In this document: positions 1 through 50,709 of the stretch, one piece after another
Position numbering within the stretch: the stretch's first letter is position 1
Layout of the letters: each line of letters starts with the position of its first letter
Origin: Escherichia phage vojen
Reading direction: 5' to 3' (one strand)
Length of the DNA stretch: 50,709 bases
Sequence record: NC_049824.1
Notes under the pieces: generated by a model
The model's database searches: none
Seen by the model: the letters and a program-made list of their open reading frames with translations, nothing else
What the model was told of the DNA's origin: nothing
Position numbers and translations under genes: made by a program

Positions 1-15
1 AACAAAAAGTGCTAT
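1..15 (-). promoter_or_regulatory. Conserved intergenic element copy, truncated at window edge (same copy as 50691-50709 if circular)
   Basis: Plus strand reads AACAAAAAGTGCTAT; the minus-strand reading ATAGCAC... directly abuts the TAA stop of gene 16..282. Confidence 0.4.
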
Positions 16-282
16 TTAGTCCAGGAATTCGATTTCACGTTCTCCAGTTAACGGATCTACAAGCCAGAATCCGAGCGGTTCACCGTAAACACCGCCATAG
101 AATCCAAGCGCCGCCAGATCTTCACCTTTAACGAATGCAAGGTTTCCGCTACGGCTTACGTGAGACACGTTAACGATAACCGGAAAGGTGCGATCCTTAA
201 ACGCAGGCCGCAGGGCGTAACATCCGTTATTGAGTAAACGGGCCTTGCGCTTAACTGGAATAGGTGCATTGATTCGCGCCAT
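16..282 (-). CDS. hypothetical protein (88 aa)
   Basis: ORF with GAGGAGA RBS upstream of ATG at 282; last gene of a tightly packed minus-strand cluster. Confidence 0.6.
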   Translation of the reverse strand: MARINAPIPVKRKARLLNNGCYALRPAFKDRTFPVIVNVSHVSRSGNLAFVKGEDLAALGFYGGVYGEPLGFWLVDPLTGEREIEFLD

Positions 283-294
283 TTTTATTTCTCC

Positions 295-570
295 TCATTC
301 ATCATCTTCAAGCGGATCGTAATCATCAACCCCAAAATCAAGCGGGGCATAGTTATCAACCTCAAAGTCAATACATCTTGCCTGTTCATCACAGTTAGAT
401 GTTTCAATCAAATATTCACCGTAATGATCTGGATCATCAACCCTGGTAACAATGACGCGCGTCATGTGTCGCCCGCATCCGTAACGATCTGCAAGGTGAT
501 CTCGCTGTACTCTAAATCCGTTTTTATATGCGCGCTCAAGTGCGTTGCGTAATTCTTCGTGCTTAACCAT
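295..570 (-). CDS. hypothetical protein with acidic C-terminus (91 aa)
   Basis: Start moved to internal ATG (MVKHEEL) preceded by GGAGG; ATG overlaps stop of upstream gene; C-terminal DDYDPLEDDE tail. Confidence 0.5.
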   Translation of the reverse strand: MVKHEELRNALERAYKNGFRVQRDHLADRYGCGRHMTRVIVTRVDDPDHYGEYLIETSNCDEQARCIDFEVDNYAPLDFGVDDYDPLEDDE

Positions 571-802
571 GTTTAACGGCCTCCAGAACATCACAGGACT
601 CGTTAATGAATTTAGCCATGCGCTTATCATCACCAACAGGTATTAGCGCGTTAAACTCGCGTTTGCTACTGAATACCGTCACTTTATGAAACGATGCGAA
701 CGGCATCGACGGGAACTCTACTGTTTGCGTAAAGATCCGCAACCCCATCTTTTTGGCCCTTACCTGGGCCTCTGCAAGTTCAAAATCCACTTCGCTAATC
801 AT
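563..802 (-). CDS. hypothetical protein (79 aa)
   Basis: ORF with ATGA start/stop overlap with 799..1071. Confidence 0.5.
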   Translation of the reverse strand: MISEVDFELAEAQVRAKKMGLRIFTQTVEFPSMPFASFHKVTVFSSKREFNALIPVGDDKRMAKFINESCDVLEAVKHG

Positions 803-1071
803 TTCTTGATCTCCTCAGCGATAAACTTCAATACCTTGCGCAGAGACACTTCATCATAGATTGTCGCTGGTAGTTCTTCCTTCACTTCTTGCGGCAGGTA
901 AATATTGCCGTGCCAGGTTAAGCAATCGTAGTTGATGCGGTAAGAGCAAAGCCACTCGCAATCGTTATCCGCCTCCCAAATGCAAAGTTGCATGACGTCG
1001 CCAAAATCTTCAACAGTCAGTTCCAGACCATGACGCTTAGCAAAGTTGAAAGTGGTTTTGCTGATGTTCAT
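799..1071 (-). CDS. hypothetical protein (90 aa)
   Basis: ORF with AGGAG RBS upstream of ATG at 1071; first gene of the minus-strand cluster. Confidence 0.6.
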   Translation of the reverse strand: MNISKTTFNFAKRHGLELTVEDFGDVMQLCIWEADNDCEWLCSYRINYDCLTWHGNIYLPQEVKEELPATIYDEVSLRKVLKFIAEEIKK

Positions 1072-1134
1072 CTTACCGTCTCCTGATTGGTGTCTCGTTT
1101 CGATGCGTGTAATGTACCCGATCAGGCTGATTCA

Positions 1135-1154
1135 GTTTTAACAAAAAGTGCTAT
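1135..1154 (-). promoter_or_regulatory. Conserved 20-bp element (minus-strand reading ATAGCACTTTTTGTTAAAAC)
   Basis: Exact match to the dispersed motif; lies upstream of minus-strand gene 799..1071; TACATT -10-like hexamer about 18 bp further on. Confidence 0.55.
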
Positions 1155-1440
1155 TTATCAACTGGCGATTATTCCATCTATTCCATTAATCAGGAATAAC
1201 AGGAATAACTCATTCGAGATCACATGGATTGTGAGATCTTGAGTTTGATCAATTTTAATCAGGTGATTAACTTTTTGTGTGGAGGGGATAGAGAAACTCG
1301 GTCCTCTTGCATCCTTTCCGGCAATCCTGGAGGGCGCAACTGTTGTCTTCTGTTATCGCTGTTATGCGTGTTATTCCGGCGTGGAATCGCATAACAAAAA
1401 ATAACAAGAAAAATCCATATAACATACTAAAAAATAAGGA

Positions 1441-1580
1441 TTATTTATTTATATGTATCTATAAATTATTATCTGTTATGTGTGTTATGTGGTTATATTG
1501 ATACCTGGTGTGTTTTTGGTGGTTGTGTGTGGTTGTGTATTGGTTGGTGTGTATATATGTGGGCGGGGGCGTATCCGCGC
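1441..1580. repeat. GT-rich low-complexity element, copy A
   Basis: AT-rich tract followed by (TG)n-like runs (ggttgtgtgtggttgtgt...) and a GC clamp; similar in order and sequence to 30921-31045. Confidence 0.5.
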
Positions 1581-1690
1581 ATTTTTAGATAACACGCAAA
1601 AACAACATTGATTTATAAGAAAAAAAACGAGAATCTTGTTATTTTCTGAAAAGATAACATCGGAAAACCGCCAGTAACAATAAAAAACAG

Positions 1691-1720
1691 TTGACACACC
1701 AGGTGACGGTAAATGATAAT
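1691..1720 (+). promoter_or_regulatory. Sigma70-like promoter for the plus-strand early block
   Basis: TTGACA (1691-1696), 18-bp spacer, GATAAT (1715-1720), about 30 bp upstream of the first early gene. Confidence 0.55.
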
Positions 1721-1751
1721 GCAGTCACTGAGTCACGAGGAGGTATAAAGC

Positions 1752-2222
1752 ATGAGTGAATCTGTATTTGCAAATGAGCTTCGCAAGGTTGCGATTGCGC
1801 TCGCGTCTGGATTGCACGAATCGATCCAGATACCTGAAAGATGGGTAAGGCAGCACCTGGAGGGCAAGAAGTCAGCCAGCAATGCTGGATCATATATCCG
1901 TCAGATTATGGGGCGCGTTCCAGAAGTGGCGGAGAAGGGGAGAGTTTCAGTCTCAAAGAAACCTTACGGCCCTGATAGCGAATATTTCGGAGAAAATTAC
2001 TTTGATGTGGCGATTGTTAGTGCGCCGAATCGCAGGGTATACAACAAGGCCGCGCTTGAGAAGGCTGTAGCGAAAGCAAAACGCCAGGTTGCTGAGTCGA
2101 TGCTTAAAGTCTCACCAAACCTAGCGAACTACTCGCCAGATGAATATGAAACACTTGCTAAGGCGATCGCAGACTTTCACGCGATCATTAAAGAAACATA
2201 TCTTAACAATGAGGAGCAATAA
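1752..2222 (+). CDS. hypothetical early protein (156 aa)
   Basis: ORF with GAGGAGG RBS; first gene after the promoter. Confidence 0.65.
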   Translation: MSESVFANELRKVAIALASGLHESIQIPERWVRQHLEGKKSASNAGSYIRQIMGRVPEVAEKGRVSVSKKPYGPDSEYFGENYFDVAIVSAPNRRVYNKAALEKAVAKAKRQVAESMLKVSPNLANYSPDEYETLAKAIADFHAIIKETYLNNEEQ

Positions 2223-2471
2223 ATGAGCAAACTTACTCTTGATGAACTGATGGAAAAAATTGATGAAGTTGGCTTTAACAAACTGGTTGATTTCCATTTG
2301 ACCGCATGTGAAATCACCGCGCAGGAGTTTAGCGACATGCTATCTGATGCGAGCGAGATTTACACAAGCCTATGCGGAAGAGAAATCAAAGTCATTGAAA
2401 TTGAAATGCCTGGAGATCCGGTATTTGCAAGGCTTGCGGCTGCATTCGATGAGGAGAATGTTGGACTCTGA
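2223..2471 (+). CDS. small acidic protein (82 aa)
   Basis: ORF with GAGGAG RBS; strongly D/E-rich with few basic residues. Confidence 0.6.
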   Translation: MSKLTLDELMEKIDEVGFNKLVDFHLTACEITAQEFSDMLSDASEIYTSLCGREIKVIEIEMPGDPVFARLAAAFDEENVGL

Positions 2472-2477
2472 GCGGAA

Positions 2478-2497
2478 ATAGCACTTTTTGTTAAAAC
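2478..2497 (+). promoter_or_regulatory. Conserved 20-bp element ATAGCACTTTTTGTTAAAAC
   Basis: Exact motif; followed by inverted repeat CCAGG...CCTGG and CATAAT at an 18-bp gap. Confidence 0.55.
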
Positions 2498-2553
2498 GCC
2501 AGGTGCGAATCCTGGCATAATAGCCTCATCGAAACGAGATTGAGGAAAACAAA

Positions 2554-2739
2554 ATGGCACGTCGCATCACCAAAGACCTTAAAGTTCTGAACAAAGAAAA
2601 CGTAGTTAAAATCCTGGTTATCTGGGGATACAACGAAGAAGCAGCAAAGCAGAAGGTAGAAGCAGGTTATGAGCTGGCTGTAAAAGCAATGCCAAACGAC
2701 GACGCAAAAGGTATTGCAAACTATGTAGCTTTCTTTTAA
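2554..2739 (+). CDS. hypothetical protein (61 aa)
   Basis: ORF with GAGGAAAA RBS. Confidence 0.5.
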   Translation: MARRITKDLKVLNKENVVKILVIWGYNEEAAKQKVEAGYELAVKAMPNDDAKGIANYVAFF

Positions 2740-2754
2740 TTATCAGGTGAATAA

Positions 2755-2940
2755 ATGAAAACGAAATTAGTCCATAAATCAGAAATCAAGATCGGCGATA
2801 CTGTGATTCACAACGGTGAGCTTAGAACTGTTGGCAAAGAGTCAATAAGCCACGATGAATTTATGGGGATCTTGTTGTTCGGTGACTCTTATCGTCTTGG
2901 TTATAAAATGGTTGAGCTTGTGGAAGAGGTAAAATTCTAA
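2755..2940 (+). CDS. hypothetical protein (61 aa)
   Basis: ORF; its TAA stop abuts the next motif copy. Confidence 0.5.
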   Translation: MKTKLVHKSEIKIGDTVIHNGELRTVGKESISHDEFMGILLFGDSYRLGYKMVELVEEVKF

Positions 2941-2960
2941 ATAGCACTTTTTGTTAAAAC
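2941..2960 (+). promoter_or_regulatory. Conserved 20-bp element ATAGCACTTTTTGTTAAAAC
   Basis: Exact motif directly after the stop codon; AATAAT at an 18-bp gap. Confidence 0.55.
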
Positions 2961-3038
2961 TCAAAAACGATAACCAGGAATAATAAATCACATAGGGCGG
3001 CACGGCGTCGCCCGCAAAACCAATCAGGAGAAATCACC

Positions 3039-3971
3039 ATGTTAAAACTTGCTGACATTAAATTCCCGATCACCTTCGAATCTCGCGGCGTTGGTCATTT
3101 CATGTTTACCGACGAGAATACATGCACTAAGTTTAACGAATACGGAAGTCCAAACGCTTCAACAATGGAGATTGAACACTTCATTGAAGCGCACAATAAA
3201 CACTACAACTCACTTCGCGACTACGGCTATGCAATGCCAGGATACACCTGTTTTCACTACAAGCCATATAAAGGCCAGGTGTTACCAATGCGCGCACAGG
3301 ACATTGCGAGCGCTGCGACTTATGCGCGGGCAATTCACGCGCCAGAGAATGCAGAGCCACTAGTAAAAATGCACGCCTGCGACTACAAAAAATTGTGGTG
3401 CTTAAGCGTGGATAACATCAAGTATCCGATCGTATTCCGCACGGTTGGTAACTCAACGATTCGCTATACGTCACCAGACAACGGCGTTTATAGCGATGGT
3501 CAGAAATCAGAGTTGAAAGTTGATTTCTTTGTCAACGCTCATAACAAATTCAATCCACACAATGAAGAAGATAAGGTGTACTACGTGGAAGACATTACAA
3601 AACACTTGTTTGGAGAAACACCATTCGGCGGCGGAAAGACGTCAATTCAAGAAATCATTGGCGAGGAGATCCACAAGGCAGCCGTTGAAATGAAAGCGCC
3701 TGGAGGCTGGCGTATTGATAAGAGCGCCTTTGCCAATCAAGAAATCGTAACGCAGGGCGCCATTGAAGATATGCCAGTTGCCGCCACACTAAAAGGCGTT
3801 CAGCTTGATGATGGTATGTGGTTTGAAGTAACGGCAAAGCCAAAGACGATCGAGATTCATGATGATGTTGTTATTCTTCTGCTTCATTACGGTAGCGCAA
3901 AAAACCGTACCGTTGCGGGTGAGATTAGCATCAAGCGCGGAACGATGGTTAAGTGGAAGGTTAAGGTGTAA
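3039..3971 (+). CDS. hypothetical early protein (310 aa)
   Basis: Long ORF with AGGAGA RBS; no motif I can recognise. Confidence 0.65.
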   Translation: MLKLADIKFPITFESRGVGHFMFTDENTCTKFNEYGSPNASTMEIEHFIEAHNKHYNSLRDYGYAMPGYTCFHYKPYKGQVLPMRAQDIASAATYARAIHAPENAEPLVKMHACDYKKLWCLSVDNIKYPIVFRTVGNSTIRYTSPDNGVYSDGQKSELKVDFFVNAHNKFNPHNEEDKVYYVEDITKHLFGETPFGGGKTSIQEIIGEEIHKAAVEMKAPGGWRIDKSAFANQEIVTQGAIEDMPVAATLKGVQLDDGMWFEVTAKPKTIEIHDDVVILLLHYGSAKNRTVAGEISIKRGTMVKWKVKV

Positions 3972-3991
3972 ATAGCACTAATTGTTAAAAC
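3972..3991 (+). promoter_or_regulatory. Conserved element, variant ATAGCACTAATTGTTAAAAC
   Basis: Variant motif; TATAAT (4009-4014) sits inside a GGCC...GGCC dyad at a 17-bp gap. Confidence 0.5.
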
Positions 3992-4044
3992 TCAAATGTG
4001 GGGCCAAGTATAATGGCCTCACTTTCAACGAAGGAGATAAAACG

Positions 4045-4275
4045 ATGTACATTAACAAGAAGATGAAATGCATTTCCGTTAACTATGGTTGCTCTGGCAT
4101 GTTCAAGCCTGGCGAAATCTATATGGCGCAAAAGTTGAAATCATCAACCGGATCTTTTTACGTGAGAAATAGTAAGGGGCATCGCATGTTCCTGAACGGT
4201 GGTGAAGGCACTAAGGTTATGGCACACGCTATGGTAATTGCTGAATTTGAAGAGGTGAAAGATGGAAACAAATAA
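4045..4275 (+). CDS. hypothetical protein (76 aa)
   Basis: Start moved from the ORF-track TTG at 3982 (inside the motif) to ATG with AAGGAG RBS. Confidence 0.5.
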   Translation: MYINKKMKCISVNYGCSGMFKPGEIYMAQKLKSSTGSFYVRNSKGHRMFLNGGEGTKVMAHAMVIAEFEEVKDGNK

Positions 4276-4483
4276 GCGCGTTAAGCACAAGTTTATTGAT
4301 AATCATGGCGACGCGATTGATGTATACAAGTTCGGCGATCGAGTGTTTATTGATGGAACGTTTGAAGGTGGTCGCAGGCCGGATTTTAGGTCGATACTCA
4401 CCGTTGACCAGGTGCGCAAGCTGGCTGATAAGTTAAATGATCTGGCAGATGAAATCGAATACAAGCAAATCCATTTTAATTGA
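4262..4483 (+). CDS. hypothetical protein (73 aa)
   Basis: ORF overlapping the upstream gene end. Confidence 0.5.
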   Translation: METNKRVKHKFIDNHGDAIDVYKFGDRVFIDGTFEGGRRPDFRSILTVDQVRKLADKLNDLADEIEYKQIHFN

Positions 4484-5034
4484 TAGTTTTGATAATGAAA
4501 AAATACGAATTTGAACTTTGGGGAAGCAAATACCATTTTTCCACGAGCAAGCCGATTGTTGTAGTTGACCTTGACGGCACGTTATCCGATGGAACGCATC
4601 GCTTGCACCTGCTGCCGACAGAAGATTTGCACCTTACAGAAAGCTGGTCTGAGTTCAATAAGGCGGCTGTTGGAGATTCGCCGATTAAGAGCACGGTTGC
4701 AGTGGTTAACGGATTGTGGATGTCAGGATTTGCAATCGTTATCCTGACAGGGCGCAGCGATGAGGTGATGGCTGACACCTGCGACTGGTTAAATTATAAC
4801 GGCATCAAGTACGACGCGTTAATCATGCGCCGCAAGGAAGATAATCGAAAAGACACGATCATCAAAGAGGAAGTCTTGCGAGCTATCGGACTGGAAAACA
4901 TTGTGTGCGCTTTTGATGATTCGCCGAACGTGGTTAAGCACTTCCGCAGCCTGGGAATCACAACCTATCAGGTCACGGAATACGACAAGCCACATAATCA
5001 TATCAAATCGCATGGCGTGGAGGAATTGAAATGA
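4480..5034 (+). CDS. HAD-superfamily phosphatase (polynucleotide 3'-phosphatase / nucleotidase-like)
   Basis: VVVDLDGTL motif (HAD motif I, DxDGT) near the N-terminus; later Asp-rich motifs. Confidence 0.6.
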   Translation: MIVLIMKKYEFELWGSKYHFSTSKPIVVVDLDGTLSDGTHRLHLLPTEDLHLTESWSEFNKAAVGDSPIKSTVAVVNGLWMSGFAIVILTGRSDEVMADTCDWLNYNGIKYDALIMRRKEDNRKDTIIKEEVLRAIGLENIVCAFDDSPNVVKHFRSLGITTYQVTEYDKPHNHIKSHGVEELK

Positions 5035-5192
5035 CCTGGTTACTTTTAATCTTTGTCACAAGTTACAATTCCGCCGCTATTGAATCGCAAGAGTTCCACG
5101 GCGAATCAAGATGCCAGGAAGCACGAAAACAAGTTGTTCTCCACATGTCAGATAGTGGGAAAGATGTAACAGCGCTATGCGTTCGTAAATAG
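5031..5192 (+). CDS. small hypothetical protein with hydrophobic N-terminus (53 aa)
   Basis: ATGA overlap with the upstream stop; GGAGGAA RBS; TAG stop lies inside the next motif copy. Confidence 0.3.
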   Translation: MTWLLLIFVTSYNSAAIESQEFHGESRCQEARKQVVLHMSDSGKDVTALCVRK

Positions 5193-5208
5193 CACTTTTT
5201 GCAAAAAC
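5189..5208 (+). promoter_or_regulatory. Conserved element, variant ATAGCACTTTTTGCAAAAAC
   Basis: Variant motif; TATAGT at an 18-bp gap inside a GGGCTT...AAGCCC dyad. Confidence 0.5.
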
Positions 5209-5263
5209 ACATTATCGGGCTTGCGGTATAGTAAGCCCATCGACAACAAGCGAGGATTAAATC

Positions 5264-5527
5264 ATGGTTAATAAAGTTGAGTTTTTCAAAGCGGTGGACG
5301 TTATTGATGGTGCGCCTATCTTCTTTGCTATCCATTCTATTGACGGCGAGGATATTGGGTACAATGTTATCCGTCGAGATGGAATCTCAAAACTTAGCGA
5401 TCTTGTGAGTGTTATTGTGGCAAACGGAAAATGTGTATGGCACGATTCGCCACGAGAGCCGCGCCGCCGCGACATGCAAAATCCAGTTCTGCTTTACACG
5501 CTGGTAATTGAAGGAGTCAACAAATGA
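5264..5527 (+). CDS. hypothetical protein (87 aa)
   Basis: ORF with GAGGA RBS. Confidence 0.55.
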   Translation: MVNKVEFFKAVDVIDGAPIFFAIHSIDGEDIGYNVIRRDGISKLSDLVSVIVANGKCVWHDSPREPRRRDMQNPVLLYTLVIEGVNK

Positions 5528-5709
5528 TTTGGTTACTTGTATTTTTAGTGGTTTTCTTTTATATTTCAGGCTTATTCATCTTCCGCGCGCTGGTGAAAAC
5601 ATGCGATTGCACGGATAAAGATCAGCCTCTTGTTCTGATGTTCTGGTTTGTGTGGTTTTGGGTGGCGCTTTACCAGATTGTACGGGATGAAAGCGGCTTT
5701 AAGTGGTGA
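5524..5709 (+). CDS. small membrane protein (61 aa, two hydrophobic segments)
   Basis: ATGA overlap with upstream gene; hydrophobic stretches LLVFLVVFFYISGLFIF and LVLMFWFVWFWVALY. Confidence 0.5.
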   Translation: MIWLLVFLVVFFYISGLFIFRALVKTCDCTDKDQPLVLMFWFVWFWVALYQIVRDESGFKW

Positions 5710-5903
5710 TTCTTACTATAGCGCATTCATGCAGTGCGCTATGTTTAGATAACAACATGAGATCATGAAGATGCGAAACTTCGAAAAAATCGTATCCAAA
5801 AAGAAGCGATACAGCTACCACGAGCACCAAGAGATGAATCAACGCTATCGCAATAAGCGCCAGCGCAAAGGTAAACATTTCAGTAAACATGGAGAAAATC
5901 AAT

Positions 5904-6494
5904 ATGAAACGCGACATTATCATCCTTAACGGACCGCCAGGGGTTGGCAAAGGCACGCTTGCAGCATACTTAACGGGCCATCGTTACGCAGCCGTTAAAG
6001 CGTCGTTTAAACAGCCTATGTTTGATATTGCATTCTCCATGCTTGGCGTTTACCGATATGACGAATTCATTGATCTGTATAACGACCTCGAGCAGAAAGA
6101 AAAGCCTCAAGCAATCTTGCAAGGCAAGTCGCCTCGCCAGTTCATGATCTGGATTAGCGAAGAAGTTATGAAGCCAGCTTTTGGCGAGCAATATTTCGGA
6201 AATCGCATGGTTGAGCAAGTACACGAGATGTACAGAGATTTAGCTGTTGTAATTAGTGACGGCAGATTCCCTGAAGAAATCAAGCCGCTAGTTAAGGCAG
6301 GCCATGAAGTGCACATTTGCCGACTGCATCGCGAAGGCTTCACGTTTGATGGTGATTCACGAAACTATATTGACCTGAGCGGATACCATCACCGCGTAAA
6401 ACATTACGACTTCACAATGATTGATGGCGATCCAGAAAAGACTGTTGACGAGATCATCAAAACGGTCCAGTGGAAACACATTAAGATCAAATAG
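5904..6494 (+). CDS. P-loop nucleotide/polynucleotide kinase
   Basis: GPPGVGKGT Walker A close to the start; start moved to ATG with GGAG RBS; TAG stop lies inside the next motif copy. Confidence 0.55.
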   Translation: MKRDIIILNGPPGVGKGTLAAYLTGHRYAAVKASFKQPMFDIAFSMLGVYRYDEFIDLYNDLEQKEKPQAILQGKSPRQFMIWISEEVMKPAFGEQYFGNRMVEQVHEMYRDLAVVISDGRFPEEIKPLVKAGHEVHICRLHREGFTFDGDSRNYIDLSGYHHRVKHYDFTMIDGDPEKTVDEIIKTVQWKHIKIK

Positions 6495-6510
6495 CACGAA
6501 TTGCTAAAAG
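6491..6510 (+). promoter_or_regulatory. Conserved element, variant ATAGCACGAATTGCTAAAAG
   Basis: Variant motif overlapping the kinase stop; TATAAT (6529-6534) at an 18-bp gap after an imperfect dyad. Confidence 0.45.
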
Positions 6511-6564
6511 CGGGGCGCAATGCCTCGCTATAATGCAAACACCAATCAAAGAGAGGACTTGAAC

Positions 6565-6969
6565 ATGTTAGAGCTTAACGACATTCGCGTAGGCACAAAA
6601 TTTCGCGTAACCTGGGTATATGATGAGCGATGCGGCATTCGTAAAGGTGAGATTGTAACTGCTTCCGATCGCTATATCGGATCGTTAAAAGAGTTTAACC
6701 GACCACGCATCAAGAATGGCTATATCATTACTCGGCGACTTGGCTTTGATCATTATTGCGTAGTGGCAACTCAAGGCGTTTTGATTGAGCTTAAGCGAAT
6801 CAGCGATCATCGCGGATGCCATGTTAAGACAATGAAAACACCATTTCAGCGAGCGCGATACGATGCGCGACGTATGCGCCGACTTGCGCGTAATGCGATC
6901 AAGTTCAAAAAGCCTGATAATGTTCTTTACGGCATGTACAAGGGGATTGCGCGAAATGCTGGGAAATAA
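6565..6969 (+). CDS. hypothetical protein (134 aa)
   Basis: Start moved to ATG with AGAGAGGA RBS, downstream of the -10-like hexamer. Confidence 0.5.
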   Translation: MLELNDIRVGTKFRVTWVYDERCGIRKGEIVTASDRYIGSLKEFNRPRIKNGYIITRRLGFDHYCVVATQGVLIELKRISDHRGCHVKTMKTPFQRARYDARRMRRLARNAIKFKKPDNVLYGMYKGIARNAGK

Positions 6970-7068
6970 CAACAACGCAACAAATCCAAAGCCGCCATTT
7001 GATTTTCATGAAATCATGATTGTGTTATTCTTGATTCTCTTAGTTATTTATTCAGTGAGGGCCGCACT

Positions 7069-7332
7069 ATGGTTTTTAACGCATTAAAACGAATCTTTAA
7101 ACCTGAATACCGGATCGTTGCTTGCACAGAATGCAAGATTTATTACCTGCAACGCCGCCGCGTTATTAGTGGCGATTGGGAATATCTGACGGATGATGCT
7201 TTCGGCTTTTGGGCTATGGAGTTCAATAGCTACAGTGAAGCGCGTGAGTACGCTAAAAAGTTGCACAAGTTCCGACCTTACAAGCTGCGTTTGCTGGTTG
7301 TTAAAAAATGCGATGTGTGGGATCACGTATGA
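7069..7332 (+). CDS. hypothetical protein (87 aa)
   Basis: ORF with GAGGG RBS. Confidence 0.5.
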   Translation: MVFNALKRIFKPEYRIVACTECKIYYLQRRRVISGDWEYLTDDAFGFWAMEFNSYSEAREYAKKLHKFRPYKLRLLVVKKCDVWDHV

Positions 7333-7508
7333 AAAGAGTAATTATCATTTTTATTGCCCTTATCGCTGGTTGCTACCTGGCTTATAATTATAGCGGCATT
7401 GTTGAGTCAATCGGCGGGTTGATTATCTTCATGGCTGGCGGGTATGCTGGCTATTGTGATGGATTCGAAAACGGAAAGCGTTACATGCTGACCGGAAAAA
7501 AGAAGTAA
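7329..7508 (+). CDS. small membrane protein / possible lipoprotein (59 aa)
   Basis: ATGA overlap with upstream stop; N-terminal hydrophobic segment with lipobox-like LIAGC. Confidence 0.4.
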   Translation: MKRVIIIFIALIAGCYLAYNYSGIVESIGGLIIFMAGGYAGYCDGFENGKRYMLTGKKK

Positions 7509-7551
7509 TGTTAACCGCGCCGCTTAGGTGGCGCTAAAAGGAGGAAACAAA

Positions 7552-7839
7552 ATGGCTAAAAGCAATCGTAAAATGTTGATTAACGCATTCGAAAAGGCAG
7601 CGCTTGAGCGTGGTTGGAATGACTCATTTCACACGGCAAACTGTATCCGACGTTACGGATTCAAGAATTGCCGATCCTGGGCGCGTCAAATGGCTTCATG
7701 GTATGATCTTGATGCGCATTACCTTGATATGGATTGCGCTCTGGTTGAAATGATTGAGCAGGCAGCATTAGAGGATCGACCATTAACGCAATCTGATTTT
7801 GACGATTTTGTGCGCGATGAAATCTATTACATGAGCTAA
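7552..7839 (+). CDS. hypothetical protein (95 aa)
   Basis: Start moved to ATG with AAGGAGG RBS; TAA stop abuts the next motif copy. Confidence 0.55.
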   Translation: MAKSNRKMLINAFEKAALERGWNDSFHTANCIRRYGFKNCRSWARQMASWYDLDAHYLDMDCALVEMIEQAALEDRPLTQSDFDDFVRDEIYYMS

Positions 7840-7858
7840 TAGCACTTTTTGTTAAAAC
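7839..7858 (+). promoter_or_regulatory. Conserved 20-bp element ATAGCACTTTTTGTTAAAAC
   Basis: Exact motif sharing a base with the upstream TAA; TAAAGT-like hexamer at an 18-bp gap. Confidence 0.5.
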
Positions 7859-7914
7859 TTCCGCGAGGGCATTTGTTAAAGTGTCCTCATTGAAGCGAAA
7901 CAGAGGAAATCAAA

Positions 7915-8127
7915 ATGAAAATTCGAATCACCAGGGTTGACATTGACCGCAACGACGGAAGCATTACCCTTGAGCAATGCGGGTTCAAAGTTGGTGACAT
8001 TGTAGAGGTTGACGGATTCTTTCGCGATGGCTCTTACTGCGTGTTAGCAATCCGCAACACAGAAGAAATTCGAATCGGTGATAACATCGGCGTAAATCAT
8101 GACGAATGCGAGGTAGTAGAAGAATGA
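7915..8127 (+). CDS. hypothetical protein (70 aa)
   Basis: ORF with AGAGGAAA RBS. Confidence 0.55.
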   Translation: MKIRITRVDIDRNDGSITLEQCGFKVGDIVEVDGFFRDGSYCVLAIRNTEEIRIGDNIGVNHDECEVVEE

Positions 8128-8375
8128 TCACGATTAACCTTTCAGAAGAACAAGCAAAGAAACTCCTGCATGCTGTAGGTTCTCGTGCACTTTGCGGATC
8201 AACTGATGAAATGATGATTGATCATGATGTTGCAAGAGAGCTTTTTACTCAGCTTGAGCAAAAATTCTCACCACGTCCGACTGACGCGGCAGAAACTGCA
8301 AAATGGCTTGCTGAGAATGGATACACGGCTTTAAAAGTTCACAACTGGAAGCGAAAGCGCAAAAAAGACTGTTGA
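8124..8375 (+). CDS. hypothetical protein (83 aa)
   Basis: Start moved to ATG overlapping the upstream stop. Confidence 0.45.
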   Translation: MITINLSEEQAKKLLHAVGSRALCGSTDEMMIDHDVARELFTQLEQKFSPRPTDAAETAKWLAENGYTALKVHNWKRKRKKDC

Positions 8376-8429
8376 TCGTGTATCTGGTGTTGTTTCTCGC
8401 TGCATTATGGTTGATGTGGAGAAATTAAA

Positions 8430-8741
8430 ATGATTTATATTCACACTTACGGGATCGGGAAATTTGCCAACAAGCAGATCCGAAATATTTACGACACGCT
8501 AGACGATGCGAAAGCACAGCAACGCGTTTTGGGTGGTGTAATTCAGGCTTTTGAGTTAGTGGAAGACATAGAGCGCCGAGAGCATTTGAAAGAGATTATT
8601 GTTGATGAAATTTCATCACTAATCGACGACATGACAAATCACGGGCCTGGTTCTCCGTGGGAAGAAGCCGGATCGACGGAGTGGGATTGCGCTAAAGTTG
8701 CAACGCTTAACAACTTTCGTGAGTTGCTCGACGATTTTTAA
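8430..8741 (+). CDS. acidic hypothetical protein (103 aa)
   Basis: ORF with GGAGA RBS; D/E-rich composition. Confidence 0.55.
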   Translation: MIYIHTYGIGKFANKQIRNIYDTLDDAKAQQRVLGGVIQAFELVEDIERREHLKEIIVDEISSLIDDMTNHGPGSPWEEAGSTEWDCAKVATLNNFRELLDDF

Positions 8742-8750
8742 TTAAAATTG

Positions 8751-8797
8751 AATGCCTCACACAGCGAACAGGGCGCATTTTGACGAGGCATTTTTTA
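8751..8797 (+). terminator. Putative intrinsic terminator (long-loop hairpin + T-run)
   Basis: ATGCCTC...GAGGCAT inverted repeat followed by TTTTTT. Confidence 0.35.
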
Positions 8798-8811
8798 GGT
8801 AAGGTGATTTA

Positions 8812-8940
8812 ATGGATAACTACATAAAACCGTCGCAGTGGCGCGCACAGATGCAAGAGCAAGCATTAGAGCGCGGCGACACTGAAACGGCAATGCACTA
8901 TTTCGAAATGTACAACTTGTGGAAGGATAGGGGTCTGTAA
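8812..8940 (+). CDS. small hypothetical protein (42 aa)
   Basis: Short ORF with AGGTGA RBS; stop overlaps the next start. Confidence 0.3.
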   Translation: MDNYIKPSQWRAQMQEQALERGDTETAMHYFEMYNLWKDRGL

Positions 8941-9170
8941 TGTTTGGAATGAACGAAGCACAATTCAACGCTGCAAAACGCCAGGCTAAGAAGTGCGGCG
9001 AGGCAATGAAGGCGGATGTTGAAAAGCGAGGGAAGTATGTTGATGAAGTCATGAAGGGCATTATTGCCGAACATTATCAGCCAGTTGCGCCAATGCTGAC
9101 AATTACCCAATTCATCTGGTTGTGTGGTTATCTTCGTGGGAGGTGGGGAAACGCATTTGACCGCGAATGA
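8940..9170 (+). CDS. hypothetical protein (76 aa)
   Basis: ORF with TAATG overlap to the upstream small ORF. Confidence 0.5.
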   Translation: MFGMNEAQFNAAKRQAKKCGEAMKADVEKRGKYVDEVMKGIIAEHYQPVAPMLTITQFIWLCGYLRGRWGNAFDRE

Positions 9171-9305
9171 TTGACAACGATTTCCTGATTGGTTAGCATA
9201 TTCAGCGTTTACATAAGAGCGGCATTAGTGCCGAACGGGTGGCGCGGTTGCCACGCAACAACGGCGATATGCAGGTTTTTACCGTAAGACGTATCGCCTT
9301 TTTTT
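9171..9305 (+). ncRNA. Candidate small RNA unit (promoter-like hexamers, structured ~100 nt, terminator)
   Basis: TTGACA, 17-bp spacer, TAGCAT; no ORF; local stems (GTGGC...GCCAC); GGCGATA...TATCGCC hairpin followed by TTTTTTT. Confidence 0.3.
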
Positions 9306-9317
9306 ATAGGTGAATAT

Positions 9318-9551
9318 ATGGAAAAGTACAAATTAACTTTCATGTTTGACAGTATGGTGATGAATCCATTAAATGGTTACGCTTGCAATAGCTTTTCTGT
9401 TACCGTGAATGAGGATGAAATTGATGATGATGGTAAATTTATTCGAATAGGTGATTACATTTATCCTATTCACAATATCAATTGCATCAAGCGCGAGATT
9501 GTTAAAGATGAAGTACAAAGTAAAGCTGACAATCAGACGAATGGGGCGTAA
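9318..9551 (+). CDS. hypothetical protein in AT-rich cassette (77 aa)
   Basis: ORF with AGGTGA RBS; visibly more AT-rich than flanking genes. Confidence 0.5.
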   Translation: MEKYKLTFMFDSMVMNPLNGYACNSFSVTVNEDEIDDDGKFIRIGDYIYPIHNINCIKREIVKDEVQSKADNQTNGA

Positions 9552-9689
9552 TTGCCAGTCATGTAGGCAGGATTTTGAATGCGAGATTTCAGCGCAAAAT
9601 CCTGTTGACGCGATTCAATGTGCTAAAGTTATATCAGGTGCAGATCCAGAGACGCATCAATTTTCAATCAATTTTGTAAGGGAAGTATC

Positions 9690-9923
9690 ATGTTAAACTT
9701 AATTTCTGCTTTTGTTATTGGTTTTGTTCTTGCTGTGATTATTCTGCTTATCGCGTCGGAAAAGATTTGCAAATTTCTTGCTAAGAACGGGAAGTTTGCA
9801 AGCGCGACATGGAATAACAAGATGCAGCGATGGGATGTGCGCGGTCACTATCTGACGATCGGTAGCAAAATCCATCAGCATCTGAAGAATCAAGAAGATG
9901 AAAAAGTAAAATACAAGTGTTGA
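9690..9923 (+). CDS. small membrane protein (77 aa, N-terminal TM helix)
   Basis: N-terminal hydrophobic segment ISAFVIGFVLAVIILLIA; AT-rich. Confidence 0.5.
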   Translation: MLNLISAFVIGFVLAVIILLIASEKICKFLAKNGKFASATWNNKMQRWDVRGHYLTIGSKIHQHLKNQEDEKVKYKC

Positions 9924-9930
9924 ACAACTA

Positions 9931-9955
9931 CCCGCCAAATGGCGGGTTTTTTATT
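9931..9955 (+). terminator. Rho-independent terminator
   Basis: CCCGCC-AAAT-GGCGGG hairpin followed by TTTTTTATT. Confidence 0.8.
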
Positions 9956-10003
9956 GCCTGCAATTTGTCTATAATGATGCTTTGTTATAAAGGAGGGCGC
10001 ATT

Positions 10004-10525
10004 ATGGCTAAAAACGTTGAGCCAGCAGTAAAGGCTTGCAATTTTAAAAAACTATATAATAAGCAATATGGCGATATAGCAAAAATGACAAAGGCGCACA
10101 AGTACACGCCTGAGCAGGTATTTGATCTGGCTGTTCGTTACTTTACTTGGGCTGAGGAAAACCATATACAGGCTGCGGAAACGGCATCCTTTCAGGGTGA
10201 CGTGTACGAAAGCAAGATTCACAAGCCGCGCGTGTTCACCTTAAACGGATTCCGATTATTCGCTGGCCTTTCTGCTTCCGTACTTGAAAAATGGCGACGT
10301 GAGCCAGGATTCAGCGAGGTTATGGACTTTATCGACGGCGTTGTTTACGAGCAAAAATTCCAGCTTGCCGCAAACAATATTGTTAACGCCGGATTCATTG
10401 GTAAGGAGATCGGCATTGAAAAGCCAGCCACCGTTACCATTGAGAATAACACAAGCGCCAGCGTTGACGCTGTAACGGCGGAGGAAGTCAAAGAGGCGGT
10501 AATTGACATTCTGGAGAAGATATAA
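10004..10525 (+). CDS. putative terminase small subunit
   Basis: Position immediately upstream of the large terminase with TAATG overlap; AAGGAGGG RBS; TATAAT at 9970-9975 upstream. Confidence 0.5.
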   Translation: MAKNVEPAVKACNFKKLYNKQYGDIAKMTKAHKYTPEQVFDLAVRYFTWAEENHIQAAETASFQGDVYESKIHKPRVFTLNGFRLFAGLSASVLEKWRREPGFSEVMDFIDGVVYEQKFQLAANNIVNAGFIGKEIGIEKPATVTIENNTSASVDAVTAEEVKEAVIDILEKI

Positions 10526-12093
10526 TGCTGATTTGGGAAGACTTAACAGCGGCGCAAAAACGCGCCGTTAAGGAAATGAGCGAATATTCATTCGAAAAGA
10601 TGATCCGCATTTGGTTTCAACTTCTCCAGGGGCAAAGGTTCTTAGGAAACTGGCATTTCAGTTACCTATGCAGCGAAGTTGAAAAAATCATCAAAGGCGA
10701 GTCACAGAATGTAATTTTCAACATAACGCCAGGTAGTGGTAAAACAGAGATATTCTCGATCCATATGTCACCTTATGCGTCATTGAAAAGTAAGAAGGTG
10801 AGAAATCTTAATTTGTCGTTTAGTGATGGCCTTGTCCAGCAGAACAGCAACCGCATCAAAGAGATTATTGGTTCTCCAGAATGGCAGGAGTTATGGCCTG
10901 GAAAGCTGGCAAAGGCGAGCGCAAAGGATTTGATTGTAACCGATGGCGGCAAGGTTAAATTGCAAGTTAACTCGCGTTCTATCGGTGGTCAGGTTACTGG
11001 TCTGCGTGGCGGCTACATGGACGATGGATTTACTGGTATGCTGGTTCTTGACGATCCAGACAAGCCGGATGACATGCTTTCTAAGGTGAAGCGCGAAGCC
11101 GGACACATGCGCCTAAAGAACACGGTGCGATCGCGTCGAATGAAAGACACTACGCCAATTGTGATGGTTCAGCAACGTCTACACGTCAATGATTCAACAT
11201 GGTTCATGACAAACGGCGGCATGGGCGGCATCCAGTTTAAGGTGGTCAGTATTCCGGCGCTCGTTACTAAGGAATATCGCGAAACGCTTCCTGATTGGTT
11301 AAAGCCTGAGTTTGATCGCGATGTTTTGTCCAGTAAGCCAGTGATGATTGATGGCGTTGCTCATTATTCATTCTGGCCTGCTAAGGAAAGCGCGGAGGAA
11401 TTACTTGCACTTCGCAATGCTGATCCTTACACGTTCGCTAGTCAGTATCAGCAACAGCCTGTTGCGCTTGGCGGTAACGTGTTTAAAACAGAGTGGTTTC
11501 AGTATTACGGCAGCAGCGAGAAATGCACGCTACCAAAACCGGATCGCTTTGAATATACATTTATCACGGTTGATACCGCACAGAAAACAGGGGAGCTTAA
11601 CGACTACTCCGTGATCTGTTATTGGGGGATGTATAAAGATCGCGTTTACTTCATTGATGGTGTTCGCGGAAAATGGGAAGCACCAGACCTTGAGACTAAT
11701 TTTGTTGCGTTCGTTAATCAGTGCTGGAAGCGCAATAAAGAATGCGGAACGTTGCGAAGGATTCATGTTGAAGATAAGTCATCTGGCACTGGCTTGATTC
11801 AGAGCGCAGCGAAAAAAATCATGATCAAGATTAATCCCGTTCAGCGAGATAAAGATAAGGTTACGCGAGCAATGGACGCAGCGCCAGTAATGCGCGCCGG
11901 ACGCGTAGCACTTCCAGAATCGCATCCTATGCTGGCTGAGATACTAGCTGAAGTTGCGGCGTTCACATTCGATGATTCGCATCCTAATGATGATATTGTT
12001 GATAACATCATTGATGCGGTTAACATTGAAATGAACATGGCAGATGATCCGGTTGGAAGAATGAAAAAATTGGCAGGTTTGCGGAACAAATAG
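10525..12093 (+). CDS. terL: terminase large subunit
   Basis: Walker A-like PGSGKTE, Walker B-like LVLDDPD, C-terminal nuclease-like region, 522 aa, followed by portal. Confidence 0.85.
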   Translation: MLIWEDLTAAQKRAVKEMSEYSFEKMIRIWFQLLQGQRFLGNWHFSYLCSEVEKIIKGESQNVIFNITPGSGKTEIFSIHMSPYASLKSKKVRNLNLSFSDGLVQQNSNRIKEIIGSPEWQELWPGKLAKASAKDLIVTDGGKVKLQVNSRSIGGQVTGLRGGYMDDGFTGMLVLDDPDKPDDMLSKVKREAGHMRLKNTVRSRRMKDTTPIVMVQQRLHVNDSTWFMTNGGMGGIQFKVVSIPALVTKEYRETLPDWLKPEFDRDVLSSKPVMIDGVAHYSFWPAKESAEELLALRNADPYTFASQYQQQPVALGGNVFKTEWFQYYGSSEKCTLPKPDRFEYTFITVDTAQKTGELNDYSVICYWGMYKDRVYFIDGVRGKWEAPDLETNFVAFVNQCWKRNKECGTLRRIHVEDKSSGTGLIQSAAKKIMIKINPVQRDKDKVTRAMDAAPVMRAGRVALPESHPMLAEILAEVAAFTFDDSHPNDDIVDNIIDAVNIEMNMADDPVGRMKKLAGLRNK

Positions 12094-12109
12094 CACGAAT
12101 CGACAAACC
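12090..12109 (+). promoter_or_regulatory. Degenerate copy of the conserved element (ATAGCACGAATCGACAAACC)
   Basis: Overlaps the terL TAG stop; TATAAT follows after only 4 bp, so geometry differs from canonical copies. Confidence 0.3.
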
Positions 12110-12122
12110 AATATATAATCAA

Positions 12123-12148
12123 AGGCTGGTTAATCCAGCCTTTTTTAT
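12123..12148 (+). terminator. Rho-independent terminator
   Basis: AGGCTGG-TTAAT-CCAGCCT hairpin followed by TTTTTTATT. Confidence 0.8.
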
Positions 12149-12161
12149 TGGAGGAAAGATA

Positions 12162-13442
12162 ATGAGTAAATCACGAATCGTTAAGGCCGATGGCTATAAC
12201 GAGATCTTTAAAGGCGAGAATTGCAAATCGCGAGTAGAGCAACCATTCTACATGCAATCAATGCCATACAAGACGCTTGCTGACTTTTACGAAAAAGATG
12301 GCCTGGCAAAAAGGGTTATTGACGTAGTACCAGAGGAAATGGTTTCCCCTGGCTTTACGGTTGACGGCGTGGCAGACGAGGCAGCATTCCGTTCTTTGTG
12401 GGATGAGAAGCGATTGAATGCAAAAATTATTGATGCGCTTTGCTGGTCGCGTTTGTTTGGTGGATCTGCAATCATTGCTCTTGTTCAGGATGGGCGAGCG
12501 CTCAAATCACCTGTAAAGCCTGGTGCCATGTTGGAGGATGTGCGAGTTTACGATCGCTATCAGATTCGCGTTGAAGCGCGCGAAACTAATCCCCGCAAGG
12601 TTCGCTATGGTGAGCCAGTGCTTTACACTGTAACGCCAGGCGGAGACTTGCCGGAATACCAGGTACACTACACGCGCGTTTGCATTATCGACGGTGAGCG
12701 GATACCTAACGCAAAGCGACGCAGCAATGATGGCTGGGGTGAGTCAGTTCTTAACAAGCGGCTTGTTGAGGCTATTGTTGATTATAACTATTGTGAAACA
12801 TTGGCAACGCAATTATTGCGGCGGAAGCAACAGGCGGTATGGAAGGCTAAAGGACTCGCTGACTTGTGCGATGATGAGGAAGGTGTTAGCGCGGCACGCC
12901 TGAGACTTGCGCAGGTTGACGACGAGGGCGGCGTAGGCAAGGCCATTGGTATTGATGCTGAGGATGAGGAATATGATGTTCTTAACTCTGACATTAGCGG
13001 AGTTGATTCTTTTCTGGAAAAGAAAATGGATCGCATAGTTTCCCTTTCAGGTATTCATGAAATCATCCTGAAAAATAAAAACGTTGGCGGCGTTAGCGCA
13101 AGCCAAAACACGGCGCTTGAAACATTCTATAAGCTGATTGAACGAAAACGCGTTGAGGATTACAAGCCTATCCTTGAATTTCTATTGCCGTTCATCATTA
13201 GTGAGCAGGAGTGGAGCATTGAGTTTTCACCTTTGAGTGTGCCTAGCGATAAAGATCAGGCTGAAATTCTGAATAAGAATATCGACTCAATCAGCAAGGC
13301 TATTGATGGTCAGTTACTTGATGTTGAAGAAGCGCGCGACACGTTGCGAGCAATCGCCCCAAGCGTTAAACTAAAGGACACTAATAAAATCAAGCTGCCG
13401 GAGCCAACGGAGCCGGAGCCAGGCACGCAGGGGAATGAGTAA
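12162..13442 (+). CDS. portal protein
   Basis: 426-aa ORF directly downstream of terL and upstream of the head-morphogenesis gene; GGAGGAAAG RBS. Confidence 0.7.
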   Translation: MSKSRIVKADGYNEIFKGENCKSRVEQPFYMQSMPYKTLADFYEKDGLAKRVIDVVPEEMVSPGFTVDGVADEAAFRSLWDEKRLNAKIIDALCWSRLFGGSAIIALVQDGRALKSPVKPGAMLEDVRVYDRYQIRVEARETNPRKVRYGEPVLYTVTPGGDLPEYQVHYTRVCIIDGERIPNAKRRSNDGWGESVLNKRLVEAIVDYNYCETLATQLLRRKQQAVWKAKGLADLCDDEEGVSAARLRLAQVDDEGGVGKAIGIDAEDEEYDVLNSDISGVDSFLEKKMDRIVSLSGIHEIILKNKNVGGVSASQNTALETFYKLIERKRVEDYKPILEFLLPFIISEQEWSIEFSPLSVPSDKDQAEILNKNIDSISKAIDGQLLDVEEARDTLRAIAPSVKLKDTNKIKLPEPTEPEPGTQGNE

Positions 13443-14206
13443 TGAAAGTGAAAGGCGTTGTTAAACAATGGCGCTTTCCTGAAGCAAGCGAGCGGCAATT
13501 TAGCCGCTCAATTCAGGAGGCAATTAGAGATCTTGTTGTTCTCATGCGCAAGCGAACAAAAGCGATGAAGTTTGACGCAACAGATAATGAGATCAACAGC
13601 GCAGAAGATGAAATTAACAGCCTGGCAACTGACCTTATAGCTGGCATTGTTTCCACTCTTCCTGCAATCGCGTTGACCATTTATAAATTCAATGCGAAGC
13701 AGTTTATCAATGTTGCCAAGTCAACAGGCGGAAAGGATAACACGGCGGTAATTGTTTTGATCGCGATTGGCGCTAACGCTAACGAGGAGTGGTATCATAC
13801 GCTTTACGGTCAATGGCACGGCCTTACAGAATCATCGCTAAGGAAGCTATTCACAAATATTGTGTCTGACTGGTCAACAAACATTCGCAATGCAAACTTT
13901 CGCGGAAGCAATGATAAACAGGTTAATGATCTTGCAGAAAAGAGATTTGCTGTTTATAGCTCTTGGGGTAAAACGAGATCAGAAAACATTATCGGAGCGT
14001 GGAATAGTCGCCTGATGCGCCAGCGCCTTTATGATGCTAAGGTAACTCATTATTTCTGGCATGGGATGTTAGATGATAGAGAGCGATTGCAGCATGTATT
14101 ATGGGAAGGTAAAAGAATAGCGCTTGATGCAATTCATGATTTCCCTGGTGAGCCGTGGGGTTGCCGTTGCTGGGCGATTCCAGATTGGAATAATAAAGGA
14201 GAGTAA
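13442..14206 (+). CDS. head morphogenesis protein (Mu F / SPP1 gp7-like)
   Basis: Position after portal; C-terminal region with conserved Cys pair (GCRCW). Confidence 0.6.
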   Translation: MKVKGVVKQWRFPEASERQFSRSIQEAIRDLVVLMRKRTKAMKFDATDNEINSAEDEINSLATDLIAGIVSTLPAIALTIYKFNAKQFINVAKSTGGKDNTAVIVLIAIGANANEEWYHTLYGQWHGLTESSLRKLFTNIVSDWSTNIRNANFRGSNDKQVNDLAEKRFAVYSSWGKTRSENIIGAWNSRLMRQRLYDAKVTHYFWHGMLDDRERLQHVLWEGKRIALDAIHDFPGEPWGCRCWAIPDWNNKGE

Positions 14207-14209
14207 TTA

Positions 14210-15322
14210 ATGAAGGCAAAACAAAGATTTGATAGCGTCCAGGTTAAGGCGCATTTTGATGATAATGGATTTTTAGTGGATCGCCCAATTGTGGCGCGAA
14301 TTGGTTTGCAGGAGTACCGCACACCGTATGGAATCAGACGAGAGTTCCGACCAGCGTCAGAGGTATTTAAGGCTGATTCGCTTGCTACGTTCGCAGGCAA
14401 GCCGATCACTATCGGTCACGTCACGGTAACGCCAGACAATGCGGATCAGGTTGTTGTTGGTTCATGCGCTGGCGCTGGTGTTCCAAATGGTATTGGCGTT
14501 GAAGTTCCGTTAAGCATTTACTCAAAGCGAGCAATTGAGAGCGCAAAAAAGAAAGACACGGCGGAAATTTCAGTTGGTTACACATCGGTTGATATTGACA
14601 AGCCAGGCTGGGGTAATAATAAAACCGGAGATTACTTGTTTGAGGAAGACCTAAATGAAGACTGGAAGCCTGATTCTCCTGATTGGGTTAAATTTGACGC
14701 CATTCAGACGAATATCCGCGTTAATCACATTGCACTTGTCTTTCGTGGTCGTGCTGGCATTGCCAAATTAAATCTTGATAGTGAACAGGATTTTCCGTAT
14801 AGTGACGAGGTTCTAAATGACAAAGGAGATGAGGAAATGACAGTAAAAATTAAACTTGATGGCGCGGTAGAATTTGATGTTCCAAAGGCCGTTGCAGATC
14901 ACATCGAGGCGCTAAAGGCTGATGCAAAAGCTGCAACCGAAAAAGCTGATGGCCTTGAGGCCGAGCGCGACGCCCTGAAAACTAAAGTTGATGGCATTCC
15001 TGCGCAGATTGCAGAAGCTGTTAAGAAGGCAAAGACTGACGCAGAAGAACATGCCAAGCTGGTTGCAGATGCAACTGAAATTGGCATCAAGTGTGACGGC
15101 TTGGACGCTAAAGCGATCAAGGTTGCTTACGTCAAAGAAGTCACTGGCGCTGATATTTCAGAAAAAGCCGATGCATATATTGAAACAGCTTTTGACCTTG
15201 CGAAGCAGTCTGATAAAATGGCGGCGCAGCGTAAATCTGTTAAGGGCTATTCTTTCGGGTCTGGCAAGAGTGAAAAAACCGACTCCCTTGATCCGACTGC
15301 GCGTTTGAAAAAACTTAAATAA
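14210..15322 (+). CDS. putative prohead protease / scaffolding protein
   Basis: 370 aa; Ala/Lys/Glu-rich coiled-coil-like C-terminal half; sits between head-morphogenesis and capsid genes. Confidence 0.5.
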   Translation: MKAKQRFDSVQVKAHFDDNGFLVDRPIVARIGLQEYRTPYGIRREFRPASEVFKADSLATFAGKPITIGHVTVTPDNADQVVVGSCAGAGVPNGIGVEVPLSIYSKRAIESAKKKDTAEISVGYTSVDIDKPGWGNNKTGDYLFEEDLNEDWKPDSPDWVKFDAIQTNIRVNHIALVFRGRAGIAKLNLDSEQDFPYSDEVLNDKGDEEMTVKIKLDGAVEFDVPKAVADHIEALKADAKAATEKADGLEAERDALKTKVDGIPAQIAEAVKKAKTDAEEHAKLVADATEIGIKCDGLDAKAIKVAYVKEVTGADISEKADAYIETAFDLAKQSDKMAAQRKSVKGYSFGSGKSEKTDSLDPTARLKKLK

Positions 15323-15334
15323 GGAGAAATAAAC

Positions 15335-15847
15335 ATGGCTACAATTGGAGCAAGTTATTTTGCTGTAATGTCTCGTGCGTTACCTGGTCAGGTTTCTGAC
15401 ACTTCAGCTTATAATATTGATGGCGCTTGTGTTCTTGAGAATGCAGCAGGCAATCAGAATAAGCCTGTTTTTGTTGGTGTGGCTGTCCAGCATGGCGGCG
15501 TTGATGCTATGGGCAATAAGCTAATTAAGCCGATGGCGGCAAGCGGCAAGGCTTACGGCGTTGCAATTCGATCTCACTTCCAGACAACTTCGGCTGACGG
15601 TCGAATGATTTATGAATCTGGCGGCGGAATCAACGTAATGACTGAAGGGCGTGTTTGGATGTTGGCTAAAGACGCCGCCGCGCCAGCGTTCGGCACTACA
15701 ATCAAACTTTCTGAGGATGGTCAGGTTGATACCGGGTCTGGCACTATCGAAACAAACTGGATCGCGACTGGTGATTTCACCAAGTTTCAAGACTTGAAGC
15801 TGGTAGAGGTTCAGGTGCAAAAAGTTCCTGCAGTTTCAGCAGTTTAA
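15335..15847 (+). CDS. putative head decoration / structural protein (paralog 1)
   Basis: 170 aa; shares motifs with the next ORF (INVMTEGRVWMLAK vs VNVVSRGSVWCLTS); followed by a strong terminator. Confidence 0.45.
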   Translation: MATIGASYFAVMSRALPGQVSDTSAYNIDGACVLENAAGNQNKPVFVGVAVQHGGVDAMGNKLIKPMAASGKAYGVAIRSHFQTTSADGRMIYESGGGINVMTEGRVWMLAKDAAAPAFGTTIKLSEDGQVDTGSGTIETNWIATGDFTKFQDLKLVEVQVQKVPAVSAV

Positions 15848-15854
15848 TAAATAT

Positions 15855-15878
15855 GGCGCTCACTGAGCGCCTTTTTTA
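15855..15878 (+). terminator. Rho-independent terminator
   Basis: GGCGCTC-ACT-GAGCGCC hairpin followed by TTTTTTAT. Confidence 0.8.
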
Positions 15879-15893
15879 TATTTGGAGTTTCTC

Positions 15894-16328
15894 ATGAGTG
15901 ATTATTCAGTCATTGTTGGCGTTGAGTCGCCAGGGTGCATGGTCGATTCTTCAATAATGGTGATTAACGGATCTTTCGTGTGCGGAGATGAATTTATTGC
16001 GCCAGGTAAGATTGTGCGACTATCACATACAACAAATGGATACAAAATAGCCAGTATTAATGGGGGTCTTGTTATTGGCGTGGCAGTAAGGCCGCCGGAC
16101 TCGTGCATATATGAGGAGGGTGATCCAGTTAATGTGGTTAGTAGAGGTAGTGTGTGGTGCTTAACTTCTGAGAGCGAAGCGCCAGAATATGGAGATAAAG
16201 TATTTGTAACGCAAGATGGAGATGCGGCATACAGTGAAGGCGACTTGCTGATTGGTTGGATCTTTACTGGCGAACATGTAAAGGTTGATCATGATTCATA
16301 TATTGTCGGGGTAAGCATTAACGCATAA
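15894..16328 (+). CDS. putative structural protein (paralog 2)
   Basis: Start moved to ATG with GGAG RBS; paralogous to 15335..15847. Confidence 0.45.
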   Translation: MSDYSVIVGVESPGCMVDSSIMVINGSFVCGDEFIAPGKIVRLSHTTNGYKIASINGGLVIGVAVRPPDSCIYEEGDPVNVVSRGSVWCLTSESEAPEYGDKVFVTQDGDAAYSEGDLLIGWIFTGEHVKVDHDSYIVGVSINA

Positions 16329-16345
16329 CACAAAATTATGTTGCA

Positions 16346-16365
16346 CGTTTAACAAAAAATGCTAT
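16346..16365 (-). promoter_or_regulatory. Conserved element, inverted relative to the downstream plus-strand gene
   Basis: Plus strand reads TTTAACAAAAAATGCTAT; orientation is opposite to the canonical arrangement. Confidence 0.4.
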
Positions 16366-16411
16366 CATTGGGGCGTTACATACTAACAGCCTTTATATAT
16401 GGAGGAAGAAA

Positions 16412-17386
16412 ATGGAAAAAGAAAAATTTGATCAGCTAGATGCGGATATTGTTTCTAGCTATCTGGCTACTCGCGGCGTTAAAGGTGATGCGTCCGATAT
16501 GGGTATCTGGACGGCGCAAGAGCTTCACAAGATCCGCTCAACTGCTTACGAGAAAGAGTATCCGGCAGGTTCTGCGCTTCGTGTGTTCCCTGTAACTAAT
16601 GAGCTTTCTGATACTGATAAAACTTTTGAATACCAGATGTTTGATAAGGTTGGTTACGCAAAAATTATTGCTGATTACACCGACGACCTGCCGACCGTTG
16701 ACGCGCTGATGTCCAGCGAATTCGGTAAAGTGTTCCGCTTGGGTAACGCGTTCTTGATCTCAATTGACGAAATCAAGGCTGGTCAGCGCACTGGTAAGAG
16801 CCTTTCCACTCGCAAGGCAAACGCAGCGCAAAACGCTCATGATCAGGAAGTTAACCGCCTGGTGTTTAAGGGTTCAAAGCCGCATAAGATTCTTTCGGTG
16901 TTTGAACATCCTAACCTGACAAAGATCGTGTCTTCTGGCTGGTTAAGTGCTGATGAAAACACTAAGTTCCCGCAGTCAGCATCTGATGAACTGGAAAAGG
17001 CTATTGAAACCATTCAGACCATCACCAATGGTCAGCACCGCGCAACCAATATCCTGATTCCGCCGTCTATGCGCAAGGTTCTTTCCGTTCGAATGGAAAA
17101 CACCACTGAAAGTTATCTGGAATACTTCCAGAAACAAAACAGCGGAATCACCATCGACTCAATCGCAGAGCTTGAGGATATTGATGGCACTGGAACGAAA
17201 GGTTGTCTGGTATATGAGAAAGACCCAATGAATATGTCTATCGAAATTCCAGAAGCATTCAACATGCTTCCGGCGCAACCAAAAGATCTGCATTTCAAAG
17301 TTCCGTGCACTTCAAAATGTACTGGCCTGACGATTTACCGTCCGTTTACGCTAGTGCTTATTACTGGCTTGAAAAAATCAGGTTAA
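16412..17386 (+). CDS. major capsid protein
   Basis: 324-aa ORF with strong RBS, followed by a strong terminator; position in the head module. Confidence 0.65.
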   Translation: MEKEKFDQLDADIVSSYLATRGVKGDASDMGIWTAQELHKIRSTAYEKEYPAGSALRVFPVTNELSDTDKTFEYQMFDKVGYAKIIADYTDDLPTVDALMSSEFGKVFRLGNAFLISIDEIKAGQRTGKSLSTRKANAAQNAHDQEVNRLVFKGSKPHKILSVFEHPNLTKIVSSGWLSADENTKFPQSASDELEKAIETIQTITNGQHRATNILIPPSMRKVLSVRMENTTESYLEYFQKQNSGITIDSIAELEDIDGTGTKGCLVYEKDPMNMSIEIPEAFNMLPAQPKDLHFKVPCTSKCTGLTIYRPFTLVLITGLKKSG

Positions 17387-17398
17387 TCGTATAACATT

Positions 17399-17428
17399 GG
17401 GGAATCCTTAACTGGATTCCCTTTTTTA
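17399..17428 (+). terminator. Rho-independent terminator
   Basis: GGGGAATCC-TTAACT-GGATTCCC hairpin followed by TTTTTTATT. Confidence 0.85.
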
Positions 17429-17442
17429 TTGGAGGTTATGAA

Positions 17443-17715
17443 ATGGCTAAAGAAAAAACTGTAACGCTAAAGGTTTCCGGCGTATGCCTTATCATTGTTG
17501 ATGGTGAGCATTATCATCCAGGCAAAGAGTTTGACGTAGAAGAATCAAAGTTGAAAACAAGCGCGTTTGAATATCTAATTGCAAAAGGCGATCTGGAGGT
17601 TAAAGATAACTCCGCATTGAACGAAGAAATCAAACAGAGCGCAGCAAGCAAACGTAAAAAAGACCCGCGAGAGGGTAAGAGCAAGGCCGAACTCGAAGAC
17701 GGCGGCATCTATTAA
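17443..17715 (+). CDS. hypothetical structural protein (90 aa)
   Basis: ORF with GGAGG RBS downstream of the capsid gene. Confidence 0.5.
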   Translation: MAKEKTVTLKVSGVCLIIVDGEHYHPGKEFDVEESKLKTSAFEYLIAKGDLEVKDNSALNEEIKQSAASKRKKDPREGKSKAELEDGGIY

Positions 17716-17762
17716 TAAAGAGGGCGCTATAAGCGCCCTTTGTCATATCTGGAGGAAATAAA

Positions 17763-18179
17763 ATGGTTGATGAATTTTTCACTGACGCAGAAATCACGCA
17801 GCAAATCGTGAAATTGGCGCCACCGATGAAGCAGATTGATCCAGATTTAATGGCGGCATGGATTGATCTTGCAAAGGAATTTGTTTGCAAGAAGCGGTTT
17901 AAAGAATCATATCCCAAAGCGGTTGCTCTTTATACGTTGCACCTTATGACGCTTGACGGAGCAATGAAGCAAGAAGGGGAAAGCGTAGAGAGTTACTCGC
18001 GGCGCGTGGCGTCATTTTCCCTGACTGGTGAATTTAGCCAGACTTTTGATCGAGTGTCAGGCGACTATGGCGGAAAAGAGATCAGGCAAACTCCGTGGGG
18101 TAAAATGTATGAAACGTTAAATCGCAAAAAAGGCGGCGGATTTGGCCTTGTGACTGGATTTAGGAGACGTTGCAAATGA
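17763..18179 (+). CDS. putative head-tail connector / adaptor
   Basis: Position and size in the neck region; GGAGGAAA RBS. Confidence 0.4.
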
Positions 18180-18547
18180 ACTATAACGAGATCGCAAGAA
18201 TGGCAACTGAAGGAATAAACTTCTTCAGTGATGGCAACGGTGAGTTTAAGTGCATAACGCAGCGAGGAAGCGTTGAAATCGTCGGAGGTGAAGAAGTAGA
18301 AAAGCCAGAGATTAGCGTAATGATTAAAGGTTTAATTCGATCCCCAAAATTACGCGAGGTTGACGGCGAGGCAATACGAGTAACCGATAAGTTGGGAGTT
18401 TTTAACAATAAAGTTGAAATTAAGAACGGGTATCATATTGATGTTGATGGTGAATTATATGTTGTAGTTGAAGCAAGACCAATCAGACAAACCAATGTCA
18501 CTGTTGCTTATCGGCCTATTTTGAGAAGGATTTCCGTACATGGCTAA
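18176..18547 (+). CDS. putative head closure / neck protein
   Basis: ATGA overlap with upstream gene; GGAGA RBS. Confidence 0.4.
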
Positions 18548-18983
18548 AAACTACACGATAAGGGAATTTCACGGCAACATTGATGCGTGGATAAATGCCG
18601 TTGATAGTGGACTAAAAGATTGCGTGGAGTTGTTCGCCGAAAAAGTACACACAGATTTGGTTAAGCGTTCTCCGGTAGATACTGGTCGTTACCGTGCAAA
18701 CTGGCAGGTAACAGCAAACAAGCCGCCATTGTATGCGCTTAATCAGTACGATAAGCACGGAGACAAAACTATCGCGGAAGGTAAGCGAGCCATATACGCA
18801 ATGTTACGAGGTGGCGGCGCAGTAAGGGCCATTTATTTTTCAAATATGCTTATTTACGCTAACGCGCTTGAGTACGGTCATTCAAAACAAGCGCCAGCGG
18901 GTGTACTTGGGATTGTCGCGGTTAAGTTGAGATCTTATATGGCTGAAGCAATAAAAGAGTCGAGGGCTAAAAATGCACTATGA
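18540..18983 (+). CDS. putative neck protein (HK97 gp10-like)
   Basis: Contains TGRYRANWQ-like segment; overlapping start. Confidence 0.4.
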   Translation: MAKNYTIREFHGNIDAWINAVDSGLKDCVELFAEKVHTDLVKRSPVDTGRYRANWQVTANKPPLYALNQYDKHGDKTIAEGKRAIYAMLRGGGAVRAIYFSNMLIYANALEYGHSKQAPAGVLGIVAVKLRSYMAEAIKESRAKNAL

Positions 18984-19371
18984 ATTAATGCTATCGGCGC
19001 GTAAGGCGCTGGCGACTGAATACGAAAGCAGATTCAAGATCGCTTATGAAAACGTAGAGTTTACGCCACCTGGTGACGGTTCTCCGTGGTTGAAGTTTGA
19101 CTATGCCGAAGTTGATACAGAATACTTGTCATTGGATCGAAAATGCGTTTCCTATATCGGAATGATTCAGGTTGGCATTGTGTTTCCACCAGGTTACGGA
19201 ACTGACAGGCCGCGCGTTCTCGCTAAAGAGATTGCGCAATTCTTTTACGATGGTAAAATGTTGGAGCATGGTTATATATATGAGGGTGCAAGAGTTCACA
19301 AGCCGCTCAAGAGTGAAAGCGGATGGCTTCTCCCAATAAGATTTTATGTTCGAATTGAAACAAAGGAGTAA
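18973..19371 (+). CDS. putative tail terminator / completion protein
   Basis: 132-aa ORF immediately upstream of the major tail protein gene. Confidence 0.4.
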   Translation: MHYELMLSARKALATEYESRFKIAYENVEFTPPGDGSPWLKFDYAEVDTEYLSLDRKCVSYIGMIQVGIVFPPGYGTDRPRVLAKEIAQFFYDGKMLEHGYIYEGARVHKPLKSESGWLLPIRFYVRIETKE

Positions 19372-19376
19372 AAATT

Positions 19377-20039
19377 ATGCATTTACCAAATGGATCGCAA
19401 ATTTTCGTTGAGAGCAATCGCGGAGACGCTATTGAAGCAACGGCAGTATCAAACGCTAAAGATCCTGTATTCACCGTTGCATCTGGCGGCACTGCGTACA
19501 AGAAAGGTGATTATGTGATCATCACTGCGTCTTCTTGGGGCAAGCTGATTGATCGTGTTATGCGTGTAAAGGCTAACGGTGAAGAAACAAGCGTGACTCT
19601 TGAAGGTGTAGATACTACTGATCAGAACGTTTTTCCGTCTGGCGGTACTGCATCTTTTGCCAAAATTGATGCATGGACTGAGATCCCTTGCGTTCAAGAT
19701 TTGTCGCAGGACGGCGGCGAACAGCAATACTACACTTATCAGTGTTTGGCAGACGATCAGGAACAGCAGTTACCTACCTATAAGAGCGCCGTTTCTCTTA
19801 CCTACACTTTTGCGCACGAATACGATAACGCGATCTATCCGTTACTTCGTGCAGCAGATGAATCCGGCGCTGTAACGGCGCTTCGTATGTATGTACCAAA
19901 AGCAAAAGAGATGCGTTGCTGGGCTGGTGTACTTTCATTTAACGAGATCCCACAAACGACCGTTAACGAAATGGAAACCGTTTCCCTGTCTGTATCCCTG
20001 AAAGGTCGATTCACCTTCCTACCTTCTCAAGTAGCATAA
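19377..20039 (+). CDS. major tail protein
   Basis: 220-aa ORF upstream of the G/GT chaperones and tape measure, followed by a strong terminator. Confidence 0.65.
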   Translation: MHLPNGSQIFVESNRGDAIEATAVSNAKDPVFTVASGGTAYKKGDYVIITASSWGKLIDRVMRVKANGEETSVTLEGVDTTDQNVFPSGGTASFAKIDAWTEIPCVQDLSQDGGEQQYYTYQCLADDQEQQLPTYKSAVSLTYTFAHEYDNAIYPLLRAADESGAVTALRMYVPKAKEMRCWAGVLSFNEIPQTTVNEMETVSLSVSLKGRFTFLPSQVA

Positions 20040-20045
20040 TCACAA

Positions 20046-20067
20046 GGGGCGTTGCGCCCCTTTTTTT
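20046..20067 (+). terminator. Rho-independent terminator
   Basis: GGGGCG-TTG-CGCCCC hairpin followed by TTTTTTT. Confidence 0.85.
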
Positions 20068-20106
20068 GTTACTGTACAATCAAGCTACACGATTCATAAT
20101 CAATTC

Positions 20107-20125
20107 TTTTAACAAAAAGTGCTAT
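20107..20125 (-). promoter_or_regulatory. Conserved element, inverted relative to the downstream plus-strand gene
   Basis: Plus strand reads TTTTAACAAAAAGTGCTAT immediately before the RBS of the tail chaperone gene. Confidence 0.45.
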
Positions 20126-20138
20126 CAAGGAGAAAGAA

Positions 20139-20456
20139 ATGTCAAAAATGAAATTGACGATTGGGCCGCTTCCTGACTTTAAATTACCAGTGAAATTTGC
20201 AATTCCTAACGGAGAAGATCAAACAATTATCTTCACAGTTCGCCACCGCAAAACAAGTGAGATTCACGAGCGCTACACGTCAGATACTCCAATGAGCGAT
20301 GTTGAAATGATCACCTTCCTTGCTTCCGGTTGGAATCTTGATGATGAATTTAACGAAGAAAATATTAAACAGCTTCTTGATTACTACCCAGCGACAGCAA
20401 TCGGATTAACTAGCGCATACATGAAAGCGCTTGCGGGGCAGCGAGTAAAAAACTAA
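20139..20456 (+). CDS. tail assembly chaperone (gpG-like)
   Basis: 105-aa ORF between major tail and tape measure; ends at slippery A_AAA_AAC. Confidence 0.6.
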   Translation: MSKMKLTIGPLPDFKLPVKFAIPNGEDQTIIFTVRHRKTSEIHERYTSDTPMSDVEMITFLASGWNLDDEFNEENIKQLLDYYPATAIGLTSAYMKALAGQRVKN

Positions 20457-20767
20457 AAAGGGCGGTTTACCTGTTTTATCAGAAACCGCCGACAGATGCA
20501 GAGCTTGAGGCCGTTGGCCTTACAAGGGCAGACTATGAAGGAGAAGATCCGCCAGAGGTTATATTTGATGAAAGCATGATGCAATCATGGGATATATTTT
20601 GCGCAATGCAAACGCAATGGAGATGTTCTGGCGGTGGCGCTTACGGATTTGATTATAATGTCTTGCCTATGCTTTTTGAGATTTACAAGGTTGAGGATCG
20701 CGAGATGGCGCTAAACGACTTGCGAATCATGGAGCAAAAAGCACTTGAAATGATGCATTCAAAATAA
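20139..20767 (+). CDS. tail assembly chaperone GT fusion via programmed -1 frameshift
   Basis: Slippery heptamer AAAAAAC at 20447-20453; the -1 frame is open through to the 20576..20767 ORF. Confidence 0.5.
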
Positions 20768-20789
20768 GCGCCTACGGGCGCTTTTTTAT
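20767..20789 (+). terminator. Rho-independent terminator
   Basis: AGCGCC-TACG-GGCGCT hairpin followed by TTTTTTATT. Confidence 0.75.
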
Positions 20790-20806
20790 TACCTGGAGGA
20801 TTAATA

Positions 20807-23479
20807 ATGTCAGAACAATACGCAGGCTTGACGCTTGGGGTTGACGTTTCTCAACTCAACAATGCTGTAAAGTCTTTGCAGCAATTCAAGAAGGCAAACG
20901 ACGACGCAAAGGGAAGCGTTGAGAGTTTTGTTGATTCAGAGGTTGTTGCAAGACAAAGAGCCAAACAACTTGCTGAGGAATTGGCAAAGCAGAAGCAAGA
21001 ATTTAAAGCAATTCAGTCGGCAATAGATCCGACAGCAAGCAAAATGGATAAGTTGCGCCAGGCTGCGACACAGCTTGATGCGCTTTGGAAAAAAGGAATT
21101 GTTCCTGATGACACATTCTTTGAGTTAGGATCAATTCTTGAGACGCAGCAAAATAAACTGATCGCAACTAAAAAGGCGCTAACTGAAGAAGGCCGCGCGG
21201 CTCTTGAGGAAGCAAAAAATAAGGCAAGAGCAGAGGCTGAGGCAAGAAAGTTCATTGCGGCATTGCAGGCGCAAGCTGACGCAGCGGAAAAAACAAAGTC
21301 AGAGCTTGTCGAAATGAGAGCCGCACAACTTGGAGTTAGTGCAGAGGCCGCGCCATTTATTGCAAAAATGAAGGAGCAGGAAAAACAAGCCTCAAAACTT
21401 GGCGTTTCTATGGGGCAGTACAAGCAAGCAATGGCGCAATTGCCAATGCAGATCACTGACGTTGTTACTTCTCTTGCTTCAGGAATGCCAGTATGGATGA
21501 TCGCAATCCAGCAGGGCGGGCAAATCAAGGACTCATTCGGCGGTGTTGCTAATACGTTTAAAGCGCTAATGACATTTGTCACGCCTTTAAGTGTAGGGAT
21601 GACGGCGCTGACTGGTGCTCTTGGTTATGCTGCATATAATGCATACAAAGCAAATGCACAACTGAAGGAGATCACAAAAACCGTTCAGGAGGCAACTGGT
21701 CTTTCAGGTGAGTTTGCAGAGCGGATCGCAACTGGAATCCAGGCGCTATCTGACAAGACAGGTGAGAGCGCCGATAATCTGGCAAAGGCATACATAAGCA
21801 CTAAGGATGGAGCAACCGAGGCCATACAAAAACTCGTCGATGTTGGGTTTACCTATGACGAAGCAAAGGTAAAGGTAAACGAATACAAGAATGCATCAAG
21901 TTTTGTAAGTCTCAACAATGAGATTGCTGATCACAAAAACAAGGTTCTTGAGCTTGGCGATTCGTGGTATGAAGTCTTAAAAGCGAAGAATGATTATGCT
22001 TCACCGTCCGGCGGGCTGTTGGGGAAAGAGCTTGGTTATGTAAATCCTATGCTGCAATTTGCGAAGAACACCTATGAGGATATAGGAAAGATTGTAAAAG
22101 ATGCGAATAAGGATATGGCGGAACGAGCAGCACGCATCGACAGAGAAAACCTTTCCTTAAACAGAGTTCGAGCGGCGCAAGAGGCTTTAAACAAAGCCAT
22201 AGAGGATCAGAAGAACGTAGCAAGGACAGCAGACGAAGAGTTGAAAAAGCGCGCGGCTGAGAACGTGGAGTTCAGGCGAAAAGAGCTTGAAGAGGCGAAG
22301 AAGGCGCAGCAGCAAAAGGAAAAAGTTGGTGGAGTTGTAAAAGCACCAACAGAGCAGCTTGATAAGGAGCTATATGTTCTCAAGGCGCAACTTGAAACGC
22401 TGAAAGAGCACCGAACTGTAAATGATGTTATTTCACGCCAGAGGCAATCTTTGTGGAGCATTGAAAAGCAGATCCAGATCCTGGAGGAAGCGCAAAGCAA
22501 ACGCAAGCTGACAAAGGCTGAACAGGCGTTACTAAACGAGCAAAAAGCAGTTATTGCTATGGCAAAAGAAAAGGCCGAGATAGGCGATCAGATTGTTTTG
22601 CAACAAAGAAAGAACAAGCAATACCAGGAAGGGCTTAAATTCATTCAGCAAACATCAGATGCTATTGACGCTATGAACTTGCGACAGTCTGGAGCTACAG
22701 ATCTGCAAATCCAGCGAGAGCTTGAGTTGAAGAAGTTGCGAACTGATTATGTTGCTGGCGGCGGTAGTATCGACGATGAAATTTATCAGCAGATGGAAGC
22801 AAAGCTGAAAGAGTATTACGCAACTGAGGATCAACTTAGAAATAACTGGATTGCAGGAGCAAAAAACGCATGGGAGGTTTACGGACAAGATGCAATGGAT
22901 ATGTACGGCAACGTGCAAGATATTGCAAGCGAGGCGCTCAACGGTCTAACCAACCAAATGGCTACATTCCTTGCAACAGGCAAGGCAAACTTTAAGAGCT
23001 TCGCAACGTCAATCATCCAAATGATTATCCAGATGATCACGAAGATGGTTATCTTTAATGCCATATCTGGTGCGATTGGAGGTGACACTTGGACGATTGG
23101 AAGCCTTCTTAAAAATGTTGGATTTGCAACTGGTGGATACACTGGCGACGGCGGGAAGTATGAGCCAGCAGGTGTTGTTCATAAAGGCGAGTTTGTCATG
23201 ACGAAGGAGGCCACGAAGCGGATCGGAGTTGGAAACCTTTACAAAATGATGCGCGGTTATGCAAATGGCGGCGTTGTTGGCGGCACTTCATACACTGGCG
23301 GCGGCGTTTCATCAGGAGCAACAAACCTTAATATTGGTGGGATTAGCGTTGATATTAACAACGGAAACGATCCGAAGGGGTTAGAGACTGGCGTAAAAAT
23401 GATTTTCACTGATATGATTAAGCGTTCCTGTACGCAGGGTGGGGAAGTTTACGAATTTGTTATGTCTAAGCGGGGGTGA
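20807..23479 (+). CDS. tail tape measure protein
   Basis: 890 aa; extended Ala/Lys/Glu/Gln-rich coiled-coil-like sequence; hydrophobic and Gly-rich C-terminal region. Confidence 0.85.
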
Positions 23480-23535
23480 TAGTGAAACTTGAGCAATTCA
23501 AATGGTGCACGCAAACGCAAGGAGGCGGAGGCACT

Positions 23536-23832
23536 ATGACCACATCAAATAACGACAGGGAAATCTCATTTGGTAATGGTTACACGCAGGTTGCTTCAGG
23601 AGGGTTTAACACGGTACGCAGGGAGTTTTCCATTGTCTATGTTGGCAAGGATTACAGAGACGTTGTTGACTTCCTGAATGGACACAGGCTGAAGCCGTTT
23701 TTATGGTTTATGCCTGACGGTCAACCTGGTCTATTCAGGGTAAAATCTGGTAGCGTTGGATTAACTCCAATATCAGCAACCGTTCAGGAAGTGAAAGCAA
23801 CATTTACTGAGCAATTTACATCAATGCAATAA
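23536..23832 (+). CDS. minor tail protein (lambda gpM-like)
   Basis: Start moved to ATG with GGAGG RBS; ~98 aa, first gene after tape measure. Confidence 0.55.
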   Translation: MTTSNNDREISFGNGYTQVASGGFNTVRREFSIVYVGKDYRDVVDFLNGHRLKPFLWFMPDGQPGLFRVKSGSVGLTPISATVQEVKATFTEQFTSMQ

Positions 23833-23835
23833 TTC

Positions 23836-23860
23836 AAGCCGCCTTTGTGCGGCTTTTTTA
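23836..23860 (+). terminator. Rho-independent terminator
   Basis: AAGCCGC-CTTTGT-GCGGCTT hairpin followed by TTTTTTATT. Confidence 0.75.
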
Positions 23861-23893
23861 TTGATGATACAATGCACGAAAGGAGGTGCAATT

Positions 23894-24655
23894 ATGGCTA
23901 ATGAAACAACAGGTCGCGCGGATCTTGAAAATTGTCTGCAAAGCCTTTACCCTGGCGAGATTATCACGCTAATTGAAATTGACGGCACAAAGTTTGGCGC
24001 AAACATTTACCGCATACACAATGAGAACATCTCATACACTGCGGAAGAATTATTGCAGGCGCGAGAAACTGGAGTTCTTCCGCCTAAAGAGATTACATTC
24101 CGTGGTGAGGTTTACGGCGCGCGCCCGTTCGGAATATCTGGAATCAACTTCACAAGCAACGGAAAGGCTGATAAGCCACAATTGATACTATCAAACCTTG
24201 ACAGCCAGGTGAGCGCGATGATTCGCAACTTTAACGGCATGATGCAAGCTAAGGTTACAATCTGGATTACGCCAGCGGAATTAATGGGGAAAGATGGCAG
24301 CATTAAAGATGGAGCTTCAAGAAAGCTGGTTTACTACATTGAGCGCCCAAGCCATTACAATAGAATGATGGCGAAATTTGACCTGACATCGCCTTATGAT
24401 ATGGATGGAATAATGATTCCTCCGCGAATAACTCAAAGCGTTTGTTATTGGGCGCAGCGTGGATGGTATCGCAGCGGAAAAGGTTGCGGATACAATGGAT
24501 CGCGAATGTTTGACAAAGACAATAATCCTGTGACAGATCCATCTCAAGACTTTTGCGCAGGAACTGTAACAGCGTGCAAACTTCGTTTTGGTGCAGATCA
24601 GCAGCTTGATTTTGGCGGTGCACCAGTAGCAAGCCTGTTAAGGAGAAATCAGTGA
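23894..24655 (+). CDS. minor tail protein (lambda gpL-like)
   Basis: Start at ATG with AGGAGG RBS; four C-terminal cysteines as in gpL-type proteins. Confidence 0.6.
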   Translation: MANETTGRADLENCLQSLYPGEIITLIEIDGTKFGANIYRIHNENISYTAEELLQARETGVLPPKEITFRGEVYGARPFGISGINFTSNGKADKPQLILSNLDSQVSAMIRNFNGMMQAKVTIWITPAELMGKDGSIKDGASRKLVYYIERPSHYNRMMAKFDLTSPYDMDGIMIPPRITQSVCYWAQRGWYRSGKGCGYNGSRMFDKDNNPVTDPSQDFCAGTVTACKLRFGADQQLDFGGAPVASLLRRNQ

Positions 24656-25386
24656 TGATTAGTGCAAAAATAAAACTTGAAATAATGCAGCACGTAAAAG
24701 ATGAATACCCGCGCGAGGCGTGCGGTGTTATCACTCAAAAATCACGCGTGCAAAAATACCACCGCATAACCAACGTGCATGATGATCCTGAAAACCATTT
24801 TGAGATGGACGCAATTGAATACGTTGAGGCGTGTGAAAGTGGCGAGCTTATTGCTGTTGTGCATAGCCACACTGGAGACGGGGCAAGTACAATTCCAAGC
24901 GCCCATGATACATGCATGTGTGATGAAATGGGTGTTTCATGGGTTATTGTGTCATGGCCCGAAGGTGATATGAGAATCATTGAGCCTGAATCTCGTCCTC
25001 TGATTGGTCGCCCGTGGTCGCTTGGGGCGTATGATTGCTGGGGGCTTATTATGGCATGGCACAAGCAACATGGCGTTATCCTGAATGATTTCAGGAAACC
25101 ATATGAATGGTGGAAGCCTGAGCACGGCGAAAATCTTTACCAGGAAAATTATCTGAAAGAGGGGTTTGTTGAAACAGGAGAGCCGCCAAAACCTGGTGAT
25201 ATGGTTATCTTTCAGCTTTCCGCGCCAGTGTGGAATCATGCAGGCATTTATCTTGGCAACAATCAATTGCTTCATCATGCCTTTGGTAAGTTGTCAAGGG
25301 TTGATTTGTATTCTGGATGGTATCAGGAACATGCAAAAATGGTTTGTAGACATAAGGATCTGAAATATGACTTTGAAGGTAATTAA
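24652..25386 (+). CDS. tail assembly protein K-like (JAMM/MPN + NlpC/P60-like)
   Basis: HSHTGDGASTIPSAHD JAMM-like motif; conserved Cys and His downstream; position after gpL. Confidence 0.7.
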   Translation: MMISAKIKLEIMQHVKDEYPREACGVITQKSRVQKYHRITNVHDDPENHFEMDAIEYVEACESGELIAVVHSHTGDGASTIPSAHDTCMCDEMGVSWVIVSWPEGDMRIIEPESRPLIGRPWSLGAYDCWGLIMAWHKQHGVILNDFRKPYEWWKPEHGENLYQENYLKEGFVETGEPPKPGDMVIFQLSAPVWNHAGIYLGNNQLLHHAFGKLSRVDLYSGWYQEHAKMVCRHKDLKYDFEGN

Positions 25387-25963
25387 ATTATCTGGATCTT
25401 TAGGCCGAAGATTTGGAGTATTTCATAAGCTTGCTGTTGATTCATACCCAGAAGCAATACGCGCACTATCTTCGCAGGTGGAAGGATTCAAGGACTACAT
25501 GCAAAGCGAAGTAGGATCGCGAATGCGTTATGCTGTATTTGTTGACGGTAATAATGTAGGACAGCACGATGAAAAAGCGTGGCAATGCGCAAAGGAAGTG
25601 AGGATTATTCCAATCCCAACAGGTTCAAAGTCTGGCGGGTTGTTTCAGGTTGTTCTTGGCGCGGTTATTATGGCGACTGCATTTTTCACTGGCGGCTCCT
25701 CACTTGCTTTGATGGGCGCTTTTGCATCGTCTGCTTTCATGATGGGGGGTGCTATGGTGCTTGGCGGCGTAATGCAAATGATTTCACCGCAGCAAGGCGG
25801 ATCAAGATTGTCCTCACAGTCAGCAGAAAACAAGCCGTCTTATGCTTTCGGTGGCGCTGTTAACACAACGGCAGCAGGATACCCAATACCATTGCCATAT
25901 GGTCAAAGGACCGTAGGCGGAGCTATCTGGTCGGCTGGCAGCTATGCAGAGGATAAGGCTTAA
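25367..25963 (+). CDS. tail assembly protein I-like
   Basis: Overlaps gpK end; Gly/Ala-rich hydrophobic C-terminal half; position before gpJ. Confidence 0.6.
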   Translation: MTLKVIKLSGSLGRRFGVFHKLAVDSYPEAIRALSSQVEGFKDYMQSEVGSRMRYAVFVDGNNVGQHDEKAWQCAKEVRIIPIPTGSKSGGLFQVVLGAVIMATAFFTGGSSLALMGAFASSAFMMGGAMVLGGVMQMISPQQGGSRLSSQSAENKPSYAFGGAVNTTAAGYPIPLPYGQRTVGGAIWSAGSYAEDKA

Positions 25964-25970
25964 TATAAAA

Positions 25971-26000
25971 GAGTCGCGCGTTGCGCGGCTTTTTTTTTGC
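25971..26000 (+). terminator. Rho-independent terminator
   Basis: GC-rich hairpin (GTCGCGCG...GCGCGGC) followed by nine T. Confidence 0.7.
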
Positions 26001-26043
26001 CCGTATAATTCAACAAATCAAATAGCACAAAAGGTGAAAAAGC

Positions 26044-29000
26044 ATGGCTGAAAATATGATAACGGGAAGTAAGGGCGGATCATCAAAACCTTATGTTCCG
26101 AAAGAGATGGAAGATAACCTGATCTCAATCAACAAAATCAAAATCCTTCTTGCCGTTTCCGATGGTGAGTGCGATCCAGATTTTACACTTCGCGATCTGT
26201 ATCTTGATGATGTTCCGGTAATTGCAGACGACGGAACTATTAACTACCAGGGTGTGAAAGCTGAATTTCGACCTGGAACGCAGACGCAAGATTACATCCA
26301 GGGGTTTACTGACACATCAAGCGAAGTGACGCTGGCGCGTGACATTACGACGACAAATCCTTATGTAATTTCCGTAACCAACAAAACATTATCGGCCATC
26401 AGAATCAAAATGCTAATGCCAACAGGCATTAAGCAAGAGGACAACGGCGATCTTGTCGGCGTTAAGGTTACTTATGCTGTTGATATGGCTGTTGACGGAG
26501 ACTCTTACAAAGAAGTATTGCGAGACACTATCGAAGGTAAAACGCGGTCAGGTTACGACAGGAGCCGAAGGATTGACCTTCCGGAATTTAATGATCGCGT
26601 ATTACTTAGGGTTAGAAGGGTTACGGCAGACAGCGCATCTTCTCGTGTTACTGATCTGATTAAGCTACAAAGTTACGCTGAGGTTATTGATGCAAAATTC
26701 CGTTATCCTCTGACTGGTCTTGTATACGTTGAATTTGACAGTGAGTTGTTCCCTAACCAGATCCCTAACATTTCAATCAAGAAGAAATGGAAGTTGATTA
26801 ATGTTCCGAGCAATTACGATCCGGTAATGCGAGAGTATCACGGTTCATGGGACGGTACGTTCAAGAAAGCGTGGTCGAACAATCCGGCTTGGGTACTTTA
26901 TGACATTATCACAAACCAGCGATACGGATTAGATCAGAGAGAACTTGGTGTACAGGTTGACAAATGGAGTCTTTACGAAGCTGCGCAATACTGCGATCAG
27001 AAAGTGCCTGACGGAAAAGGCGGTACAGAGCCGCGTTATCTATGCGACGTTGTGATTCAAAGCCAGATTGAGGCTTATCAGCTTATTCGTGATATTTGCT
27101 CAATCTTCCGAGGCATGAGCTTTTGGAATGGCGAGAGCTTGTCAATCGTCATTGATAAGCCGCGCGATCCGTCGTACATCTTCACCAATGACAACGTTGT
27201 TGATGGTGATTTTCAGTACACAACAGCAAGCGAAAAGAGCATGTACACGCAGTGCAACGTGACGTTCGACGACGAACAAAACATGTATCAACAGGACGTA
27301 GAGGGCGTATTCGACACCGAGGCAGCATTGCGCTTTGGATACAATCCTACAAGCATAACCGCGATCGGATGTACACGCAGGAGTGAGGCTAATCGGCGCG
27401 GTCGATGGATACTAAAAACCAACTTGCGCAGCACTACGGTAAACTTTGCTACTGGACTGGAAGGCATGATCCCATCAATAGGTGATGTGATTGCTATTGC
27501 TGACAATTTTCACAGCAGTAACCTTAAATTAAACCTATCAGGGCGCGTGATGGAAGTTTCCGGCTTGCAGGTGTTCGCTCCGTTTAAGATTGACGCGCGA
27601 CCAGGTGATTTCATTATCATCAACAAGCCGGACGGAAAGCCAGTTAAGCGCACAATCTCAAAAGTAAGCGGTGACGGAAAAACTATTGAACTAAACATTG
27701 GGTTTGGGTTTGAAGTTAAACCTGACACGGTTTTTGCAATCGACCGCACTGATATTGCATTGCAGCAATACGTTGTAACGAGTATCGGCAAAGGTGATGA
27801 TGATGATGAGTTTACATACTCCATCACGGCTGTTGAATATGATCCTAACAAATACGACGAGATTGATTACGGAGTAAACATTGACGACAGACCAACTTCA
27901 ATTGTCCAGCCTGACACAATGGCAGCGCCTGAAAATGTGCAAATATCCTCATACTCGCGAATTGTCCAGGGTGCAAGCGTTGAAACAATGGTTGTGTCGT
28001 GGGATAAAGTACCTTACGCATCGCTGTATGAAATGCAATGGCGAAAAGGTGATGGCAACTGGCTGAATACACCACAGACCGCAAACAAAGAAATTGAGGT
28101 TGAAGGTATTTATTCAGGAAACTACCAAGTAAGGGTCAGATCTGTTTCTGCTTCCGGTTCCACGTCGCCGTGGTCAAGAATTGTGACAGCATCACTGACT
28201 GGTAAGGTGGGAGAGCCAGGCGCGCCAGTTAACTTAACTGCATCCGACAATGAGGTTTTTGGCATTCGTGTAAAATGGGGCATGCCTGAAGGGAGTGGAG
28301 ACACTGCATACATTGAGCTTCATCAGTCGCCAGATGGAACAGCGGAAAACTCAAGCCTATTAACGCTGATCCCATATCCACAATATGAATACTGGCACGG
28401 GACGCTTCCGGCTGGTCATGTTGTATGGTATAGAATCCGAAGTGTTGACAGAATCGGCAACGTTTCCGGCTGGACTGATTTTGTTAGAGGCATGGCTTCA
28501 GATGATGTTGAGGCTGTTTTAGGAGATATTCTTGATAAGATTTTTGATACCGAAGCAGGAAAGGATCTGAAAGAGAACGCCATTGATAGCGCAAACAAAA
28601 TCAAGGATCAGGCACAAAGCATCATTCAAAACGCATTGGCGAATGATACAGACGTTAGGATTATGAGGAAGGAGAACGGAAAACGCAAAGCCGAGTTTAG
28701 ACAATCAATCCAATTGATCGCAAGTGAAACTGAAGCGCGCGTTACCGCAATGACGCAACTTAAGGCTGAATTTGACGAGGAAATAACTAGCGAAGTAACG
28801 AGACTCGATCAGGCAATTGCAACAGAATCGGAAACGCGAGCAACAGCCATTGAGGAATTGAAATCACAGATTGGTGATGATATTCAGGGGCAATTAACGC
28901 GGGTTGAGGAAGCGATTTCAAACGAAACAGAGGCGCGCGTTTCGGCTGATACAGCACTAACAGCGAAGTTTGGAGATGTTGAATCGGCGCTTACTGAAAA

Positions 29001-29469
29001 ACTTGATTCATGGGCTGGCGTTAATGGAGTTGGCGCACAGTACGCAATGAAACTTGGATTGACATACAACGGGCAGAAGTACAGCGCCGGAATGGTCATG
29101 CAGCTATCAAACAGCGCTCAAGGGTTGATTTCACAAATCCTTTTTGATGCTGGAAGATTTGCGATCATGACGAGTTCTACCGGAGGGTCGTATACATTGC
29201 CTTTTGTGGTCGAAAACAACCAAGTTTTCATTAACAGCCTGTTAGTGAAAAATGGTTCAATCACCAATGCGATGATCGGTAACTTCATCCAATCAAACAA
29301 TTACGTTTGGAATCAAACAGGATGGAGGCTGGATAAAAACGGCACGTTTGAAAATTATGGCTCTACTCCTGGAGAGGGAGCCATGAAAATGACAAACGAA
29401 ACGATCAGCGTTAGGGATGCAAACGGCGTTTTGCGTGTTCAGATTGGTAGGCTGACTGGTACGTGGTAA
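26044..29469 (+). CDS. central tail fibre / host specificity protein (lambda gpJ-like)
   Basis: 1141 aa; position after gpI; coiled-coil-like stretch near the C-terminus. Confidence 0.85.
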   Translation: MAENMITGSKGGSSKPYVPKEMEDNLISINKIKILLAVSDGECDPDFTLRDLYLDDVPVIADDGTINYQGVKAEFRPGTQTQDYIQGFTDTSSEVTLARDITTTNPYVISVTNKTLSAIRIKMLMPTGIKQEDNGDLVGVKVTYAVDMAVDGDSYKEVLRDTIEGKTRSGYDRSRRIDLPEFNDRVLLRVRRVTADSASSRVTDLIKLQSYAEVIDAKFRYPLTGLVYVEFDSELFPNQIPNISIKKKWKLINVPSNYDPVMREYHGSWDGTFKKAWSNNPAWVLYDIITNQRYGLDQRELGVQVDKWSLYEAAQYCDQKVPDGKGGTEPRYLCDVVIQSQIEAYQLIRDICSIFRGMSFWNGESLSIVIDKPRDPSYIFTNDNVVDGDFQYTTASEKSMYTQCNVTFDDEQNMYQQDVEGVFDTEAALRFGYNPTSITAIGCTRRSEANRRGRWILKTNLRSTTVNFATGLEGMIPSIGDVIAIADNFHSSNLKLNLSGRVMEVSGLQVFAPFKIDARPGDFIIINKPDGKPVKRTISKVSGDGKTIELNIGFGFEVKPDTVFAIDRTDIALQQYVVTSIGKGDDDDEFTYSITAVEYDPNKYDEIDYGVNIDDRPTSIVQPDTMAAPENVQISSYSRIVQGASVETMVVSWDKVPYASLYEMQWRKGDGNWLNTPQTANKEIEVEGIYSGNYQVRVRSVSASGSTSPWSRIVTASLTGKVGEPGAPVNLTASDNEVFGIRVKWGMPEGSGDTAYIELHQSPDGTAENSSLLTLIPYPQYEYWHGTLPAGHVVWYRIRSVDRIGNVSGWTDFVRGMASDDVEAVLGDILDKIFDTEAGKDLKENAIDSANKIKDQAQSIIQNALANDTDVRIMRKENGKRKAEFRQSIQLIASETEARVTAMTQLKAEFDEEITSEVTRLDQAIATESETRATAIEELKSQIGDDIQGQLTRVEEAISNETEARVSADTALTAKFGDVESALTEKLDSWAGVNGVGAQYAMKLGLTYNGQKYSAGMVMQLSNSAQGLISQILFDAGRFAIMTSSTGGSYTLPFVVENNQVFINSLLVKNGSITNAMIGNFIQSNNYVWNQTGWRLDKNGTFENYGSTPGEGAMKMTNETISVRDANGVLRVQIGRLTGTW

Positions 29470-29476
29470 AATAAAA

Positions 29477-29500
29477 GCGGGGCATTTGCCCCGCATTTAT
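29477..29500 (+). terminator. Putative terminator
   Basis: GCGGGGC-ATTT-GCCCCGC hairpin followed by ATTTAT (weak T-run). Confidence 0.5.
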
Positions 29501-29512
29501 GGAGGTTTAATA

Positions 29513-29818
29513 ATGGCTGAATATGGTGTTTCAACGTGGGATGCTAACGGAAAATATAATAACTACGGGATTAAGCCAGTTTCCGTTGTTGGTGTCATCA
29601 GTCTTGCCGCTGGTCAGACAAGCGGATCGTGGAGCTTTAGCATTCCAAGTGGTTTTAAGGTTGGGTATGTTGTTTCACTTGATGAAGGCGCTAGAGGAGT
29701 TGGAAGGGAAATAGTGGCATCTGGAAATACAATAAGAATTAGTCCTACATCGTCAGTTGGTCCAAATAGGTATTCTTCTTCAAAGTGCGAGTTAGTTGTT
29801 TTTCTTGAGAGGGCTTAA
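29513..29818 (+). CDS. putative tail-fibre-associated protein (101 aa)
   Basis: GGAGG RBS; starts MAEYG like the next gene; AT-rich. Confidence 0.45.
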   Translation: MAEYGVSTWDANGKYNNYGIKPVSVVGVISLAAGQTSGSWSFSIPSGFKVGYVVSLDEGARGVGREIVASGNTIRISPTSSVGPNRYSSSKCELVVFLERA

Positions 29819-29819
29819 A

Positions 29820-30461
29820 ATGGCTGAATATGGAGCAATGTTATCTTTATCAAATGGGAATCCATTTATCACACCAAAATCAACGCCATTTTGCTTATAT
29901 GGCAAGTACACTTATTCATCTTCTGGCAATTCTGCCTATCATAGCGCAAGCGCAAATATACCATTAAATCAATCTTATCCATGTATGGCATTTATAAAAA
30001 CAACAAACACACAGCAGCCAACTGCATTAATAGCTTACAGGAATGGTGGCAACATTTATGTAAACGGAGGCAATCCATACGGGCAATCATTTACAATGAC
30101 TGTTTATATATTTGCCATATTCCCTCAAACTCTGCCAAAATATGGCATGGCTATATGGGATGCAAGCGGCAAGTTGGTTTTAACTAATGAAAGCAGGGTG
30201 CTAACAGACCTTGTGACAATTGGTGCTCATGGTTCTTCAGGGGGAACTAATATAGATCAGACATTATCTGGTTCTTATGCCGTTTGCCCATCAAGGCTTG
30301 GTGCTGTTATAGGTATGGGTGCGTCTGACATATATACATCATGCAGGTATGATGGTTCAAGCACAAGGATAGGTGCGGCAAGGACAACTCCAGGAACAGG
30401 TTCTATAACAAATAACGGAAACTCAATAATTGCCATCAAGACTGATATTTACGACCAATAA
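29820..30461 (+). CDS. putative tail-fibre-associated / receptor-recognition accessory protein (213 aa)
   Basis: Starts MAEYG; internal YGMAIWDASGKL resembles the N-terminus of the upstream gene; Gly/Ser/Thr-rich; AT-rich. Confidence 0.45.
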   Translation: MAEYGAMLSLSNGNPFITPKSTPFCLYGKYTYSSSGNSAYHSASANIPLNQSYPCMAFIKTTNTQQPTALIAYRNGGNIYVNGGNPYGQSFTMTVYIFAIFPQTLPKYGMAIWDASGKLVLTNESRVLTDLVTIGAHGSSGGTNIDQTLSGSYAVCPSRLGAVIGMGASDIYTSCRYDGSSTRIGAARTTPGTGSITNNGNSIIAIKTDIYDQ

Positions 30462-30465
30462 AAAG

Positions 30466-30492
30466 GGGCTTTCGCCCCTTTATTTTTATTTA
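30466..30492. terminator. Bidirectional intrinsic terminator
   Basis: GGGGC-TTTC-GCCCC hairpin flanked by A-run upstream and T-run downstream, between convergent genes. Confidence 0.8.
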
Positions 30493-30717
30493 CAGACTGC
30501 AATCAGCGTTTTTAAAGTTGTCAATGTTTACCCACTGAAAATTAAACGGATAGCCAGCCTTAACAAGAGTGCGGTCGCCAACTCGTTTTACTCCGAAAAT
30601 AGCAACTGAATACTGCATTCCGCTATTTTCATAAATAGCCGTGCATTCACGTTTAGGCATATTTGCGCACCCAGTCAGGGTTACGGTGGCAATCAAAGCG
30701 GCGATAAATTTTTTCAT
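30490..30717 (-). CDS. small outer-membrane lipoprotein, candidate superinfection-exclusion protein (Cor/Llp-like)
   Basis: Signal peptide with lipobox LTGC; mature ~58 aa with two Cys; GGAGA RBS; sits beside the host-range genes on the opposite strand. Confidence 0.5.
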   Translation of the reverse strand: MKKFIAALIATVTLTGCANMPKRECTAIYENSGMQYSVAIFGVKRVGDRTLVKAGYPFNFQWVNIDNFKNADCSL

Positions 30718-30771
30718 CTTGGTGTCTCCTTAGTTGTTGTTGGTTGCAACTATACACGATCTTGCGGTGTG

Positions 30772-30791
30772 CGTTTAGCAAAAAGTGCTAT
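30772..30791 (-). promoter_or_regulatory. Conserved element, variant (minus-strand reading ATAGCACTTTTTGCTAAACG)
   Basis: Variant motif upstream of the lipoprotein gene with TATAGT at a ~17-bp gap. Confidence 0.5.
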
Positions 30792-30920
30792 TCTTGTTCT
30801 TTTGTTATTCGGTGTTCTTAAATCTGCGGAGGCTTAAATTTAGCTCAAAATGTGAGCAACAATAGAGCGCTATACATACAGATAAATATATATACATACA
30901 TACAAATCAATAAGTTAGTA

Positions 30921-31045
30921 GTATATATATTTATATTTGTTCTTTATTGTTATCTATGTTTTGTGTGATTTTGTGTGTCTGGTGTTTTTTATGTGATTAT
31001 GTATGTGTCAGTGGTTGTGTGTGTCTATATATCTATATCCGGCGC
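30921..31045. repeat. GT-rich low-complexity element, copy B
   Basis: AT-rich tract, then ttgtgtgattttgtgtgtctggtgtttttt...gtggttgtgtgtgtc, then CCGGCGC clamp; parallels 1441-1580. Confidence 0.5.
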
Positions 31046-31161
31046 AAATGTAGGAACAAGAGAACAAAAAGACAACGCGGATATTTATCAATAACTTACA
31101 TGTAAGTTTTGTTATCTAGGTTGGTGAGAACGTTGTTAGAACAGAAAAAACAAAATAACTA

Positions 31162-31189
31162 TTGACTAAACGCATCAAATAGCTACAAT
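31162..31189 (+). promoter_or_regulatory. Sigma70-like promoter for the recombination operon
   Basis: TTGACT (31162-31167), 16-bp spacer, TACAAT (31184-31189), ~30 bp upstream of the exonuclease gene. Confidence 0.5.
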
Positions 31190-31218
31190 GCAGACATACC
31201 AACCAATGAGGGCAAATC

Positions 31219-32280
31219 ATGAATAAGTTTATGGCGTACACCAGCGAAGAAATGAGCAATGAGCTTTATCACGATCCAGAAGCGTGGACGGCTGATTATG
31301 TTAGCGGCTCAAGCCTGGCAGAGATTTACAGCACATGCCCGGCAGCGTGGAAGTTCAAGCCGCGTGACGATAAGAGCAAGGCGCTAGTTTTCGGTACGCA
31401 GTCGCATACCAACTTTGAAAGCAAGGAGCTTTTCGAAAAAACATATCGCCGTGCGCCATCGCCAGAAGACTTTAAGGATCTGATAACTAGTCAAACTGCG
31501 CTTGCCGCAAAACTGAAATCATTTGGCCTGAAAGGTACAACCGGAAAGACTTATCCAGACCTTATCAAAATGTTGGTTGACTGCGGAGAAGACCTTAACG
31601 TCATGTGGTTAATCGACATGATCGCAGAAAGTCAGGCCAGGGCAGATGGGGTTCAGTTAATCGAAGCTAAAGATTACGATGCGTGCGTGGCAATGCGCCA
31701 GGTTCTGGAATCAATACCGGAACATAACGCATGTATGAATAGCAAGACGGCACAACGTGAATTATCGTTGTTCGGTGAAATTAACGGCGTAAAAGTCAAA
31801 GTGCGATGCGATCACGTTGACGTAACAAAGAACGTCACCGCAACGCTGATTGATGGTTACGATGAAAAAGGTCAGCCGATTTGCCGCGATATTATTTATC
31901 CAGAGGCCATTGTGATCACAGACTACAAAACTACAATGAGCGCGAATCCGGCTGAGTTTATGCGCCTGGCTTACAATCACGGCTATTATTTGAAAATGGC
32001 GTTGCAATGTGATTTATTCAGAAAAGCGTATCCAGAAGAAAAGCGACCTATAGTTGTGCGACTGTTAGCGCAAGAGAAGAAAGAGCCTTATTTGCCGTTG
32101 GCTTTCCGCATGAATAGCGAGCAATTGAAGATCGGGCGCATTCAGTACATGAGCGTAATTAACCAGTTTGCCATGTGCCAGCAACATGACGTTTGGCCTT
32201 CGTATTCAAACGGCGAGCCGGAGGTTTGCCTTGATACTCCTGATTGGGTGCGACGCCAGTTTAAGCAATATCTTATTTAA
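31219..32280 (+). CDS. putative recombination exonuclease (PD-(D/E)xK family)
   Basis: Candidate catalytic segments CDHVD and ITDYKT; directly upstream of Erf and SSB. Confidence 0.55.
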   Translation: MNKFMAYTSEEMSNELYHDPEAWTADYVSGSSLAEIYSTCPAAWKFKPRDDKSKALVFGTQSHTNFESKELFEKTYRRAPSPEDFKDLITSQTALAAKLKSFGLKGTTGKTYPDLIKMLVDCGEDLNVMWLIDMIAESQARADGVQLIEAKDYDACVAMRQVLESIPEHNACMNSKTAQRELSLFGEINGVKVKVRCDHVDVTKNVTATLIDGYDEKGQPICRDIIYPEAIVITDYKTTMSANPAEFMRLAYNHGYYLKMALQCDLFRKAYPEEKRPIVVRLLAQEKKEPYLPLAFRMNSEQLKIGRIQYMSVINQFAMCQQHDVWPSYSNGEPEVCLDTPDWVRRQFKQYLI

Positions 32281-32361
32281 ACAGCACAAATAGCTAAACA
32301 AATGAAAAATGCGGTGTTATAATTCACCGCATAAGTTAACAACAAGAGTAAGGAAATAAAC

Positions 32362-32640
32362 ATGGAAAACAAACAAGTGTCAGAGGTAGTAGTTCATATT
32401 AATAATTTTGCAACTGGCATGGCTATGTTGCTTCGTGACTTTGTTGCGCCGCTTGATCCAACAGCAGGCGCAGAAGAAATGGAGTACATCAGAAAAGTAA
32501 TTGATGCAGTCGATAACGTCGTGCTCATTGCAACAATGAGAGAAGAAAACGAGGAAGCAATTAAGGCGGTAAAAGAAAGTTCTGATCGCATGATGGAAAA
32601 TCTGATTAAATTACACACCAAAGAAGAAACAAAACATTAA
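32362..32640 (+). CDS. hypothetical protein (92 aa)
   Basis: ORF with AAGGAAA RBS between exonuclease and Erf genes. Confidence 0.5.
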   Translation: MENKQVSEVVVHINNFATGMAMLLRDFVAPLDPTAGAEEMEYIRKVIDAVDNVVLIATMREENEEAIKAVKESSDRMMENLIKLHTKEETKH

Positions 32641-32685
32641 CAGCAATAAGGCGGCGAAAGCCGCCATTAATTACGGGAATTAATC

Positions 32686-33342
32686 ATGAAACTATCAGAG
32701 CAATTCGACAAGGTTTTACCAGCACTGCACAAGGCGCGCAGTTTGTTTGTAAAGGTTAAGAAGGATAAACAAAATACACACTTAAAAAACCGTTACGCTA
32801 CACTTGATTCCGTTCTTGATGCAATCACTCCAGCATTGAATGATAACGAGCTAATGTTGATGCAGGATATGATTGAAAGCGAGCAACCCAACCGCATCAA
32901 AGTTGAAACAACAGTTCTGCATGTTTCCGGTCAGTGGGTGAAATTCTATGCTGAATTACCAATAGTTAAAAACGATCCTCAAGGTGTAGGATCTGCATTT
33001 ACATACGCGCGTCGTTATGCAGCCGCCGCAGCATTTGGCTTAAGCCAGGCAGACGATGACGCACAGATTGCCGTTAAATCTGCAAACGACTGGAAGCGTG
33101 ACATTGAGAAATGCGAAAGCGTAAACGAATTGCAAGAAGTGCTTAAATCAGCATGGAAGGCAAGCGATCCGGCAAGCAAGCAGGTAATTAAAGAGCATTA
33201 CGAGAAGCGCAAGGCAGAGCTTGAGATCGGCAAAGCACGAGGATTTAATCCAGCGCAACCAAAGCAAAATCTTGCATCGCCAGAAGTTGACACAAAAAAC
33301 GACGAGCAAGTAAAATCGCAAAGTATCACTGATTTTGAATGA
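32686..33342 (+). CDS. erf: Erf-family single-strand annealing protein
   Basis: N-terminal [18 protein letters not shown] and central [23 protein letters not shown] match the Erf family signature as recalled for P22 Erf. Confidence 0.7.
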
Positions 33343-33385
33343 TTGACAGGGGCGATTGCGCCCCTTTTTTACAGGAGAATAAAAC

Positions 33386-33838
33386 ATGCATATTATTACT
33401 GGTGAGATCCGAAAAGAGCCGCGAGTAAAGCAAATGCCTAACGGCAGCACACTTTATGTGGTTGAACTTTCAGAGCGATACAAAGATAAAGATGGAAACT
33501 GGCAATATACAAACTACAGTTTCTTTTTTAATGCTAAAACAGAAGGTCTTAAGGGTTGGTATGATGAGGCGTTCCAGGTTGGCAAGGTTATTTCTGTATC
33601 TTGCGACACGCTGCGCATTGAAACGCGTGAATATAACGGAAAGATGTATTCAAGTTTAATGCCAGGAGGATTTGCAAATCTTATCTTCAGTCAGCGCGGG
33701 GAAAGCCAGCAACAATATCAGCAGCGAACGCAAGGAGGATGGGGCCAACCACAACAACAGAATCAACCGCAACAACAGCAACAGCCAAGACAAAGCAATC
33801 AACCTCCTATGGACTTTGACGACGACATTCCTTTCTGA
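33386..33838 (+). CDS. ssb: single-stranded DNA-binding protein
   Basis: Gln/Pro-rich linker and acidic C-terminal tail DFDDDIPF typical of SSB. Confidence 0.8.
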   Translation: MHIITGEIRKEPRVKQMPNGSTLYVVELSERYKDKDGNWQYTNYSFFFNAKTEGLKGWYDEAFQVGKVISVSCDTLRIETREYNGKMYSSLMPGGFANLIFSQRGESQQQYQQRTQGGWGQPQQQNQPQQQQQPRQSNQPPMDFDDDIPF

Positions 33839-33842
33839 TCAA

Positions 33843-33866
33843 CAAGGGGGCATTACGCCCCTTTTT
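33843..33866 (+). terminator. Putative terminator after ssb
   Basis: GGGGG...CCCC hairpin followed by TTTTT. Confidence 0.5.
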
Positions 33867-34110
33867 CACTTTCAGCCATCCCAAGAACGGCAATAACCTT
33901 AACAGCAATTCGCTTTGCAAGTTCGGTTTGATGAGCGTTAAGTTTTCCAGTGGTCATTATTGACAACATTCCGGTCATACTTCCAAGCCCGTTAAAATCT
34001 GACATTGCCGATTTCATGATTGATATTGGTGAGTGACCTTCATCAGCTATTGTATGCGCTCTCTCTGACAGGTCTTTAACTACCTGATCTATTCCTTCAC
34101 TTTTCGTCAT
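33853..34110 (-). CDS. hypothetical protein (85 aa)
   Basis: ORF on minus strand; last gene of the minus-strand tail-fibre block. Confidence 0.45.
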   Translation of the reverse strand: MTKSEGIDQVVKDLSERAHTIADEGHSPISIMKSAMSDFNGLGSMTGMLSIMTTGKLNAHQTELAKRIAVKVIAVLGMAESEKGA

Positions 34111-34588
34111 TTTCTTTTCCTTCAGGAGTTGATTGCTGTTCTGGCATTACAGGCCACGGGCTAATTGATTCCCTTTCTGCTACTGGTTTTTCAGGTTCAA
34201 TACCTAAAAACTTTCCTACAAACTCACCAACAAAATTTGAACTATCGCTTACATAAACATGCATTCTGTCAAGATCTGCAACTGTAACGCTGTTTGGTGC
34301 GATCATAATTCGCTGTTGGTGAAAACCGATATACATCACATTTGCCGGACGCTCAATAGTTCCCATATTTGGCGCAATTACACCCATTATCCAACAATAA
34401 TGAATATTGCCATCAAGCGGCTCACATCCGGCGTTAAGCCAGTTTACTTTCTGGTGTGGGAATGCCATTGATGAATCAGTAGCATCACGCCGCAACGACC
34501 ATTTAACGCCGCCAATCTCAATGATTTGTTTCGGCCTCATTCCGTTGAATTGAGTCACGCCAGCGCCATTTTGATTAATGTTTTGCAT
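34097..34588 (-). CDS. hypothetical protein (163 aa)
   Basis: ORF on minus strand downstream of the tail-fibre genes. Confidence 0.5.
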   Translation of the reverse strand: MQNINQNGAGVTQFNGMRPKQIIEIGGVKWSLRRDATDSSMAFPHQKVNWLNAGCEPLDGNIHYCWIMGVIAPNMGTIERPANVMYIGFHQQRIMIAPNSVTVADLDRMHVYVSDSSNFVGEFVGKFLGIEPEKPVAERESISPWPVMPEQQSTPEGKENDEK

Positions 34589-34602
34589 ATCGGTTTACCT
34601 TG

Positions 34603-34926
34603 TTACATTGATTTCATTTTACGCAATGCGCAGATACAAGCGGCAGCAAGATCGGTTAATTCTTTCTCAATGCCATGATGCGAGCCATCTACCTTTTCTG
34701 TCATTAGCTCTTTGTATTCCATTTCTACAATCGACATTAAGCCGCCTGGCTTGTCAATGTGCGCGTCCCAGGTTTTAGGATAGTGCTTAGTTCTTTCCAT
34801 AACACTTCCCATAACTGAATCATGTTTGCTATCTCGCTCATAATCATCATCATGATCATCACTCCCGATTGAAACTCGCGGCAAATGAATGCGCGGTATT
34901 TTATAGCCAGCATAACGGATCTTCAT
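34603..34926 (-). CDS. hypothetical protein (107 aa)
   Basis: ORF on minus strand. Confidence 0.45.
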   Translation of the reverse strand: MKIRYAGYKIPRIHLPRVSIGSDDHDDDYERDSKHDSVMGSVMERTKHYPKTWDAHIDKPGGLMSIVEMEYKELMTEKVDGSHHGIEKELTDLAAACICALRKMKSM

Positions 34927-34975
34927 TATCTCGCCCTCTTGATGAAAAGCGCCCCGAAAGGCGCTTGATTTATTA

Positions 34976-35677
34976 TTAGCCGCAGCAGCCAGTAGGCGGA
35001 GTCTGCGGAGTAGGCAACTTGAAGTTTACCAATTGCTCTACCTGGTTGATTTTGCAATTCAGTGCGGCGGTCTGGTTTGCCTGAGATAGAGCAAAACGCG
35101 CTTCCTGCAATTGAGCTTTCATATCGCAAATCAAAACAGCCTGAGAATCAGCGAACTGTTGACGAATCAGATCTCGCGTTGCGTTACCTTGTCGCTCAAT
35201 GTTCAAGTTAGTCTCGCAGCAGCATCTCTCCGCTGCAATCTGTGCCTGATAGGAACGCTCAAGAGCATTAACATCAGCAGCATTAATCGCAGCAACTGTC
35301 TGGTTAGTACCGTTAACAATCGCGGTATTCAGTCCGGCGAAACCTTGCACCGATGCAAGCAGGTTTTGCGTATTCTGGCTGGTAATGCCGTTAAATGTTG
35401 ATGCGGCGGAGCGCTCAACGGCAAGGTTTGTGGAGTTTTGGCCTTGCAGAGTTTGCAGTCCCAGGTTGTTTACGCCTGTCTGGATGTTATTAATACCATC
35501 AAGAACAGCGTTAGCACCGACAGCAACAGCCGCACCATCACCACCATAACCACCACGACCATTAAAGCCGTTACCAAACCATGACCCAATCAGGCCGCCA
35601 ACAGCACCACCAAGACCAGCCGCGCCAGCTTCGCCACCAAAACCACCACCAGTAGGGAGTAAAGTCATATCTGACAT
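34976..35677 (-). CDS. glycine-rich protein with cysteine clusters (233 aa)
   Basis: N-terminal ~50 aa Gly-rich; Asn/Gln/Thr-rich middle; CCCETN and terminal TGCCG; GAGGA RBS. Confidence 0.55.
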   Translation of the reverse strand: MSDMTLLPTGGGFGGEAGAAGLGGAVGGLIGSWFGNGFNGRGGYGGDGAAVAVGANAVLDGINNIQTGVNNLGLQTLQGQNSTNLAVERSAASTFNGITSQNTQNLLASVQGFAGLNTAIVNGTNQTVAAINAADVNALERSYQAQIAAERCCCETNLNIERQGNATRDLIRQQFADSQAVLICDMKAQLQEARFALSQANQTAALNCKINQVEQLVNFKLPTPQTPPTGCCG

Positions 35678-35811
35678 AGTAAATTCCTCTTTGACGTTAA
35701 AAAAACAAAAAAAGTTTGCAACATTTATGTTACGACAAAGAGTATGCGCCTAACTGTCAGGAATAGATATAAAACATTTGTCAACGATATGTAAGCAACT
35801 GGCATAAAGAC

Positions 35812-35838
35812 GAAAAAAAGCGCAGCCGGAGCCGCGCT
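35812..35838 (-). terminator. Rho-independent terminator after the tail-fibre gene
   Basis: Minus-strand AGCGC-loop-GCGCT hairpin followed by TTTTTTT. Confidence 0.7.
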
Positions 35839-35854
35839 TGAGTTAAAAAGATTG

Positions 35855-37870
35855 TTATTTATTGAGCAGTGCAGCAACAGCCGCCTTTAATTCGTCTATC
35901 TCCTTTTGCTGTTTTTCGATCATTCCTCCCATGTAAACCATAGCGCAAGCCATATCAGTTAGCATAACGTTGCTATCAAGCGCTAAGGTATCATCCTTTC
36001 TGTCAGTTTCAATCTGGCGATCAATGTATTCCTCGCCATTTTCATCAACCCCGATCACATCTTCAAATACTGGCGAGCCTGGGACAAGTTTCACGTATTG
36101 CGGATCGATTTTTAACAGGTCTTGAGCTATCAGGCCAAAACGCTGGATATCAGATCCATTGTATTTAAACATGGTTGGCAACCATTGCATCACGCGATCA
36201 TAGCTTTCCTTTCCGTCCGTGTACTGAATATCGTGCTTTAAATCACGATCAGATGTTGGGTTTTTTGCAAAGTCATAGTTTCCACCCCACGGATCATTAC
36301 CCCAAGAATAAATGTCACCAGACTTACCAAAATTATATGCGCGATGATAACGACCATCACCTAACATGTGAATAGCAACCTGAGGCCAATCGGTAGTGCC
36401 GTCTGAAATAATACCTAAAGACGTTCTCATATAGTAACCACCGTCAGACTGAGAGCCACCTGACACTATCGGGGACCAGCCGCTGTTATTTTTATTAACG
36501 GTGTCAGCCCAAAACGGAGTTAACCTGTTATCTGCATCGGCGTCCCAGCCACCCATATAGCAACGACCCATAAAACCACGCGGCGATCTTATATACCCGC
36601 TAGCCTGAGTGTCATTCGGCTCAGGTATGAAGTTAAAAACGACACCGGAGTATCCTGGTTTATTTGGACTAATGTATAGCTGGGCATTATTTAGATCCGT
36701 TCCTTCGCCCCTGACTGCTCCGAACTGCCAGTATCCATCGTACCAATTCCCTTGCAATAGGTTTACCCACCCACCTGGAGAGGAGTCGCCACCGATGTTC
36801 GTCAGATATATGCGTTTATCACCACCAACATCAGTTTTACAGCCGACAATGTGAGTTTGCGGCACTAGAATATCGCCGTCTGTAGCCGTAATGCTCTTAA
36901 ATTGAACGTCTTGCGCATTTCCAAGCCCAAGATTATTACGAGCACCTGCGGCATCAGTTGCCCCAGTCCCACCAGTCGCAATTTCAAATGGCTTGGTGTC
37001 AGATCCGTCACCTTTCTGATAAACTAGTAATCCGTCATCTCTGATAACCAGCCTATAAGATCCTGTTGGCGAGTAAATAAGCGTATGTGCACCAAGGGTA
37101 TCAAAAGGACCGATTCGCATGTTTTGACGAGCAATTTCTATGTTAGATAGATCTGAAAGGTTCGCATCTTTTCTAAGAAGATTTTCAGCATCAAGGCTTT
37201 TAGCAAATTCTTCGGCCTCATTGCGCGCCATAACAGCGCCGTTTTTTGCAGTTTCAGCGGCGTTATTTGCAGATTGAGCGCCAGTCATGTATTGCTGGGC
37301 TGAATCCCTTGCTGAAATAGCTTCGTTTTTCAGATTAGAAACATCACCCTTTATCTGATTCATTTCTGAAACAGCCTGATCTTTAGTTTGGTTTACAGCT
37401 AAAACACCTTGATCGCGTGCGGAATTAACTTCCGTTATCGCAGAATCTTTAATCTGTTGCGTTTGCGCCTTGATTGCGTTAGTGTCTGCTTTAACCTGAT
37501 TAGCCAGATCTTGCAACTGTTTTAGGTCAAAGTTTTTGAAAAATTCAATAGCTTCCTCGATCTGAGTTTCTTTGCTTTGATAGTAACGCAGCGTTTCCGC
37601 TACATCTTGCGCCAGGCCATCAACAGTGATTGAGTCATGCAGCAAAATAATGTAGTTGCTTCGCCCAATTTCAGCGCCGCCAGTTGTGATGGCGCGGATT
37701 TGTGTATCGCTGATAACTTCACTGATCACAGCCGCTTGAAATGGTGCATCAATGAAAAAGATTGTTGCACCAGGGCGAATGAGCGCTAGTTGCTCTCGCC
37801 ATTTCGTGTCGTATCCAGTGATATAACCCTGAGCGTCCATTGACGCTTGTCCGGTTCTGTAAATTGCCAT
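35855..37870 (-). CDS. tail fibre protein with C-terminal intramolecular chaperone (peptidase S74-like) domain
   Basis: Start moved to ATG with GGGAGA RBS; coiled-coil-like middle; C-terminal [11 protein letters not shown] segment resembling auto-cleaving chaperone domains. Confidence 0.7.
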
Positions 37871-37928
37871 GCGCTTTCTCCCATGTTGCATGTTAATGTC
37901 AATGAAGATAATAGCATTCGTTAAGGCC

Positions 37929-37951
37929 AAAAAAAACCCCGCAATGCGGGG
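37929..37951 (-). terminator. Rho-independent terminator after the primase gene
   Basis: Minus-strand CCCCGC-ATT-GCGGGG hairpin followed by TTTTTTTT. Confidence 0.8.
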
Positions 37952-37968
37952 TAAAGTAGCAGTGACAT

Positions 37969-38901
37969 TTAGAGAAGTGATTCAGGCTTGTAAACCTTCC
38001 TCTCTATCCCTTGCCTGTAATTATCATGAATCGGCATCATAATTTCAAGTCCTCTTTCCTCAGCAGCAATGATCGCGTCACGGTCTGTACTCTTACAGAC
38101 AACTCGCATTCTTCTGTTGCCTTTATACCTGTAAGCTACAATCTCAATGTTAGTTGCATCAAAGCAGGCCCAAACCTCTTGACCAGTTGCAAGGTGAATA
38201 TGTTGCGCATCAATCCAGTCAACGCAAAGATAGATCGTCTTATCTGTGCTTCCTGTTCTCACAATCGACCCGCGCGTGTAGTCCTTTGCGAGAAAAGACT
38301 TATTACCTTCTTCATCAATGAAAAGCACATTGCACATTTCATCATCAATTTCATCTGAATGTACCAGGTAACATGGGAGCGCGTGAATGTATCGACCATC
38401 TTTAACGCCGCATTCATAATAACCATCTTCAGGCGGATATATCCCTTCATATGTACTTAACGGGGTGCGATCAAATTTTAGTGTTTTCGACATAACTCGC
38501 TCGCAGCATTCATGGCTTGCCTGCTTCCCAAACGAATAACCAGAATCACGAGATACTCGCTTATTTGCCTTGATCCTATAGTCCTGCGGAACTTTTCCAA
38601 GAAAGCGGCCCAAAATATTGATCACTTCGCTGTAAGGTTCTCCGGTTAGCTTCATGATCCAACCAATTCCAGTATCGTTGCCGCACACGTTGCAGATAGC
38701 GCCGCCATCGCCTTTTTTATCGCCAAGTTTATCCGTCCATCTGAAGCGATCCTTTCCGCCGCAGTGGGGGCAAGATTGATGCTTGCCGTTAAAAACTTCA
38801 TTTGGAAGACCGCAAATACTTTGTAGCGCCTCACGCCACAATCCTTGCATATATGGGAGAACATCTTCTTTTTGATAAACCATAAAGTTTTCGTTATTCA
38901 T
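37969..38901 (-). CDS. DNA primase (zinc-binding domain type)
   Basis: [12 protein letters not shown]...CNVCG zinc-finger arrangement; start moved to ATG with GAGGTG RBS. Confidence 0.55.
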
Positions 38902-38956
38902 ATACACCTCAAACAAAAAAGCCTGACAGATGATAACATCATGCCAGGCATTGTTT

Positions 38957-39430
38957 TTAGCAATTAGTGCTTTCAGGTTTATACAGGAATCCGCCAGGTT
39001 CATAATCTGACATTCTTACCACTCGCAACATTTCACGCTTATCACATCTCTTTGTGAGCGGTTTTCCATTGGAATCAAATCGCAGATCTGGACGGCAGAA
39101 TGAAGCGCGATAGCCTTGACAGCCATACTTTTTGTAATCGTTATGCACCTTTTGAGCGCCAGCGGCTGAAATCATACCGCGAACGCGCCACTGATTTACA
39201 GTTTGCTGGCTAACGTTAAGACGCTTTGCCATTGCTGACACGCTGCCGTAATACTCAATAAGAATGTCAAGCCGTGCTTTTAGTCCGGCGCGCACTTCAT
39301 CTTTTAAAACATAGTATCCTGTAGGGCGCTTGCGCTTTTTCTTATCTTTACCCCGTCGAGTTCCGTTATTGCCATTGATTGTGCGTTTGTCAATCTTACC
39401 AGTTGATACTGCGATTCGCTGTTCTTTCAT
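38957..39430 (-). CDS. putative DNA-binding regulator (basic N-terminus, HTH-like segment)
   Basis: KDKKKRKRP basic stretch; LNVSQQTVNQWR HTH-like segment; GGAGA RBS; start abuts a conserved element in the divergent region. Confidence 0.5.
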   Translation of the reverse strand: MKEQRIAVSTGKIDKRTINGNNGTRRGKDKKKRKRPTGYYVLKDEVRAGLKARLDILIEYYGSVSAMAKRLNVSQQTVNQWRVRGMISAAGAQKVHNDYKKYGCQGYRASFCRPDLRFDSNGKPLTKRCDKREMLRVVRMSDYEPGGFLYKPESTNC

Positions 39431-39444
39431 TATTCATTCTCCAA

Positions 39445-39464
39445 TAGCATTTTTTGTTAAACGA
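39445..39464 (+). promoter_or_regulatory. Conserved element, variant ATAGCATTTTTTGTTAAACG
   Basis: In the divergent region between the HTH gene and helicase; TATTAT at a ~16-bp gap. Confidence 0.5.
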
Positions 39465-39519
39465 TGATTTAATGATTGTGTATTATACACGCCAAATGGC
39501 ATTACTCAAAGGTTTTAGA

Positions 39520-41565
39520 ATGATTCCAAACATTGAAAAGCAAATATCAGCACTTGGTGAAGCGGTAATTAAATCCATTCAGGAGCGATTCACTGTTGGC
39601 GAGATTGTGCCTTACCCTTACCAGTGCGTTGCATACGCTGAGATCGCAAAGCGTATGAAAAATTATGAGCATCCATTCTTTGTTAAAGCGTCCGTATCGG
39701 CTGGCAAAACATTGATGTTTGCAATGGTTGCTCACCAGTGCCGGAAAATGGGCTTGAAAATGATGGTACTTGCTCGCCAGGCTGAGATTGTGGATCAGGA
39801 TTCTGAAGAGATAACAAATCTTGGTGTGCCGAACTCCATCTATTGTGCAGGACTGAAGACAAAAAGCGCATACTTTCCGATCGTTGTTGGTTCTGAGGGA
39901 ACTGTAGTTAATGGACTGTTTAAAGCGCTTGGCGACTATGTTCCGCACGTTATCGGGATCGACGAGTGTCACCAGGTGGATTGGGAAGACCTTGCCGACG
40001 CAATAGAGAAAGACGAGTCATTTTTACAAATGACAACTAAGAAAGGCGAAAAAGTACCAAATCCAGATTATGACATAACAAAGGGAAGCAGGAACAGAAA
40101 TACAGAGTTCCTGATTGGTGAGGATGGCTTGCCAATGGAGGGAACAGGCCGCACACAATACACTGTCATTATCATGGAAATGATGCGCCGCTGCCGGAAA
40201 ACATATGGTCATGAACTGCGCATATTTGGCATGACTGGATCGGAGTTTCGCGGCGTAGTCCCGATCCTGGTGGAAGACAAAAAACAGAAAGGATTCTGGC
40301 GTGAACAGGTTACTAATATTGACACCAACTACCTGATCAAATTCGGTTCTGTTGTGCCAACAAATTTTGGCGACGTTGGCGATCTAGGGTATGACCTTTC
40401 AGAGTTTGAGGCATCCAGTGAGGATGGCGTTGCAGACTTTGACGCTAAAACGCTTCGCAGGATGGAACAAAAAATTCATGAAGAAGCGACCATGACAAAG
40501 CGCATCATGGCGAAAGTTCACGAGATCTGTAAAAACCGCAACGGCGTACTTGTGACATGTGCAGGAGAAAGGCATTGCAAAGAGGCAGCGGCAGCGTTGC
40601 CACCTGGAACGACTTACAGGATAATTACTGGTAAGACTGGCGACAATCAGCGCAAGGAGTGGTTAAGGGAAGCATACGAAGGGAAAGTAAAATACATCTT
40701 CCAGGTTCAGGCGCTAACAACTGGCGTTAACGTGCCGTTTTGGGATACGTCGGTTATATTGCGTAAGATTGGATCTCTTACGTTGCTGATTCAGCTTTTA
40801 GGACGCGGAATGCGACTTCTTAAGAAATGGCATAAGGAGCAAGGCTTCAAGAAAGATGATCACCTGGTTATGGATTTTTCAGGAACGATGGACGAGTTAG
40901 GTGAGCTTTATTTTGATCCGATACTTGAACAGGCGCAGCATCAGAAGCGATTCAGGAACGGTAAAGATCCGAAGCCTTGTCCTGTTTGTGGAACTCTTAA
41001 CAGCTATTATGCTCGTCGTTGTATGCACGTAGACGAAAACGGCAACAGATGCGAGTGGTTCTTTAAATTCAGGACATGTGATGATCAGATTGACCCACGC
41101 ACTAAAAAGATTATTCAGCGCGGCTGTGGAACTAAAAATGATATTGCGGCCAGGGTATGCAGACATTGCGACATGTCATTGATTGACCCTAACGAGAAGT
41201 TAAGCGGAAAGCACTACACAAAAAACGACTGGTTTCAGGTGCAATCTTTCTCGGTTGACATGACGAAAAACCAGAAAGGGATAATATTTAATTATGAGCT
41301 TTCCGATGGCATAGACACTTTCAGAGCGCGTGAAATATTTTTCCCTGAATCAGAAAGCCAAATTTGTCGCGCAAAATGGAGAAATGTTGCTCTTAAGCAC
41401 ATACCGGATCGCCGTATTGCTGGCATGGTGGCGAGCTATCGTAATGCACGTAAAATCATGCAATATGTGAATCACATCATGCCGCCATCGCGTGTTACTC
41501 ACAGAAAGACTAGCAAGAGTGAAGATAATTTGTACAAGAAGGACTTTAATTATGGCAATGACTGA
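39520..41565 (+). CDS. SF2 DNA helicase with C-terminal zinc-ribbon motifs
   Basis: Walker A SAGKT; DExH-like GIDECHQ; C-terminal CPVCG...RRC and CGTKN...CRHC; start moved from in-motif TTG to ATG. Confidence 0.65.
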   Translation: MIPNIEKQISALGEAVIKSIQERFTVGEIVPYPYQCVAYAEIAKRMKNYEHPFFVKASVSAGKTLMFAMVAHQCRKMGLKMMVLARQAEIVDQDSEEITNLGVPNSIYCAGLKTKSAYFPIVVGSEGTVVNGLFKALGDYVPHVIGIDECHQVDWEDLADAIEKDESFLQMTTKKGEKVPNPDYDITKGSRNRNTEFLIGEDGLPMEGTGRTQYTVIIMEMMRRCRKTYGHELRIFGMTGSEFRGVVPILVEDKKQKGFWREQVTNIDTNYLIKFGSVVPTNFGDVGDLGYDLSEFEASSEDGVADFDAKTLRRMEQKIHEEATMTKRIMAKVHEICKNRNGVLVTCAGERHCKEAAAALPPGTTYRIITGKTGDNQRKEWLREAYEGKVKYIFQVQALTTGVNVPFWDTSVILRKIGSLTLLIQLLGRGMRLLKKWHKEQGFKKDDHLVMDFSGTMDELGELYFDPILEQAQHQKRFRNGKDPKPCPVCGTLNSYYARRCMHVDENGNRCEWFFKFRTCDDQIDPRTKKIIQRGCGTKNDIAARVCRHCDMSLIDPNEKLSGKHYTKNDWFQVQSFSVDMTKNQKGIIFNYELSDGIDTFRAREIFFPESESQICRAKWRNVALKHIPDRRIAGMVASYRNARKIMQYVNHIMPPSRVTHRKTSKSEDNLYKKDFNYGND

Positions 41566-41983
41566 TAAAGGCGATTATCTGGAGTTTTACGAAAGAGATC
41601 CGACGGATACGCTAAAAGAGGAATCTCACCAGATCGGGGCGTTTCAATGGTTAACTTATGCTCATCCTGAATTTCTTGCCTGGCATACTAAAAATGAGGG
41701 CGACAAGGGGATCGCCACCGCAATGATGGATCAGCAAGCAGGACTCGTTAAGGGCGTAAGTGATTTTATCATCCTGATTGGATTGAAAGGCCGCTACCCT
41801 TTCGCGGCTATTGAGATGAAACGCGTCAATAAGTCTGGCAAGGGTAAGTCTTCACCAGTCAGCAAGGATCAAAAAGCCTTCTTGCGTCGTGTGCGTGAGC
41901 TTGGCGGATTCGCTGCCGTAACATACGGATATAAGCAATTCATGATCGCGGTAGAATACATGATAAATAGCACTTTTTGTTAA
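41552..41983 (+). CDS. VRR-NUC-like nuclease
   Basis: C-terminal segment with SDFIIL...AIEMKR consistent with a PD-(D/E)xK/VRR-NUC core; last five codons encoded by the next motif copy. Confidence 0.5.
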   Translation: MAMTDKGDYLEFYERDPTDTLKEESHQIGAFQWLTYAHPEFLAWHTKNEGDKGIATAMMDQQAGLVKGVSDFIILIGLKGRYPFAAIEMKRVNKSGKGKSSPVSKDQKAFLRRVRELGGFAAVTYGYKQFMIAVEYMINSTFC

Positions 41984-41986
41984 AAC
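41967..41986 (+). promoter_or_regulatory. Conserved 20-bp element ATAGCACTTTTTGTTAAAAC
   Basis: Exact motif followed by GGCGC...GCGCC dyad and CATAAT at an 18-bp gap. Confidence 0.55.
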
Positions 41987-42044
41987 AGGCGCGAAGGATT
42001 GCGCCATAATAACACCAGTTCAACAAGCAACAGGTAATTAAGAA

Positions 42045-42746
42045 ATGAGTAAAGAAACTGAAGTGACATTTGAACAAATAGAAAGAGAAACATTCATTGG
42101 CAATGCTCTTGCTACTGGAGGCCATTACCAGGCTGTTAAACCAAATCAATATTATAAAGTCACTGGCAACCGCTATAACGGCAGCAATACGCCGGACGTT
42201 GTGCGCGATTTGTGGTCTACGCCGTATGAGCTTGTCGCATGGATGGAAAGCGAATACGGTGATTATGACATCGACGCGGCGGCAAGCAAAGAAAATGCTG
42301 TATGTGAAAAATTCTACAGCAAGGAAACAAATTGTTTAAAGCGTTGGTGGGGTAGTAATAAGCATATATGGCTGAATCCACCGTACAGCAATATTACGCC
42401 ATTTGTTAAGAAGGCGATTGAGCAAATGGAGCACGGAAACCAGATCGACATGCTTTTACCTTGCGACACGTCAACAGGATGGTTTTATGAGGCGCAACAG
42501 CACGCAGCGGAAATAATCTGGATCACTGGAGAAGTTTACCAGGAGGACGGAACAGAATATTCCCGCACCGGACGCCTGGCGTTCACTTCAGCGCTTACAG
42601 GTAAACCAGTGCAGGGTAACAATAAAGGAAGCGTTATTTTCATCATGCGCGAACTTAAAGAAGGTGAGCAGCAGAAAACGCGATACGTTAAAATCAGCGA
42701 CATTTGCCCTTCGGTGGCAGACCGTCGCGCACGGAAACGGAGCTAA
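42045..42746 (+). CDS. dam: DNA N6-adenine methyltransferase (phage Dam-like)
   Basis: NPPY catalytic motif (LNPPYS) in a 233-aa protein. Confidence 0.7.
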   Translation: MSKETEVTFEQIERETFIGNALATGGHYQAVKPNQYYKVTGNRYNGSNTPDVVRDLWSTPYELVAWMESEYGDYDIDAAASKENAVCEKFYSKETNCLKRWWGSNKHIWLNPPYSNITPFVKKAIEQMEHGNQIDMLLPCDTSTGWFYEAQQHAAEIIWITGEVYQEDGTEYSRTGRLAFTSALTGKPVQGNNKGSVIFIMRELKEGEQQKTRYVKISDICPSVADRRARKRS

Positions 42747-42750
42747 AACA

Positions 42751-42990
42751 ATGCAGAAAGAAAGAAGCGTTTATTTAAATGAAACTGGCGAATGGTTGTT
42801 ATTTCGCGCTATGGTTTGCGAGGCGCTTGATAAAAACGATTTCATAAAACCGCTATTAGGTTGCGATCCGTGGGAGTTTACAAGCGCTCTTGACATGAGC
42901 TTTGAGGAAACAAGAAAACTACCACTTGAAAAATGGCATGAGCAGATCGGTAAAGACTTGCAAGAGTTTTACGAATCCGCGTCAAAATAG
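42751..42990 (+). CDS. hypothetical protein (79 aa)
   Basis: Start moved to ATG with GGAG RBS; TAG stop lies inside the next motif copy. Confidence 0.45.
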   Translation: MQKERSVYLNETGEWLLFRAMVCEALDKNDFIKPLLGCDPWEFTSALDMSFEETRKLPLEKWHEQIGKDLQEFYESASK

Positions 42991-43006
42991 CACTTTTTGT
43001 TAAAAC
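42987..43006 (+). promoter_or_regulatory. Conserved 20-bp element ATAGCACTTTTTGTTAAAAC
   Basis: Exact motif followed by GCCCGG...CGGGC dyad and CATAAT at an 18-bp gap. Confidence 0.55.
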
Positions 43007-43063
43007 GCCCGGCCTTGTGTCGGGCATAATTATTTCAACGAAACAAACATGAGGAAATAAAAA

Positions 43064-43243
43064 TGGTAGTATACAGCAAGAAAGCATTTGACCAGGCGCA
43101 ACAAACAGCACGCGAGGCGGTAAAAGGTGGAACGAAAAACAATATGCAGCTTGATTGGGGAGCGGCAATGATTCTGCTTCGCGTTGCATATGGTCACTAC
43201 CCATTAGGATTTGCGGAGGCATATTATAAGCATGAAGGTTGAA
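43064..43243 (+). CDS. small hypothetical protein (59 aa)
   Basis: ORF below the track cutoff with GAGGAAA RBS downstream of a motif copy. Confidence 0.35.
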
Positions 43244-43474
43244 CAAGGAAGGCAGGCCGTATGGGATCACGCAAAGGAATGCGGGATCGCAGAAGACATA
43301 GCCAGGATAGCGAAATATTTTGATATTGCTGACATAAGCATTATCAGCGGCGACAAAATGACATTTCTCAATGAGCGACCGCGCAAGATGCATCGCGTAC
43401 CAGCAATACCAACAAAGATTGATTTCAAAGAGGCTATGGCGAAAATTCGCGAGCCGCGCAAATACTACAAATGA
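43232..43474 (+). CDS. hypothetical protein (80 aa)
   Basis: ORF with GGAGG upstream. Confidence 0.45.
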   Translation: MKVEQGRQAVWDHAKECGIAEDIARIAKYFDIADISIISGDKMTFLNERPRKMHRVPAIPTKIDFKEAMAKIREPRKYYK

Positions 43475-43572
43475 GGATTATTATCATGTGGCGTTTGTTA
43501 CTTTTGCCCTTACCTGTTATGATGGCGATCTCTATTGTATATGTTGTCATAATGAGATAAGGAGAATTTTTG

Positions 43573-44688
43573 ATGAAGCAAATCAAAATCACAGATGAAC
43601 AATTTATCAATGAGCGCAAGCAGGGAAAGACATATAAGCAGATCGCTAATGAGTATGGTATGAACGTTCGCAGCATTGAGCGACGCGCGGCACGATTAGC
43701 AAAGCAAGGTAAAGTTACAACCATCGGATCACCTGGTTTTGGTGTTACTGGAGAATCAAAGCTAATTGATAAAGATGGCAATGTGGTTATGACATGGATT
43801 AAGACAAGTAAGGACCGCGAACAGTTAGAAGCATTAATGCAGGCCGCTATGGATGCATTTAGCGAAGAAGTTCCTCGACTTGATCCACAGCCAGAATCAC
43901 AAAAGGATTATAGCGAGACGTTATCACTGTATCCGATCTTTGACATGCACTTGGGAGCAATGGCGCATAAGCATGAATGCGGCGAGAATTGGGATACAGC
44001 AACAGCAGAGCGCGTAATGAATAATTTCATTGATTATTCCATCCAGTGCGCGCCGGATAGTGAAAAGGCTGTTTTACTGATTGGTGGTGACATGCTTCAC
44101 AGCGACGGACTGGAGGCGGTGACACCTGCAAGCGGTCACGTATTGGATCAAGATAGTCGATATGCAAAACTTGTTTATGTTGCCATCCGGTCAGTGCGTC
44201 GAGCAATTACAAAGCTGTTATCAAAACACAAAAACGTCGAGATTCAGATCATTGAAGGCAACCACGACCAAAGCGGCATGATCTGGTTGCGCGCAGCAAT
44301 GGCGGCAGCATATGAGAATGAGCCGCGAGTGCATGTTGATGTTTCTCCGCGAGTAGTTCATCACACACAGTATGGCAAAACATTCCTGGCATACCATCAC
44401 GGGCACACTATCCGCAAGCCTGAAACATTGCTCATGATGTGCGCGGCAGACTGGCGCGAAGACTTCGGCAATTCAAAAATGATGTATGCTCACGTAGGGC
44501 ATTGGCATCATCAAACAGTAACCGAAACAAGCCTGGGAATTGTTGAAGTGCATAGCACTATGGCGGCAAAAGATGCATATGCGGCGCGCGGTGGATGGCG
44601 TTCTCGCCGCCGTGCGGCTGTTATTGTTTATGATAAAGAATACGGAGAAGTGGGGCGATTTATGCATTATCCAGAAATGGCTGGTTGA
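43573..44688 (+). CDS. metallophosphoesterase with N-terminal HTH-like segment
   Basis: Calcineurin-like motifs DMH, GGDMLH, GNHD and HWHH; N-terminal TYKQIANEYGMNVRSIERRAARL; AAGGAG RBS. Confidence 0.55.
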   Translation: MKQIKITDEQFINERKQGKTYKQIANEYGMNVRSIERRAARLAKQGKVTTIGSPGFGVTGESKLIDKDGNVVMTWIKTSKDREQLEALMQAAMDAFSEEVPRLDPQPESQKDYSETLSLYPIFDMHLGAMAHKHECGENWDTATAERVMNNFIDYSIQCAPDSEKAVLLIGGDMLHSDGLEAVTPASGHVLDQDSRYAKLVYVAIRSVRRAITKLLSKHKNVEIQIIEGNHDQSGMIWLRAAMAAAYENEPRVHVDVSPRVVHHTQYGKTFLAYHHGHTIRKPETLLMMCAADWREDFGNSKMMYAHVGHWHHQTVTETSLGIVEVHSTMAAKDAYAARGGWRSRRRAAVIVYDKEYGEVGRFMHYPEMAG

Positions 44689-44731
44689 ACTTTTAATCAT
44701 TAAAATATAAATATAAATCATCAATTTAATT

Positions 44732-44761
44732 GGGCGTGGCATTTTGCTTCGCCCTTTTTTT
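44732..44761 (+). terminator. Rho-independent terminator
   Basis: GGGCG...CGCCC hairpin followed by TTTTTTTATT. Confidence 0.6.
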
Positions 44762-44834
44762 ATTCCTTTTTGTGCGTTCAATGGTTAGGATACAAACAAT
44801 TAATTGTTGACTTTTATATACAGGAGATCTAATC

Positions 44835-45050
44835 ATGAAAGATTTTTTAAACGCTGCAACTTCCGGCACTGGCGGCGCGTCAATCACTGGCGCGGTAACT
44901 GGTCAAACAACTATTGCAATAGCCAGCTTCGTTTTGATGGCTGCATTTGGTATGTGGGGCGCTTATCTTCGCTGGCGTGATAGTAAGGCGCTACGTGACG
45001 CGCTTGAATGCGGTGATATTAAGAAAGCTATTGAGATCAGAGGGAAATAA
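44835..45050 (+). CDS. putative holin / pinholin (71 aa, one TM segment)
   Basis: Hydrophobic segment [20 protein letters not shown]; directly upstream of the endolysin with overlapping stop/start; AGGAG RBS. Confidence 0.55.
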
Positions 45051-45538
45051 TGAGTATAAAACAAAGAGTGACCGCTGCGGCTTTTGGTGTTGCTCTTGCC
45101 CTTACTTCTCCGCTACTGGAGGAAATAGAAGGAGTAAAACATAAGCCTTACAAAGATATTGCTGGGATATGGACGGTTTGCGCCGGAATAACTGGACCTG
45201 ACGTAATACAAGGCAAAACGTACACACAAAGAGAGTGCGATGCACTACTGGCAAAGCATATTAAGATCGCAAAGGATGAAGTTGATAAGCGTGTAAAGGT
45301 TGACATTCCTGATACAATGCGCGCAGCAATGTATTCATTCACATACAATGCTGGAACTGGAGCTTTTAGAAATTCAACCATGCTTAAGCTGATTAATAGC
45401 GGTCGTTACATGGAAGCGTGCAATCAGTTATGGCGATGGACCAAGTACACAAATCCAAAAACTGGAAAGAAAGAAACGTCTAAAGGACTGCGCAACCGCC
45501 GCGCGGTGGAATTTAAATATTGCATTAAGGATCTGTAA
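45050..45538 (+). CDS. SAR endolysin (T4-lysozyme-like)
   Basis: N-terminal weakly hydrophobic signal-anchor-release-like segment; Glu, Asp and Thr spaced as in a lysozyme catalytic triad. Confidence 0.75.
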
Positions 45539-45540
45539 TT

Positions 45541-45939
45541 ATGCGAAAGTTATCACTAATCGCGATCGCTGTTATTTTGTCTGGATGTTCAAGCGTTACG
45601 CCACTGACCGGATTAATCGGTAGTAAGCCGGAAATCACAGCACAGGCAGGAGCGGAGAACGTAAAGCAGACCGTTGGCGTTACCGCAAAGCAGGACACCA
45701 GCACAAAACAGGAAACTACAATAAAGGAATCTGCTGTTGATAAGGTGGACACTTCCAGCAAGAAGGATTTCACTACGTCAACCATTCAGGCCAATACCAT
45801 CAAGGCTGATAAAATCCAGGTCGTGCAGGGTGAGCAAAGGAAGTGGTACGATCCTATGATCTATTGCGCAGCAATTTTCATTGGTATTTTGTCAATTACT
45901 TACTTTTCCTACCGCAAAGGCAACAAAAAGGAGGCTTAA
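45541..45939 (+). CDS. unimolecular spanin (T1 gp11-like)
   Basis: Lipoprotein signal with lipobox LSGC plus a C-terminal TM helix in one 132-aa protein. Confidence 0.65.
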   Translation: MRKLSLIAIAVILSGCSSVTPLTGLIGSKPEITAQAGAENVKQTVGVTAKQDTSTKQETTIKESAVDKVDTSSKKDFTTSTIQANTIKADKIQVVQGEQRKWYDPMIYCAAIFIGILSITYFSYRKGNKKEA

Positions 45940-45955
45940 CGCCTCCTTTGTTATT
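45930..45955. terminator. Bidirectional terminator at the convergence point
   Basis: GGAGGC-TTAAC-GCCTCC hairpin with flanking A- and T-runs. Confidence 0.6.
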
Positions 45956-46071
45956 CAATTCTCTTTACAGTAACAAACAAAACGCCGTCATCATCACACA
46001 AATTATGTTCTGATATGTTAAACGCTCGCATGTCAGAATGAATGAGCGTTAACATTGCGTGCATGAAGTCT

Positions 46072-46464
46072 TCATGTGAGATTGAACTTACGGCGCAGAA
46101 CTTCAATATTTTGTCTATTAGCATTTGACGTAAACAATTCTTCATCGCTCATTTCCCCGATCCGTAAAACATCCCTTACCCATTCGTTTTGCATACCTTC
46201 CAGGCTGTAAAGTTCAAACGAGAAAGGGCGATTTGCGGATCCTTTCTTACACCAGAACTTTCCACCAACTCCATCAAGATAACCAGCGGTCATCATTCTT
46301 GCGCAAAACTCTTTTGAAACGGCAGTCGCAAACATTCTCGGCGTAAATCCTGCGGCCCTTGCGAGCCGCTCACATTCTCTATGCTGAAATATAAATTTTG
46401 CGATATGTTGACGTGTAAACCATTCGAATGACTCGCACCAGCGATACAGATCCAGAAGAAACAT
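46072..46464 (-). CDS. hypothetical protein (130 aa)
   Basis: ORF adjacent downstream of the ATPase gene on the minus strand. Confidence 0.5.
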   Translation of the reverse strand: MFLLDLYRWCESFEWFTRQHIAKFIFQHRECERLARAAGFTPRMFATAVSKEFCARMMTAGYLDGVGGKFWCKKGSANRPFSFELYSLEGMQNEWVRDVLRIGEMSDEELFTSNANRQNIEVLRRKFNLT

Positions 46465-46466
46465 AA

Positions 46467-48050
46467 TTACCCCAGCAATGTTGGATTTACGAAAACAACG
46501 CCATTAATCACACAAATATAATTTCTTTCCTCAAGCATCGGAAGCAGTTGCGTTTCCATGCGCTTCATTACGCCAGCCTGACCAACAAAAGGCTTAACTT
46601 TTCGTGCAGCCTCATATATGGCGCGCACATTCAAGATCCCCTTGTTAGCCTTACCGTGTCGAGTGATAATCTCGATTAGTTTGCCCATTTCAGCATCATC
46701 ACCAGCATAGCCAGAAGCGTTGGCGGCGCTAATGTATGTTTTGCTCAACTCGCTAAACATCAGCAGTGCTTCTTGAACGGTTTCAACTTCAATCTCTTTC
46801 GACTTCTGAGGGTATCCACCAGGATTAAACCAGTTGCGGATAGTGTGCAAAACCGAAGCAATCCTGATCACCTGCTTATCCATTTTGCCAAGAGCACCGC
46901 GCAGCATTGTATGCGAATACTTTCCGCCATCAGCAAGGTGCGGCTCCATCTCCTGACGAGCCATGTTAAGAACTCGCATTGCTGATTTGCTGATCTTAAG
47001 CTGGATGTTTGATTCACTCATGATGTTATGGATCAGCTTAAAATATTGACTTTTCAGTTCTCCATCAACAGGCTCATAAGTAGAATCACCGTTATCATCA
47101 ACAAACTTTCGACGACCTAAAAATGATTCCTCACGCACAAGCAAATAACGCTCACTCACACCGATACCGCGCGATCCTGCATCCATGATGGCATTGATTG
47201 TTTCATCCTGGGCAATCACCGCCATACAGCCAAGAGCTTTAAAACTCATATTGTTGTCAGCGTTTGCACGAGCTATAGAAACATGACCATGATCCCATGC
47301 TTTCAGCACAAGTTCGCTGTTGGTTTTACGTTCGCCATTAGCATATGTCAGACCTAAAAGGCTGTTAATACTCGTTGCCTCGTCTGAAATCACAGCAAAG
47401 TTACCCTGGCGATTGTTGATTCTTGCAAGTCCTTCCGGCGTGGTGTCGGACACAGGGAAAACAATGTCACACATCTTTTCCAGTTTTTCTTCCAGATCTT
47501 CTTTCTCTTGGTATAGCGATTCCATATCAGCACCAGATCGCTCGCTCTTCATCTCTTTTGCAAGACCTGCCAACTTTGCCTGAATCTTTTTCCGCTCCTT
47601 CTTTCGCTGATCATTAATTCTTTCCACTTCAGCAACCATAGGAGCAAGAGCCAGGCTGTTAACGGCAGATTTACCAGTTGAAGGAGGCTGGCTTGTGACA
47701 ACATAAAGAGCGGTTGGCTGATCCGTTCCGTGATACTCAACCGTGAATCGTCCAAGCATTGCAGCAGACACACAGCCGATAAAATGCATATATGCCGATG
47801 ATTCAGGGAATTGAACAGATCGAGCAATGTTGCGCGCCAACTTGCCAACAACATCAACATCATTGCCAAGAGAAATTACAGGGTAGCGATCGTTTCCGTT
47901 ATTAACATCATTAACCTCACCCCAAAAGCTGGACGATTGACGGTATCCGTTAGCCTGAATGGACACGCGCACCGGAGACAATCCTTGTGCATCAGCTAAT
48001 TCGATAATTTGTTTTGGTGTTAGTTTATTGGTTTCAAACGAAAAATTCAT
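46467..48050 (-). CDS. P-loop ATPase, putative replicative helicase / primase-associated ATPase
   Basis: Walker A QPPSTGKSA; start moved to ATG with AAGGAG RBS. Confidence 0.45.
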   Translation of the reverse strand: MNFSFETNKLTPKQIIELADAQGLSPVRVSIQANGYRQSSSFWGEVNDVNNGNDRYPVISLGNDVDVVGKLARNIARSVQFPESSAYMHFIGCVSAAMLGRFTVEYHGTDQPTALYVVTSQPPSTGKSAVNSLALAPMVAEVERINDQRKKERKKIQAKLAGLAKEMKSERSGADMESLYQEKEDLEEKLEKMCDIVFPVSDTTPEGLARINNRQGNFAVISDEATSINSLLGLTYANGERKTNSELVLKAWDHGHVSIARANADNNMSFKALGCMAVIAQDETINAIMDAGSRGIGVSERYLLVREESFLGRRKFVDDNGDSTYEPVDGELKSQYFKLIHNIMSESNIQLKISKSAMRVLNMARQEMEPHLADGGKYSHTMLRGALGKMDKQVIRIASVLHTIRNWFNPGGYPQKSKEIEVETVQEALLMFSELSKTYISAANASGYAGDDAEMGKLIEIITRHGKANKGILNVRAIYEAARKVKPFVGQAGVMKRMETQLLPMLEERNYICVINGVVFVNPTLLG

Positions 48051-48101
48051 TGATGATAACTCCTTTTTGATGCGGCAATAATACCGCACCAATGCTACCC
48101 G

Positions 48102-48121
48102 CATTTAACAAAAAATGCTAT
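48102..48121 (-). promoter_or_regulatory. Conserved element, variant (minus-strand reading ATAGCATTTTTTGTTAAATG)
   Basis: Variant motif followed by TGCGG...CCGCA dyad around TATTAT at an 18-bp gap; overlaps the TAG stop of gene 48118..48339. Confidence 0.5.
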
Positions 48122-48339
48122 TTGATCCGCTCTATGCTAACTAAGATTTTTTCTGGTTCCTTTGCACTATGGCAATGCGCGGTTACAGAATCAACAAAAT
48201 CAAAGTAAAGTGATTTGTGATATGAAAATCCAATCAGCCACCCAACCATCGTTTTCTTTATTGGCCTGACTATATCGCCAGGCCTGAAGGTTTTTGTTGC
48301 TGATTGAGTCACCTTATAGCGATATTCAGTCTTGATCAC
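48118..48339 (-). CDS. hypothetical protein (73 aa)
   Basis: ORF with ATGA overlap to the upstream gene. Confidence 0.45.
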   Translation of the reverse strand: MIKTEYRYKVTQSATKTFRPGDIVRPIKKTMVGWLIGFSYHKSLYFDFVDSVTAHCHSAKEPEKILVSIERIK

Positions 48340-48722
48340 TTATACATGGCCTCAAACAAATGACAGCCACCAGCGGAAAACCCTACTTCTTCGCGGTATA
48401 GCGTCCAGCGATCGCCAGCTTCATCAAACACATAACCAGCAACATCGCCAAGAGCGCGGCCTTGCTCAATCTGGTAGCGCTTTCCTTCTTTGAAATGCTT
48501 TTTGCAAGGGATCTTGTGATCTACAAAGGTGCATTTAATTGTTTTTGTCTTGATATGACGATAGTCAGACTCAACCGCGTTTTGCCACTTGCTACCCTTT
48601 GTAATGCTCTTTACCTGGAATTGTTCCAACTCGATCACATCATCGCTACCAGCAATTTTTTCGTATACGGTTTTATAGCGCCCGTTCATCAAAACGTTGG
48701 TTTTATTGCAGATAACTTTCAT
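48336..48722 (-). CDS. hypothetical protein (128 aa)
   Basis: ORF with GGAGA RBS downstream of a complete motif/dyad/CATAAT module. Confidence 0.55.
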   Translation of the reverse strand: MKVICNKTNVLMNGRYKTVYEKIAGSDDVIELEQFQVKSITKGSKWQNAVESDYRHIKTKTIKCTFVDHKIPCKKHFKEGKRYQIEQGRALGDVAGYVFDEAGDRWTLYREEVGFSAGGCHLFEAMYK

Positions 48723-48777
48723 CGTTTATTTCTCCTTTCGTTTCGGTGAAGTGATTATGCCAGGCTTTTACACCTGG

Positions 48778-48797
48778 CTTTTAACAAAAAGTGCTAT
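48778..48797 (-). promoter_or_regulatory. Conserved 20-bp element (minus-strand reading ATAGCACTTTTTGTTAAAAG)
   Basis: Exact motif followed by GCCAGG...CCTGGC dyad and CATAAT at an 18-bp gap, then RBS and ATG of 48336..48722. Confidence 0.55.
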
Positions 48798-49498
48798 TTT
48801 GCGTTAGCTTCAAAGACTGCGCGGGCAAAACCGCGCGGGGTGAGGGAGCGGATCATCTTTGTGCGAGATGATTTTCCGCCAGTTTTGGCCCAACCAGGAT
48901 TATCCTTCTCAGTTGGTAATATCATGTTTTTAGGTGGAACGATAAATCCGTTACCAGTCCAAAGGCATGTTTTCTTAAAGTACCGATCCCGCGCAGGAAT
49001 AATATCAGGGAAGTCGGGATGTTTATCATCTTCCGGTAAATATCCGGCGTAATCGCACGGATGGAACGTGTAATCAGGCTTACGCCATAACGTTGACAGC
49101 TTGCCTACAGGATTCTCTATCATGTAAGGAACACCGAAATAATCAGCGATATGCGCGGCTATTTTGCAAGTGTCGGCGGCCTCATTTTGGAAGTTAGGAT
49201 TTTCCATGCGCTTTTTAGCCCAATGGCGAGATCCGCTGTTTGCTAATTGTGTGCAAGGTGGGAAGGCCATAATGAAATCAGGCTTACCCCAATTTTCAAG
49301 TTTTGCGGTATATTTGAATAGATCATCAATCCACACATTAACGTAAAAAATATTATCATGGATTATGCGCACTGAGTGGTAATCTCCGTGATCAGCATCA
49401 TCGTAATTAAAGCAAATGCATTTATATCCATCATCAGCCCAATCTTTAACAGCCTTACCAGATCCATCAAACAAAGAGAAAATTAAACCTTTATACAT
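48794..49498 (-). CDS. DNA cytosine-C5 methyltransferase-like protein
   Basis: Motif I-like LFDGSGKA, PC-containing motif IV-like FPPCTQ, ENV-like MIENPVG; 234 aa is short for this family. Confidence 0.5.
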   Translation of the reverse strand: MYKGLIFSLFDGSGKAVKDWADDGYKCICFNYDDADHGDYHSVRIIHDNIFYVNVWIDDLFKYTAKLENWGKPDFIMAFPPCTQLANSGSRHWAKKRMENPNFQNEAADTCKIAAHIADYFGVPYMIENPVGKLSTLWRKPDYTFHPCDYAGYLPEDDKHPDFPDIIPARDRYFKKTCLWTGNGFIVPPKNMILPTEKDNPGWAKTGGKSSRTKMIRSLTPRGFARAVFEANAK

Positions 49499-49507
49499 TT
49501 CATCACC

Positions 49508-49732
49508 TCAAAACGGAAAGCATCGCGGGCAGTTAGGATCAAAATTGCAGCCGCAATCATTGACAATCATAGTTGGATCTGCAAATGCAGCGCCGCATTC
49601 ATGATCCATATCCATTTCACCCAGCGCATCATCAAGCGTCCTGATCTTATATGCAACTTCAAGCGCTGTCTCTTTATTTAATCCGGCATCTTCAGCCATT
49701 TGCAGGCGCTCAAAAAATCCGTCCTGACTCAT
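49508..49732 (-). CDS. small Cys-rich protein (74 aa)
   Basis: Start moved to ATG with AAGGAG RBS; C-terminal CGC...CPRC cluster. Confidence 0.45.
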   Translation of the reverse strand: MSQDGFFERLQMAEDAGLNKETALEVAYKIRTLDDALGEMDMDHECGAAFADPTMIVNDCGCNFDPNCPRCFPF

Positions 49733-49861
49733 TTCATAAACTCCTTGATAGCAAACAGAATAATAGCAAGACCAGCAGTGACAACCCAAAGACCAATAAG
49801 GCCAATCATCACTCCCAATAAAATATCAAGAAATTTCATCATTATTATCACCTTTATTTAA

Positions 49862-49886
49862 AGGGAGGCGAAAACCTCCCGTTTAT
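49862..49886. terminator. Intrinsic terminator-like hairpin
   Basis: GGGAGG-CGAAAA-CCTCCC hairpin with T-rich flanks, downstream of gene 49890..50117. Confidence 0.55.
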
Positions 49887-49889
49887 TAA

Positions 49890-50117
49890 TTAGACAGCCT
49901 TCCAGCTTTCAATGAACATGCTGTTCTCTTCAAGAAGTTTAATCAATTCTTCGCGTGTATATTTGCGGATTTTACTACCAGGATGCGAGCCAACAACAAA
50001 CACACCTTTACCGCTTGTGATTGTTAACTGGTTGATTCCGCAAGATTTATCCATTTTTACGGCGACGCGGTGATGAGCGTCAATAGTTGCCATAATGTTT
50101 AAAACTTTTGCTTTCAT
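49890..50117 (-). CDS. hypothetical protein (75 aa)
   Basis: ORF on minus strand. Confidence 0.5.
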   Translation of the reverse strand: MKAKVLNIMATIDAHHRVAVKMDKSCGINQLTITSGKGVFVVGSHPGSKIRKYTREELIKLLEENSMFIESWKAV

Positions 50118-50225
50118 TTAAATATCCTCAATTGAAATATGAATGACGTGGCGCTCTTTTTCCGTCGCCGCCGTAATGGTCATTTGCAACAGCCACCATC
50201 CAAGCGTTTTTGAAAATAAATAGCC

Positions 50226-50438
50226 TCACTTCTTATTTTTCATTTTAAATTTATGACCTGGAACACCAGCACCAATATATCCATCGTTGTATTCCATTAA
50301 ATAAAGGTGAAGGCCATTATCTGAAATTAAATGAGGATCTTCTTTTAGATTTCCCATTAGTTGGTATTCTTTTCCGCGCGTAAATTTCCAAATTGATTTA
50401 TAAGTTTCTACACATTTAAGTTTTAATTGCCTTGCCAT
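50226..50438 (-). CDS. hypothetical protein (70 aa)
   Basis: ORF on minus strand. Confidence 0.5.
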   Translation of the reverse strand: MARQLKLKCVETYKSIWKFTRGKEYQLMGNLKEDPHLISDNGLHLYLMEYNDGYIGAGVPGHKFKMKNKK

Positions 50439-50635
50439 TAGATGATCTCCATGTATGTTTCAAAGCCATTTAACTTGAACAGGCCGTTTTCACATTTGCG
50501 CACGTTCCAAGTTAGCCCTGAGTGGTACGCCTCCATATCATCAAGATCAATGGTGATTTCAACGCCTTTCTTAAATAAGCCTTTTTCGTGAGATTTGTCG
50601 CGCTTAACCACTTTAACATCAACCTGATTTTCCAT
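50438..50635 (-). CDS. hypothetical protein (65 aa)
   Basis: First ORF downstream of the motif copy at the window end. Confidence 0.5.
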   Translation of the reverse strand: MENQVDVKVVKRDKSHEKGLFKKGVEITIDLDDMEAYHSGLTWNVRKCENGLFKLNGFETYMEII

Positions 50636-50690
50636 TTTTTAATCCTCGTTCGTTGTCGATGCGCATAATATACCAATCAGAGGCGCATCG

Positions 50691-50709
50691 GTTTTAACAA
50701 AAAGTGCTA
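50691..50709 (-). promoter_or_regulatory. Conserved element, truncated at window end
   Basis: Plus strand reads GTTTTAACAAAAAGTGCTA, preceded by GATGCGC...GCGCATC dyad enclosing an ATAAT-like hexamer. Confidence 0.5.

Follow-up and report, generated by a model that had tools for sequence, protein, structure and literature searches.

A duplicated and conserved non-coding module at early promoters of a T1-like phage as a candidate replication origin

The replication origins of phage lambda, of the SaPI islands and of phage P4 are built from iterons and an unwinding element, and the protein that binds them is encoded by the phage or the island itself. In the SaPI origin, short iterons are located on both sides of an A+T-rich stretch. 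Two related copies within one genome are found in SPP1 (oriL and oriR) and in P4 (ori and crr). The primary origin of T7 combines primase sites with promoters and an A+T-rich stretch; in oriF and oriG of T4, a promoter is found together with an unwinding element. On templates of the kind 5'-GTGTC-3', the T7 primase synthesizes primers in which A and C are the only nucleotides. According to the twin-domain model, divergent transcription adds negative supercoiling to the DNA between the promoters. The packaging site (pac) of P1 involves clustered hexamers with the Dam sequence GATC plus IHF.

For T1-like phages an origin was never found, as stated in two papers (PMC11447400, PMC7718038). We analysed a window of 50,709 nt, the whole record NC_049824.1 of Escherichia phage vojen, in which a preliminary description had flagged the interval 1358-1690 as a control region and as a natural candidate for an origin or a packaging/recognition region. 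A conserved non-coding module is present twice in this genome; the flagged interval is its copy A, and copy B is at ~30795-31190. Based on its anatomy and on comparative data we tentatively suggest that the module is an element of the replication-origin type which is coupled to an early promoter, and we put the probability of this reading at about 0.45.

As in the lambda, SaPI and P4 origins, an A+T core of minimal stability is accompanied on both sides by lineage-specific words, DnaA boxes are lacking and the phage has primase and helicase genes of its own. The module differs from these origins in that its words are 5-6 nt long, in that it is located neither in nor beside an initiator gene and in that a 90-nt T+G tract is present (in the Tempevirinae). 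The two copies, ~29.5 kb apart and with the same words, resemble oriL/oriR of SPP1 and ori/crr of P4 in their arrangement; unlike in those systems, each copy is also tied to an early promoter. With the T7 and T4 origins the module shares the linkage of promoters to an A+T-rich unwinding stretch, a primase of the T7 type and, in copy B, three GTGTC sites. In contrast to these origins, the core is located upstream of a sigma-70 promoter, so that the rightward transcript cannot prime at the core, and copy A is devoid of GTGTC. These three groups of origins appear to be the closest analogues, and we claim membership in none of them. The module may be considered a new origin candidate of a classical phage family; the 21-nt repeat found at both copies has already been described (PMC11447400).

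Genome context and parts of copy A

The genome is complete and of the T1-like type and belongs to the genus Hanrivervirus (Tempevirinae, Drexlerviridae). The first 14 nt recur as the last 14 nt, and the record was thus taken as a closed circular assembly of ~50,695 bp. The gene order is that of T1. The plus-strand arm starts with small early genes at 1752, the first of which encodes a hypothetical protein (DUF7174/phrog_4841; 1752-2222, plus strand), and continues with the terminase, head and tail genes to ~30460. This arm is separated by a minus-strand gene for a Cor-like lipoprotein (Cor assigned by synteny with T1) from exonuclease VIII, which forms an operon with Erf and SSB (31219-33838). 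A minus-strand block is closed by a T7/P4-type primase with a PF08273 zinc ribbon (37969-39003), directly upstream of which an early Cro-like HTH protein is encoded (38957-39430). An SF2 helicase, a Dam methylase and the lysis genes are located on the plus strand. The minus-strand arm, which includes a DUF3987 helicase (46467-48104), runs from 46072 across the junction to 1071.

The minus-strand and early arms are separated by the gap of ~680 bp that the preliminary description had pointed out (1072-1751), with a minus-strand gene on the left (799-1071) and the DUF7174 gene on the right. No CDS is annotated in the equivalent gap of the relatives egaa and damhaus. Together with EC147 and pSf-1, these Escherichia and Shigella phages are 89-94% identical to the gap and its flanks. 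Every feature that had been listed for the interval, namely a nested dyad, an AT-rich stretch, a TG-rich tract, a GC clamp, GATAACA-like repeats and a strong promoter, was recovered in its place and above chance. In each copy, the parts follow in the order TGTTAT/ATAACA words, A+T core (65 bp), T+G tract (90 nt with 85-88% T+G on the plus strand), TATATAT, clamp, A-rich arm and promoter.

To the left of the module, a leftward promoter-like unit was found on the minus strand (1111-1154). It consists of the 20-nt sequence ATAGCACTTTTTGTTAAAAC (1154 to 1135), 18 nt and a -10-like TACATT (1116 to 1111), and it is one of 15 copies of the 21-nt repeat of this phage family. This repeat is known from TLS, where its function was listed as open (PMC11447400). 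Further right, three tandem (C)TGTTAT words with a 9-bp period (1351, 1360 and 1369) occupy 1349-1395, where they overlap the nested dyad; these tandem words were found in the closest Hanriverviruses only. The dyad spans 1361-1395 and is composed of GTTATGCG (1361-1368), ATTCC (1373-1377), GGAAT (1383-1387) and CGCATAAC (1388-1395). Folding of 1345-1410 as single-stranded DNA resulted in -13.7 kcal/mol (z = -5.1), and none of 200 shuffles folded as well. The left flank unit on the plus strand (1377-1424) contains CGGCGT, 8 nt and ATAACA, with ATAACA at 1391, 1401 and 1419 together with A-runs.

The A+T core covers 1406-1470 (86% A+T) and is followed by the T+G tract (1471-1560, plus strand; T 51%, G 33%, A 12%, C 3%). 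At its start the tract contains TGTTAT (1474 and 1483) and GGTTAT (1491), and it ends with GTGTGTATATATGTG. Next comes the GC clamp GGGCGGGGGCGTATCCGCGC (1561-1580, plus strand), from which the motif CCGCGC, 8 nt, ATAACA continues to 1594. The unit made of CGGCGT or CCGCGC, 8 nt and ATAACA is therefore present at 1377 and at 1575; the two occurrences are 198 bp apart, have the same orientation and flank core and tract on both sides. The A-rich arm (1581-1690, plus strand, 49% A) carries ATAACA at 1589 and 1654 and TGTTAT at 1637, and the longer word AGATAACA occurs in it twice (1587-1594 and 1652-1659). Its A/T tracts (1620, 1642, 1664 and 1682) are spaced by ~21 bp. The arm also contains the conserved AACATTGATTTATAAG (1602-1617) and, beside the -35 element, the UP-element-like AAAAAACAG (1682-1690). 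The predicted early sigma-70 promoter TTGACA-N18-GATAAT is located at 1691-1720 on the plus strand and matches 11 of the 12 consensus positions; its blocks TTGAC and ATAATGC are invariant across 9 relatives.

Two other candidates were rejected. A putative intrinsic terminator at 1563-1588 has a weak 5-bp stem (1563-1578) and no counterpart in copy B or in other genera. An 11-nt perfect inverted repeat (1503-1513/1694-1704) is lost in egaa and was therefore taken as chance.

Copy B and the early promoters

Copy B is located between the Cor-like gene and exonuclease VIII. A second copy had been mentioned in the preliminary description, and it does exist: 1407-1558 aligns to 30880-31030 with 69% identity over 157 columns (E = 4e-9). 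The left flank (30777-30870) contains TTTTGTTATTCGGTGTTC words and then CTGCGGAGGCTTAAAT. A 21-nt repeat of the leftward promoter type (30777-30793, minus strand) was assigned to the Cor-like lipoprotein gene as its putative promoter. The A+T core (30873-30945) is followed on the plus strand by T+G tract, TATATAT and the clamp CCGGCGC (30946-31045, with the tract reaching to 31038). The A-rich arm (31046-31189, plus strand) carries GGAACA/GAACA words and TTTTGTTATC, and the promoter TTGACT-N16-TACAAT (31162-31189, plus strand) precedes the exonuclease VIII-Erf-SSB operon. In both copies of this genome the module is thus placed between a leftward promoter of the 21-nt-repeat type and a consensus sigma-70 promoter.

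A genome-wide scan with a cut-off of 10/12 positions revealed just three intergenic consensus sigma-70 promoters, at copy A, at copy B and at 39509 on the minus strand. The third one fronts the HTH-primase operon and has no module. Thus, the module is no general requirement of early promoters. The same three promoter positions were found in T1 and TLS, where the promoter of copy A scores below the 10/12 cut-off. Three is also the promoter count given in the TLS paper (PMC11447400).

Both copies were scanned for IHF consensus sites. Copy B contains two of them, one in the core (30905-30917) and one in the A-rich arm (31086-31098), and copy A contains none; such sites are therefore not common to both copies. 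In a Keio screen with the T1-like phage LL5, non-essential DNA-binding host factors were not required (PMC7229145).

Conservation, duplex stability and repeated words

The layout of copy A is kept in the genus Warwickvirus (JK16, atuna) with ~70% identity overall. Conserved blocks are GATAACAAAAAATAACAA of the left flank unit, a core segment, GATAACA, AACATTGATTTATAAG and the promoter; the core segment, AAAAATAAGGATTATTTATTTATATGTATCTATA with 34 nt, shows no difference between this genome and the two Warwickvirus phages. Sampling of copy A via the DUF7174 protein yielded 3 close relatives only. Copy B was matched in 195 phage records with 68-96% identity. An alignment of 15 non-redundant copy-B sequences contains invariant, footprint-like blocks: TTTTGTT twice, GAACA, GGCG(C/T)AAAT, the clamp CGGCG(C/T)A(A/T)AT, an A-run that adjoins the -35 element, and the promoter. 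Among the database matches listed, no origin or miscellaneous feature was annotated at the module positions, and a description of the module was not found in the searchable literature on these phages.

The two copies were also compared with each other. In this genome they are 69% identical over 157 nt, in T1 75% over 91 nt, in TLS 68% over 123 nt and in Rtp 83% over 123 nt (E = 5e-34). The match between A and B within a genome is better than that between A copies across subfamilies; only 42 nt of copy A of this genome align to copy A of T1. In G29-2, the slot of copy A is occupied by a B-like allele. These comparisons indicate that A and B evolve in concert within each genome.

Among all 60-bp windows of this genome, the duplex was least stable at 30876-30935 in copy B and second least stable at 1418-1477 in copy A. 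For the latter the z-value of instability is 4.9, versus ~3.3 for the window ranked third. The same was observed in T1, TLS and Rtp, so that in four genomes from three subfamilies the two lowest stabilities among windows of 60 and of 100 bp are those of the A and B cores, with z ~5 versus ~3 for the next window. In 43 of 44 IMG/VR relatives, the start codon of exonuclease VIII follows 319-373 bp after the start of the minimum (the exception is L056).

TGTTAT/ATAACA words occur 12 times in 1150-1700, compared to 0.59 per 500 bp genome-wide. Within modules A and B, 14 were counted versus 1.55 +/- 1.2 after dinucleotide-preserving shuffling of the module segments themselves, and none of 1000 shuffles reached 14. 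The word is only 5-6 nt long and was picked after inspection, which overstates the significance; the effect is still large. With GTTAT as the word, 17 occurrences were observed in the two modules of this genome and 2.3 expected. In the modules of T1 the enriched word is GTTAC (8 observed, 1.6-1.8 expected), in those of TLS it is GTTC (16 versus 4.6, in the forms GTTCA, GTTCC and GTTCT) and in those of Rtp again GTTAC (7 versus 1.5-1.6). The repeated word hence varies by lineage, and its enrichment survives local shuffles in all four genomes. All four are E. coli phages, and the word nevertheless differs between their lineages. This would point to a binder encoded by the phage; recognition of such a variable word by a protein of the host is less likely. 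DnaA boxes (TTWTNCACA) were found twice in the whole genome and in neither A nor B.

The T+G tract was described as alternating and as able to adopt an unusual structure. Its richness in T+G is evident. The segment 1473-1552 has 87.5% T+G, the top value of all 80-nt segments of the genome (mean 0.50, SD 0.07); the second-highest value is that of copy B (85%, 30947-31026) and the third is 74%. In this genome, T1 and TLS, the plus-strand C content is also lowest at these regions. The alternation, in contrast, is loose. The longest run of alternating purines and pyrimidines has 15 nt in copy A (1547-1561, GTGTGTATATATGTG) and 19 nt in copy B (ATATATATACATACATACA). A Z-DNA-forming TG/CA tract would be expected to alternate for tens of bp without interruption. 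As the runs are shorter, half of the run in copy A is TA and the tract is not kept as an alternating repeat, the proposal of Z-DNA was not supported. The composition of the tract is conserved and its sequence is not. The tract is restricted to the Tempevirinae, where the T+G fraction is 0.75-0.875 in copy A and mostly 0.78-0.86 in copy B, with only 0.71-0.74 in copy B of five closer loci (L019, L021, L024-L026). T1-like loci reach just 0.64-0.73, and Rtp has no tract. Because the tract is missing in T1 and Rtp, it is not essential to a function shared by the family. By analogy to T7, one may speculate that the T+G strand is a template on which the T7-type primase makes primers of A and C only. 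Given that the GTGTC sites of the tract are confined to copy B, with three there and none in copy A, this idea remains a speculation.

Packaging site, origin function and alternatives

That the region serves in packaging may well apply to the gap as a whole, but not to 1358-1690, as the ends mapped in related phages are all to the left of the core, at a distance of 110-215 bp. In the T1 record, position 1 is the start of an annotated terminal repeat of 2,800 bp; the minus-arm gene is 162 nt away, and the core follows 213 nt to the right. The TLS record begins at a restriction-mapped pac site (PMC11447400), with 195 nt to the minus-arm gene and 215 nt to the A+T core on the right. For SU57, the record start was selected by the authors on the basis of PhageTerm ends; it corresponds to about position 108 of Rtp, and the PhageTerm end of MSK (36,862) to about position 91 (PMC7718038 and PMC8421802 for the SU57 and MSK ends). 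The core of Rtp is at 220-279, which places these two ends ~110-130 nt left of the core. Transferred from T1, TLS, SU57 and MSK, the first packaging cut (pac end, plus strand) is predicted at ~1200-1310 of this genome.

Within this neighbourhood, a cluster of inverted and direct repeats, TTATTCC/GGAATAA(C), is located at 1167-1209 and kept in T1 as TTATTCCATCAATACTGGAATATCTGGAATAA; it is a candidate for the part of pac that the terminase recognizes. At 1218-1250, three GATC sites fall into only 33 bp and form the tightest GATC triple of the genome, and T1 and TLS have 2-3 GATC sites ~20 nt left of their record starts. The GATC cluster beside the T1 and TLS ends and the phage-encoded Dam are reminiscent of the P1 pac site, a likeness that concerns the neighbour at 1167-1310 and not the flagged interval. 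In contrast to P1, the cluster is down to a single GATC in pSf-1, E6, JK16 and atuna. In many relatives 1080-1365 is kept at 82-95% identity and homology ends at ~1365. Thus, the left element and the module are exchanged separately. Since copy B has a core and no mapped end, the core alone would not be a packaging signal. The sequences therefore suggest that the packaging site is a separate element directly to the left, at ~1167-1310 and outside the flagged interval.

Among the functions put forward in the preliminary description, an origin is the best supported by the stability minimum, the words and the presence of two copies, as judged from anatomy and comparisons. Both cores have the property of a low-stability A+T-rich unwinding element as in iteron origins, and short repeats flank them, with the reservation that these repeats are short and that they were selected post hoc. 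An origin of the DnaA-dependent oriC type is not indicated, as no DnaA box cluster was found in A or B. The phage encodes replication genes of its own, namely the T7/P4-type primase, the DUF3987 and SF2 helicases, exonuclease VIII, Erf and SSB. In the mechanism that we propose, the A+T core, which is the site of the genome that is easiest to unwind and is bracketed by the words between divergent promoters, would be opened. A phage-encoded protein, for which the Cro-like HTH protein and the DUF3987 helicase are candidates, would bind the words. Divergent early transcription would add negative supercoiling and thereby help the core to melt. The helicase would then be loaded, and the T7-type primase would start synthesis. 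In the Cro-like protein, the recognition helix does not change along with the word: T1 and Rtp share GTTAC and yet have SNQTVQG and TPQAVEE, respectively. Over 39 paired contigs, the pairing of helix and word was noisy, with phylogeny as a confounder. The DUF3987 helicase is conserved throughout, and no variable DNA-binding end was seen in it. It counts against an origin that in all four genomes each of the two copies precedes a sigma-70-like early promoter, and A+T-rich DNA with phased A-tracts is often found upstream of strong promoters. In addition, these phages have a recombination system of their own, so that a fixed origin is perhaps not needed.

The main alternative to the origin-type element, which we consider rather unlikely, is a purely transcriptional control region. 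The A-rich arm would then act as an UP element and as bent DNA that boosts the early promoter, in agreement with AAAAAACAG adjoining the -35 element and with A/T tracts ~21 bp apart. The words, which are found near promoters, would be operators by which a phage regulator switches the early and the leftward promoters, and a Cro-type HTH regulator is indeed encoded behind the third early promoter. Core and T+G tract would be left as a spacer or insulator between divergent promoters. That each copy immediately precedes one of only three intergenic consensus sigma-70 promoters fits such a role as well, and so do the IHF sites of copy B. However, the third early promoter, at 39509, has no module beside it, and the distance from core to promoter varies from ~60 bp (copy B of Rtp) to ~250 bp, which a promoter-proximal element would not tolerate. 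Transcriptional control also leaves unexplained why the core is an extreme stability minimum in four genomes and why 34 nt of it are identical between genera.

The remaining explanations account for less of the module. It is very unlikely that the flagged interval is itself part of the pac recognition site for the small terminase. The ends of T1, TLS, SU57 and MSK are all within the same intergenic gap, and an earlier paper, to the extent that it is cited in PMC8421802, noted ATATA repeats of T1 in the context of pac. The mapped ends are nevertheless outside 1358-1690, the left part (1080-1365) is exchanged separately from the module, and a recognition sequence in a single copy was not found in the interval, as core, tract and words recur at copy B, away from the mapped ends. 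We consider it highly improbable that the tract is a structural or recombination element, be it Z-DNA, a weak G-quadruplex or a GT-rich strand for annealing proteins. It is an extreme outlier in strand composition in both copies, and it sits where divergent transcription would raise negative supercoiling; copy B as a whole immediately precedes the genes for exonuclease VIII, Erf and SSB. Against such an element, the alternation in copy A never exceeds 15 nt, G3 runs are absent from the tract, T1 and Rtp have no tract, and a search for Chi-like RecBCD signals in A and B resulted in neither Chi nor a Chi with one mismatch. It is extremely improbable that the region encodes a small RNA, or a small hydrophobic peptide that is translated across the tract. 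Open frames do cross the tract (for instance 1480-1611 and, in copy B, 30946-31105) and would encode hydrophobic products with basic tails, and at 1563-1588 a weak hairpin is followed by a T-run. These frames, however, shift between relatives that are 93-95% identical and lack a Shine-Dalgarno sequence, a search for an upstream promoter found none, and the hairpin is absent from copy B and from other genera. An Rfam 15 scan of the whole window gave no match at the gathering score.

Whatever its function, the module is a family-wide landmark at two of the three early promoters, at positions where the current annotation is blank or contains spurious small ORFs. The origin candidates are now set apart from the adjoining packaging site. 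Two defined and conserved candidates of 300-400 bp, in which particular cores and words can be targeted by mutation, make the question of the origin directly testable in a family that includes T1, a classical T phage, and whose T1-like members are common contaminants in laboratories and fermentations. It is quite unlikely that the Drexlerviridae possess two paralogous origins which are kept alike in each genome, with the T+G strand of the Tempevirinae serving as a start pad for the T7-type primase or as another strand-specific loading signal. If the two-origin reading were true, one origin would be located beside the packaging site and the other before the recombination operon.

The 21-nt repeat and its candidate activators

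The 21-nt repeat of the phage family is found at 15 sites in the window, for example at 1135-1154(-), 2478-2497(+), 2941-2960(+), 30777-30793(-), 41967-41986(+) and 48783-48799(-), and it is oriented along the genes in every case. In 12 of the 15 copies, a -10-like hexamer (CATAAT, TATAAT, TATAGT, TATTAT or TACATT) lies 18-19 nt downstream of the 20-nt sequence ATAGCACTTTTTGTTAAAAC. A -35 element is absent from these 12 units. Judged from this arrangement, the repeat behaves like an activator-type promoter. The marbox consensus of E. coli MarA/SoxS/Rob is AYnGCACnnWnnRYYAAAYn, and the 20-mer matches 13 of its 14 specified positions. The distance from the repeat to the -10 hexamer resembles class-II spacing. 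In the study of the relative TLS, the function of the 21-nt repeat was an open question (PMC11447400). A Keio screen detected no requirement for rob in phage LL5 (PMC7229145). As activator of the repeat, the phage's own Cro-like HTH protein is an equally good candidate as MarA/SoxS/Rob.

This early protein is driven by the third consensus sigma-70 promoter (39509, minus strand). Its ORF call (38957-39430(-)) and the T7/P4-type primase gene (37969-39003(-)) have 47 nt in common at the start of the latter, whereas the two genes are 58-76 nt apart in T1, TLS and Rtp. The HTH-primase gene order and the basic N-terminus GNNGTRRGKDKK are kept in these three relatives.

Record ends and a probable packaging site

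Positions 1-14 of the window are identical to 50696-50709, with the sequence AACAAAAAGTGCTA. Thus, NC_049824.1 is a circular assembly whose ends overlap by 14 nt, and its true length is ~50,695 bp. The cut point of the record lies inside a 21-nt repeat.

The region 1167-1310, left of the non-coding module copy A, is a probable packaging site. It lies at the position equivalent to that where ends have been mapped in T1, TLS, SU57 and MSK. It contains a cluster of TTATTCC/GGAATAA repeats, also present in T1, and three GATC sites in 33 bp, the tightest GATC triple of the genome. In pSf-1, E6, JK16 and atuna, the GATC cluster is down to one site.

Only one perfect Chi was found in the window (48367-48374, minus strand). 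One-mismatch Chi-like octamers (GCTGGTGG) were counted 46 times in the whole window, against 25.5 +/- 5 expected. Most are oriented as the surrounding genes, and the excess may be a simple effect of the G-rich coding strand.

Copies A and B of the non-coding module

Seven perfect IHF consensus sites (WATCAANNNNTTR) are present in the genome. Two of them are located in copy B (30905-30917 and 31086-31098), one within the A+T core, and both are partly kept among relatives. Copy A contains no IHF consensus site.

In some records, including pSf-1 (locus L003, 1700-1825) and ESh4, small hypothetical proteins are annotated within the copy-A gap. These look like over-calls, because the frames are not conserved in close relatives. 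About 20 UNVERIFIED 'Campylobacter phage' records (MG0656xx) are Hanrivervirus genomes almost identical to coliphages; the host given for them seems to stem from contamination or mislabelling.

A mosaic breakpoint lies at ~1365: the stretch 1080-1365 is common to many Hanriverviruses, with divergence beyond. In G29-2 (locus L007, 1-520), the intergenic slot of copy A is filled by sequence like copy B of the window. This points to an exchange or conversion event involving copies A and B.

Follow-up and report, generated by a model that had tools for sequence, protein, structure and literature searches.

The window, which is the whole 50,709-nt stretch analyzed here from Escherichia phage vojen (sequence record NC_049824.1), represents the genome of a T1-like Hanrivervirus (Drexlerviridae) and contains 19 copies of a 20-bp element, vs. 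0 expected (Table 1). A previous sequence-only reading had described this set as a family of near-identical elements, and the family is real: a scan of the window at three or fewer mismatches returned 14 matches vs. 0.00 expected. The element is found at every position given in that reading, with one start corrected from 39445 to 39444, while the count of at least eight plus-strand early copies was too high, as only six good copies, plus a degenerate one, lie within 2478-12090. The remaining copies include a weak one on the plus strand (32281) and one truncated by the end of the window; the copy at 6491 carries five mismatches to the 20-mer. The repeat itself is already published: it was described in 2024 in phage TLS, as well as in T1, Rtp and Rogue1, as a 21-nt direct repeat to which no function was assigned (PMC11447400).

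Table 1. Copies of the 20-bp element in the window with the associated promoter features (for minus-strand copies, the 5' end is the higher coordinate).
Position	Strand	Element	-10 hexamer	Predicted +1	Target or context	Stem-loop
1135..1154	-	marbox-like 20-mer	TACATT 1111-1116	A1104	ORF 799-1071 (-)	
2478..2497	+	ATAGCACTTTTTGTTAAAAC	CATAAT 2516-2521	A2528	ORF 2554-2739 (DUF7421)	spacer, CCAGG-N7-CCTGG
2941..2960	+	marbox-like 20-mer	AATAAT 2979-2984	~2991	ORF 3039-3971	
3972..3991	+	ATAGCACTAATTGTTAAAAC	TATAAT 4009-4014 (17-nt gap)	A4021	ORF beginning 4045	around -10, GGGGCC/GGCCTC
5189..5208	+	ATAGCACTTTTTGCAAAAAC (14/15 to consensus)	TATAGT 5227-5232	A5239	ORF 5264-5527	around -10, GGGCTT/AAGCCC
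6491..6510	+	ATAGCACGAATTGCTAAAAG (TLS 'GAA' subtype)	TATAAT 6529-6534	A6541	ORF with ATG at 6565	
7839..7858	+	marbox-like 20-mer	TAAAGT 7877-7882	A7889	ORF 7915-8127	around -10, GAGGGC/GTCCTC
12090..12109	+	degenerate copy, 12/15			between terminase and portal genes; without promoter architecture	
16346..16365	-	orphan marbox, 15/15	none usable		antisense to late genes; 46 nt upstream of 324-aa ORF matching T1 major capsid gene in position	
20106..20125	-	orphan marbox, 15/15	TAGCTT (poor)		adjoins ribosome-binding site of ORF 20139; directed toward bidirectional terminator	
30772..30791	-	ATAGCACTTTTTGCTAAACG	TATAGT 30749-30754		small ORF 30490-30717 (-), within late block at T1 cor gene position	
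32281..32300	+	ACAGCACAAATAGCTAAACA (weaker, 14/15)	TATAAT 32318-32323		ORF 32362-32640	around -10, GCGGTG/CACCGC
38954..38973	-	AAAGCACTAATTGCTAAAAA	TATCAT 38930-38935		directed into primase gene; within 3' end of Cro-like regulator gene	
39444..39463	+	ATAGCATTTTTTGTTAAACG	TATTAT 39481-39486		helicase gene	
41967..41986	+	marbox-like 20-mer	CATAAT 42005-42010	A42017	ORF 42045-42746	spacer, GGCGC-N8-GCGCC
42987..43006	+	marbox-like 20-mer	CATAAT 43025-43030	A43037	ORF 43063-43242	spacer
48102..48121	-	ATAGCATTTTTTGTTAAATG	TATTAT 48078-48083	A48071	large ATPase gene	
48778..48797	-	marbox-like 20-mer	CATAAT 48754-48759	A48747	ORF 48336-48722	spacer, CCAGG-N8-CCTGG
50691..50709	-	window-end copy, first base outside	TATATT 50667-50672	A50660	ORF 50438-50635 (Pfam Gp54)	around -10, GATGCGC/GCGCATC

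A TATAAT-like hexamer (A2, T6 and at least 4/6 matches to TATAAT) lies 17-18 nt past the 20-mer in 16 of the 19 copies and is followed, at a distance of 7 nt, by a C-A start site. The claim that such a hexamer accompanies nearly all copies thus holds, at 15 of the 18 complete copies (binomial p 2e-18 at a background probability of 0.043), and in phage T1 the hexamer takes the same place in 15/21 copies and lies at 19 nt in 2 more. Also as claimed, a canonical -35 is absent: no TTGACA-like sequence was found at 16-18 bp, and a consensus sigma70 scan accepts just one cassette pair (TTAAAA-18-TATAAT at 3985). Across 32 canonical copies A-11 and T-7 are invariant, and G at -14 (27/32), C at -1 (20/32) and A at +1 (24/32) prevail; a Shine-Dalgarno sequence and ATG follow ~25-30 nt downstream of the predicted start. 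All 16 canonical modules read the same way as their downstream genes and keep a single orientation and a single register relative to the -10, and their spacers and discriminators are wholly different from copy to copy. The fixed -10 spacing, the G-14/C-1/A+1 bias, the Shine-Dalgarno/ATG placement and the co-orientation with genes argue for early promoters that depend on an activator and lack a canonical -35, as the sequence-only reading had suggested and as all computable features support. In each of the repeated early-promoter cassettes a copy of the element would then make up the upstream half, in the putative order of upstream stop codon, 20-bp element, 17-18 nt, TATAAT-like -10, six nt, +1 A, short conserved leader, Shine-Dalgarno and ATG.

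The identity of the element is suggested by its match to the marbox consensus of the host. Scanning the window with GCAHWWWWTGYYAAA (PMC6900184) yielded 15 perfect matches vs. 0.07 expected, every one of them a copy of the repeat. The same scan of T1 gave 22 matches at one mismatch or fewer vs. 1.2 expected. With the older 20-bp consensus AYnGCACnnWnnRYYAAAYn there were 17 window matches vs. 1.4 expected. Among the 32 canonical copies G4, C5, A6, T11, G13, A16 and A17 are invariant, while the element varies (T/C at 2, 7 and 14; T/A at 9-10) at the positions where the marbox is degenerate. The element stands in forward orientation and in the register of E. coli micF, a reference class II promoter composed of ACAGCACTGAATGTCAAAAC, 18 nt and TAGAAT (i.e., 20-bp box, 18 nt, -10); fumC combines ATGGCACGAAAGACCAAACA with a 17-18 nt gap and an A/T hexamer. 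Class II marboxes are forward, overlap the -35 and are centred at -41/-41.5 (PMC12052159, PMC8811837, PMC9638938), and in the Rob-RNAP-micF complex Rob touches -47G, -45A, -38G, -37T and -35/-34 (PMC9178005), contacts that correspond to G4, A6, G13, Y14, A16 and A17 of the phage element. By sequence, then, the 20-bp element qualifies as a consensus marbox that occupies the class II position, and we infer that it would bind a marbox protein on which transcription would depend.

Mechanistically, the 20-mer would be an asymmetric site for monomeric two-HTH activators of the AraC/XylS type (the MarA/SoxS/Rob/RamA group), spanning about -50 to -31 in forward orientation and centred near -41, i.e., in the class II arrangement. 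An activator placed on the -35 region would touch both the alpha C-terminal domain and region 4 of sigma70 and would recruit host RNA polymerase to a promoter equipped with a -10 alone. The phage cassettes share with the class II MarA/SoxS/Rob/RamA promoters of Enterobacteriaceae (micF, fumC, lpxC P2, lpxL P1, rfaY P1) an asymmetric forward 20-bp box with GCAC and YAAA seven bp apart (PMC12052159, PMC9178005, PMC9638938), overlapping the -35 and followed, in the micF register, by a sigma70 -10 after 17-18 nt. They differ in that the host boxes are degenerate (identity to the phage element 15/20 for micF and 16/20 for mar) whereas the phage boxes are at consensus, and in that ~16 copies within one 50-kb lytic phage genome would drive most early genes.

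Pfam scans of 40 window proteins detected no AraC-type HTH domain, tblastn of MarA and SoxS against the window gave nothing significant, and tblastn of MarA against 50,697 phage records showed no Klebsiella record and no T1-like or T4-like phage among the 40 matches listed; thus, the Pfam and tblastn searches revealed no MarA-like gene in the window phage or its relatives. The complete cassette is also present in the T4-like phages Miro and KP27 (Slopekvirus) and Lw1 (Pseudotevenvirus). Because no activator gene was found and the cassette also occurs in these unrelated phages, which share the same hosts, the activator is most probably host-encoded, and we favour Rob/MarA/SoxS, or RamA in Klebsiella, as sequence-based candidates. 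Rob would be the best of them owing to its constitutive abundance, and MarA or SoxS (RamA in Klebsiella) could give stress-dependent boosts. MarA and SoxS have low basal levels. In the absence of stress, Rob is reportedly kept sequestered for the most part (PMC9178005). For a fast lytic phage, dependence on these proteins is therefore not obviously safe. The good -10 with G at -14 could allow substantial activator-independent transcription. To our knowledge, classical T1-resistance genetics has identified receptor and uptake genes, not rob, marA or soxS; redundancy among these three genes could mask an effect. Taken as a whole, the explanation that the early promoters are driven via the marbox by an activator most probably supplied by the host is one that we hold on balance, with modest confidence.

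A rather unlikely alternative is that a phage DNA-binding protein reads the 20-mer, the best candidate being the Cro-like HTH regulator encoded at 38957-39430 (-), which at -41 would serve as a delayed-early activator or else would repress early promoters and so turn them off, like the 'stoperators' proposed for TLS; the likeness to the marbox would then be coincidental or secondary. This regulator, whose HTH is similar to Cro proteins, is the product of a core gene (849 phage records by tblastn, with genomes of ~44-53 kb among the matches listed) that has its own divergent sigma70 promoter (TTGAGT-16-TATAAT, from 39509 (-)), one of the few canonical ones in the window, and the element copy at 39444 falls within its leader, a classic autoregulation layout. 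TLS is similar in having just three canonical sigma70 promoters, among them one ahead of the Cro-like regulator gene (PMC11447400). A partial dyad in the element (TAGCA-N5-TGYTA, centred at -41/-42) could be a target of the regulator, but A1, C7, T11, A17 and A18 have no partner in the dyad, and G4 faces a complementary base in just 15/32 copies, so that the dyad is broken at G4/Y14 in about half of them; such asymmetric conservation is more in keeping with a monomer than with a Cro-type dimer. The one orientation and one register of all 16 canonical modules also argue against this alternative, as does retention of the cassette in the T4-like phages, which appear to be without the T1-type regulator (no regulator record above ~53 kb in a sample of 30 of the 849 tblastn matches). 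Finally, chance is an unlikely source of 15/15 agreement, in the right register, with a host consensus that was derived independently; its probability is estimated at roughly 5e-4, allowing for ~200 factors, two strands and several registers.

We consider it quite improbable that these are strong sigma70 promoters needing no factor, their conservation stemming from copy-and-paste spread of one cassette. The main driver would be the -10 with G-14, alongside TTAAAA acting as a weak -35 (spacer 18-19 bp) and T- and A-tracts supplying UP-like alpha-CTD contacts. Acceptance of the pair at 3985 by the consensus scan, the -14, -11 and -7 bases and the evident mobility of cassettes between genomes are in line with this, and the pattern TTTTT-GTT-AAAA resembles that of the UP-element consensus, TTTT-NNN-AAA. 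The UP-element option raised in the sequence-only reading is nevertheless a poor fit: the tracts lie ~7-8 bp nearer to the -10 than the UP consensus (-59 to -38), and conservation of GCAC would be left unaccounted for. This tetranucleotide (-47 to -44) is invariant in T1 and the window, apart from T/C at position 7, while positions 8-10 drift, and since the two phages belong to different subfamilies, its retention points to selection on specific contacts and not to recent copying. The full divergence of spacers and discriminators likewise marks the cassettes as old, yet the box is unchanged.

A further component of the cassettes is a stem-loop in the sense-strand RNA (z = -15), located either within the spacer or on both sides of the -10; it is absent from micF and fumC and occupies the sequence-free positions of the promoter. 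With low certainty, it probably acts on read-through RNA from the upstream gene, either stabilising its 3' end or weakly terminating it. Of the RNA-level role that had been kept in view, the part concerning a signal in the spacer/discriminator is therefore retained, and the 20-mer itself is not that signal: its action in an upstream 3' UTR (in processing, stability or protein binding) or as a recombination linker is very improbable, since, despite upstream read-through that transcribes the element, a neighbouring stem-loop under selection, and identical cassettes before unrelated ORFs in the window and phage G29-2 (whose cassette is identical to the 7839 copy), as in PeSLs (PMC2839356, PMC4122927), the 17-18 nt to the -10 and the C-A start site are traits of promoters and not of RNA, an Rfam search of the whole window matched no family, and a linker role leaves the choice of invariant positions unexplained and is compatible with the promoter reading, not an alternative to it.

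Side-by-side comparison with described phage systems shows both agreement and substantial differences. The TLS repeat aaATAGCACnnnTTGnTAAAA (21-nt, intergenic, direct) has the sequence of the window element, shares its orientation to transcription and likewise lies ~75 nt upstream of start codons, and the three to four canonical sigma70 promoters of the window are counterparts of TLS P01, P51 and P57; the TLS authors pose the function of the repeat as an open question, with an UP element, a stoperator or an enhancer site as their suggestions, and section 17 and Supplementary Table S1 of their paper mention neither a fixed -10 nor a marbox identity nor an embedded stem-loop (PMC11447400). PeSLs, the promoter-early stem-loop cassettes of T4-like phages (PMC2839356, PMC4122927), are similarly short, highly repeated intergenic units that join an early promoter with a stem-loop; in plastic regions they flank small function-unassigned ORFs and show where related genomes exchange DNA. 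However, PeSLs carry a sigma70 -35/-10 pair where the phage cassette has a marbox in place of the -35, and their stem-loop lies just upstream of the promoter and acts as a terminator, whereas that of the window is placed between box and +1, its loop often containing the -10, and is not followed by a U-tract. The MotA/AsiA middle promoters of T4 also combine a sigma70 -10 with an activator box that replaces the -35 and contains TGCT, and the KP27 copies carry the annotation 'putative middle promoter'. At MotA promoters the TGCTT box has its centre at -30, 11-13 bp from the -10, while TGYTA of the window ends 22 nt ahead of the hexamer; no Pfam match to MotA or AsiA was obtained among 40 early and unknown-function window ORFs.

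Overall, the putative marbox identity, the class II micF register and the host-activator reading are what this analysis adds to the published repeat, and the embedded sense-strand stem-loop and the resemblance of the cassettes to PeSL units of T4-like phages extend the sequence-only reading. The combined features suggest that this phage may run most of its early genes through an antibiotic-stress activator of its host.

Searched at up to 3 mismatches, the element ATAGCACTTTTTGTTAAAAC occurs 14 times in the window (0.00 expected); a looser consensus adds the copies at 6491, 12090, 32281 and 38973, and one more copy (50691-50709) is truncated by the window end, which brings the total to 19 and includes every position at which the sequence-only reading had placed the element. 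One architecture is common to 16/19 copies. A -10 element, scored as any hexamer that carries A2 and T6 and matches TATAAT at 4/6 positions or more, starts 17 or 18 nt past the 20-mer in 15 of the 18 complete copies (background probability 0.043, p = 2e-18), which bears out the -10-like hexamer at a fixed gap noted earlier; in phage T1, which has 21 copies of the repeat, the gap is 17-19 nt in 17 of them. Across the 32 canonical copies pooled from the window and T1 (with T1 sequences taken from an alignment in the scripted analyses), the predicted +1, 7 nt past the hexamer, is an A in 24, the base before it is a C in 20, and position -14 is a G in 27, with a Shine-Dalgarno sequence and an ATG ~25-30 nt further downstream of the predicted +1. 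A consensus promoter scan of the window found no TTGACA-like -35 hexamer in the cassettes, in agreement with the sequence-only reading on this point. The predicted transcription starts are 1104, 2528, 2991, 4021, 5239, 6541, 7889, 30742, 32330, 38923, 39493, 42017, 43037, 48071, 48747 and 50660. We regard these cassettes as very probable promoters.

Judged by its sequence, the 20-mer is, position for position, a marbox, the type of site at which MarA, SoxS, Rob and RamA, all monomeric activators with two HTH motifs, bind DNA. The 20-bp form of the marbox consensus, AYnGCACnnWnnRYYAAAYn, has 17 matches in the window at up to 1 mismatch vs. 1.4 expected. The consensus used by the Grainger laboratory (5'-GCAHWWWWTGYYAAA-3', PMC6900184; or gcannwwntgnnaaa, PMC12052159) in its former version has 15 perfect matches in the window vs. 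0.07 expected, every one of them a repeat copy, and 22 matches at up to 1 mismatch in T1 vs. 1.2 expected. The variation tolerated among the 32 canonical copies (two subfamilies) mirrors marbox degeneracy: G4, C5, A6, T11, G13, A16 and A17 are invariant, positions 9 and 10 are restricted to T or A, and either pyrimidine is seen at positions 2 (T or C), 7 (C or T) and 14 (T or C, in a 17:15 ratio). Compared with the mar (ATGCCACGTTTTGCTAAATC), micF (ACAGCACTGAATGTCAAAAC) and fumC (ATGGCACGAAAGACCAAACA) sites of E. coli K-12, the phage boxes are nearer to the idealized marbox consensus than the host's own.

Class II marboxes are forward-oriented and overlap the -35 region, with a center at ~-41 (PMC12052159, PMC6900184, PMC8811837, PMC9638938). 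The phage boxes follow the same plan: each is an asymmetric 20-bp box spanning ~-50 to -31, it overlaps -35 at a micF-type distance from a sigma70 -10 hexamer, and its GCAC...AAA is oriented toward the downstream -10, Shine-Dalgarno sequence and ATG in 16/16 canonical copies. In E. coli micF, the 20-bp box is followed after exactly 18 nt by TAGAAT, as compared with the 17-18 nt gaps of the window. In the cryo-EM structure of the Rob-RNAP-micF complex, the Rob contacts are -47G, -45A, -38G, -37T and -35/-34, and sigma70 region 4 is prevented by Rob from occupying the -35 element (PMC9178005). With the phage hexamer set at -12 to -7, these contact coordinates map to G4, A6, G13, Y14, A16 and A17, all of which are invariant in the phage copies except Y14, always a permitted pyrimidine. 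Overall, the initial observation is confirmed, and every computable line of evidence supports reading it as a family of activator-dependent promoters.

Several further features were observed at or near the boxes (see the table). An initial transcribed sequence, ATCGAAACGA(G/A), is conserved at +1 to +12 of many cassettes; since in the T4-like phages KP27 and Lw1 it is also found behind promoters with an ordinary -35 and without a marbox, it is a separable part of the cassette. Between the terminase and portal genes lies the degenerate box at 12090-12109 (12/15), with TATATAAT behind it at a spacing that does not fit and, further on, a strong bidirectional terminator (12121-12143); this copy is possibly what is left of a cassette that has decayed. 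Two other boxes, both perfect, are antisense to late genes and have no usable -10; their positions, which are conserved across subfamilies, are just upstream of ORFs that match the T1 major capsid and tape-measure-chaperone genes by position. One of them, at 20125, faces a bidirectional terminator ~40 nt off and could yield a very short antisense RNA or serve as a protein roadblock.

Coordinates of cassette-associated features in the window and in related phages
Feature	Genome	Coordinates	Strand
Cassette copies in T4-like phages	Klebsiella phage Miro (L003)	47-64; 402-419	
Cassette copies in T4-like phages	Phage KP27 (L006)	~1812; ~2427	
Cassette copy in T4-like phages	E. coli phage Lw1 (L011)	~377	
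Stem-loop stretches	Window	5197-5238; 3980-4020; 7845-7888; 2498-2515; 43007-43024	
Stem-loop stretches	Phage T1 (L002), copies		
Initial transcribed sequence ATCGAAACGA(G/A)	Window	2528-2539; 1093-1104; 48736-48747	
Initial transcribed sequence ATCGAAACGA(G/A)	Phage KP27 (L006)	~2744-2757	
Initial transcribed sequence ATCGAAACGA(G/A)	Phage Lw1 (L011)	~705-716	
Antisense orphan boxes	Window	16346-16365; 20106-20125	-
Antisense orphan boxes	Phage T1 (L002)	15069-15086; 18833-18850	-
Antisense orphan box	Phage TLS	DR7	

A search for the protein acting at these boxes showed no AraC-type HTH among 40 window proteins scanned against Pfam and nothing significant in tblastn of MarA and SoxS against the window. 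A MarA tblastn against 50,697 phage records returned 137 matches, with no Klebsiella phage among them and no T1-like or T4-like phage among the 40 matches listed. The phages bearing the cassette all infect Enterobacteriaceae, which carry MarA/SoxS/Rob-type regulators (PMC7216687, PMC12052159), and a host activator is therefore favored. It appears somewhat probable that the cassettes would work through a host-supplied activator of the marbox type, Rob, given its constitutive abundance (PMC9178005), being the first candidate. The product of ORF 1752-2222 (DUF7174), the first gene after a sigma70 promoter, was considered as a hidden MarA-like activator and rejected, its BLASTP match to MarA being weak (pairwise E 5e-4, 22% gaps) and its family being represented in only 151 phage records, far fewer than the repeat carriers, and not seen in T4-like phages.

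The main rival explanation is that the repeat is bound by a Cro-like HTH regulator (38957-39430, minus strand), the sole recognizable phage DNA-binding protein in the window, encoded by one of the family's core genes (849 records). It gains from a partial dyad within the repeat, TAGCA-N5-TGYTA, and from the regulator gene itself, which has a canonical sigma70 promoter and a leader crossing a repeat copy. However, conservation of the element is asymmetric, the orientation and register of its copies are strict, and the cassette is found in T4-like phages, with the regulator seen in no large genome among a sample of 30 of its matches. As a symmetric operator the dyad was rejected, complementarity being limited to about half of its positions and the invariant flanks being asymmetric. 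The region around this gene (39430-39560) contains divergent, overlapping promoters: the minus-strand sigma70 promoter of the Cro-like gene (TTGAGT-16-TATAAT, from 39509) and a marbox-type helicase promoter share a palindromic -10 region, GTGTATTATACAC, and the regulator leader traverses the 39444-39463 box, an arrangement suggestive of cross-regulation or autoregulation.

Related to this rival is a comparison with the stoperators of mycobacteriophage L5, which are asymmetric, follow the direction of transcription, are dispersed through transcription units and serve as binding sites for a phage repressor. The phage copies share their orientation bias, and the window encodes a Cro-like regulator as a putative binder of the element; 16/19 copies lie at one fixed distance from a -10, which is no requirement for stoperators. 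The sequence-only reading had left a choice between an activator and an UP element, of which the latter fits poorly. UP elements are A/T-rich and lie at -59 to -38, upstream of a recognizable -35 hexamer; the phage element, at -50 to -31, is out of this register by 7-8 bp, no TTGACA-like hexamer comes after the 20-mer, and UP elements have no counterpart of the invariant GCAC. A T4 MotA middle promoter requires the motA and asiA genes and a TGCTT box that is centered at -30 and separated from the -10 by 11-13 bp; the TGYTA of the repeat ends 22 nt before the hexamer, a wrong distance, and no MotA/AsiA domain was detected in 40 early or unknown-function window ORFs. A sigma54 promoter, considered for TAGCAC-N3-TTGCT, has GG and GC elements spaced as in TGGCAC-N5-TTGC; the repeat has AG for GG, is two bases short in every copy and is followed by a sigma70-type -10 instead. 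None of the IHF, Fis, CRP/FNR, DnaA or ArcA sites fits in a comparison with their consensus sequences by eye.

In addition to the marbox promoter, the cassettes harbor a stem-loop. The stretch from the box end to +1 folds far better than hexamer-keeping shuffles (mean MFE -9.1 vs. -3.8 kcal/mol, z = -15.5, 32 cassettes), and still does so when discriminators are swapped between promoters (z = -11). Two geometries are observed: a 6-8 bp GC-rich stem flanking the -10 hexamer with the discriminator as its 3' arm (e.g., GGGCTTgcggTATAGTAAGCCC at 5189), and a stem-loop wholly within the spacer and ending at the hexamer (e.g., CCAGGtgcgaatCCTGG at 2478 and CCCGCgaaaGCGGG in T1). The stem arms differ in sequence from copy to copy, so that compensation keeps the pairing intact. 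Folding is stronger for the sense than for the antisense strand (-9.1 vs. -6.4, Wilcoxon p = 1.5e-5) and 30 of the 232 stem pairs are G.U, which points to an RNA element in read-through transcripts from the upstream gene rather than to a DNA cruciform. In contrast to the phage cassettes, micF and fumC have no such hairpin. An ARNold-based annotation labels one of these hairpins in phage G29-2 a terminator; what comes after the stem-loop is not a U-tract but the -10 hexamer or ATCGAAAC, and the best guess, of low confidence, is therefore a 3'-end stabilizer or a weak terminator. Rfam and tRNA scans of the window gave no match.

The early region of vojen is 91-94% identical to the Shigella/Escherichia phages ESh4, pSf-1, egaa and herni, and its relative G29-2 is classified in Drexlerviridae, Tempevirinae, Hanrivervirus; thus, the window represents a T1-like virulent siphovirus of ~50.7 kb. 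Small early genes occupy both of its arms, the late genes form a long block on the plus strand, and replication and recombination genes form another block; canonical sigma70 promoters in intergenic positions are few (1691 and 31162 on the plus strand, 39509 on the minus strand, possibly also 9171 on the plus strand). The first ORF behind the terminal marbox promoter (50438-50635, minus strand) matches Pfam PF25180, 'Phage antiviral trigger protein Gp54' (E = 3e-38). BLAST with 32 nt around one copy of the repeat gave matches in 1,113 phage records, mostly phages of Klebsiella, Escherichia, Shigella, Salmonella, Enterobacter, Citrobacter and Cronobacter. Some 20 'Campylobacter phage' records among the matches (host C. 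jejuni, 47-50 kb) are close kin of the window coliphage with the same repeat, and their host label looks doubtful.

Among T4-like phages, members of Slopekvirus and Pseudotevenvirus carry cassettes that consist of the box, 18-19 nt, TATAGT, tacccc and a ATCGAAAC leader, as illustrated by Klebsiella phage Miro (ATAGCACTTTTTGTTAAAAC + 18 nt + TATAGT + tacccc + ATCGAAAC), by KP27 (ATAGCACTTTTTGCTAAAGA + 19 nt + TATAGT, annotated as a 'putative middle promoter') and by the same cassette in E. coli phage Lw1, of another genus. T4-like-phage-specific genes sit behind them (the Miro downstream gene was checked as such), so that the promoter has moved, or was retained, independently of T1 genes. In one KP27/Miro copy, the box is displaced outward by one helical turn, to 29 nt from the -10; this copy has a -35 of its own (TTGCAT), and a terminator-like hairpin lies in the interval. 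Within the T1-like group, the 7839-7914 cassette is identical in G29-2 (L001, 6715-6790) and precedes unrelated ORFs (MKIRITRV... vs. MSTLKDKN...), the divergence beginning in the leader near the Shine-Dalgarno sequence; thus, the cassettes mark mosaic boundaries. A comparable role is played in T4-like phages by PeSLs (promoter-early stem-loop cassettes), in which a repeated early promoter and a stem-loop adjoin small variable ORFs and mediate modular shuffling (Arbiol, Comeau, Krisch; PMC2839356, PMC4122927). Like PeSLs, the cassettes are intergenic repeated composites of promoter and stem-loop next to small ORFs of unknown function; they differ in having a marbox in place of the -35 of a near-consensus sigma70 -35/-10 pair, and a stem-loop inside the promoter instead of a terminator upstream of it.

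The repeat itself is already known. The TLS genome paper presents aaATAGCACnnnTTGnTAAAA as a direct repeat of 21 nt, the 18 copies of which are intergenic, share the direction of transcription and lie ~76 nt before start codons. It also notes similar repeats in the phages T1, Rtp and Rogue1, considers that the repeats might be stoperators, enhancer sites or UP elements, and places their function among the open questions of the field (PMC11447400). The searchable literature held no earlier report of the class II marbox identity, the host-activator argument or the embedded RNA stem-loop, no link between marbox regulators and phage promoters, and no transcription-start mapping, transcript or reporter data for T1-like phages. 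The question left by the TLS authors becomes experimentally tractable under the marbox reading. Hundreds of deposited genomes have these sites unlabeled or called terminators or 'middle promoters', and the cassettes would supply synthetic work with naturally occurring class II marbox promoters of consensus sequence. The PeSL concept, in which mobile cassettes of T4-like phages join a promoter and a stem-loop, is extended to T1-like phages by the embedded RNA stem-loop.

As a broader and more tentative proposal, for which the chances are slightly less than even, virulent T1-like phages and some T4-like phages that share their hosts may wire nearly their whole early program to MarA/SoxS/Rob/RamA, the antibiotic- and oxidative-stress regulators of the host, via consensus class II marboxes that outcompete the degenerate host sites. 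If so, phage development would be coupled to the drug-resistance state of the host: early phage genes would be expressed more strongly in Mar-type resistant or stressed cells, and replicating phage DNA (~16 consensus sites per genome) could titrate the regulators off efflux and porin genes. This is of relevance for phage therapy with Drexlerviridae and Klebsiella weberviruses, since host mar, ram or sox status could influence the expression of phage genes and is frequently changed in clinical isolates with resistance. In this case, a virulent phage family would be using a host stress and antibiotic-resistance regulator as the activator of its early genes.

Follow-up and report, generated by a model that had tools for sequence, protein, structure and literature searches.

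Repeat copies and cassettes in the window

The window, that is, the whole 50,709-nucleotide stretch of Escherichia phage vojen DNA that was analysed (NC_049824.1), can be assigned from its sequence to a T1-like siphophage, because the relatives that it matches belong to the Drexlerviridae, Tempevirinae, Hanrivervirus. Its first 12 kb share 93-94% identity with Shigella phage ESh4/pSf-1 and Escherichia phages damhaus, herni, aaroes, and grams. T1-like phages are frequent laboratory contaminants and candidates for phage therapy, and their transcription programme is essentially unmapped; we found no transcript mapping for any Drexlerviridae or other T1-like phage in the searchable literature. Genes for an RNA polymerase or a sigma factor are reported to be absent from T1-like phages, and the 2024 re-annotation of TLS lists just three recognisable sigma-70 promoters (PMC11447400).

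A short repeat, GCACTTTTTGTTAAAAC, occurs 15 times in the window at up to three mismatches, against an expectation of 0.39 copies. All 15 copies are intergenic; 13 of them face a downstream start codon, and the other two, at 16346 and 20106, are orphans oriented opposite to the late genes. The full 21-nt form of the repeat is AAATAGCACTTTTTGTTAAAAC, and on sequence grounds we equate it with the 21-nt direct repeat aaATAGCACnnnTTGnTAAAA published for TLS, T1, Rtp, and Rogue1, which runs with transcription and precedes start codons by ~76 nt (German et al. 2024, PMC11447400). The TLS paper offers a stoperator, an enhancer site, or an UP-like element as possible roles, ranks the function of the repeat among the open questions for T1-like phages, and mentions neither a -10 at a fixed distance, nor a conserved start or leader, nor stem-loops beside the repeat (PMC11447400). 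Among the papers searched, the motif was met in the TLS paper only, and two other T1-like genome papers make no mention of the feature.

The repeat heads a composite element, here called a cassette, arranged in the order of repeat, -10, C-rich discriminator, A(+1)TCGAAACGA leader, SD, and ATG, with the SD and ATG 50-60 nt after the repeat. The upstream gene terminates on a codon within the 5' edge of the AAATAGCACTTTTTGTTAAAAC repeat. By their hairpins, the 15 copies divide into four with a stem-loop within the 18-nt spacer (class A; copies 2481, 41970, 42990, and 48778), five whose arms flank the -10 and hold it in the loop (class B; 3975, 5192, 7842, 48102, and 50691), one with a stem-loop in the leader, and five without a significant hairpin (1135, 16346, 20106, 30772, and 39447). 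No Rfam family matched anywhere in the window. The features are as follows, with energies in kcal/mol.

2476-2556, + strand: cassette; AAATA plus GCACTTTTTGTTAAAAC repeat 2481-2497, spacer stem-loop, -10 CATAAT 2516-2521, SD, ATG 2554; predicted +1 at A 2528 in CATCGAAACGAG; upstream gene ends at 2471
2498-2516, + strand: class A stem-loop GCCAGG-N7-CCTGGC in the spacer; RNA -11.5
2944-3041, + strand: cassette; repeat 2944-2960, -10 AATAAT 2979-2984, ATG 3039; without a spacer dyad
2995-3013, + strand: leader stem-loop of copy 2944, GGGCGGC-N5-GTCGCCC, downstream of the -10; -13.6
3975-4047, + strand: cassette; repeat 3975-3991 (2 mismatches), -10 TATAAT 4009-4014, ATG 4045
3998-4022, + strand: class B stem-loop GTGGGGCCA/TGGCCTCAC, -10 in the loop; -15.5
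5187-5266, + strand: cassette; repeat 5192-5208, -10 TATAGT 5227-5232, ATG 5264
5217-5238, + strand: class B stem-loop GGGCTTGC/GTAAGCCC around the -10; -14.9
7837-7917, + strand: cassette; repeat 7842-7858, -10 TAAAGT 7877-7882, ATG 7915
7862-7897, + strand: stem-loop GAGGGCATTT/AAAGTGTCCTC, enclosing or overlapping the -10; RNA -15.6 sense, -6.0 antisense
41965-42047, + strand: cassette; repeat 41970-41986, -10 CATAAT 42005-42010, ATG 42045 (DNA methyltransferase)
41988-42005, + strand: class A stem-loop GGCGCGA/TTGCGCC (core GGCGC/GCGCC) in the spacer; -11.4
42985-43065, + strand: cassette; repeat 42990-43006, -10 CATAAT 43025-43030, ATG 43063
43007-43025, + strand: class A stem-loop GCCCGGC/GTCGGGC with a G.U pair; terminator-like on the sense strand in a consensus scan
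48048-48123, - strand: cassette; repeat 48102-48118 (3 mismatches), -10 TATTAT 48078-48083, ATG 48050 (DNA helicase)
about 48067-48092, - strand: class B stem-loop TGCGG/CCGCA around the -10; -16.5
48720-48799, - strand: cassette; repeat 48778-48794, -10 CATAAT 48754-48759, ATG 48722
48760-48777, - strand: class A stem-loop CCAGG(T)/(G)CCTGG in the spacer (dyad GCCAGG/CCTGGC, 48759-48778); -9.2
50633-50709, - strand: cassette; repeat 50691-50707, -10 TATATT 50667-50672, ATG 50635; its upstream side lies beyond the window end
50657-50690, - strand: class B stem-loop CGATGCGC/GCGCATCG around the -10 (GATGCGC/GCGCATC); -14.2
1069-1156, - strand: cassette without a hairpin; repeat 1135-1151, -10 TACATT 1111-1116, ATG 1071; first promoter of the leftward operon
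30715-30793, - strand: cassette without a hairpin; repeat 30772-30788 (3 mismatches), -10 TATAGT 30749-30754, ATG 30717 (Cor-like); divergent from an exonuclease gene
39442-39522, + strand: cassette without a strong hairpin; repeat 39447-39463 (3 mismatches), -10 TATTAT 39481-39486, ATG 39520 (helicase); divergent from an HTH regulator gene
16346-16362, - strand: degenerate orphan repeat, 3 mismatches; antisense within the late structural operon, without a good -10 or a hairpin
20106-20122, - strand: orphan repeat, 1 mismatch; antisense between late genes, without a spacer hairpin

Anatomy of the predicted promoter

Scanned for the exact pattern, IMG/VR gave 120 loci in T1-like genomes, those of T1, TLS, and Rtp among them; from these loci came 352 unique repeat copies, which were aligned on the repeat and are not independent of one another. 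In 295 of the 352 family copies the -10 hexamer starts at a distance of exactly 18 nt downstream of the repeat, with the profile T 64%, A 89%, T 79%, A 59%, A 57%, and T 89%. Single bases are conserved at 89% (A-11), 89% (T-7), 85% (G-14), and 88% (A+1), and in the family alignment a C-rich discriminator is followed by a conserved C(-1)A(+1) and the TCGAAACGA leader. The G at -14 makes this an extended -10. We found no acceptable -35 hexamer at 17-19 bp, where AAAACN, TAAAAC, and TTAAAA are poor matches, and the TTGTTA (TTGnTA) of the repeat was rejected as a -35 hexamer, since its spacer would be 22 bp. A consensus promoter scan recognised one of the 15 window copies.

Because the -10 stands at a fixed 18 nt, a G occupies -14, and the A(+1)TCGAAACGA leader is conserved, we infer that the repeat forms the upstream part of a promoter cassette, with a putative activity and, downstream of each repeat, a start predicted at the A of CATCGA (CATCGAAACGA). 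Outside these fixed elements, both among them and on either side, the sequence is free to vary and has been used to build a GC-rich hairpin. Reading the repeat as one half of a promoter makes the open question of its function testable, through a start at CATCGA, sense 3' ends at the hairpins, and the factor, of phage or host, that reads the repeat.

Stem-loops beside the promoter and selection on their structure

The first-pass annotation had listed six GC-rich dyads in this DNA, all of which are present in the sequence (2498-2516, 41988-42005, 43007-43025, 48759-48778, ~48067-48092, and 50657-50690). It had placed them in the spacer between the repeat and the -10, which holds for four of the 15 copies; two of the listed "spacer" dyads, those of copies 48102 and 50691, enclose the -10 instead. 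Its expectation that the dyads would fold better than shuffled controls was borne out on both strands. Over the 36 nt after the 15 window copies, the summed RNA MFE on the sense strand was -137.7 kcal/mol against -75.2 +/- 7.9 kcal/mol for dinucleotide shuffles, the best of 300 shuffles reaching -107.5 kcal/mol (observed z about -8), and the antisense strand gave -100.1 against -69.4 +/- 7.9 kcal/mol (z about -3.9). Folded as DNA, the 2498-2516 dyad has a z of about -3.9 on both strands.

The same excess is seen in the family, where 71% of the 352 copies reach -8 kcal/mol or lower within 40 nt, compared with 20% of shuffles, and a strand-symmetric dyad finder recovered 234 strong dyads, compared with 71-83 in shuffles. 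The -10 is enclosed by 162 of the 249 strong family hairpins, the other 87 being located in the spacer, and the right arms are most frequent at offsets 21-33, with a lesser peak at 12-18. The dyads had also been described as different in sequence each time. Stems do differ between copies; the description fails for a form that recurs across the family, CGATCGGGG...CCCCATCG (TCGATCGGGGtgg..TATAGTtACCCCATCGA), in which the right arm is the conserved discriminator/leader.

Orthologous cassettes, grouped by their downstream gene, carry differing stems in the same place with G.U or mismatch intermediates (for example, GGGGTAAT/ATTACCCC, GGGGTGAT/ATCACCCC, and GGGGCAAT/ATTGCCCC), and the orthologues of the 2481 cassette swap between spacer and -10-enclosing hairpins. 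In an alignment of 19 spacer hairpins, 92.5% of the cells pair; shuffling lowers the figure to 72% and sliding to 20-42%. The paired percentage is inflated because some rows were chosen for folding in that register; the 13 orthologues were picked by downstream gene only. Two-sided changes occur in six of the seven pairs of this alignment. The dyads are real and their structure is selected. The earlier view that selection acts on a hairpin and not on a protein operator is upheld by the differing stems, the compensatory double changes, and the orthologues that exchange one hairpin position for the other. A MerR-like operator in the long spacer was rejected because the dyads differ among copies.

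It is hardly credible that the dyads have no function of their own and simply reflect the GC-rich composition of the spacer, the conserved leader, or gene conversion among the cassettes. Part of the apparent dyad excess is shared ancestry, since one arm of the commonest form is the conserved CCCCATCGA leader and this form is found in many copies, and five of the 15 window copies work, if at all, without a hairpin. However, shuffles that preserve composition give far weaker folds, stems with no relation to one another stand at the same place in different copies, and in orthologues both sides of a stem change in a compensatory way, with G.U intermediates. The presence of a hairpin also depends on gene context, as described below. 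The shuffles, the dyad counts, and the compensatory changes already largely refute this explanation.

Strand polarity of the hairpins

A G.T mismatch on the sense strand is an A.C mismatch on the antisense strand, and under strand-symmetric scoring the internal G.T outnumber the A.C by 48 to 6; collapsed to 85 distinct helix families, the counts are 22 and 4 (binomial p=5e-4). The mean fold in the family is -10.4 kcal/mol on the sense strand and -8.9 kcal/mol on the antisense strand, compared with -5.7 and -6.2 kcal/mol for the shuffles, by which composition alone favours the antisense strand. The sense strand is the more stable in 53 of 90 sequence clusters and the antisense strand in 36 (p=0.018), the strand asymmetry being weaker after this clustering of kin copies (p about 0.02). 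Hairpins of the sense strand only include 7862-7897, which is stable on that strand alone because two G.U pairs are needed, and those of a seven-member orthologue cluster with a mid-stem G.T. These results point to a hairpin that acts as a single strand of sense polarity, most simply RNA. The left arm lies upstream of the predicted start in most copies, and the right arm ends near +5 in the -10-enclosing class; therefore, the hairpin RNA must arrive from upstream.

The first-pass annotation had offered an antisense terminator as an alternative. Antisense or bidirectional terminators, in which the hairpin and GUUUUAAC would stop polymerase moving against the genes and shield the promoters from convergent transcription, are unlikely. 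The idea is kept alive by the antisense tails: in 67% of strong hairpins the gap between the repeat and the left arm is 0-2 nt, so that the antisense hairpin ends within 2 nt of GUUUUAAC, and the antisense tail contains at least four T of eight in 76% of them. Moreover, the consensus scan marks 42005-41988 (-) as terminator-like, the antisense strand folds better than its shuffles (z about -3.9, as above), and the late-region repeats at 16346 and 20106 could be a source of antisense transcripts. That GUUUUAAC follows the dyads thus stands in two-thirds of cases, but the terminator role attached to it is disfavoured by the 22 to 4 ratio of helix families, the better sense folding, and the gene context. 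The 7862-7897 hairpin falls from -15.6 kcal/mol on the sense strand to -6.0 kcal/mol on the antisense strand, and the whole orthologue cluster with the mid-stem G.T speaks the same way. In addition, many -10-enclosing hairpins begin 6-9 nt from the repeat and are thus separated from the U-run, the GTTTTAAC tail is dictated by the repeat, which is conserved even at hairpin-less copies, and antisense termination does not predict that hairpins are absent from divergent and first promoters.

Structure at the level of DNA, that is, a cruciform or a single-stranded DNA hairpin that tunes promoter opening (supercoil-dependent or N4-type) or stimulates recombination of the cassettes, is quite improbable. 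It would suit the position of the -10 hexamer in the loop of the commoner class, the better folding of both strands as DNA relative to shuffles, and the recombination breakpoints that map to cassettes; furthermore, a hairpin in the non-template strand alone is compatible with the strand asymmetry, because G.T is the least destabilising DNA mismatch. However, DNA-parameter folds are weak, at -3 to -6 kcal/mol, with stems of 5-8 bp and loops of 4-14 nt, and such short, weak stems are poor for extrusion. A cruciform was rejected on these folds; it needs both strands, yet A.C mismatches on one strand are tolerated. The position of the hairpin relative to the -10 varies even among orthologues, first and divergent promoters of the same type are without hairpins, and neither an RNA polymerase nor a sigma factor is reported in T1-like phages (PMC11447400).

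Gene context and termination signals

The hairpins follow the arrangement of the genes. Where a co-directional ORF ends at the repeat, the family copies (n=288) have a mean fold of -11.0 kcal/mol and are strong in 78% of cases, compared with a mean of -6.9 kcal/mol, near shuffle level, for the divergent and other copies (n=37); the effect is robust to ORF-length thresholds and weak in the exact-motif copies, few of which are without an upstream gene. In the window, a hairpin is found in 10 of the 10 copies downstream of a co-directional gene run, the upstream gene of copy 50691 lying past the window end, and in none of the five others, namely, the first leftward promoter at 1135, the divergent copies 30772 and 39447, and the two orphans. 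Upstream of the 1135 copy, curated relatives carry no annotated gene, the ~680 bp there being given as non-coding DNA. About 81% of the co-directional upstream ORFs stop on TAA/TAG inside the repeat, and, as read off the sequences, a T four bases before the TAG in the repeat provides stops in all three reading frames.

The 8-nt sense tail contains 3.8 T after spacer hairpins and a mean of 0.85 T after -10-enclosing ones, and at least five T of eight occur in just 14% of hairpins. Most hairpins are without the U-tract of an intrinsic terminator, and efficient canonical intrinsic termination is therefore doubtful for the majority. A minority has the canonical form of a sense terminator, including 43007-43025 (+) and TLS T62 and T57, which Table S1 of the TLS paper lists as rho-independent terminators on the sense strand (PMC11447400). 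T62 is located directly after DR12 and T57 after DR10, with a -10-like TATCAT in the T57 loop.

We rejected sequestration of the SD by the C-rich discriminator in read-through RNA only, with the left arm as an anti-anti-SD. Predicted SD accessibility is 0.40 in read-through RNA and 0.65 in primary transcripts; it does not differ between natural and shuffled upstream sequence (0.397 and 0.373, p=0.13), and removal of the left arm did not reduce it.

Proposed mechanism

We propose, with a probability of roughly 0.55, that the dyads are the stem-loop part of promoter/attenuator cassettes that act on sense read-through RNA, similar to the PeSL elements compared below. The stem-loops most likely damp or cap transcripts from the upstream gene. 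The cassettes recur in the gaps that separate early and non-structural genes of this T1-like phage, and the hairpin would form in sense-strand RNA, upstream of or across the predicted start in most copies. Most hairpins would be made only when transcription of the upstream cistron runs on through the cassette; the leader hairpin at 2995-3013 would also be present in the cassette's own transcript. Read-through would be attenuated or terminated at the hairpin, and the upstream mRNA would keep a protective 3' hairpin; because of this attenuation and capping, the cassette would be insulated and the downstream gene expressed from its own promoter.

It is rather unlikely that the hairpin serves RNA processing or stability only, marking read-through RNA for endonuclease cutting in the A/U-rich repeat and then protecting the new 3' or 5' ends. 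Such processing draws on the same sense-strand and upstream-gene evidence as attenuation, which it overlaps rather than excludes. It would account for the missing U-tract after -10-enclosing hairpins and fits the A/U-rich single-stranded flanks, CUUUUUGUUAAAAC upstream and AACGAAAC downstream, but the stems are too short for RNase III, and a subset of the hairpins has U-tracts and is published as terminators of TLS.

A further step, in which the arriving polymerase would release its RNA a few nucleotides from the next -10 and start and be recycled onto the next promoter, "terminate-and-restart," is very improbable. Single-molecule reports describe E. coli RNA polymerase that remains on DNA after termination and re-initiates nearby, and the idea of a hand-off derives from this ability. 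If true, it would convert read-through into freshly initiated transcripts with the standard AUCGAAACGA 5' end, and it would explain both the retention of the stem-loop within the promoter, instead of ahead of it, and the dispensability of the U-tract.

Cassettes as probable sites of gene exchange

Homology with six Hanrivervirus relatives breaks or resumes at 2475-77, 2924-39, 5187-88 (in four phages, where it resumes exactly there), 5266, and 7917. Among the IMG/VR loci, 36% of internal HSP ends fall in cassette intervals, compared with 2-4% expected from coverage, an enrichment of at least eight-fold. The cassette genes of 2481-2944 are absent from phages grams and BEK12B, and the small cassette genes are DUF or unknown PHROGs. 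As a by-product, the ~60-nt conserved cassettes act as homology patches for the swapping of small ORFan genes among related phages.

Comparison with known systems

The published T1-family repeat aaATAGCACnnnTTGnTAAAA and the repeat of this DNA are one and the same, alike in orientation and in distance to the start codon. As published it is a bare repeat, whereas here it is part of a cassette with a -10, a leader, and a stem-loop.

The cassette hairpins resemble intrinsic terminators in their GC-rich stems of 5-10 bp, their short loops, and their location 15-25 nt after the stop codon, and some copies are U-rich-tailed and annotated as terminators in TLS. In contrast to intrinsic terminators, most are without a sense U-tract and overlap the next promoter.

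A dyad in or beside the core promoter is also a feature of the hairpin promoters of the N4 virion RNA polymerase and of MerR spacer operators. N4 promoters have a conserved stem of 5-7 bp, a 3-nt loop, and a phage RNA polymerase, a combination that is not found here, and MerR sites have one conserved dyad in a spacer of 19-20 bp. The stems of the cassettes, however, vary in sequence and position, the loops are 4-14 nt long, and no phage polymerase is reported.

The closest known system is that of the promoter-early and promoter-middle stem-loops (PeSL and PmSL) of RB49, phi1, PST, and nt-1 (Arbiol et al. 2010, PMC2839356; Comeau et al. 2014, PMC4122927). One PeSL stem-loop cut lacZ read-through as strongly as rrnB T1, and PeSLs flank ORFans and mediate modular shuffling (PMC2839356; PMC4122927). 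The first-pass annotation had recognised neither the motif as the known T1-family repeat nor the match to these published cassettes. Both PeSLs and the T1-like cassettes are repeated intergenic composites that extend from an A/T-rich upstream stop codon through promoter elements to the SD and ATG, and both carry a variable GC-rich stem-loop that can lie in the interval from the upstream box to the -10, surround the -10, or follow it. Both flank small ORFans, and the indel and replacement breakpoints of close relatives are located on the element.

There are clear differences between the two. PeSLs belong to T4-like myoviruses and the present cassettes to T1-like siphoviruses, with no sequence relationship between them. 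PeSLs utilize a -35 hexamer and an UP element, in place of which the T1-like cassettes have the 21-nt phage-specific repeat and the G-14 extended -10, and the polyG/polyC stems of PeSLs do not occur here. Furthermore, the promoter, terminator, and mini-circle features of PeSLs are known by experiment, whereas the T1-like cassettes are known from sequence alone. We regard the T1-like cassettes as candidate new members of the PeSL type of promoter/stem-loop element, with a function suggested by analogy; they are not a new principle. Promoter/stem-loop cassettes, so far described only in T4-like myoviruses, may have arisen convergently among lytic phages as a means of insulating and shuffling small accessory genes.

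Repeat-type cassettes, their leader and a putative regulator

Three genes in the window each have as predicted promoter their own repeat-type cassette, in which the 21-nt T1/TLS repeat is followed by a -10 element and a conserved leader:

42045-42746 (+), DNA methyltransferase gene, the first of two
48794-49498 (-), second, separate DNA methyltransferase gene
30490-30717 (-), Cor-like superinfection-exclusion gene

Entire small-gene cassettes at 2223-2940 and 5031-5187 differ in presence among close relatives, and their edges coincide with repeats. The genes of 2554-2940 are missing from phages grams and BEK12B, and of six relatives examined, at least five either lack the ORF at 5031-5192 or carry a replacement for it. 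The leader C-A(+1)-TCGAAACGA, at 2527-2540 and the matching position in other cassettes, is kept both between cassettes and family-wide, with 88% conservation of A+1, the predicted start site, in the phage family; start-site context, 5'-end stability and a translation signal are candidate roles.

One repeat copy, at 39447, is divergent from a putative regulator gene:

38957-39430 (-), 157-aa protein matching PHROG 2856, 'transcriptional regulator' (E 3e-78)

This protein, whose match to a Cro/YdaS-like helix-turn-helix is sub-threshold, is a candidate reader of the repeat.

Antisense repeat copies in the late region

Two orphan copies, without a downstream start codon, lie antisense to late genes:

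20106-20122 (-), between two late plus-strand genes
16346-16362 (-), degenerate, within the structural operon

The former faces a strong hairpin, GGGGCGTTGCGCCCC (~20044-20062), which lies between the same two genes, is flanked by A7/T7 and looks like a bidirectional terminator; this copy and the hairpin together could yield a short antisense RNA. No convincing -10 was found at the latter, and related phages carry similar copies at the equivalent location.

Host-type promoter ahead of the rightward early genes

A near-consensus sigma-70 promoter (TTGACA-18-GATAAT, 11/12 consensus match) is predicted at 1691-1720 (+), within the non-coding stretch ~1152-1751 that precedes the first rightward early gene:

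1752-2222, rightward, DUF7174

Its TLS counterpart is P01. This suggests that a host-type promoter would be used first and repeat-type promoters afterwards.

Follow-up and report, generated by a model that had tools for sequence, protein, structure and literature searches.

Direct repeats and gene ends in the phage genome

The small open reading frame (ORF) at 2755..2940 of Escherichia phage vojen (NC_049824.1) ends with a TAA codon at 2938-2940; the T lies just before a conserved element at 2939..2959 (+), and the AA is the A1A2 of the element. A −10 hexamer, AATAAT, is located at 2979-2984, and the ATG of the next gene at 3039. The window analysed here is the whole 50,709-nt stretch of this phage, which has ~95% nucleotide identity to Shigella phage pSf-1/ESh4 and Escherichia phage herni (Hanrivervirus).

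The element is the already published 21-nt direct repeat (DR) of the T1-like phages, as its consensus, aaATAGCACnnnTTGnTAAAA, matches the TLS DR consensus and TLS Table S1. According to the TLS paper, the repeats number DR1-DR18 in TLS, were also reported in T1, Rtp, and Rogue1, and may function as a stoperator, an enhancer site, or an UP element, a choice left open there (PMC11447400). The DRs of the window belong to the same sequence family, with the T/G/A subtypes included, and are alike in copy number. They share the orientation with transcription, the position ~76-79 nt upstream of start codons, and the genome type; with no structural difference, the window provides another set of copies. 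Seven copies in the window are within 0-1 mismatch of a 22-nt consensus, five of them exact, and a position weight matrix (PWM) finds 19 hits plus one split copy, as compared to 0-2 hits in shuffled sequence. The DR occurs 16-23 times per genome in T1, TLS, Rtp, KP36, and pSf-1, and every strong copy in the window is oriented toward a gene.

Two frames of the DR carry stop codons, TAG at motif positions 4-6 and TAA at positions 17-19. In the third frame, the first two A's of the DR complete a T-AA stop at position 0, with the T supplied from outside. Among 85 copies, G6 and A18 are invariant, and A5 and A19 are each present in 84. The TAG and TAA bases are equally invariant in the copies without an upstream gene ending there. 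The DR also contains the dyad TAGCA-N5-TG(C/T)TA, which is perfect only with C at position 16 (45/85 copies). Its centre is motif position 11, which corresponds to −42 when position 53 is taken as the +1.

The only near-consensus canonical sigma70 promoter in 1-9000 (TTGACA-18-GATAAT, 1691..1720, +) precedes the first rightward gene, 1752..2222, at a position equivalent to TLS P01. This first early gene matches DUF7174 only, and the ORF at 2554..2739, after the first DR promoter, matches DUF7421 only; neither match gives a functional clue. The DR copy at 2476..2496 (+) has the extended −10 tggCATAAT (hexamer 2516-2521) and the ATG at 2554; the stop codon of its upstream gene, 2223..2471, does not overlap the motif, as the TGA (2469-2471) lies 4 nt before it. 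At 3970..3990 (+), the TAA at 3969-3971 ends ORF 3039..3971 in the same manner as at 2938-2940, the −10 TATAAT (4009-4014) is enclosed by a hairpin, and the ATG is at 4045. At 5187..5207 (+), the TAG of the motif itself (5190-5192) ends ORF 5031..5192, with the −10 TATAGT (5227-5232) in a hairpin loop and the ATG at 5264. The copy at 6489..6509 (+), a G-type repeat with the perfect TAGCA-N5-TGCTA dyad, likewise ends ORF 5889..6494 with its TAG (6492-6494), and is followed by a spacer hairpin, the −10 TATAAT (6529-6534), and the ATG at 6565. The copy at 7837..7857 (+) starts with TAATAG: the TAA (7837-7839) ends ORF 7528..7839 and the motif TAG is next in frame, with the −10 TAAAGT at 7877-7882 and the ATG at 7915.

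The copies in the central part of the window include weak ones. At 12088..12108 (+; 15.1 bits), the TAG at 12091-12093 ends the large terminase gene, 10525..12093, and a terminator-like hairpin and a T run come next. Two copies are antisense to the late genes. One, at 16347..16367 (−), is just upstream of the major head gene, has a weak −10 (tgtTATGCG), and is conserved in T1 (15068−), TLS (15024−), and pSf-1. The other, at 20107..20127 (−), between the major tail gene and the tape-measure chaperone gene, points into the terminator at 20042-20066 and is conserved in T1 (18832−) and pSf-1. A marginal DR-like copy at 26020..26040 (+; 12.3 bits) precedes the tail gene 26044..29469; the upstream gene ends 57 nt earlier, with a terminator between. 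The copy at 30773..30793 (−) has no upstream gene and no hairpin, and leads through the −10 TATAGT (30754-30749) to the start codon of a cor-like gene at 30717. At 32279..32299 (+; 17.3 bits), the motif has CAG instead of TAG, and the RecE-like gene 31219..32280 ends at position 0 with the TAA at 32278-32280; TLS and Rtp use the same stop offset at this junction.

The weak copy at 38955..38975 (−) encodes the last residues, ESTNC, of a regulator gene, which ends with the TAA at motif positions 17-19 (38959-38957). Its hairpin encloses the −10 and is followed by TTTTTT, and we regard it as a true terminator nested in the predicted primase promoter. The predicted helicase promoter, with the DR copy at 39442..39462 (+), is divergent from the regulator gene, lacks a hairpin, and lies between the predicted canonical promoter of the regulator and its start codon. 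At 41965..41985 (+), the VRR-NUC gene 41492..41983 reads through the repeat as AAT AGC ACT TTT TGT TAA (NSTFC*) and stops at the TAA of motif positions 17-19 (41981-41983), ahead of a spacer hairpin, the −10 CATAAT (42005-42010), and the ATG at 42045. At 42985..43005 (+), the TAG at 42988-42990 ends ORF 42664..42990, again with a spacer hairpin, a −10 CATAAT (43025-43030), and the ATG at 43063. On the opposite strand, the copy at 48103..48123 (−) ends ORF 48118..48339 (−) with the TAG at 48120-48118, and a hairpin encloses the −10 TATTAT (48083-48078) before the helicase start codon at 48050. The copy at 48779..48799 (−) ends the methyltransferase-like ORF 48794..49498 (−) with the TAG at 48796-48794, followed by a spacer hairpin, tggCATAAT (hexamer 48759-48754), and the start codon at 48722. 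The first leftward promoter carries a copy of 33.6 bits at 1136..1156 (−), without an upstream gene or hairpin, with the −10 TACATT at 1116-1111 and the start codon at 1071. Finally, one copy is split over the window ends, with its 5′ part at 1..18 (−; reverse complement TAAATAGCACTTTTTGTT) and its 3′ part at 50688..50709 (−), where the last 14 nt repeat window positions 1-14. Its TAA (18-16), at motif position 0, ends ORF 16..282 (−). The corresponding site of pSf-1 and herni has two DR copies with an additional ~490-nt cassette between them.

The ORF list and the sequence thus bear out all nine stop positions that a sequence-only reading had placed in the element: those at 2938, 3969, 7837, and 41981, and the motif's own TAG at 5190, 6492, 12091, 42988, and 48118 (−). 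Four embedded stops are additional: 48794-48796 (−) TAG, 16-18 (−) TAA in the split copy, 32278-32280 TAA in a weak copy, and 38957-38959 (−) TAA at positions 17-19. Altogether, the stop codon of the same-strand gene is held within the motif in 13 of the 14 copies that follow such a gene, the copy at 2476 being the single exception. Six copies have no adjoining same-strand gene end (1136−, 16347−, 20107−, 26020+, 30773−, and 39442+). The 13 stops start at motif positions −1 to 17, whereas random copy placement yielded 0.37 on average and never more than 4 in 20,000 trials. When the stop was placed uniformly between −60 and +19 at the 14 junctions, 13 or more overlaps never occurred in 20,000 trials.

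The NSTFC tail is not a designed ending; it results from a 1-nt deletion relative to pSf-1, which moved the VRR-NUC stop from the TAG to the second motif stop. The VRR-NUC orthologues of pSf-1, T1, TLS, Rtp, and KP36 all stop at the motif TAG.

Conservation of the overlap among relatives

The overlap is shared by T1, TLS, Rtp, KP36, and 80 metagenomic relatives, with TAG preferred. In four annotated genomes, an annotated stop is held in 52 of 76 DR copies, and the motif TAG accounts for 28 of all 45 TAG stops. Among 220 distinct metagenomic contexts, the stop overlaps the DR in 178 (81%). The non-overlapping stops are otherwise at least 31 nt upstream, which leaves room for a terminator, and only 8/220 are 3-30 nt upstream. 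These counts pool orthologous junctions and are not fully independent. The frame is biased to the TAG, by 125 : 33 : 20 in the metagenomic contexts and 34 : 9 : 9 in the four genomes, where the stops occupy three frames and six offsets. The third-frame genes also abut the DR exactly, with seven TAA/TGA stops at position 0 in the four genomes. The relatives could have shown the motif at variable distances from the stops with no phase preference; instead, both the overlap and the TAG-frame preference are kept.

In the window, pSf-1, and herni, one and the same DR is preceded by unrelated genes, each of which ends within it, and the motif-encoded tails of the regulator vary by genus (ESTNC, DSTDC, NSIFS, or none). 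In the text searched of the TLS paper, no mention of the stop-codon overlap was found (PMC11447400).

The DR is the upstream block of a conserved cassette

How is the DR placed relative to the downstream gene? Sequence conservation defines the DR as the upstream block (−52 to −32) of a fixed ~78-nt cassette, whose promoter, +1, and hairpin roles we infer from conservation alone. The DR is followed by a 19-nt spacer, an extended −10 (TGnTATAAT), C-A at −1/+1, the leader ATCGAAACGA, a Shine-Dalgarno sequence, and the ATG at position 79. The best −10 hexamer begins 19 nt past the DR in 66 of 85 copies. In the same 85 copies, G39 (−14) is conserved in 72, A42 (−11) in 76, and T46 (−7) in 74, while T at −15 occurs in 42; C52 and A53 are also conserved. 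The start codon is at motif position 79 (IQR 77-81, n = 88). The TG one base 5′ of a TATAAT-like hexamer is the arrangement of an extended −10 sigma70 promoter. Transcription is predicted to start at motif position 53 (AUCGAAAC...), ~7 nt past the hexamer and ~26 nt before the ATG.

Hardly any of these sites are picked up by a scan for canonical sigma70 promoters, which is consistent with the three canonical promoters that the TLS paper counts in its transcription section (PMC11447400). In that section and Table S1, neither the fixed extended −10 box nor a nested hairpin is described. Two other promoter assignments were rejected. TTGnTA as a −35 box lies 22 nt from the −10 hexamer, not 16-18. 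For a sigma54 promoter (TGGCAC-N5-TTGC), the motif, which reads TAGCAC-N3-TTG(C/T), is 2 nt too short, has AG for GG, and is accompanied by a conserved −10 box downstream. In the literature searched, we found no transcription start site, RNA 3′ end, protein-binding, or transcriptome data for T1-like phages.

A GC-rich hairpin lies between the DR and the +1 (positions 21-58; mean z-score −2.67). It is present in 51/60 DR copies with an embedded stop and in 5/26 without one (Fisher 8e-9). The 3′ ends cluster at positions 41 and 52, and at orthologous junctions the stems differ and the pairing is kept. Classical intrinsic termination was mostly rejected, as a run of at least four T's follows only ~9/56 hairpins and 41/56 have at most two T's in the next 8 nt; the copy at 38955 (−) and T1 35930-35971 are terminator-like. 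Rfam gave no match to a known RNA family anywhere in the window. The hairpin may serve the upstream message as a 3′-end element, either an attenuator or a stabiliser, that is located within the next promoter.

Why do the genes end in the DR?

The sequence-only reading had left two explanations, an extremely compact genome or coupled termination and initiation. The former agrees with the 81% overlap and the scarcity of short gaps, while the latter disagrees with the 72-nt gap between stop and start and with the ribosome-binding sites of the downstream genes. The junctions do interleave termination and initiation, in a sense that had not been spelled out: the RNA hairpin of the upstream gene lies inside the downstream promoter. 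We consider it likely that the stop overlap is a passive use of a DNA promoter signal in a genome without free spacer, and not translational coupling. The overlap would be a by-product, because the stop bases are equally invariant where no gene ends. This explanation carries one cost: the TAG-frame bias is not expected from random phase and needs the added assumption that motif-encoded tails are costly. Moreover, the near-absence of 3-30-nt gaps reflects active selection for abutment, which could have a functional cause.

One rival explanation, which we regard as unlikely, is that the three-frame stop property is itself selected and the DR serves as a portable gene-end and promoter adaptor, a homologous joint for gene gain, loss, and swapping through DR × DR recombination. 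The different genes 5′ of the same DR that all end inside it, the frameshift buffered by the second motif stop, the RecE-like and Erf-like recombinases encoded by the phage, and the precedent of the PeSLs of T4-type phages (see below) agree with this idea. The circular junction of the window also equals pSf-1 minus ~490 nt between two DR cassettes. When the window, pSf-1, and herni are compared, 4/24, 6/25, and 7/24 homology breakpoints coincide with the 5′ edge of the DR, where ~0.3 would be expected. However, some of these counts register a single event twice, once from each of two genomes, and two stem from the ends of the window. Across 206 related loci, only 4/66 breakpoint clusters are at a DR, as compared to 0.8 at random, which is about the same as at any gene boundary. 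A preferred recombination hotspot at the DR is not favoured by these counts, as breakpoints at the DR are enriched over random placement and not over other gene boundaries. In addition, the motif itself does not close the third frame, and the invariance of TAG/TAA without an upstream gene means that the DNA signal alone explains the stops.

Coupling between translation and transcription, in which a fixed spacing of stop and hairpin would let the terminating ribosome control attenuation of the upstream transcript or prevent Rho-dependent polarity across the junction, has a still smaller chance of being correct. In its favour, the hairpin accompanies upstream ORFs that end in the DR, 3-30-nt gaps are almost lacking, and the median hairpin start is later for position-17 stops (27) than for position-4 stops (23). 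However, the position-0 stops have the latest hairpin starts (median 31). As the relation is not monotonic, the idea that the ribosome footprint sets the hairpin position was rejected. The stop-position groups are also confounded by shared ancestry, and U tracts are absent from most hairpins.

Translational coupling, in which ribosomes terminating in the motif re-initiate downstream and the stop position is functionally required, is highly improbable, despite the very regular stop-to-motif geometry and the ATG fixed at position 79. The distance from the embedded stop to the next start has a median of 72 nt (IQR 68-79, minimum 22), whereas the motif-free junctions have a median gap of 3 nt and include true ATGA-type overlaps. 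A stable hairpin, the conserved extended −10 box, and the C-A start context all lie between the stop and the next start. Furthermore, GGAG, GAGG, or AGGA is found 5-13 nt before nearly every downstream start codon, the stops occupy three frames and six offsets, and the DR copies without an upstream gene precede genes with the same leader.

Least of all can chance or annotation artefact account for the overlap: any ORF entering the motif must close at its TAG or TAA, but this explanation is refuted by the counts in the four genomes, the metagenomic contexts, and the window simulation (13 observed versus 0.37 expected), since the ORFs are real annotated genes (terminase, RecE, methyltransferase, VRR-NUC, and regulator), the third-frame genes abut the motif exactly although it does not close them, and 3-30-nt gaps are nearly absent.

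On the preferred explanation, passive use of a promoter signal, we propose the following scheme.

Gene end: The genome keeps no idle spacer, and each upstream ORF would extend to the cassette and end at the first in-frame stop there. The TAG would be preferred since it costs one constrained residue, while an ORF that reaches the TAA at position 17 gains about five residues encoded by the motif. The third frame would have to bring its own T for the T-AA stop.

Downstream expression: The downstream transcripts would arise either by read-through or from a start ~26 nt upstream of the ATG, and translation would begin independently at the gene's own ribosome-binding site. The whole junction would thus be an interleaved gene end and promoter, analogous to the PeSL cassettes of T4-type phages.

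What might read the DR?

The ~30 bits of the DR and its position near −42, upstream of an extended −10, would suit recognition by a sequence-specific factor that acts in the manner of a class II activator. A 157-aa protein with a Cro/YdaS-like helix-turn-helix, encoded at 38957..39430 (−) (phrog_2856, “transcriptional regulator”), can be named as the reader at the candidate level only. It is conserved in all Drexlerviridae examined, and the homologues found (841 phage records and 80 IMG/VR loci) are all from enterobacterial Drexlerviridae with the same DR. However, the putative recognition helix varies (SQQTV, SNQTV, NLKTV, TPQAV, and SIQVV) while the DR is constant, which weakens the link. 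The DR may also resemble the Lrp consensus, YAGHAWATTWTDCTR.

T1-like phages are common laboratory and fermentation contaminants and phage therapy candidates, and to our knowledge their transcription programme is essentially unmapped. The stop overlap by itself matters little, as it shows the tight packing of a 50-kb phage genome; it arises because the published repeat happens to contain stop triplets. More useful is a testable hypothesis for the DR: ~15-20 extended −10 promoters per genome, each recognised through a 21-bp box that spans −52 to −32, and each with its +1 predicted. Such promoters would explain why standard promoter finders see only about three in these phages. The overlap also provides an annotation rule: a gene entering the DR ends at the TAG at position 4, the TAA at position 17, or the T-AA at position 0, and the start of its downstream neighbour is to be placed ~78 nt from the beginning of the DR. 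The second stop also acts as a buffer against indels close to the end of a gene.

Comparison with known systems

The closest parallel is the promoter-early stem-loop (PeSL) cassettes of the T4-type phages RB49 and phi1, for which promoter, terminator, and recombination activities have been demonstrated by experiment (PMC2839356, PMC4122927). Both cassettes are intergenic, start with the stop codon that closes the upstream gene, and carry a promoter (early, in the PeSL), a Shine-Dalgarno sequence, and a start codon. Both contain a GC-rich stem-loop, mostly between −35 and −10 or overlapping the −10, and both lie among small genes of unknown function, at indel boundaries. The PeSL has consensus sigma70 −35 and −10 boxes and a low-information AT-rich upstream region, whereas the DR cassette has no usable −35 and a ~30-bit box at −52 to −32. 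The DR cassette, whose activities are predicted from sequence, belongs to a different phage family and is an analogue of the PeSL, not a homologue. A broader proposal, for which we see little probability, would make it the Drexlerviridae counterpart of the PeSL: a three-frame ORF closer with a nested 3′ hairpin and an extended −10 promoter served by a family-specific factor at −42, with DR × DR recombination as the chief route by which the early regions gain and lose genes, and the stops kept partly as an adaptor.

The mycobacteriophage L5 stoperators are cited as an analogy to the DR in the TLS paper (PMC11447400). Both comprise many asymmetric sites in short intergenic spaces, in one orientation to transcription. 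In contrast to the stoperators, the DR is at a fixed 19 nt to the −10 box and a fixed distance to the ATG, as would be expected of a promoter component more than of a block to elongation. No repressor is known to us in the T1-like phages, which are virulent.

In class II activator-dependent sigma70 promoters of the CRP/FNR type, the activator site is centred at −41.5 and overlaps the −35 region. The DR cassette shares with these and with extended −10 promoters the TG, the absence of a functional −35, and a partly dyad-symmetric site with a predicted centre near −42. The flanks of this site are asymmetric (AAA on both sides), and the transcription start of the cassette is a predicted one.

T4 middle promoters combine a MotA box, centred near −30 and ~12 nt from the −10, with sigma appropriation. 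In both systems, a phage-specific box (TGCTTtA versus TTGCTAAAA) stands in for the −35 ahead of a good −10. In contrast to the MotA box, the DR leaves 19 nt to the −10, and no MotA or AsiA homologue was identified. In both, few canonical promoters are left, and these serve the first genes.

Stop codons embedded in a known repeat

Scans by mismatch count and by position weight matrix located 19 copies of the conserved 21-nt element (consensus AAATAGCACTTTTTGTTAAAAC; hereafter called the “DR”) on both strands of the window, together with a copy split over the window ends, as compared to 0-2 motif matches in shuffled sequence. In 13 of the 14 copies with a preceding same-strand gene, the stop codon of that gene lies inside the motif; the exception is copy 2476, with a TGA 4 nt upstream. 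When the copies were placed at random, overlaps averaged 0.37 and reached at most 4 in 20,000 trials, versus the 13 observed. The stop positions listed by the sequence-only reading are each correct, and four more were found (48794-48796(-), 16-18(-), 32278-32280, and 38957-38959(-)). In a heuristic set of 90 genes, six ORFs are TAG-terminated, and all of them use the motif TAG. The overlap is real and general.

The element itself is already known. The 2024 re-annotation of phage TLS (PMC11447400) describes a 21-nt direct repeat, aaATAGCACnnnTTGnTAAAA, with 18 intergenic copies oriented with transcription, approximately 76 nt upstream of start codons, and reports it likewise for T1, Rtp, and Rogue1. 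According to this paper, only three canonical sigma70 promoters were found in TLS, and the repeat may be a stoperator, an enhancer site, or an UP element, a question that was left open; our searches of its text found no mention of stop codons or overlaps.

Conservation in the relatives

The first 20 kb of the window is approximately 95% identical to the Shigella phages ESh4 and pSf-1 and Escherichia phage herni (Drexlerviridae, Tempevirinae, Hanrivervirus). The window is a T1-like siphophage sequence, probably the whole genome. Separately, T1-like sequence also occurs in about 20 records labelled as Campylobacter jejuni phages; one of them, MG065638 (“Campylobacter phage A15a”), encodes a regulator 100% identical to the 157-aa one of the window. 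These records are probably mislabelled or contaminating coliphage sequences.

Curated annotation of T1, TLS, Rtp, and KP36 places a stop inside the repeat in 52 of 76 copies, starting at motif position 4 (28 copies), 17 (8), 0 (7), 1 (4), 3 (2), 10 (2), or -1 (1), and the motif TAG accounts for 28 of the 45 TAG stops in these genomes. A further 80 Drexlerviridae loci from IMG/VR provided 269 distinct contexts, of which 220 have an ORF of 40 aa or more upstream. The stop overlaps the repeat in 178 of the 220, with frame use of 125 : 33 : 20, and lies 3-30 nt upstream in only 8; the remaining non-overlapping stops are at least 31 nt upstream. Since the relatives keep both the overlap and a phase preference, they do not show the variable, phase-free distances that had been named as the observation against the overlap.

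Why the stops fall in the repeat

Two of the three reading frames meet a stop inside the repeat, TAG at positions 4-6 or TAA at 17-19; the third can end in a T-AA stop whose two A's are the first two of the motif. The TAG frame may be preferred because it constrains one residue, versus approximately five for the TAA at 17, while the third frame needs its own T. The stop-forming bases are equally invariant in copies with a gene end and in those without one (divergent and antisense copies), which argues that they are kept for a DNA signal, and not for ending translation.

At three junctions with differing upstream genes in the window, pSf-1, and herni, the stops are at TAG4 or T-AA0, except for the 2223..2471 gene, common to the window and pSf-1, which ends in a TGA 4 nt upstream. 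The NSTFC* ending noticed at 41967 is present and is due to the loss of 1 nt compared with pSf-1, whose orthologue ends at TAG4, as do those of T1, TLS, Rtp, and KP36. This deletion, at 41964/41965 (pSf-1 position 5303) directly before the repeat, changes the VRR-NUC end from ..MMK* to ..MINSTFC*, and may be a genuine polymorphism or an error of sequencing. The motif-encoded tails of the regulator vary by genus: ESTNC, NSIFS, and DSTDC occur in three genera (loci: window 38957-38975(-), T1 35979, and TLS 35224). T1 has a DR copy at 46140-46160(-), followed by a good -10 box, that lies wholly within the 3′ end of an HNH endonuclease gene; the gene runs through it in the third frame, the one that the motif leaves open.

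Coupled termination and initiation, one of the two explanations first offered, fares poorly: the embedded stop precedes the next ATG by a median of 72 nt, versus 3 nt at motif-less junctions, and the downstream genes almost all carry a ribosome-binding site of their own, pointing to no translational coupling at the DR junctions. The other, an extremely compact genome, is borne out. The cause of the overlap is ordinary: a known promoter-associated repeat happens to hold stop triplets, in a genome without spare spacer.

Predicted promoter anatomy

An alignment anchored on the repeat brought together 85 copies, drawn from the window, T1, TLS, Rtp, and KP36. Motif positions 3-9 and 13-20 are near-invariant. 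After a variable spacer of 19 nt comes a G at position 39 (72/85 copies), often preceded by T, and then a hexamer at 41-46 with A42 in 76/85 and T46 in 74/85 copies; together, these form a predicted extended -10 box, TGnTATAAT. The conserved C52-A53 fits -1/+1, and is followed by the leader ATCGAAACGA, a Shine-Dalgarno sequence, and the start codon at position 79 (IQR 77-81, n=88). With +1 at position 53, the repeat would span -52 to -32, and its dyad, TAGCA-N5-TG(C/T)TA, would be centred at -42. TTGnTA was ruled out as a -35, as it lies 22 nt from the -10 box and is too distant. The lack of a -35 within reach and the fixed -10, +1, and start geometry argue that the element is the upstream recognition block of a predicted family-specific promoter class.

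The leader, (C)ATCGAAACGA at positions 53-63, starts at the predicted +1 in many cassettes of all genera (e.g., 2528-2538 and 48747-48737). A canonical promoter scan misses nearly all of the DR sites, and detects only one near-consensus promoter in window 1-9000, at 1691-1720, preceding the first rightward gene, which encodes a DUF7174 protein. Canonical sigma70 promoter-like matches in window 1-9000 are fewer than in shuffled sequence (7 vs 18.5 +/- 4.6).

A hairpin nested in the predicted promoter

Positions 21-58 (38 nt) fold far more stably than shuffled sequence, with a mean z-score of -2.67 and values below -2 in 65% of copies. Two classes occur: spacer stems, which extend to position 41, and stems that surround the -10 box and extend to position 52, immediately upstream of +1. 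The stems are GC-rich (median 9 bp, loop 5; e.g., 3998-4022, 5197-5220, and 48072-48096), and the pairing persists although their sequences vary from copy to copy, even among orthologous junctions of the family. Of the 60 copies with an upstream stop, 51 have the hairpin, versus 5 of the 26 without an upstream gene or with a gap (Fisher 8e-9), and a second comparison agrees in trend. The hairpin therefore belongs to the upstream message rather than to the promoter. In most hairpins, no U tract follows; at copy 38955(-), a predicted true terminator, with its hairpin enclosing the -10 box, is nested in the primase promoter, and the T1 annotation has a terminator at the equivalent place. We infer that the hairpin is an attenuator or a 3′-end stabiliser.

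A candidate reader and the antisense copies

The regulator, a 157-aa Cro/YdaS-like helix-turn-helix protein (38957-39430, minus strand), is conserved in all relatives; its TLS counterpart is under the control of one of that phage's three canonical promoters. A repeat copy sits between the promoter and start codon of the regulator gene. The putative recognition helix of the protein differs among relatives, unlike the repeat, and no outgroup was found in which their co-variation could be followed; the regulator is a weak candidate for the reader of the repeat.

Two minus-strand copies, at 16347-16367 upstream of the major head gene (T1 15068(-), TLS 15024(-)) and at 20107-20127 after the major tail gene (T1 18832(-)), oppose late structural genes. 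They are conserved across genera, with weak or shifted -10 boxes and without the hairpin. One is directed towards a bidirectional terminator, an arrangement that hints at a short antisense RNA or a site of protein binding.

Possible recombination, and comparison with known cassettes

The first and last 14 nt of the window are identical, and both lie within one motif copy (1-18 / 50688-50709). The circularised window equals pSf-1 or herni minus approximately 490 nt, comprising two small genes between two DR cassettes, in the region of pSf-1 14790-15789; this segment either underwent a DR-to-DR deletion or was lost when the assembly collapsed at the repeat. This missing segment and the exact breakpoints at the DR 5′ edge (window 2475, 3965/3970, and 5188) are possible signs of recombination at the repeats; in a comparison with 206 loci, DR junctions were not struck more often than gene boundaries generally.

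The fixed extended -10 box, the -42-centred geometry, and the hairpin tied to the upstream gene appear to be undescribed, and our literature searches found transcription-start mapping for no T1-like phage. These features make the open question about the repeats testable. The closest analogue is the T4-type PeSL cassette, which begins at the upstream stop codon and includes an early promoter, with its stem-loop mostly in the -35 to -10 interval or overlapping the -10 box; PeSLs have been shown to serve as promoter, terminator, and recombination joint (PMC2839356, PMC4122927). The DR cassette matches this layout, but, unlike the PeSL, it has a high-information box in place of the -35.

Follow-up and report, generated by a model that had tools for sequence, protein, structure and literature searches.

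The intergenic unit at positions 9171-9305 of the Escherichia phage vojen genome (NC_049824.1; the window is the whole stretch of 50,709 nucleotides that was analysed) is read here, with a probability of roughly 0.45, as a promoter-proximal structured leader RNA that heads the packaging and late gene block and serves in this phage as an attenuator. The promoter, the RNA structure and the genomic position of the unit are conserved among related phages, the stem of its terminator covaries, and the element is present in a single copy. We infer the positions at which transcription starts and stops, termination as the default outcome, and an effect of the 5' part of the RNA on read-through. The unit is probably a site, not described so far, at which late-gene transcription is controlled, and it may release a small RNA as a by-product.

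The window represents a T1-like siphophage of the genus Hanrivervirus (Drexlerviridae, Tempevirinae), and its region 8900-9600 is 94-96% identical to the phages aaroes, damhaus and pSf-1. Small early-type genes occupy the + strand from about 1.7 to 9.2 kb, and the morphogenesis genes that follow terL lie on the + strand as well, up to about 33.8 kb. The unit is placed exactly at the early/late boundary, with the ipe-like gene on one side and the cluster of Zn-ribbon, DUF7299, terS and terL genes on the other. The ipe-like (phrog_303), Zn-ribbon (phrog_2919) and DUF7299 families have no assigned function in Pfam or PHROGs. A search of the PDB with the ipe-like and Zn-ribbon proteins returned no relatives, and a literature search for the "inducer of pleiotropic effects" (ipe) returned no paper. 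The features of the unit and its surroundings, all on the + strand, are as follows:

8940-9170, + strand: ipe-like gene (phrog_303), directly upstream of the unit, TGA stop codon at 9168-9170
9171-9176, + strand: -35 hexamer TTGACA, abutting the stop codon of the ipe-like gene
9185-9192, + strand: spacer motif CTGATTGG (family form CTGAyyGG), inside an otherwise variable spacer
9194-9199, + strand: -10 hexamer TAGCAT (family pattern TAnnnT)
9204-9207, + strand: predicted transcription start, 5-8 nt past the -10 hexamer, from sigma-70 geometry
9206-9219, + strand: single-stranded 5' motif CGTTTACATAAGAG, a 14-mer (family form CGUnnACAyAAGAG)
9220-9233, + strand: hairpin SL1, CGGCA (9220-9224), loop TTAG and TGCCG (9229-9233), with a conserved AAC after it
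9239-9254, + strand: hairpin SL2, GTGGC (9239-9243), loop GCGGTT and GCCAC (9250-9254)
9257-9262, + strand: AACAAC linker, single-stranded, A-rich and of the ARN type, joining SL2 to the terminator
9263-9298, + strand: hairpin SL3, the terminator stem, GGCGATATG (9263-9271) paired with CGTATCGCC (9290-9298), 9 bp
9299-9305, + strand: T7 tract, predicted 3' end of a transcript of about 100 nt
9318-9551, + strand: first downstream gene, Shine-Dalgarno sequence AGGTGA at 9308-9313, ATG start codon at 9318-9320
9508-9696, + strand: gene for the Zn-ribbon protein (phrog_2919)
9690-9923, + strand: gene for the DUF7299 membrane protein
9930-9952, + strand: second strong intrinsic terminator, just before terS
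10001-10525, + strand: terS
10525-12093, + strand: terL

The promoter-like sequence TTGACA-N17-TAGCAT, which a preliminary description of this DNA had noticed between two protein genes, is found at 9171-9199 and matches the consensus at 10 of 12 positions with a spacer of 17 nt. By itself this match is not above chance; three promoter-like matches were found between 7 and 12 kb, compared with 9.0 expected in shuffled sequences. In an alignment of 13 divergent lineages, TTGAC did not vary and the -10 hexamer kept its T, A and T with little or no variation, while the spacer and the upstream flank varied. The distance from the -10 hexamer to the CGT motif at the start of the RNA was 5-6 nt in all aligned lineages. 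Conserved hexamers followed by a motif at a fixed distance are the signature of a working sigma-70 promoter, with a predicted start near 9204-9207. The spacer motif CTGATTGG could be a protein-binding or an extended -10-like determinant; the CTGAyyGG form is missing in phages SG01 and JK06 and shifted in ZL19.

The same data bear on the idea that the promoter is a chance match and that the region merely ends the upstream ipe operon as its 3' UTR and terminator; the preliminary description had named the 3' UTR of the upstream gene as an alternative. Locally, promoter-like matches show no enrichment (3 versus 9 expected), the terminator does sit downstream of a + strand gene, and it can end upstream transcripts, so that part of the idea stands. 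An independent start is nevertheless indicated by the conserved promoter and 5' motif. The -35 and -10 hexamers are conserved amid diverged spacers and flanks at a fixed 5-6 nt before the RNA motif, a different gene precedes the unit in Shfl1/T1 and in JK06, and a structured module between promoter and terminator is unlike a generic 3' UTR. As a full account of the region, the chance promoter is hardly credible.

Conservation within the RNA was analysed with a plain, structure-blind MAFFT alignment (A2) of 19 distinct sequences from at least nine lineages. Of all RNA segments, the motif CGUnnACAyAAGAG, located at the predicted 5' terminus, is conserved best when phages of Escherichia, Klebsiella, Citrobacter and Cronobacter are compared. 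For SL1, four of the five pairs were changed on both sides in A2, three of them in about half of the sequences, and departures at the fifth pair arose solely through unpaired cells. SL2, whose loop has the family form GCGnUn and which may be extended by an optional outer pair (G9237-C9256), was paired in 100% of cells across the 19 sequences, again with four of five pairs changed on both sides. Jointly, SL1 and SL2 had 90.5% of cells paired compared with 23-52% when the partners were slid against each other, and 8 of their 10 pairs were changed on both sides. The same two helices were obtained independently with RNAalifold. Several positions carry G·U pairs, which on the opposite strand would be A·C mismatches; the pairs fit the + strand only, and the structure therefore belongs to the + strand RNA. 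The 101-nt fold as a whole is only mildly unusual (z = -2.0). The unit rises above chance because its promoter is conserved across lineages and all three stems covary. The covariance check across related phages that the preliminary description had proposed supported all three stems, on structure-blind alignments.

A covariance model built from A2 scored the locus at 65.9 bits, with the next best match in the window at 7.4 bits, and also recovered the homologues at the corresponding loci of other genomes. A search of the window for the 5' motif gave a single match. A second genomic copy, in the fashion of putL and putR, is excluded by these two results. Other pairings were also considered. In the minimum free energy fold of the window's unit, the 5' motif pairs with the terminator loop and the 3' side, and GUUGCC with GGCGAU. 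The motif positions involved vary among relatives (UU/AA/GA/GG/AG) while their proposed partner stays constant, and the truncated folds differ between relatives; a conserved antiterminator or alternative pairing is without covariation support and was rejected. A closing helix CGU/ACG around SL1 was likewise rejected, as it shows no variation at any position and is disrupted in SG01 and TLS with no compensating change.

Conservation of the spacer motif and of the initial transcribed sequence could also be expected of a DNA-level element, in which a DNA-binding regulator of the phage would use the stretch from -25 to +16 as operators and the RNA would have no function of its own. The operators would be CTGAyyGG and a CGT-N2-AC near-palindrome that is repeated as CGTAAGACG in hairpin 3. 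Both CGTnnAC(A/G) and CGTAAGACG have short palindromic arms, and the phage encodes at least one Cro/YdaS-like helix-turn-helix protein (38957-39430, a match below the Pfam cut-off). These arms are merely 3 bp long, however, SG01, JK06 and ZL19 either lack the spacer motif or have it at a different position, and operators do not predict three helices that keep their pairing by compensatory changes and by G·U pairs possible on the + strand only. Operators in place of an RNA function are very improbable, and operators could coexist with one. Two further DNA elements were rejected. The 21-nt direct repeat of the TLS type is plentiful in the window and absent from the unit, so it is no component of it. 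For a pac site, the passage on a P22-like sequence in the TLS paper does not lead to the unit, and covariation that includes G·U pairs favours RNA.

The hairpin with a TTTTTTT run reported in the preliminary description is SL3, a 9-bp stem (9263-9298) followed by T7 (9299-9305). Its energy is -13.8 kcal/mol, with z = -3.3 relative to shuffled sequences. In alignment A4, 98.4% of the stem's cells were paired, and five of nine pairs were changed on both sides. The full terminated transcript folds with the SL3 hairpin in all six class I leaders (defined below) besides that of the window. SL3 has the stable, G+C-rich stem and the U-tract of at least 5 that characterize an intrinsic terminator; its loop of 18 nt is atypical, intrinsic terminators being expected to have loops of 3-8 nt, and SL3 was not called in a scan with a simple terminator consensus. 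The loop contains an inner 3-bp helix (GGT/ACC) and a conserved CCGTAA at 9282-9287, and SL3-type loops in relatives reach up to 35 nt. Upstream of SL3, the AACAAC linker is kept as ACAACAAC in the group formed by Hanrivervirus, Warwickvirus, L034 and L041. With an intrinsic terminator supported by covariation, a discrete transcript of about 100 nt is the predicted default product in this phage.

The distribution of the unit was followed across the family. A 171-nt query around the unit matched 129 phage records, with 88-100% identity in those of the Hanrivervirus type and about 77-78% in those of the Warwickvirus type. Homologues of ipe are present in 833 records across the family in the phage collection that was searched. 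In other genera the DNA 3' of ipe carries TTGAC, a spacer of 17±1 nt that often contains CTGAyyGG, TAnnnT, a gap of 5-6 nt, CGTnnACAyAAGAG and hairpins. The unit has the same position in Warwickvirus, Henuseptimavirus, Tlsvirus, Tunavirus (T1 and Shfl1), Webervirus, Kyungwonvirus, Rogunavirus and the Braunvirinae, and the layout is present in at least nine Drexlerviridae lineages, T1 included. A pattern scan of IMG/VR yielded 109 stretches. The full layout is carried by 68 of 116 pattern matches (58 distinct sequences), the remainder being chance matches. In T1 the unit lies at 7591-7754, where the record AY216660 has no annotation, and the re-annotation of TLS lists other promoters and omits that of this unit. 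A third hairpin with a loop ending in (C/G)(C/G/U)GUAA was found in all lineages except Webervirus and SG01.

Two classes of leader can be distinguished by this third hairpin and what comes after it. Class I comprises the Tempevirinae relatives (Hanrivervirus, Warwickvirus, Henuseptimavirus, the K50 type, L034 and L041), in which hairpin 3 has a stem of 7-9 bp followed by 4-8 U and forms an intrinsic terminator of -11 to -20 kcal/mol; in several of these relatives the U-tail is just 4-6. The U-tract is restricted to this group and is missing after hairpin 3 in Tunavirus (including T1), Tlsvirus, a further clade, Rogunavirus, the Braunvirinae and Sauletekiovirus. Class II is made up of Tlsvirus, the further clade, Tunavirus/T1, ZL19, JK06 and AAS23. 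Here the stem of hairpin 3 has 5 bp without a mismatch, in six sequence versions that would each arise by chance with a probability of about 0.02, and its loop of 8-10 nt is followed by no U-run, then by ACnAUUCA and then by a Shine-Dalgarno sequence. JK06 and ZL19 carry a tRNA-Arg 11-12 nt past hairpin 3, ahead of the Shine-Dalgarno sequence. Webervirus has a 68-nt leader with SL1, one GC hairpin and then (A/U)UUUA. All of these leaders are untranslated and 68-330 nt long. Since the U-tract is missing outside class I and the RNA there runs into a Shine-Dalgarno sequence or tRNA-Arg, the conserved entity is a promoter-proximal leader. The two-class pattern makes the terminator of the window a lineage-specific elaboration of a conserved leader hairpin, and because hairpin 3 of class II is no terminator, attenuation there is not the ancestral or universal function of the conserved module.

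The statement of the preliminary description that the unit holds no open reading frame needs qualification. Mechanical open reading frames do exist (9189-9287, + strand, 32 aa with a TTG start; 9209-9343, - strand, 44 aa), and no reading frame in the leader is conserved among relatives. A Warwickvirus mini-ORF, GGAGG-N8-ATG CAA AAT AAT CCG TAA, prompted the idea of a leader peptide ending at CCG-UAA. The idea was rejected; the frame is open for 1-32 codons (a single codon in L041 and L034), and 6 of 10 leaders have no start codon in it. Searches for known RNA families were negative. Rfam covariance models gave no match at the gathering score in the whole window and only noise at E<=10 in 9100-9400 (sR41, 9.8 bits against a cut-off of 54), and in the relatives they matched tRNA only. 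ARAGORN found no tRNA in the window, which rules out a tRNA or tRNA-like element and agrees with the absence of a tRNA signature noted earlier. Recognition elements of known regulators were also compared with the unit. Set against the ops consensus, the Webervirus sequence GGCGGTA has A at G8 and the other lineages differ, so RfaH ops was rejected; lambda boxA, present on the minus strand only and not conserved in relatives, was rejected too. No hexamer with both A2 and T6, as in a sigma-dependent -10-like pause element, is present in 9206-9225. No member of an antitermination family (Q, N or other) was found by Pfam and PHROGs among 36 ORFs, a search that covered known families in those ORFs.

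The arrangement of the genes downstream suggests what the terminator may do. No promoter-like site was found on the + strand at 9200-11961, between the SL3 terminator and terL, and the gene at 9318-9551 would be reachable only by read-through of SL3. Strong terminators follow on the + strand at 9930, 12121, 15855, 17399, 20044, 20766, 23836, 30462, 33348 and 33844, the first of which has an annotated equivalent in T1 and Sin4; with so many of them downstream, control of read-through at the head of the operon would have a large effect. Within the late block there are some weaker promoter-like sites (14775 and 15192), and the late genes may therefore not rely solely on the promoter at 9171-9199.

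Attenuation is the most economical reading of these observations. Host sigma-70 RNA polymerase would start near 9205 at the near-consensus promoter and transcribe the 14-nt single-stranded motif, SL1, SL2 and the third hairpin. At the U7 after hairpin 3 it would by default stop near 9303 and release an RNA of about 100 nt. Polymerases that read through would alone transcribe the genes at 9318-9923, terS and terL and the + strand block to about 33.8 kb. The 5' module (motif, SL1 and SL2) would set the degree of read-through, either directly on the polymerase, in a put-like manner, or through a phage or host factor, in a manner like nut and N. Control of read-through would then time late expression, as at lambda PR'-tR'. 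The lack of variation in the 5' motif and the conservation of the loops suggest a role of the leader itself in setting read-through.

A stronger form of this proposal is distinctly doubtful. It holds that the 5' module, perhaps together with the CCGUAA hairpin, works as a put-like RNA that needs no protein, acts on E. coli RNA polymerase and enables it to resist at least 10 late-operon terminators, or alternatively the docking site of a new family of antiterminator proteins, with the ipe-like and Zn-ribbon proteins as candidates. If the put-like form were true, late transcription in a classical family of virulent phages would have the module as its master switch, and just one other natural RNA class would be known for protein-independent antitermination.

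The terminators can also be taken to mean that the unit is unregulated punctuation, a leaky terminator or insulator that ends ipe transcripts and constitutively damps the promoter, with no switch. The hairpins would then merely stabilize or insulate the 5' end of the mRNA (against Rho and RNases) or serve as a ribosome standby site. T1-type genomes have been described as successive units that have RpoD promoters and are bounded by Rho-independent terminators (PMC11447400), the + strand here carries many terminators, and neither a regulator nor a conserved alternative fold was found. As the leader is long and untranslated, its structure could simply block Rho loading. This account nevertheless leaves the invariant unpaired 14-nt motif, the GCGnUn and CCGUAA loops and the spacer motif unexplained, and 5' stabilizers are normally hairpins at the very 5' end rather than behind 15 unpaired nt. 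Punctuation without regulation is thus considered unlikely.

The independently transcribed small regulatory RNA of the preliminary description stands in part. The unit has its own conserved sigma-70 promoter, a conserved + strand RNA structure, a terminator and an expected product of about 100 nt; it is not simply a free-standing gene, however, as in sister lineages the RNA continues into a Shine-Dalgarno sequence or tRNA-Arg. In its full form, this reading takes the terminated transcript of about 100 nt to be a functional trans-acting sRNA, probably Hfq-dependent, with the 5' 14-mer as the seed that pairs with an mRNA of the host or of the phage; ACAUAAGAG is the seed string within the motif. 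Enterobacterial Hfq-dependent sRNAs of the 5'-seed type (RybB, OmrA and MicA) are about 100 nt long, with their own promoter, an unpaired 5' end, an ARN tract and a U7 terminator. The unit resembles them in its length, its own promoter, its conserved unpaired 5' end, its ARN tract (AACAAC) and its U7, and also in its internal hairpins and terminator hairpin; promoter and terminator come with the U-tail of about 7 or more that is expected of an Hfq-type sRNA. The 5' motif is, moreover, the RNA segment best conserved across phages of four host genera. In lineages that have no U-tract, processing would cut the sRNA out of the 5' UTR, with RNase E as one candidate enzyme and RNase P as another at the tRNA-Arg of JK06 and ZL19; as that tRNA lies 11-12 nt past hairpin 3, RNase P would free the leader as a separate RNA. 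There is also the precedent of StxS, a PR'-tR'-terminated leader that is a functional Hfq-bound sRNA (PMC7547250). The family-wide pattern argues against it. In most lineages, including T1, the terminator is missing and the RNA is contiguous with the downstream mRNA and does not form a discrete gene; the U-tails of several class I relatives are short (4-6). Unlike RybB, OmrA and MicA, the unit is mostly a terminator-less 5' UTR in related phages with a fixed place at the head of the operon, and such strict conservation of position is not needed for a trans-acting gene. Phage targets of the seed complement CTCTTATGT did not exceed chance in the phage genome (3 matches compared with 10 expected). 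An sRNA function is possible, if on balance unlikely, and it is compatible with the attenuator reading.

T1 is a founding model phage, and Drexlerviridae are abundant in phage-therapy and BASEL-type collections. A literature search found no transcriptome of T1-like phages. The unit described here is a family-wide promoter with a structured RNA that lies outside the annotation of the T1 record, the TLS promoter list and Rfam, and it adds a new RNA family for annotation. Late-transcription timing in Drexlerviridae uses host RNA polymerase alone, and the unit offers a concrete, mutable target for late-gene control. It is also likely to be a strong, portable promoter and terminator pair for engineering these phages.

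Among known systems, the attenuator reading is closest in organization to lambda-type PR'-tR', where a short terminated RNA (6S, or StxS in Stx phages) is made upstream of the late genes (PMC7547250). In both, an intrinsic terminator lies within about 100-200 nt downstream of a sigma-70 promoter (predicted here), directly ahead of late lysis, packaging and morphogenesis genes. By analogy, the default product would be a short terminated RNA, the late genes would need read-through, and the promoter is probably strong and constitutive; the by-product RNA can, as with StxS, be a functional Hfq-bound sRNA. The present phage differs in being a virulent, non-lambdoid member of the Drexlerviridae with neither a Q-family gene among 36 ORFs nor a -10-like pause element. 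It also has covarying RNA hairpins, which are unneeded in Q systems, and its terminator is missing in sister lineages.

The layout can be compared as well with the put RNA of HK022, whose putL folds into two hairpins within about 70 nt, begins at the promoter and renders RNA polymerase terminator-resistant with neither protein nor tether (PMC9378689). Both would be cis RNAs near +1 of a sigma-70 promoter (put: +1 to +3) ahead of a long multi-terminator operon, and both belong to phages with no known antiterminator protein. The put RNA has two stem-loops in about 55-70 nt, and here two covarying hairpins lie within +15 to +50. As put RNA works untethered, a put-like RNA would tolerate the tRNA-Arg processing site of JK06 and ZL19. 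The stems here are of 3-6 bp behind 15 unpaired conserved nt, however, whereas put has two long stems and a triplex, and the present family includes a third hairpin with a conserved loop; the likeness drawn here is one of layout. Antitermination by put RNA depends on the zinc-binding domain of the beta' subunit of RNA polymerase.

With lambda N/nut the unit shares a linear conserved motif followed by a short hairpin, near the promoter and ahead of terminators, and here a gene for a small basic early protein (ipe-like) is adjacent. It differs in that the boxA consensus CGCUCUUA is not kept in relatives and occurs here on the minus strand only, where it is the reverse complement of TAAGAGCG, in that its loops (UUAG, GCGGUU and similar) are not GNRA-like pentaloops, and in that no N homologue was found among the 36 ORFs. 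Promoter-proximal antitermination RNAs of conjugative elements are represented by conAn of pLS20 (PMC8191782) and by Tn916 (PMC11658703). They too are described as 5' leader RNAs heading a long operon whose terminators insulate against spurious transcription, in a Gram-positive plasmid and ICE and as bipartite systems with a dedicated protein; the likeness drawn here is one of organization. Set beside these systems, the unit is of a known kind, a phage late-operon leader, attenuator or sRNA, and its RNA family is new.

The leader terminator is marked as a mosaic boundary by a break in homology in a group of phage collection matches. About 20 records named 'Campylobacter phage' (MG0656xx, host C. 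jejuni) share 93-96% identity with the T1-like region of the window, and their homology ends directly 3' of the terminator, at about 9303. Mislabelling or contamination by T1-like phages is the probable origin of these records.

The terminator loop itself varies among relatives. Warwickvirus and some Hanrivervirus phages carry a 17-nt insertion there, which yields GGAGG-N8-ATG CAA AAT AAT CCG TAA, a Shine-Dalgarno sequence followed by a five-codon mini-ORF whose stop lies 1 nt ahead of the terminator 3' strand. A ribosome on this mini-ORF could prevent the terminator from folding. The mini-ORF is not conserved in the remaining lineages. The homologous leaders of JK06 (Rogunavirus) and ZL19 (Braunvirinae) span about 300 nt, and each includes a tRNA-Arg gene, located 11-12 nt 3' of the CCGUAA/GGUAA-loop hairpin and immediately 5' of the Shine-Dalgarno sequence of the Zn-ribbon gene. 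RNase P cleavage at this predicted tRNA would cut the leader off from the mRNA.

Leader variants in related phages
L002 (Warwickvirus XY3) 1590-1650, and L003 (JLBYU41): terminator-loop insertion, equivalent to window 9275-9281
L007 (JK06) 1903-1978: tRNA-Arg, anticodon CCT, within the homologous leader
L121 (ZL19) 2211-2288: tRNA-Arg, anticodon TCT, within the homologous leader

The start of the Zn-ribbon gene was placed at 9508 from homologues with the N-terminus MKxxKVxLTIRKMG, so that its first 44 nt (9508-9551) are shared with the 3' end of the 77-aa ORF before it. This ORF is missing or swapped for unrelated small genes in several lineages, and the Zn-ribbon gene therefore lies directly 3' of the leader in those phages. 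A second terminator-like hairpin with a large loop (-13.6 kcal/mol, followed by a T-run) was found between a 103-aa ORF and a 42-aa ORF. The pair formed by the 42-aa gene and the ipe-like gene is thus flanked by large-loop hairpins on both sides. At least 10 strong intrinsic terminators were found on the coding strand of the late block (9930-33864, + strand), and strong promoter-like sites are scarce between them. Among the ORFs scanned, only one candidate DNA-binding regulator was seen, a protein of 157 aa whose match to a Cro/YdaS-like HTH is weak (E 1e-5 to 5e-7) and falls just short of the Pfam cut-offs.

Features of the window
8750-8796: second hairpin; AATGCCTC (8751-8758) paired with GAGGCATT (8785-8792)
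9930, 12121, 15855, 17399, 20044, 20766, 23836, 30462, 33348, 33844, + strand: strong intrinsic terminators
38957-39430, - strand: 157-aa protein
1136, 2478, 2941, 3972, 5189, 6491, 7839, 20107 (-), 41967, 42987, 48779 (-), plus others: copies of ATAGCACTTTTTGTTAAAA

The 19-nt repeat ATAGCACTTTTTGTTAAAA is present in about 20 copies in the window, where chance would give 3. Many of the copies fall within early gene regions, and one overlaps a promoter-like site at 3985-4014; the leader unit (9171-9305) contains none. The repeat corresponds to the 21-nt direct repeat described for the related Tlsvirus phage TLS (PMC11447400).
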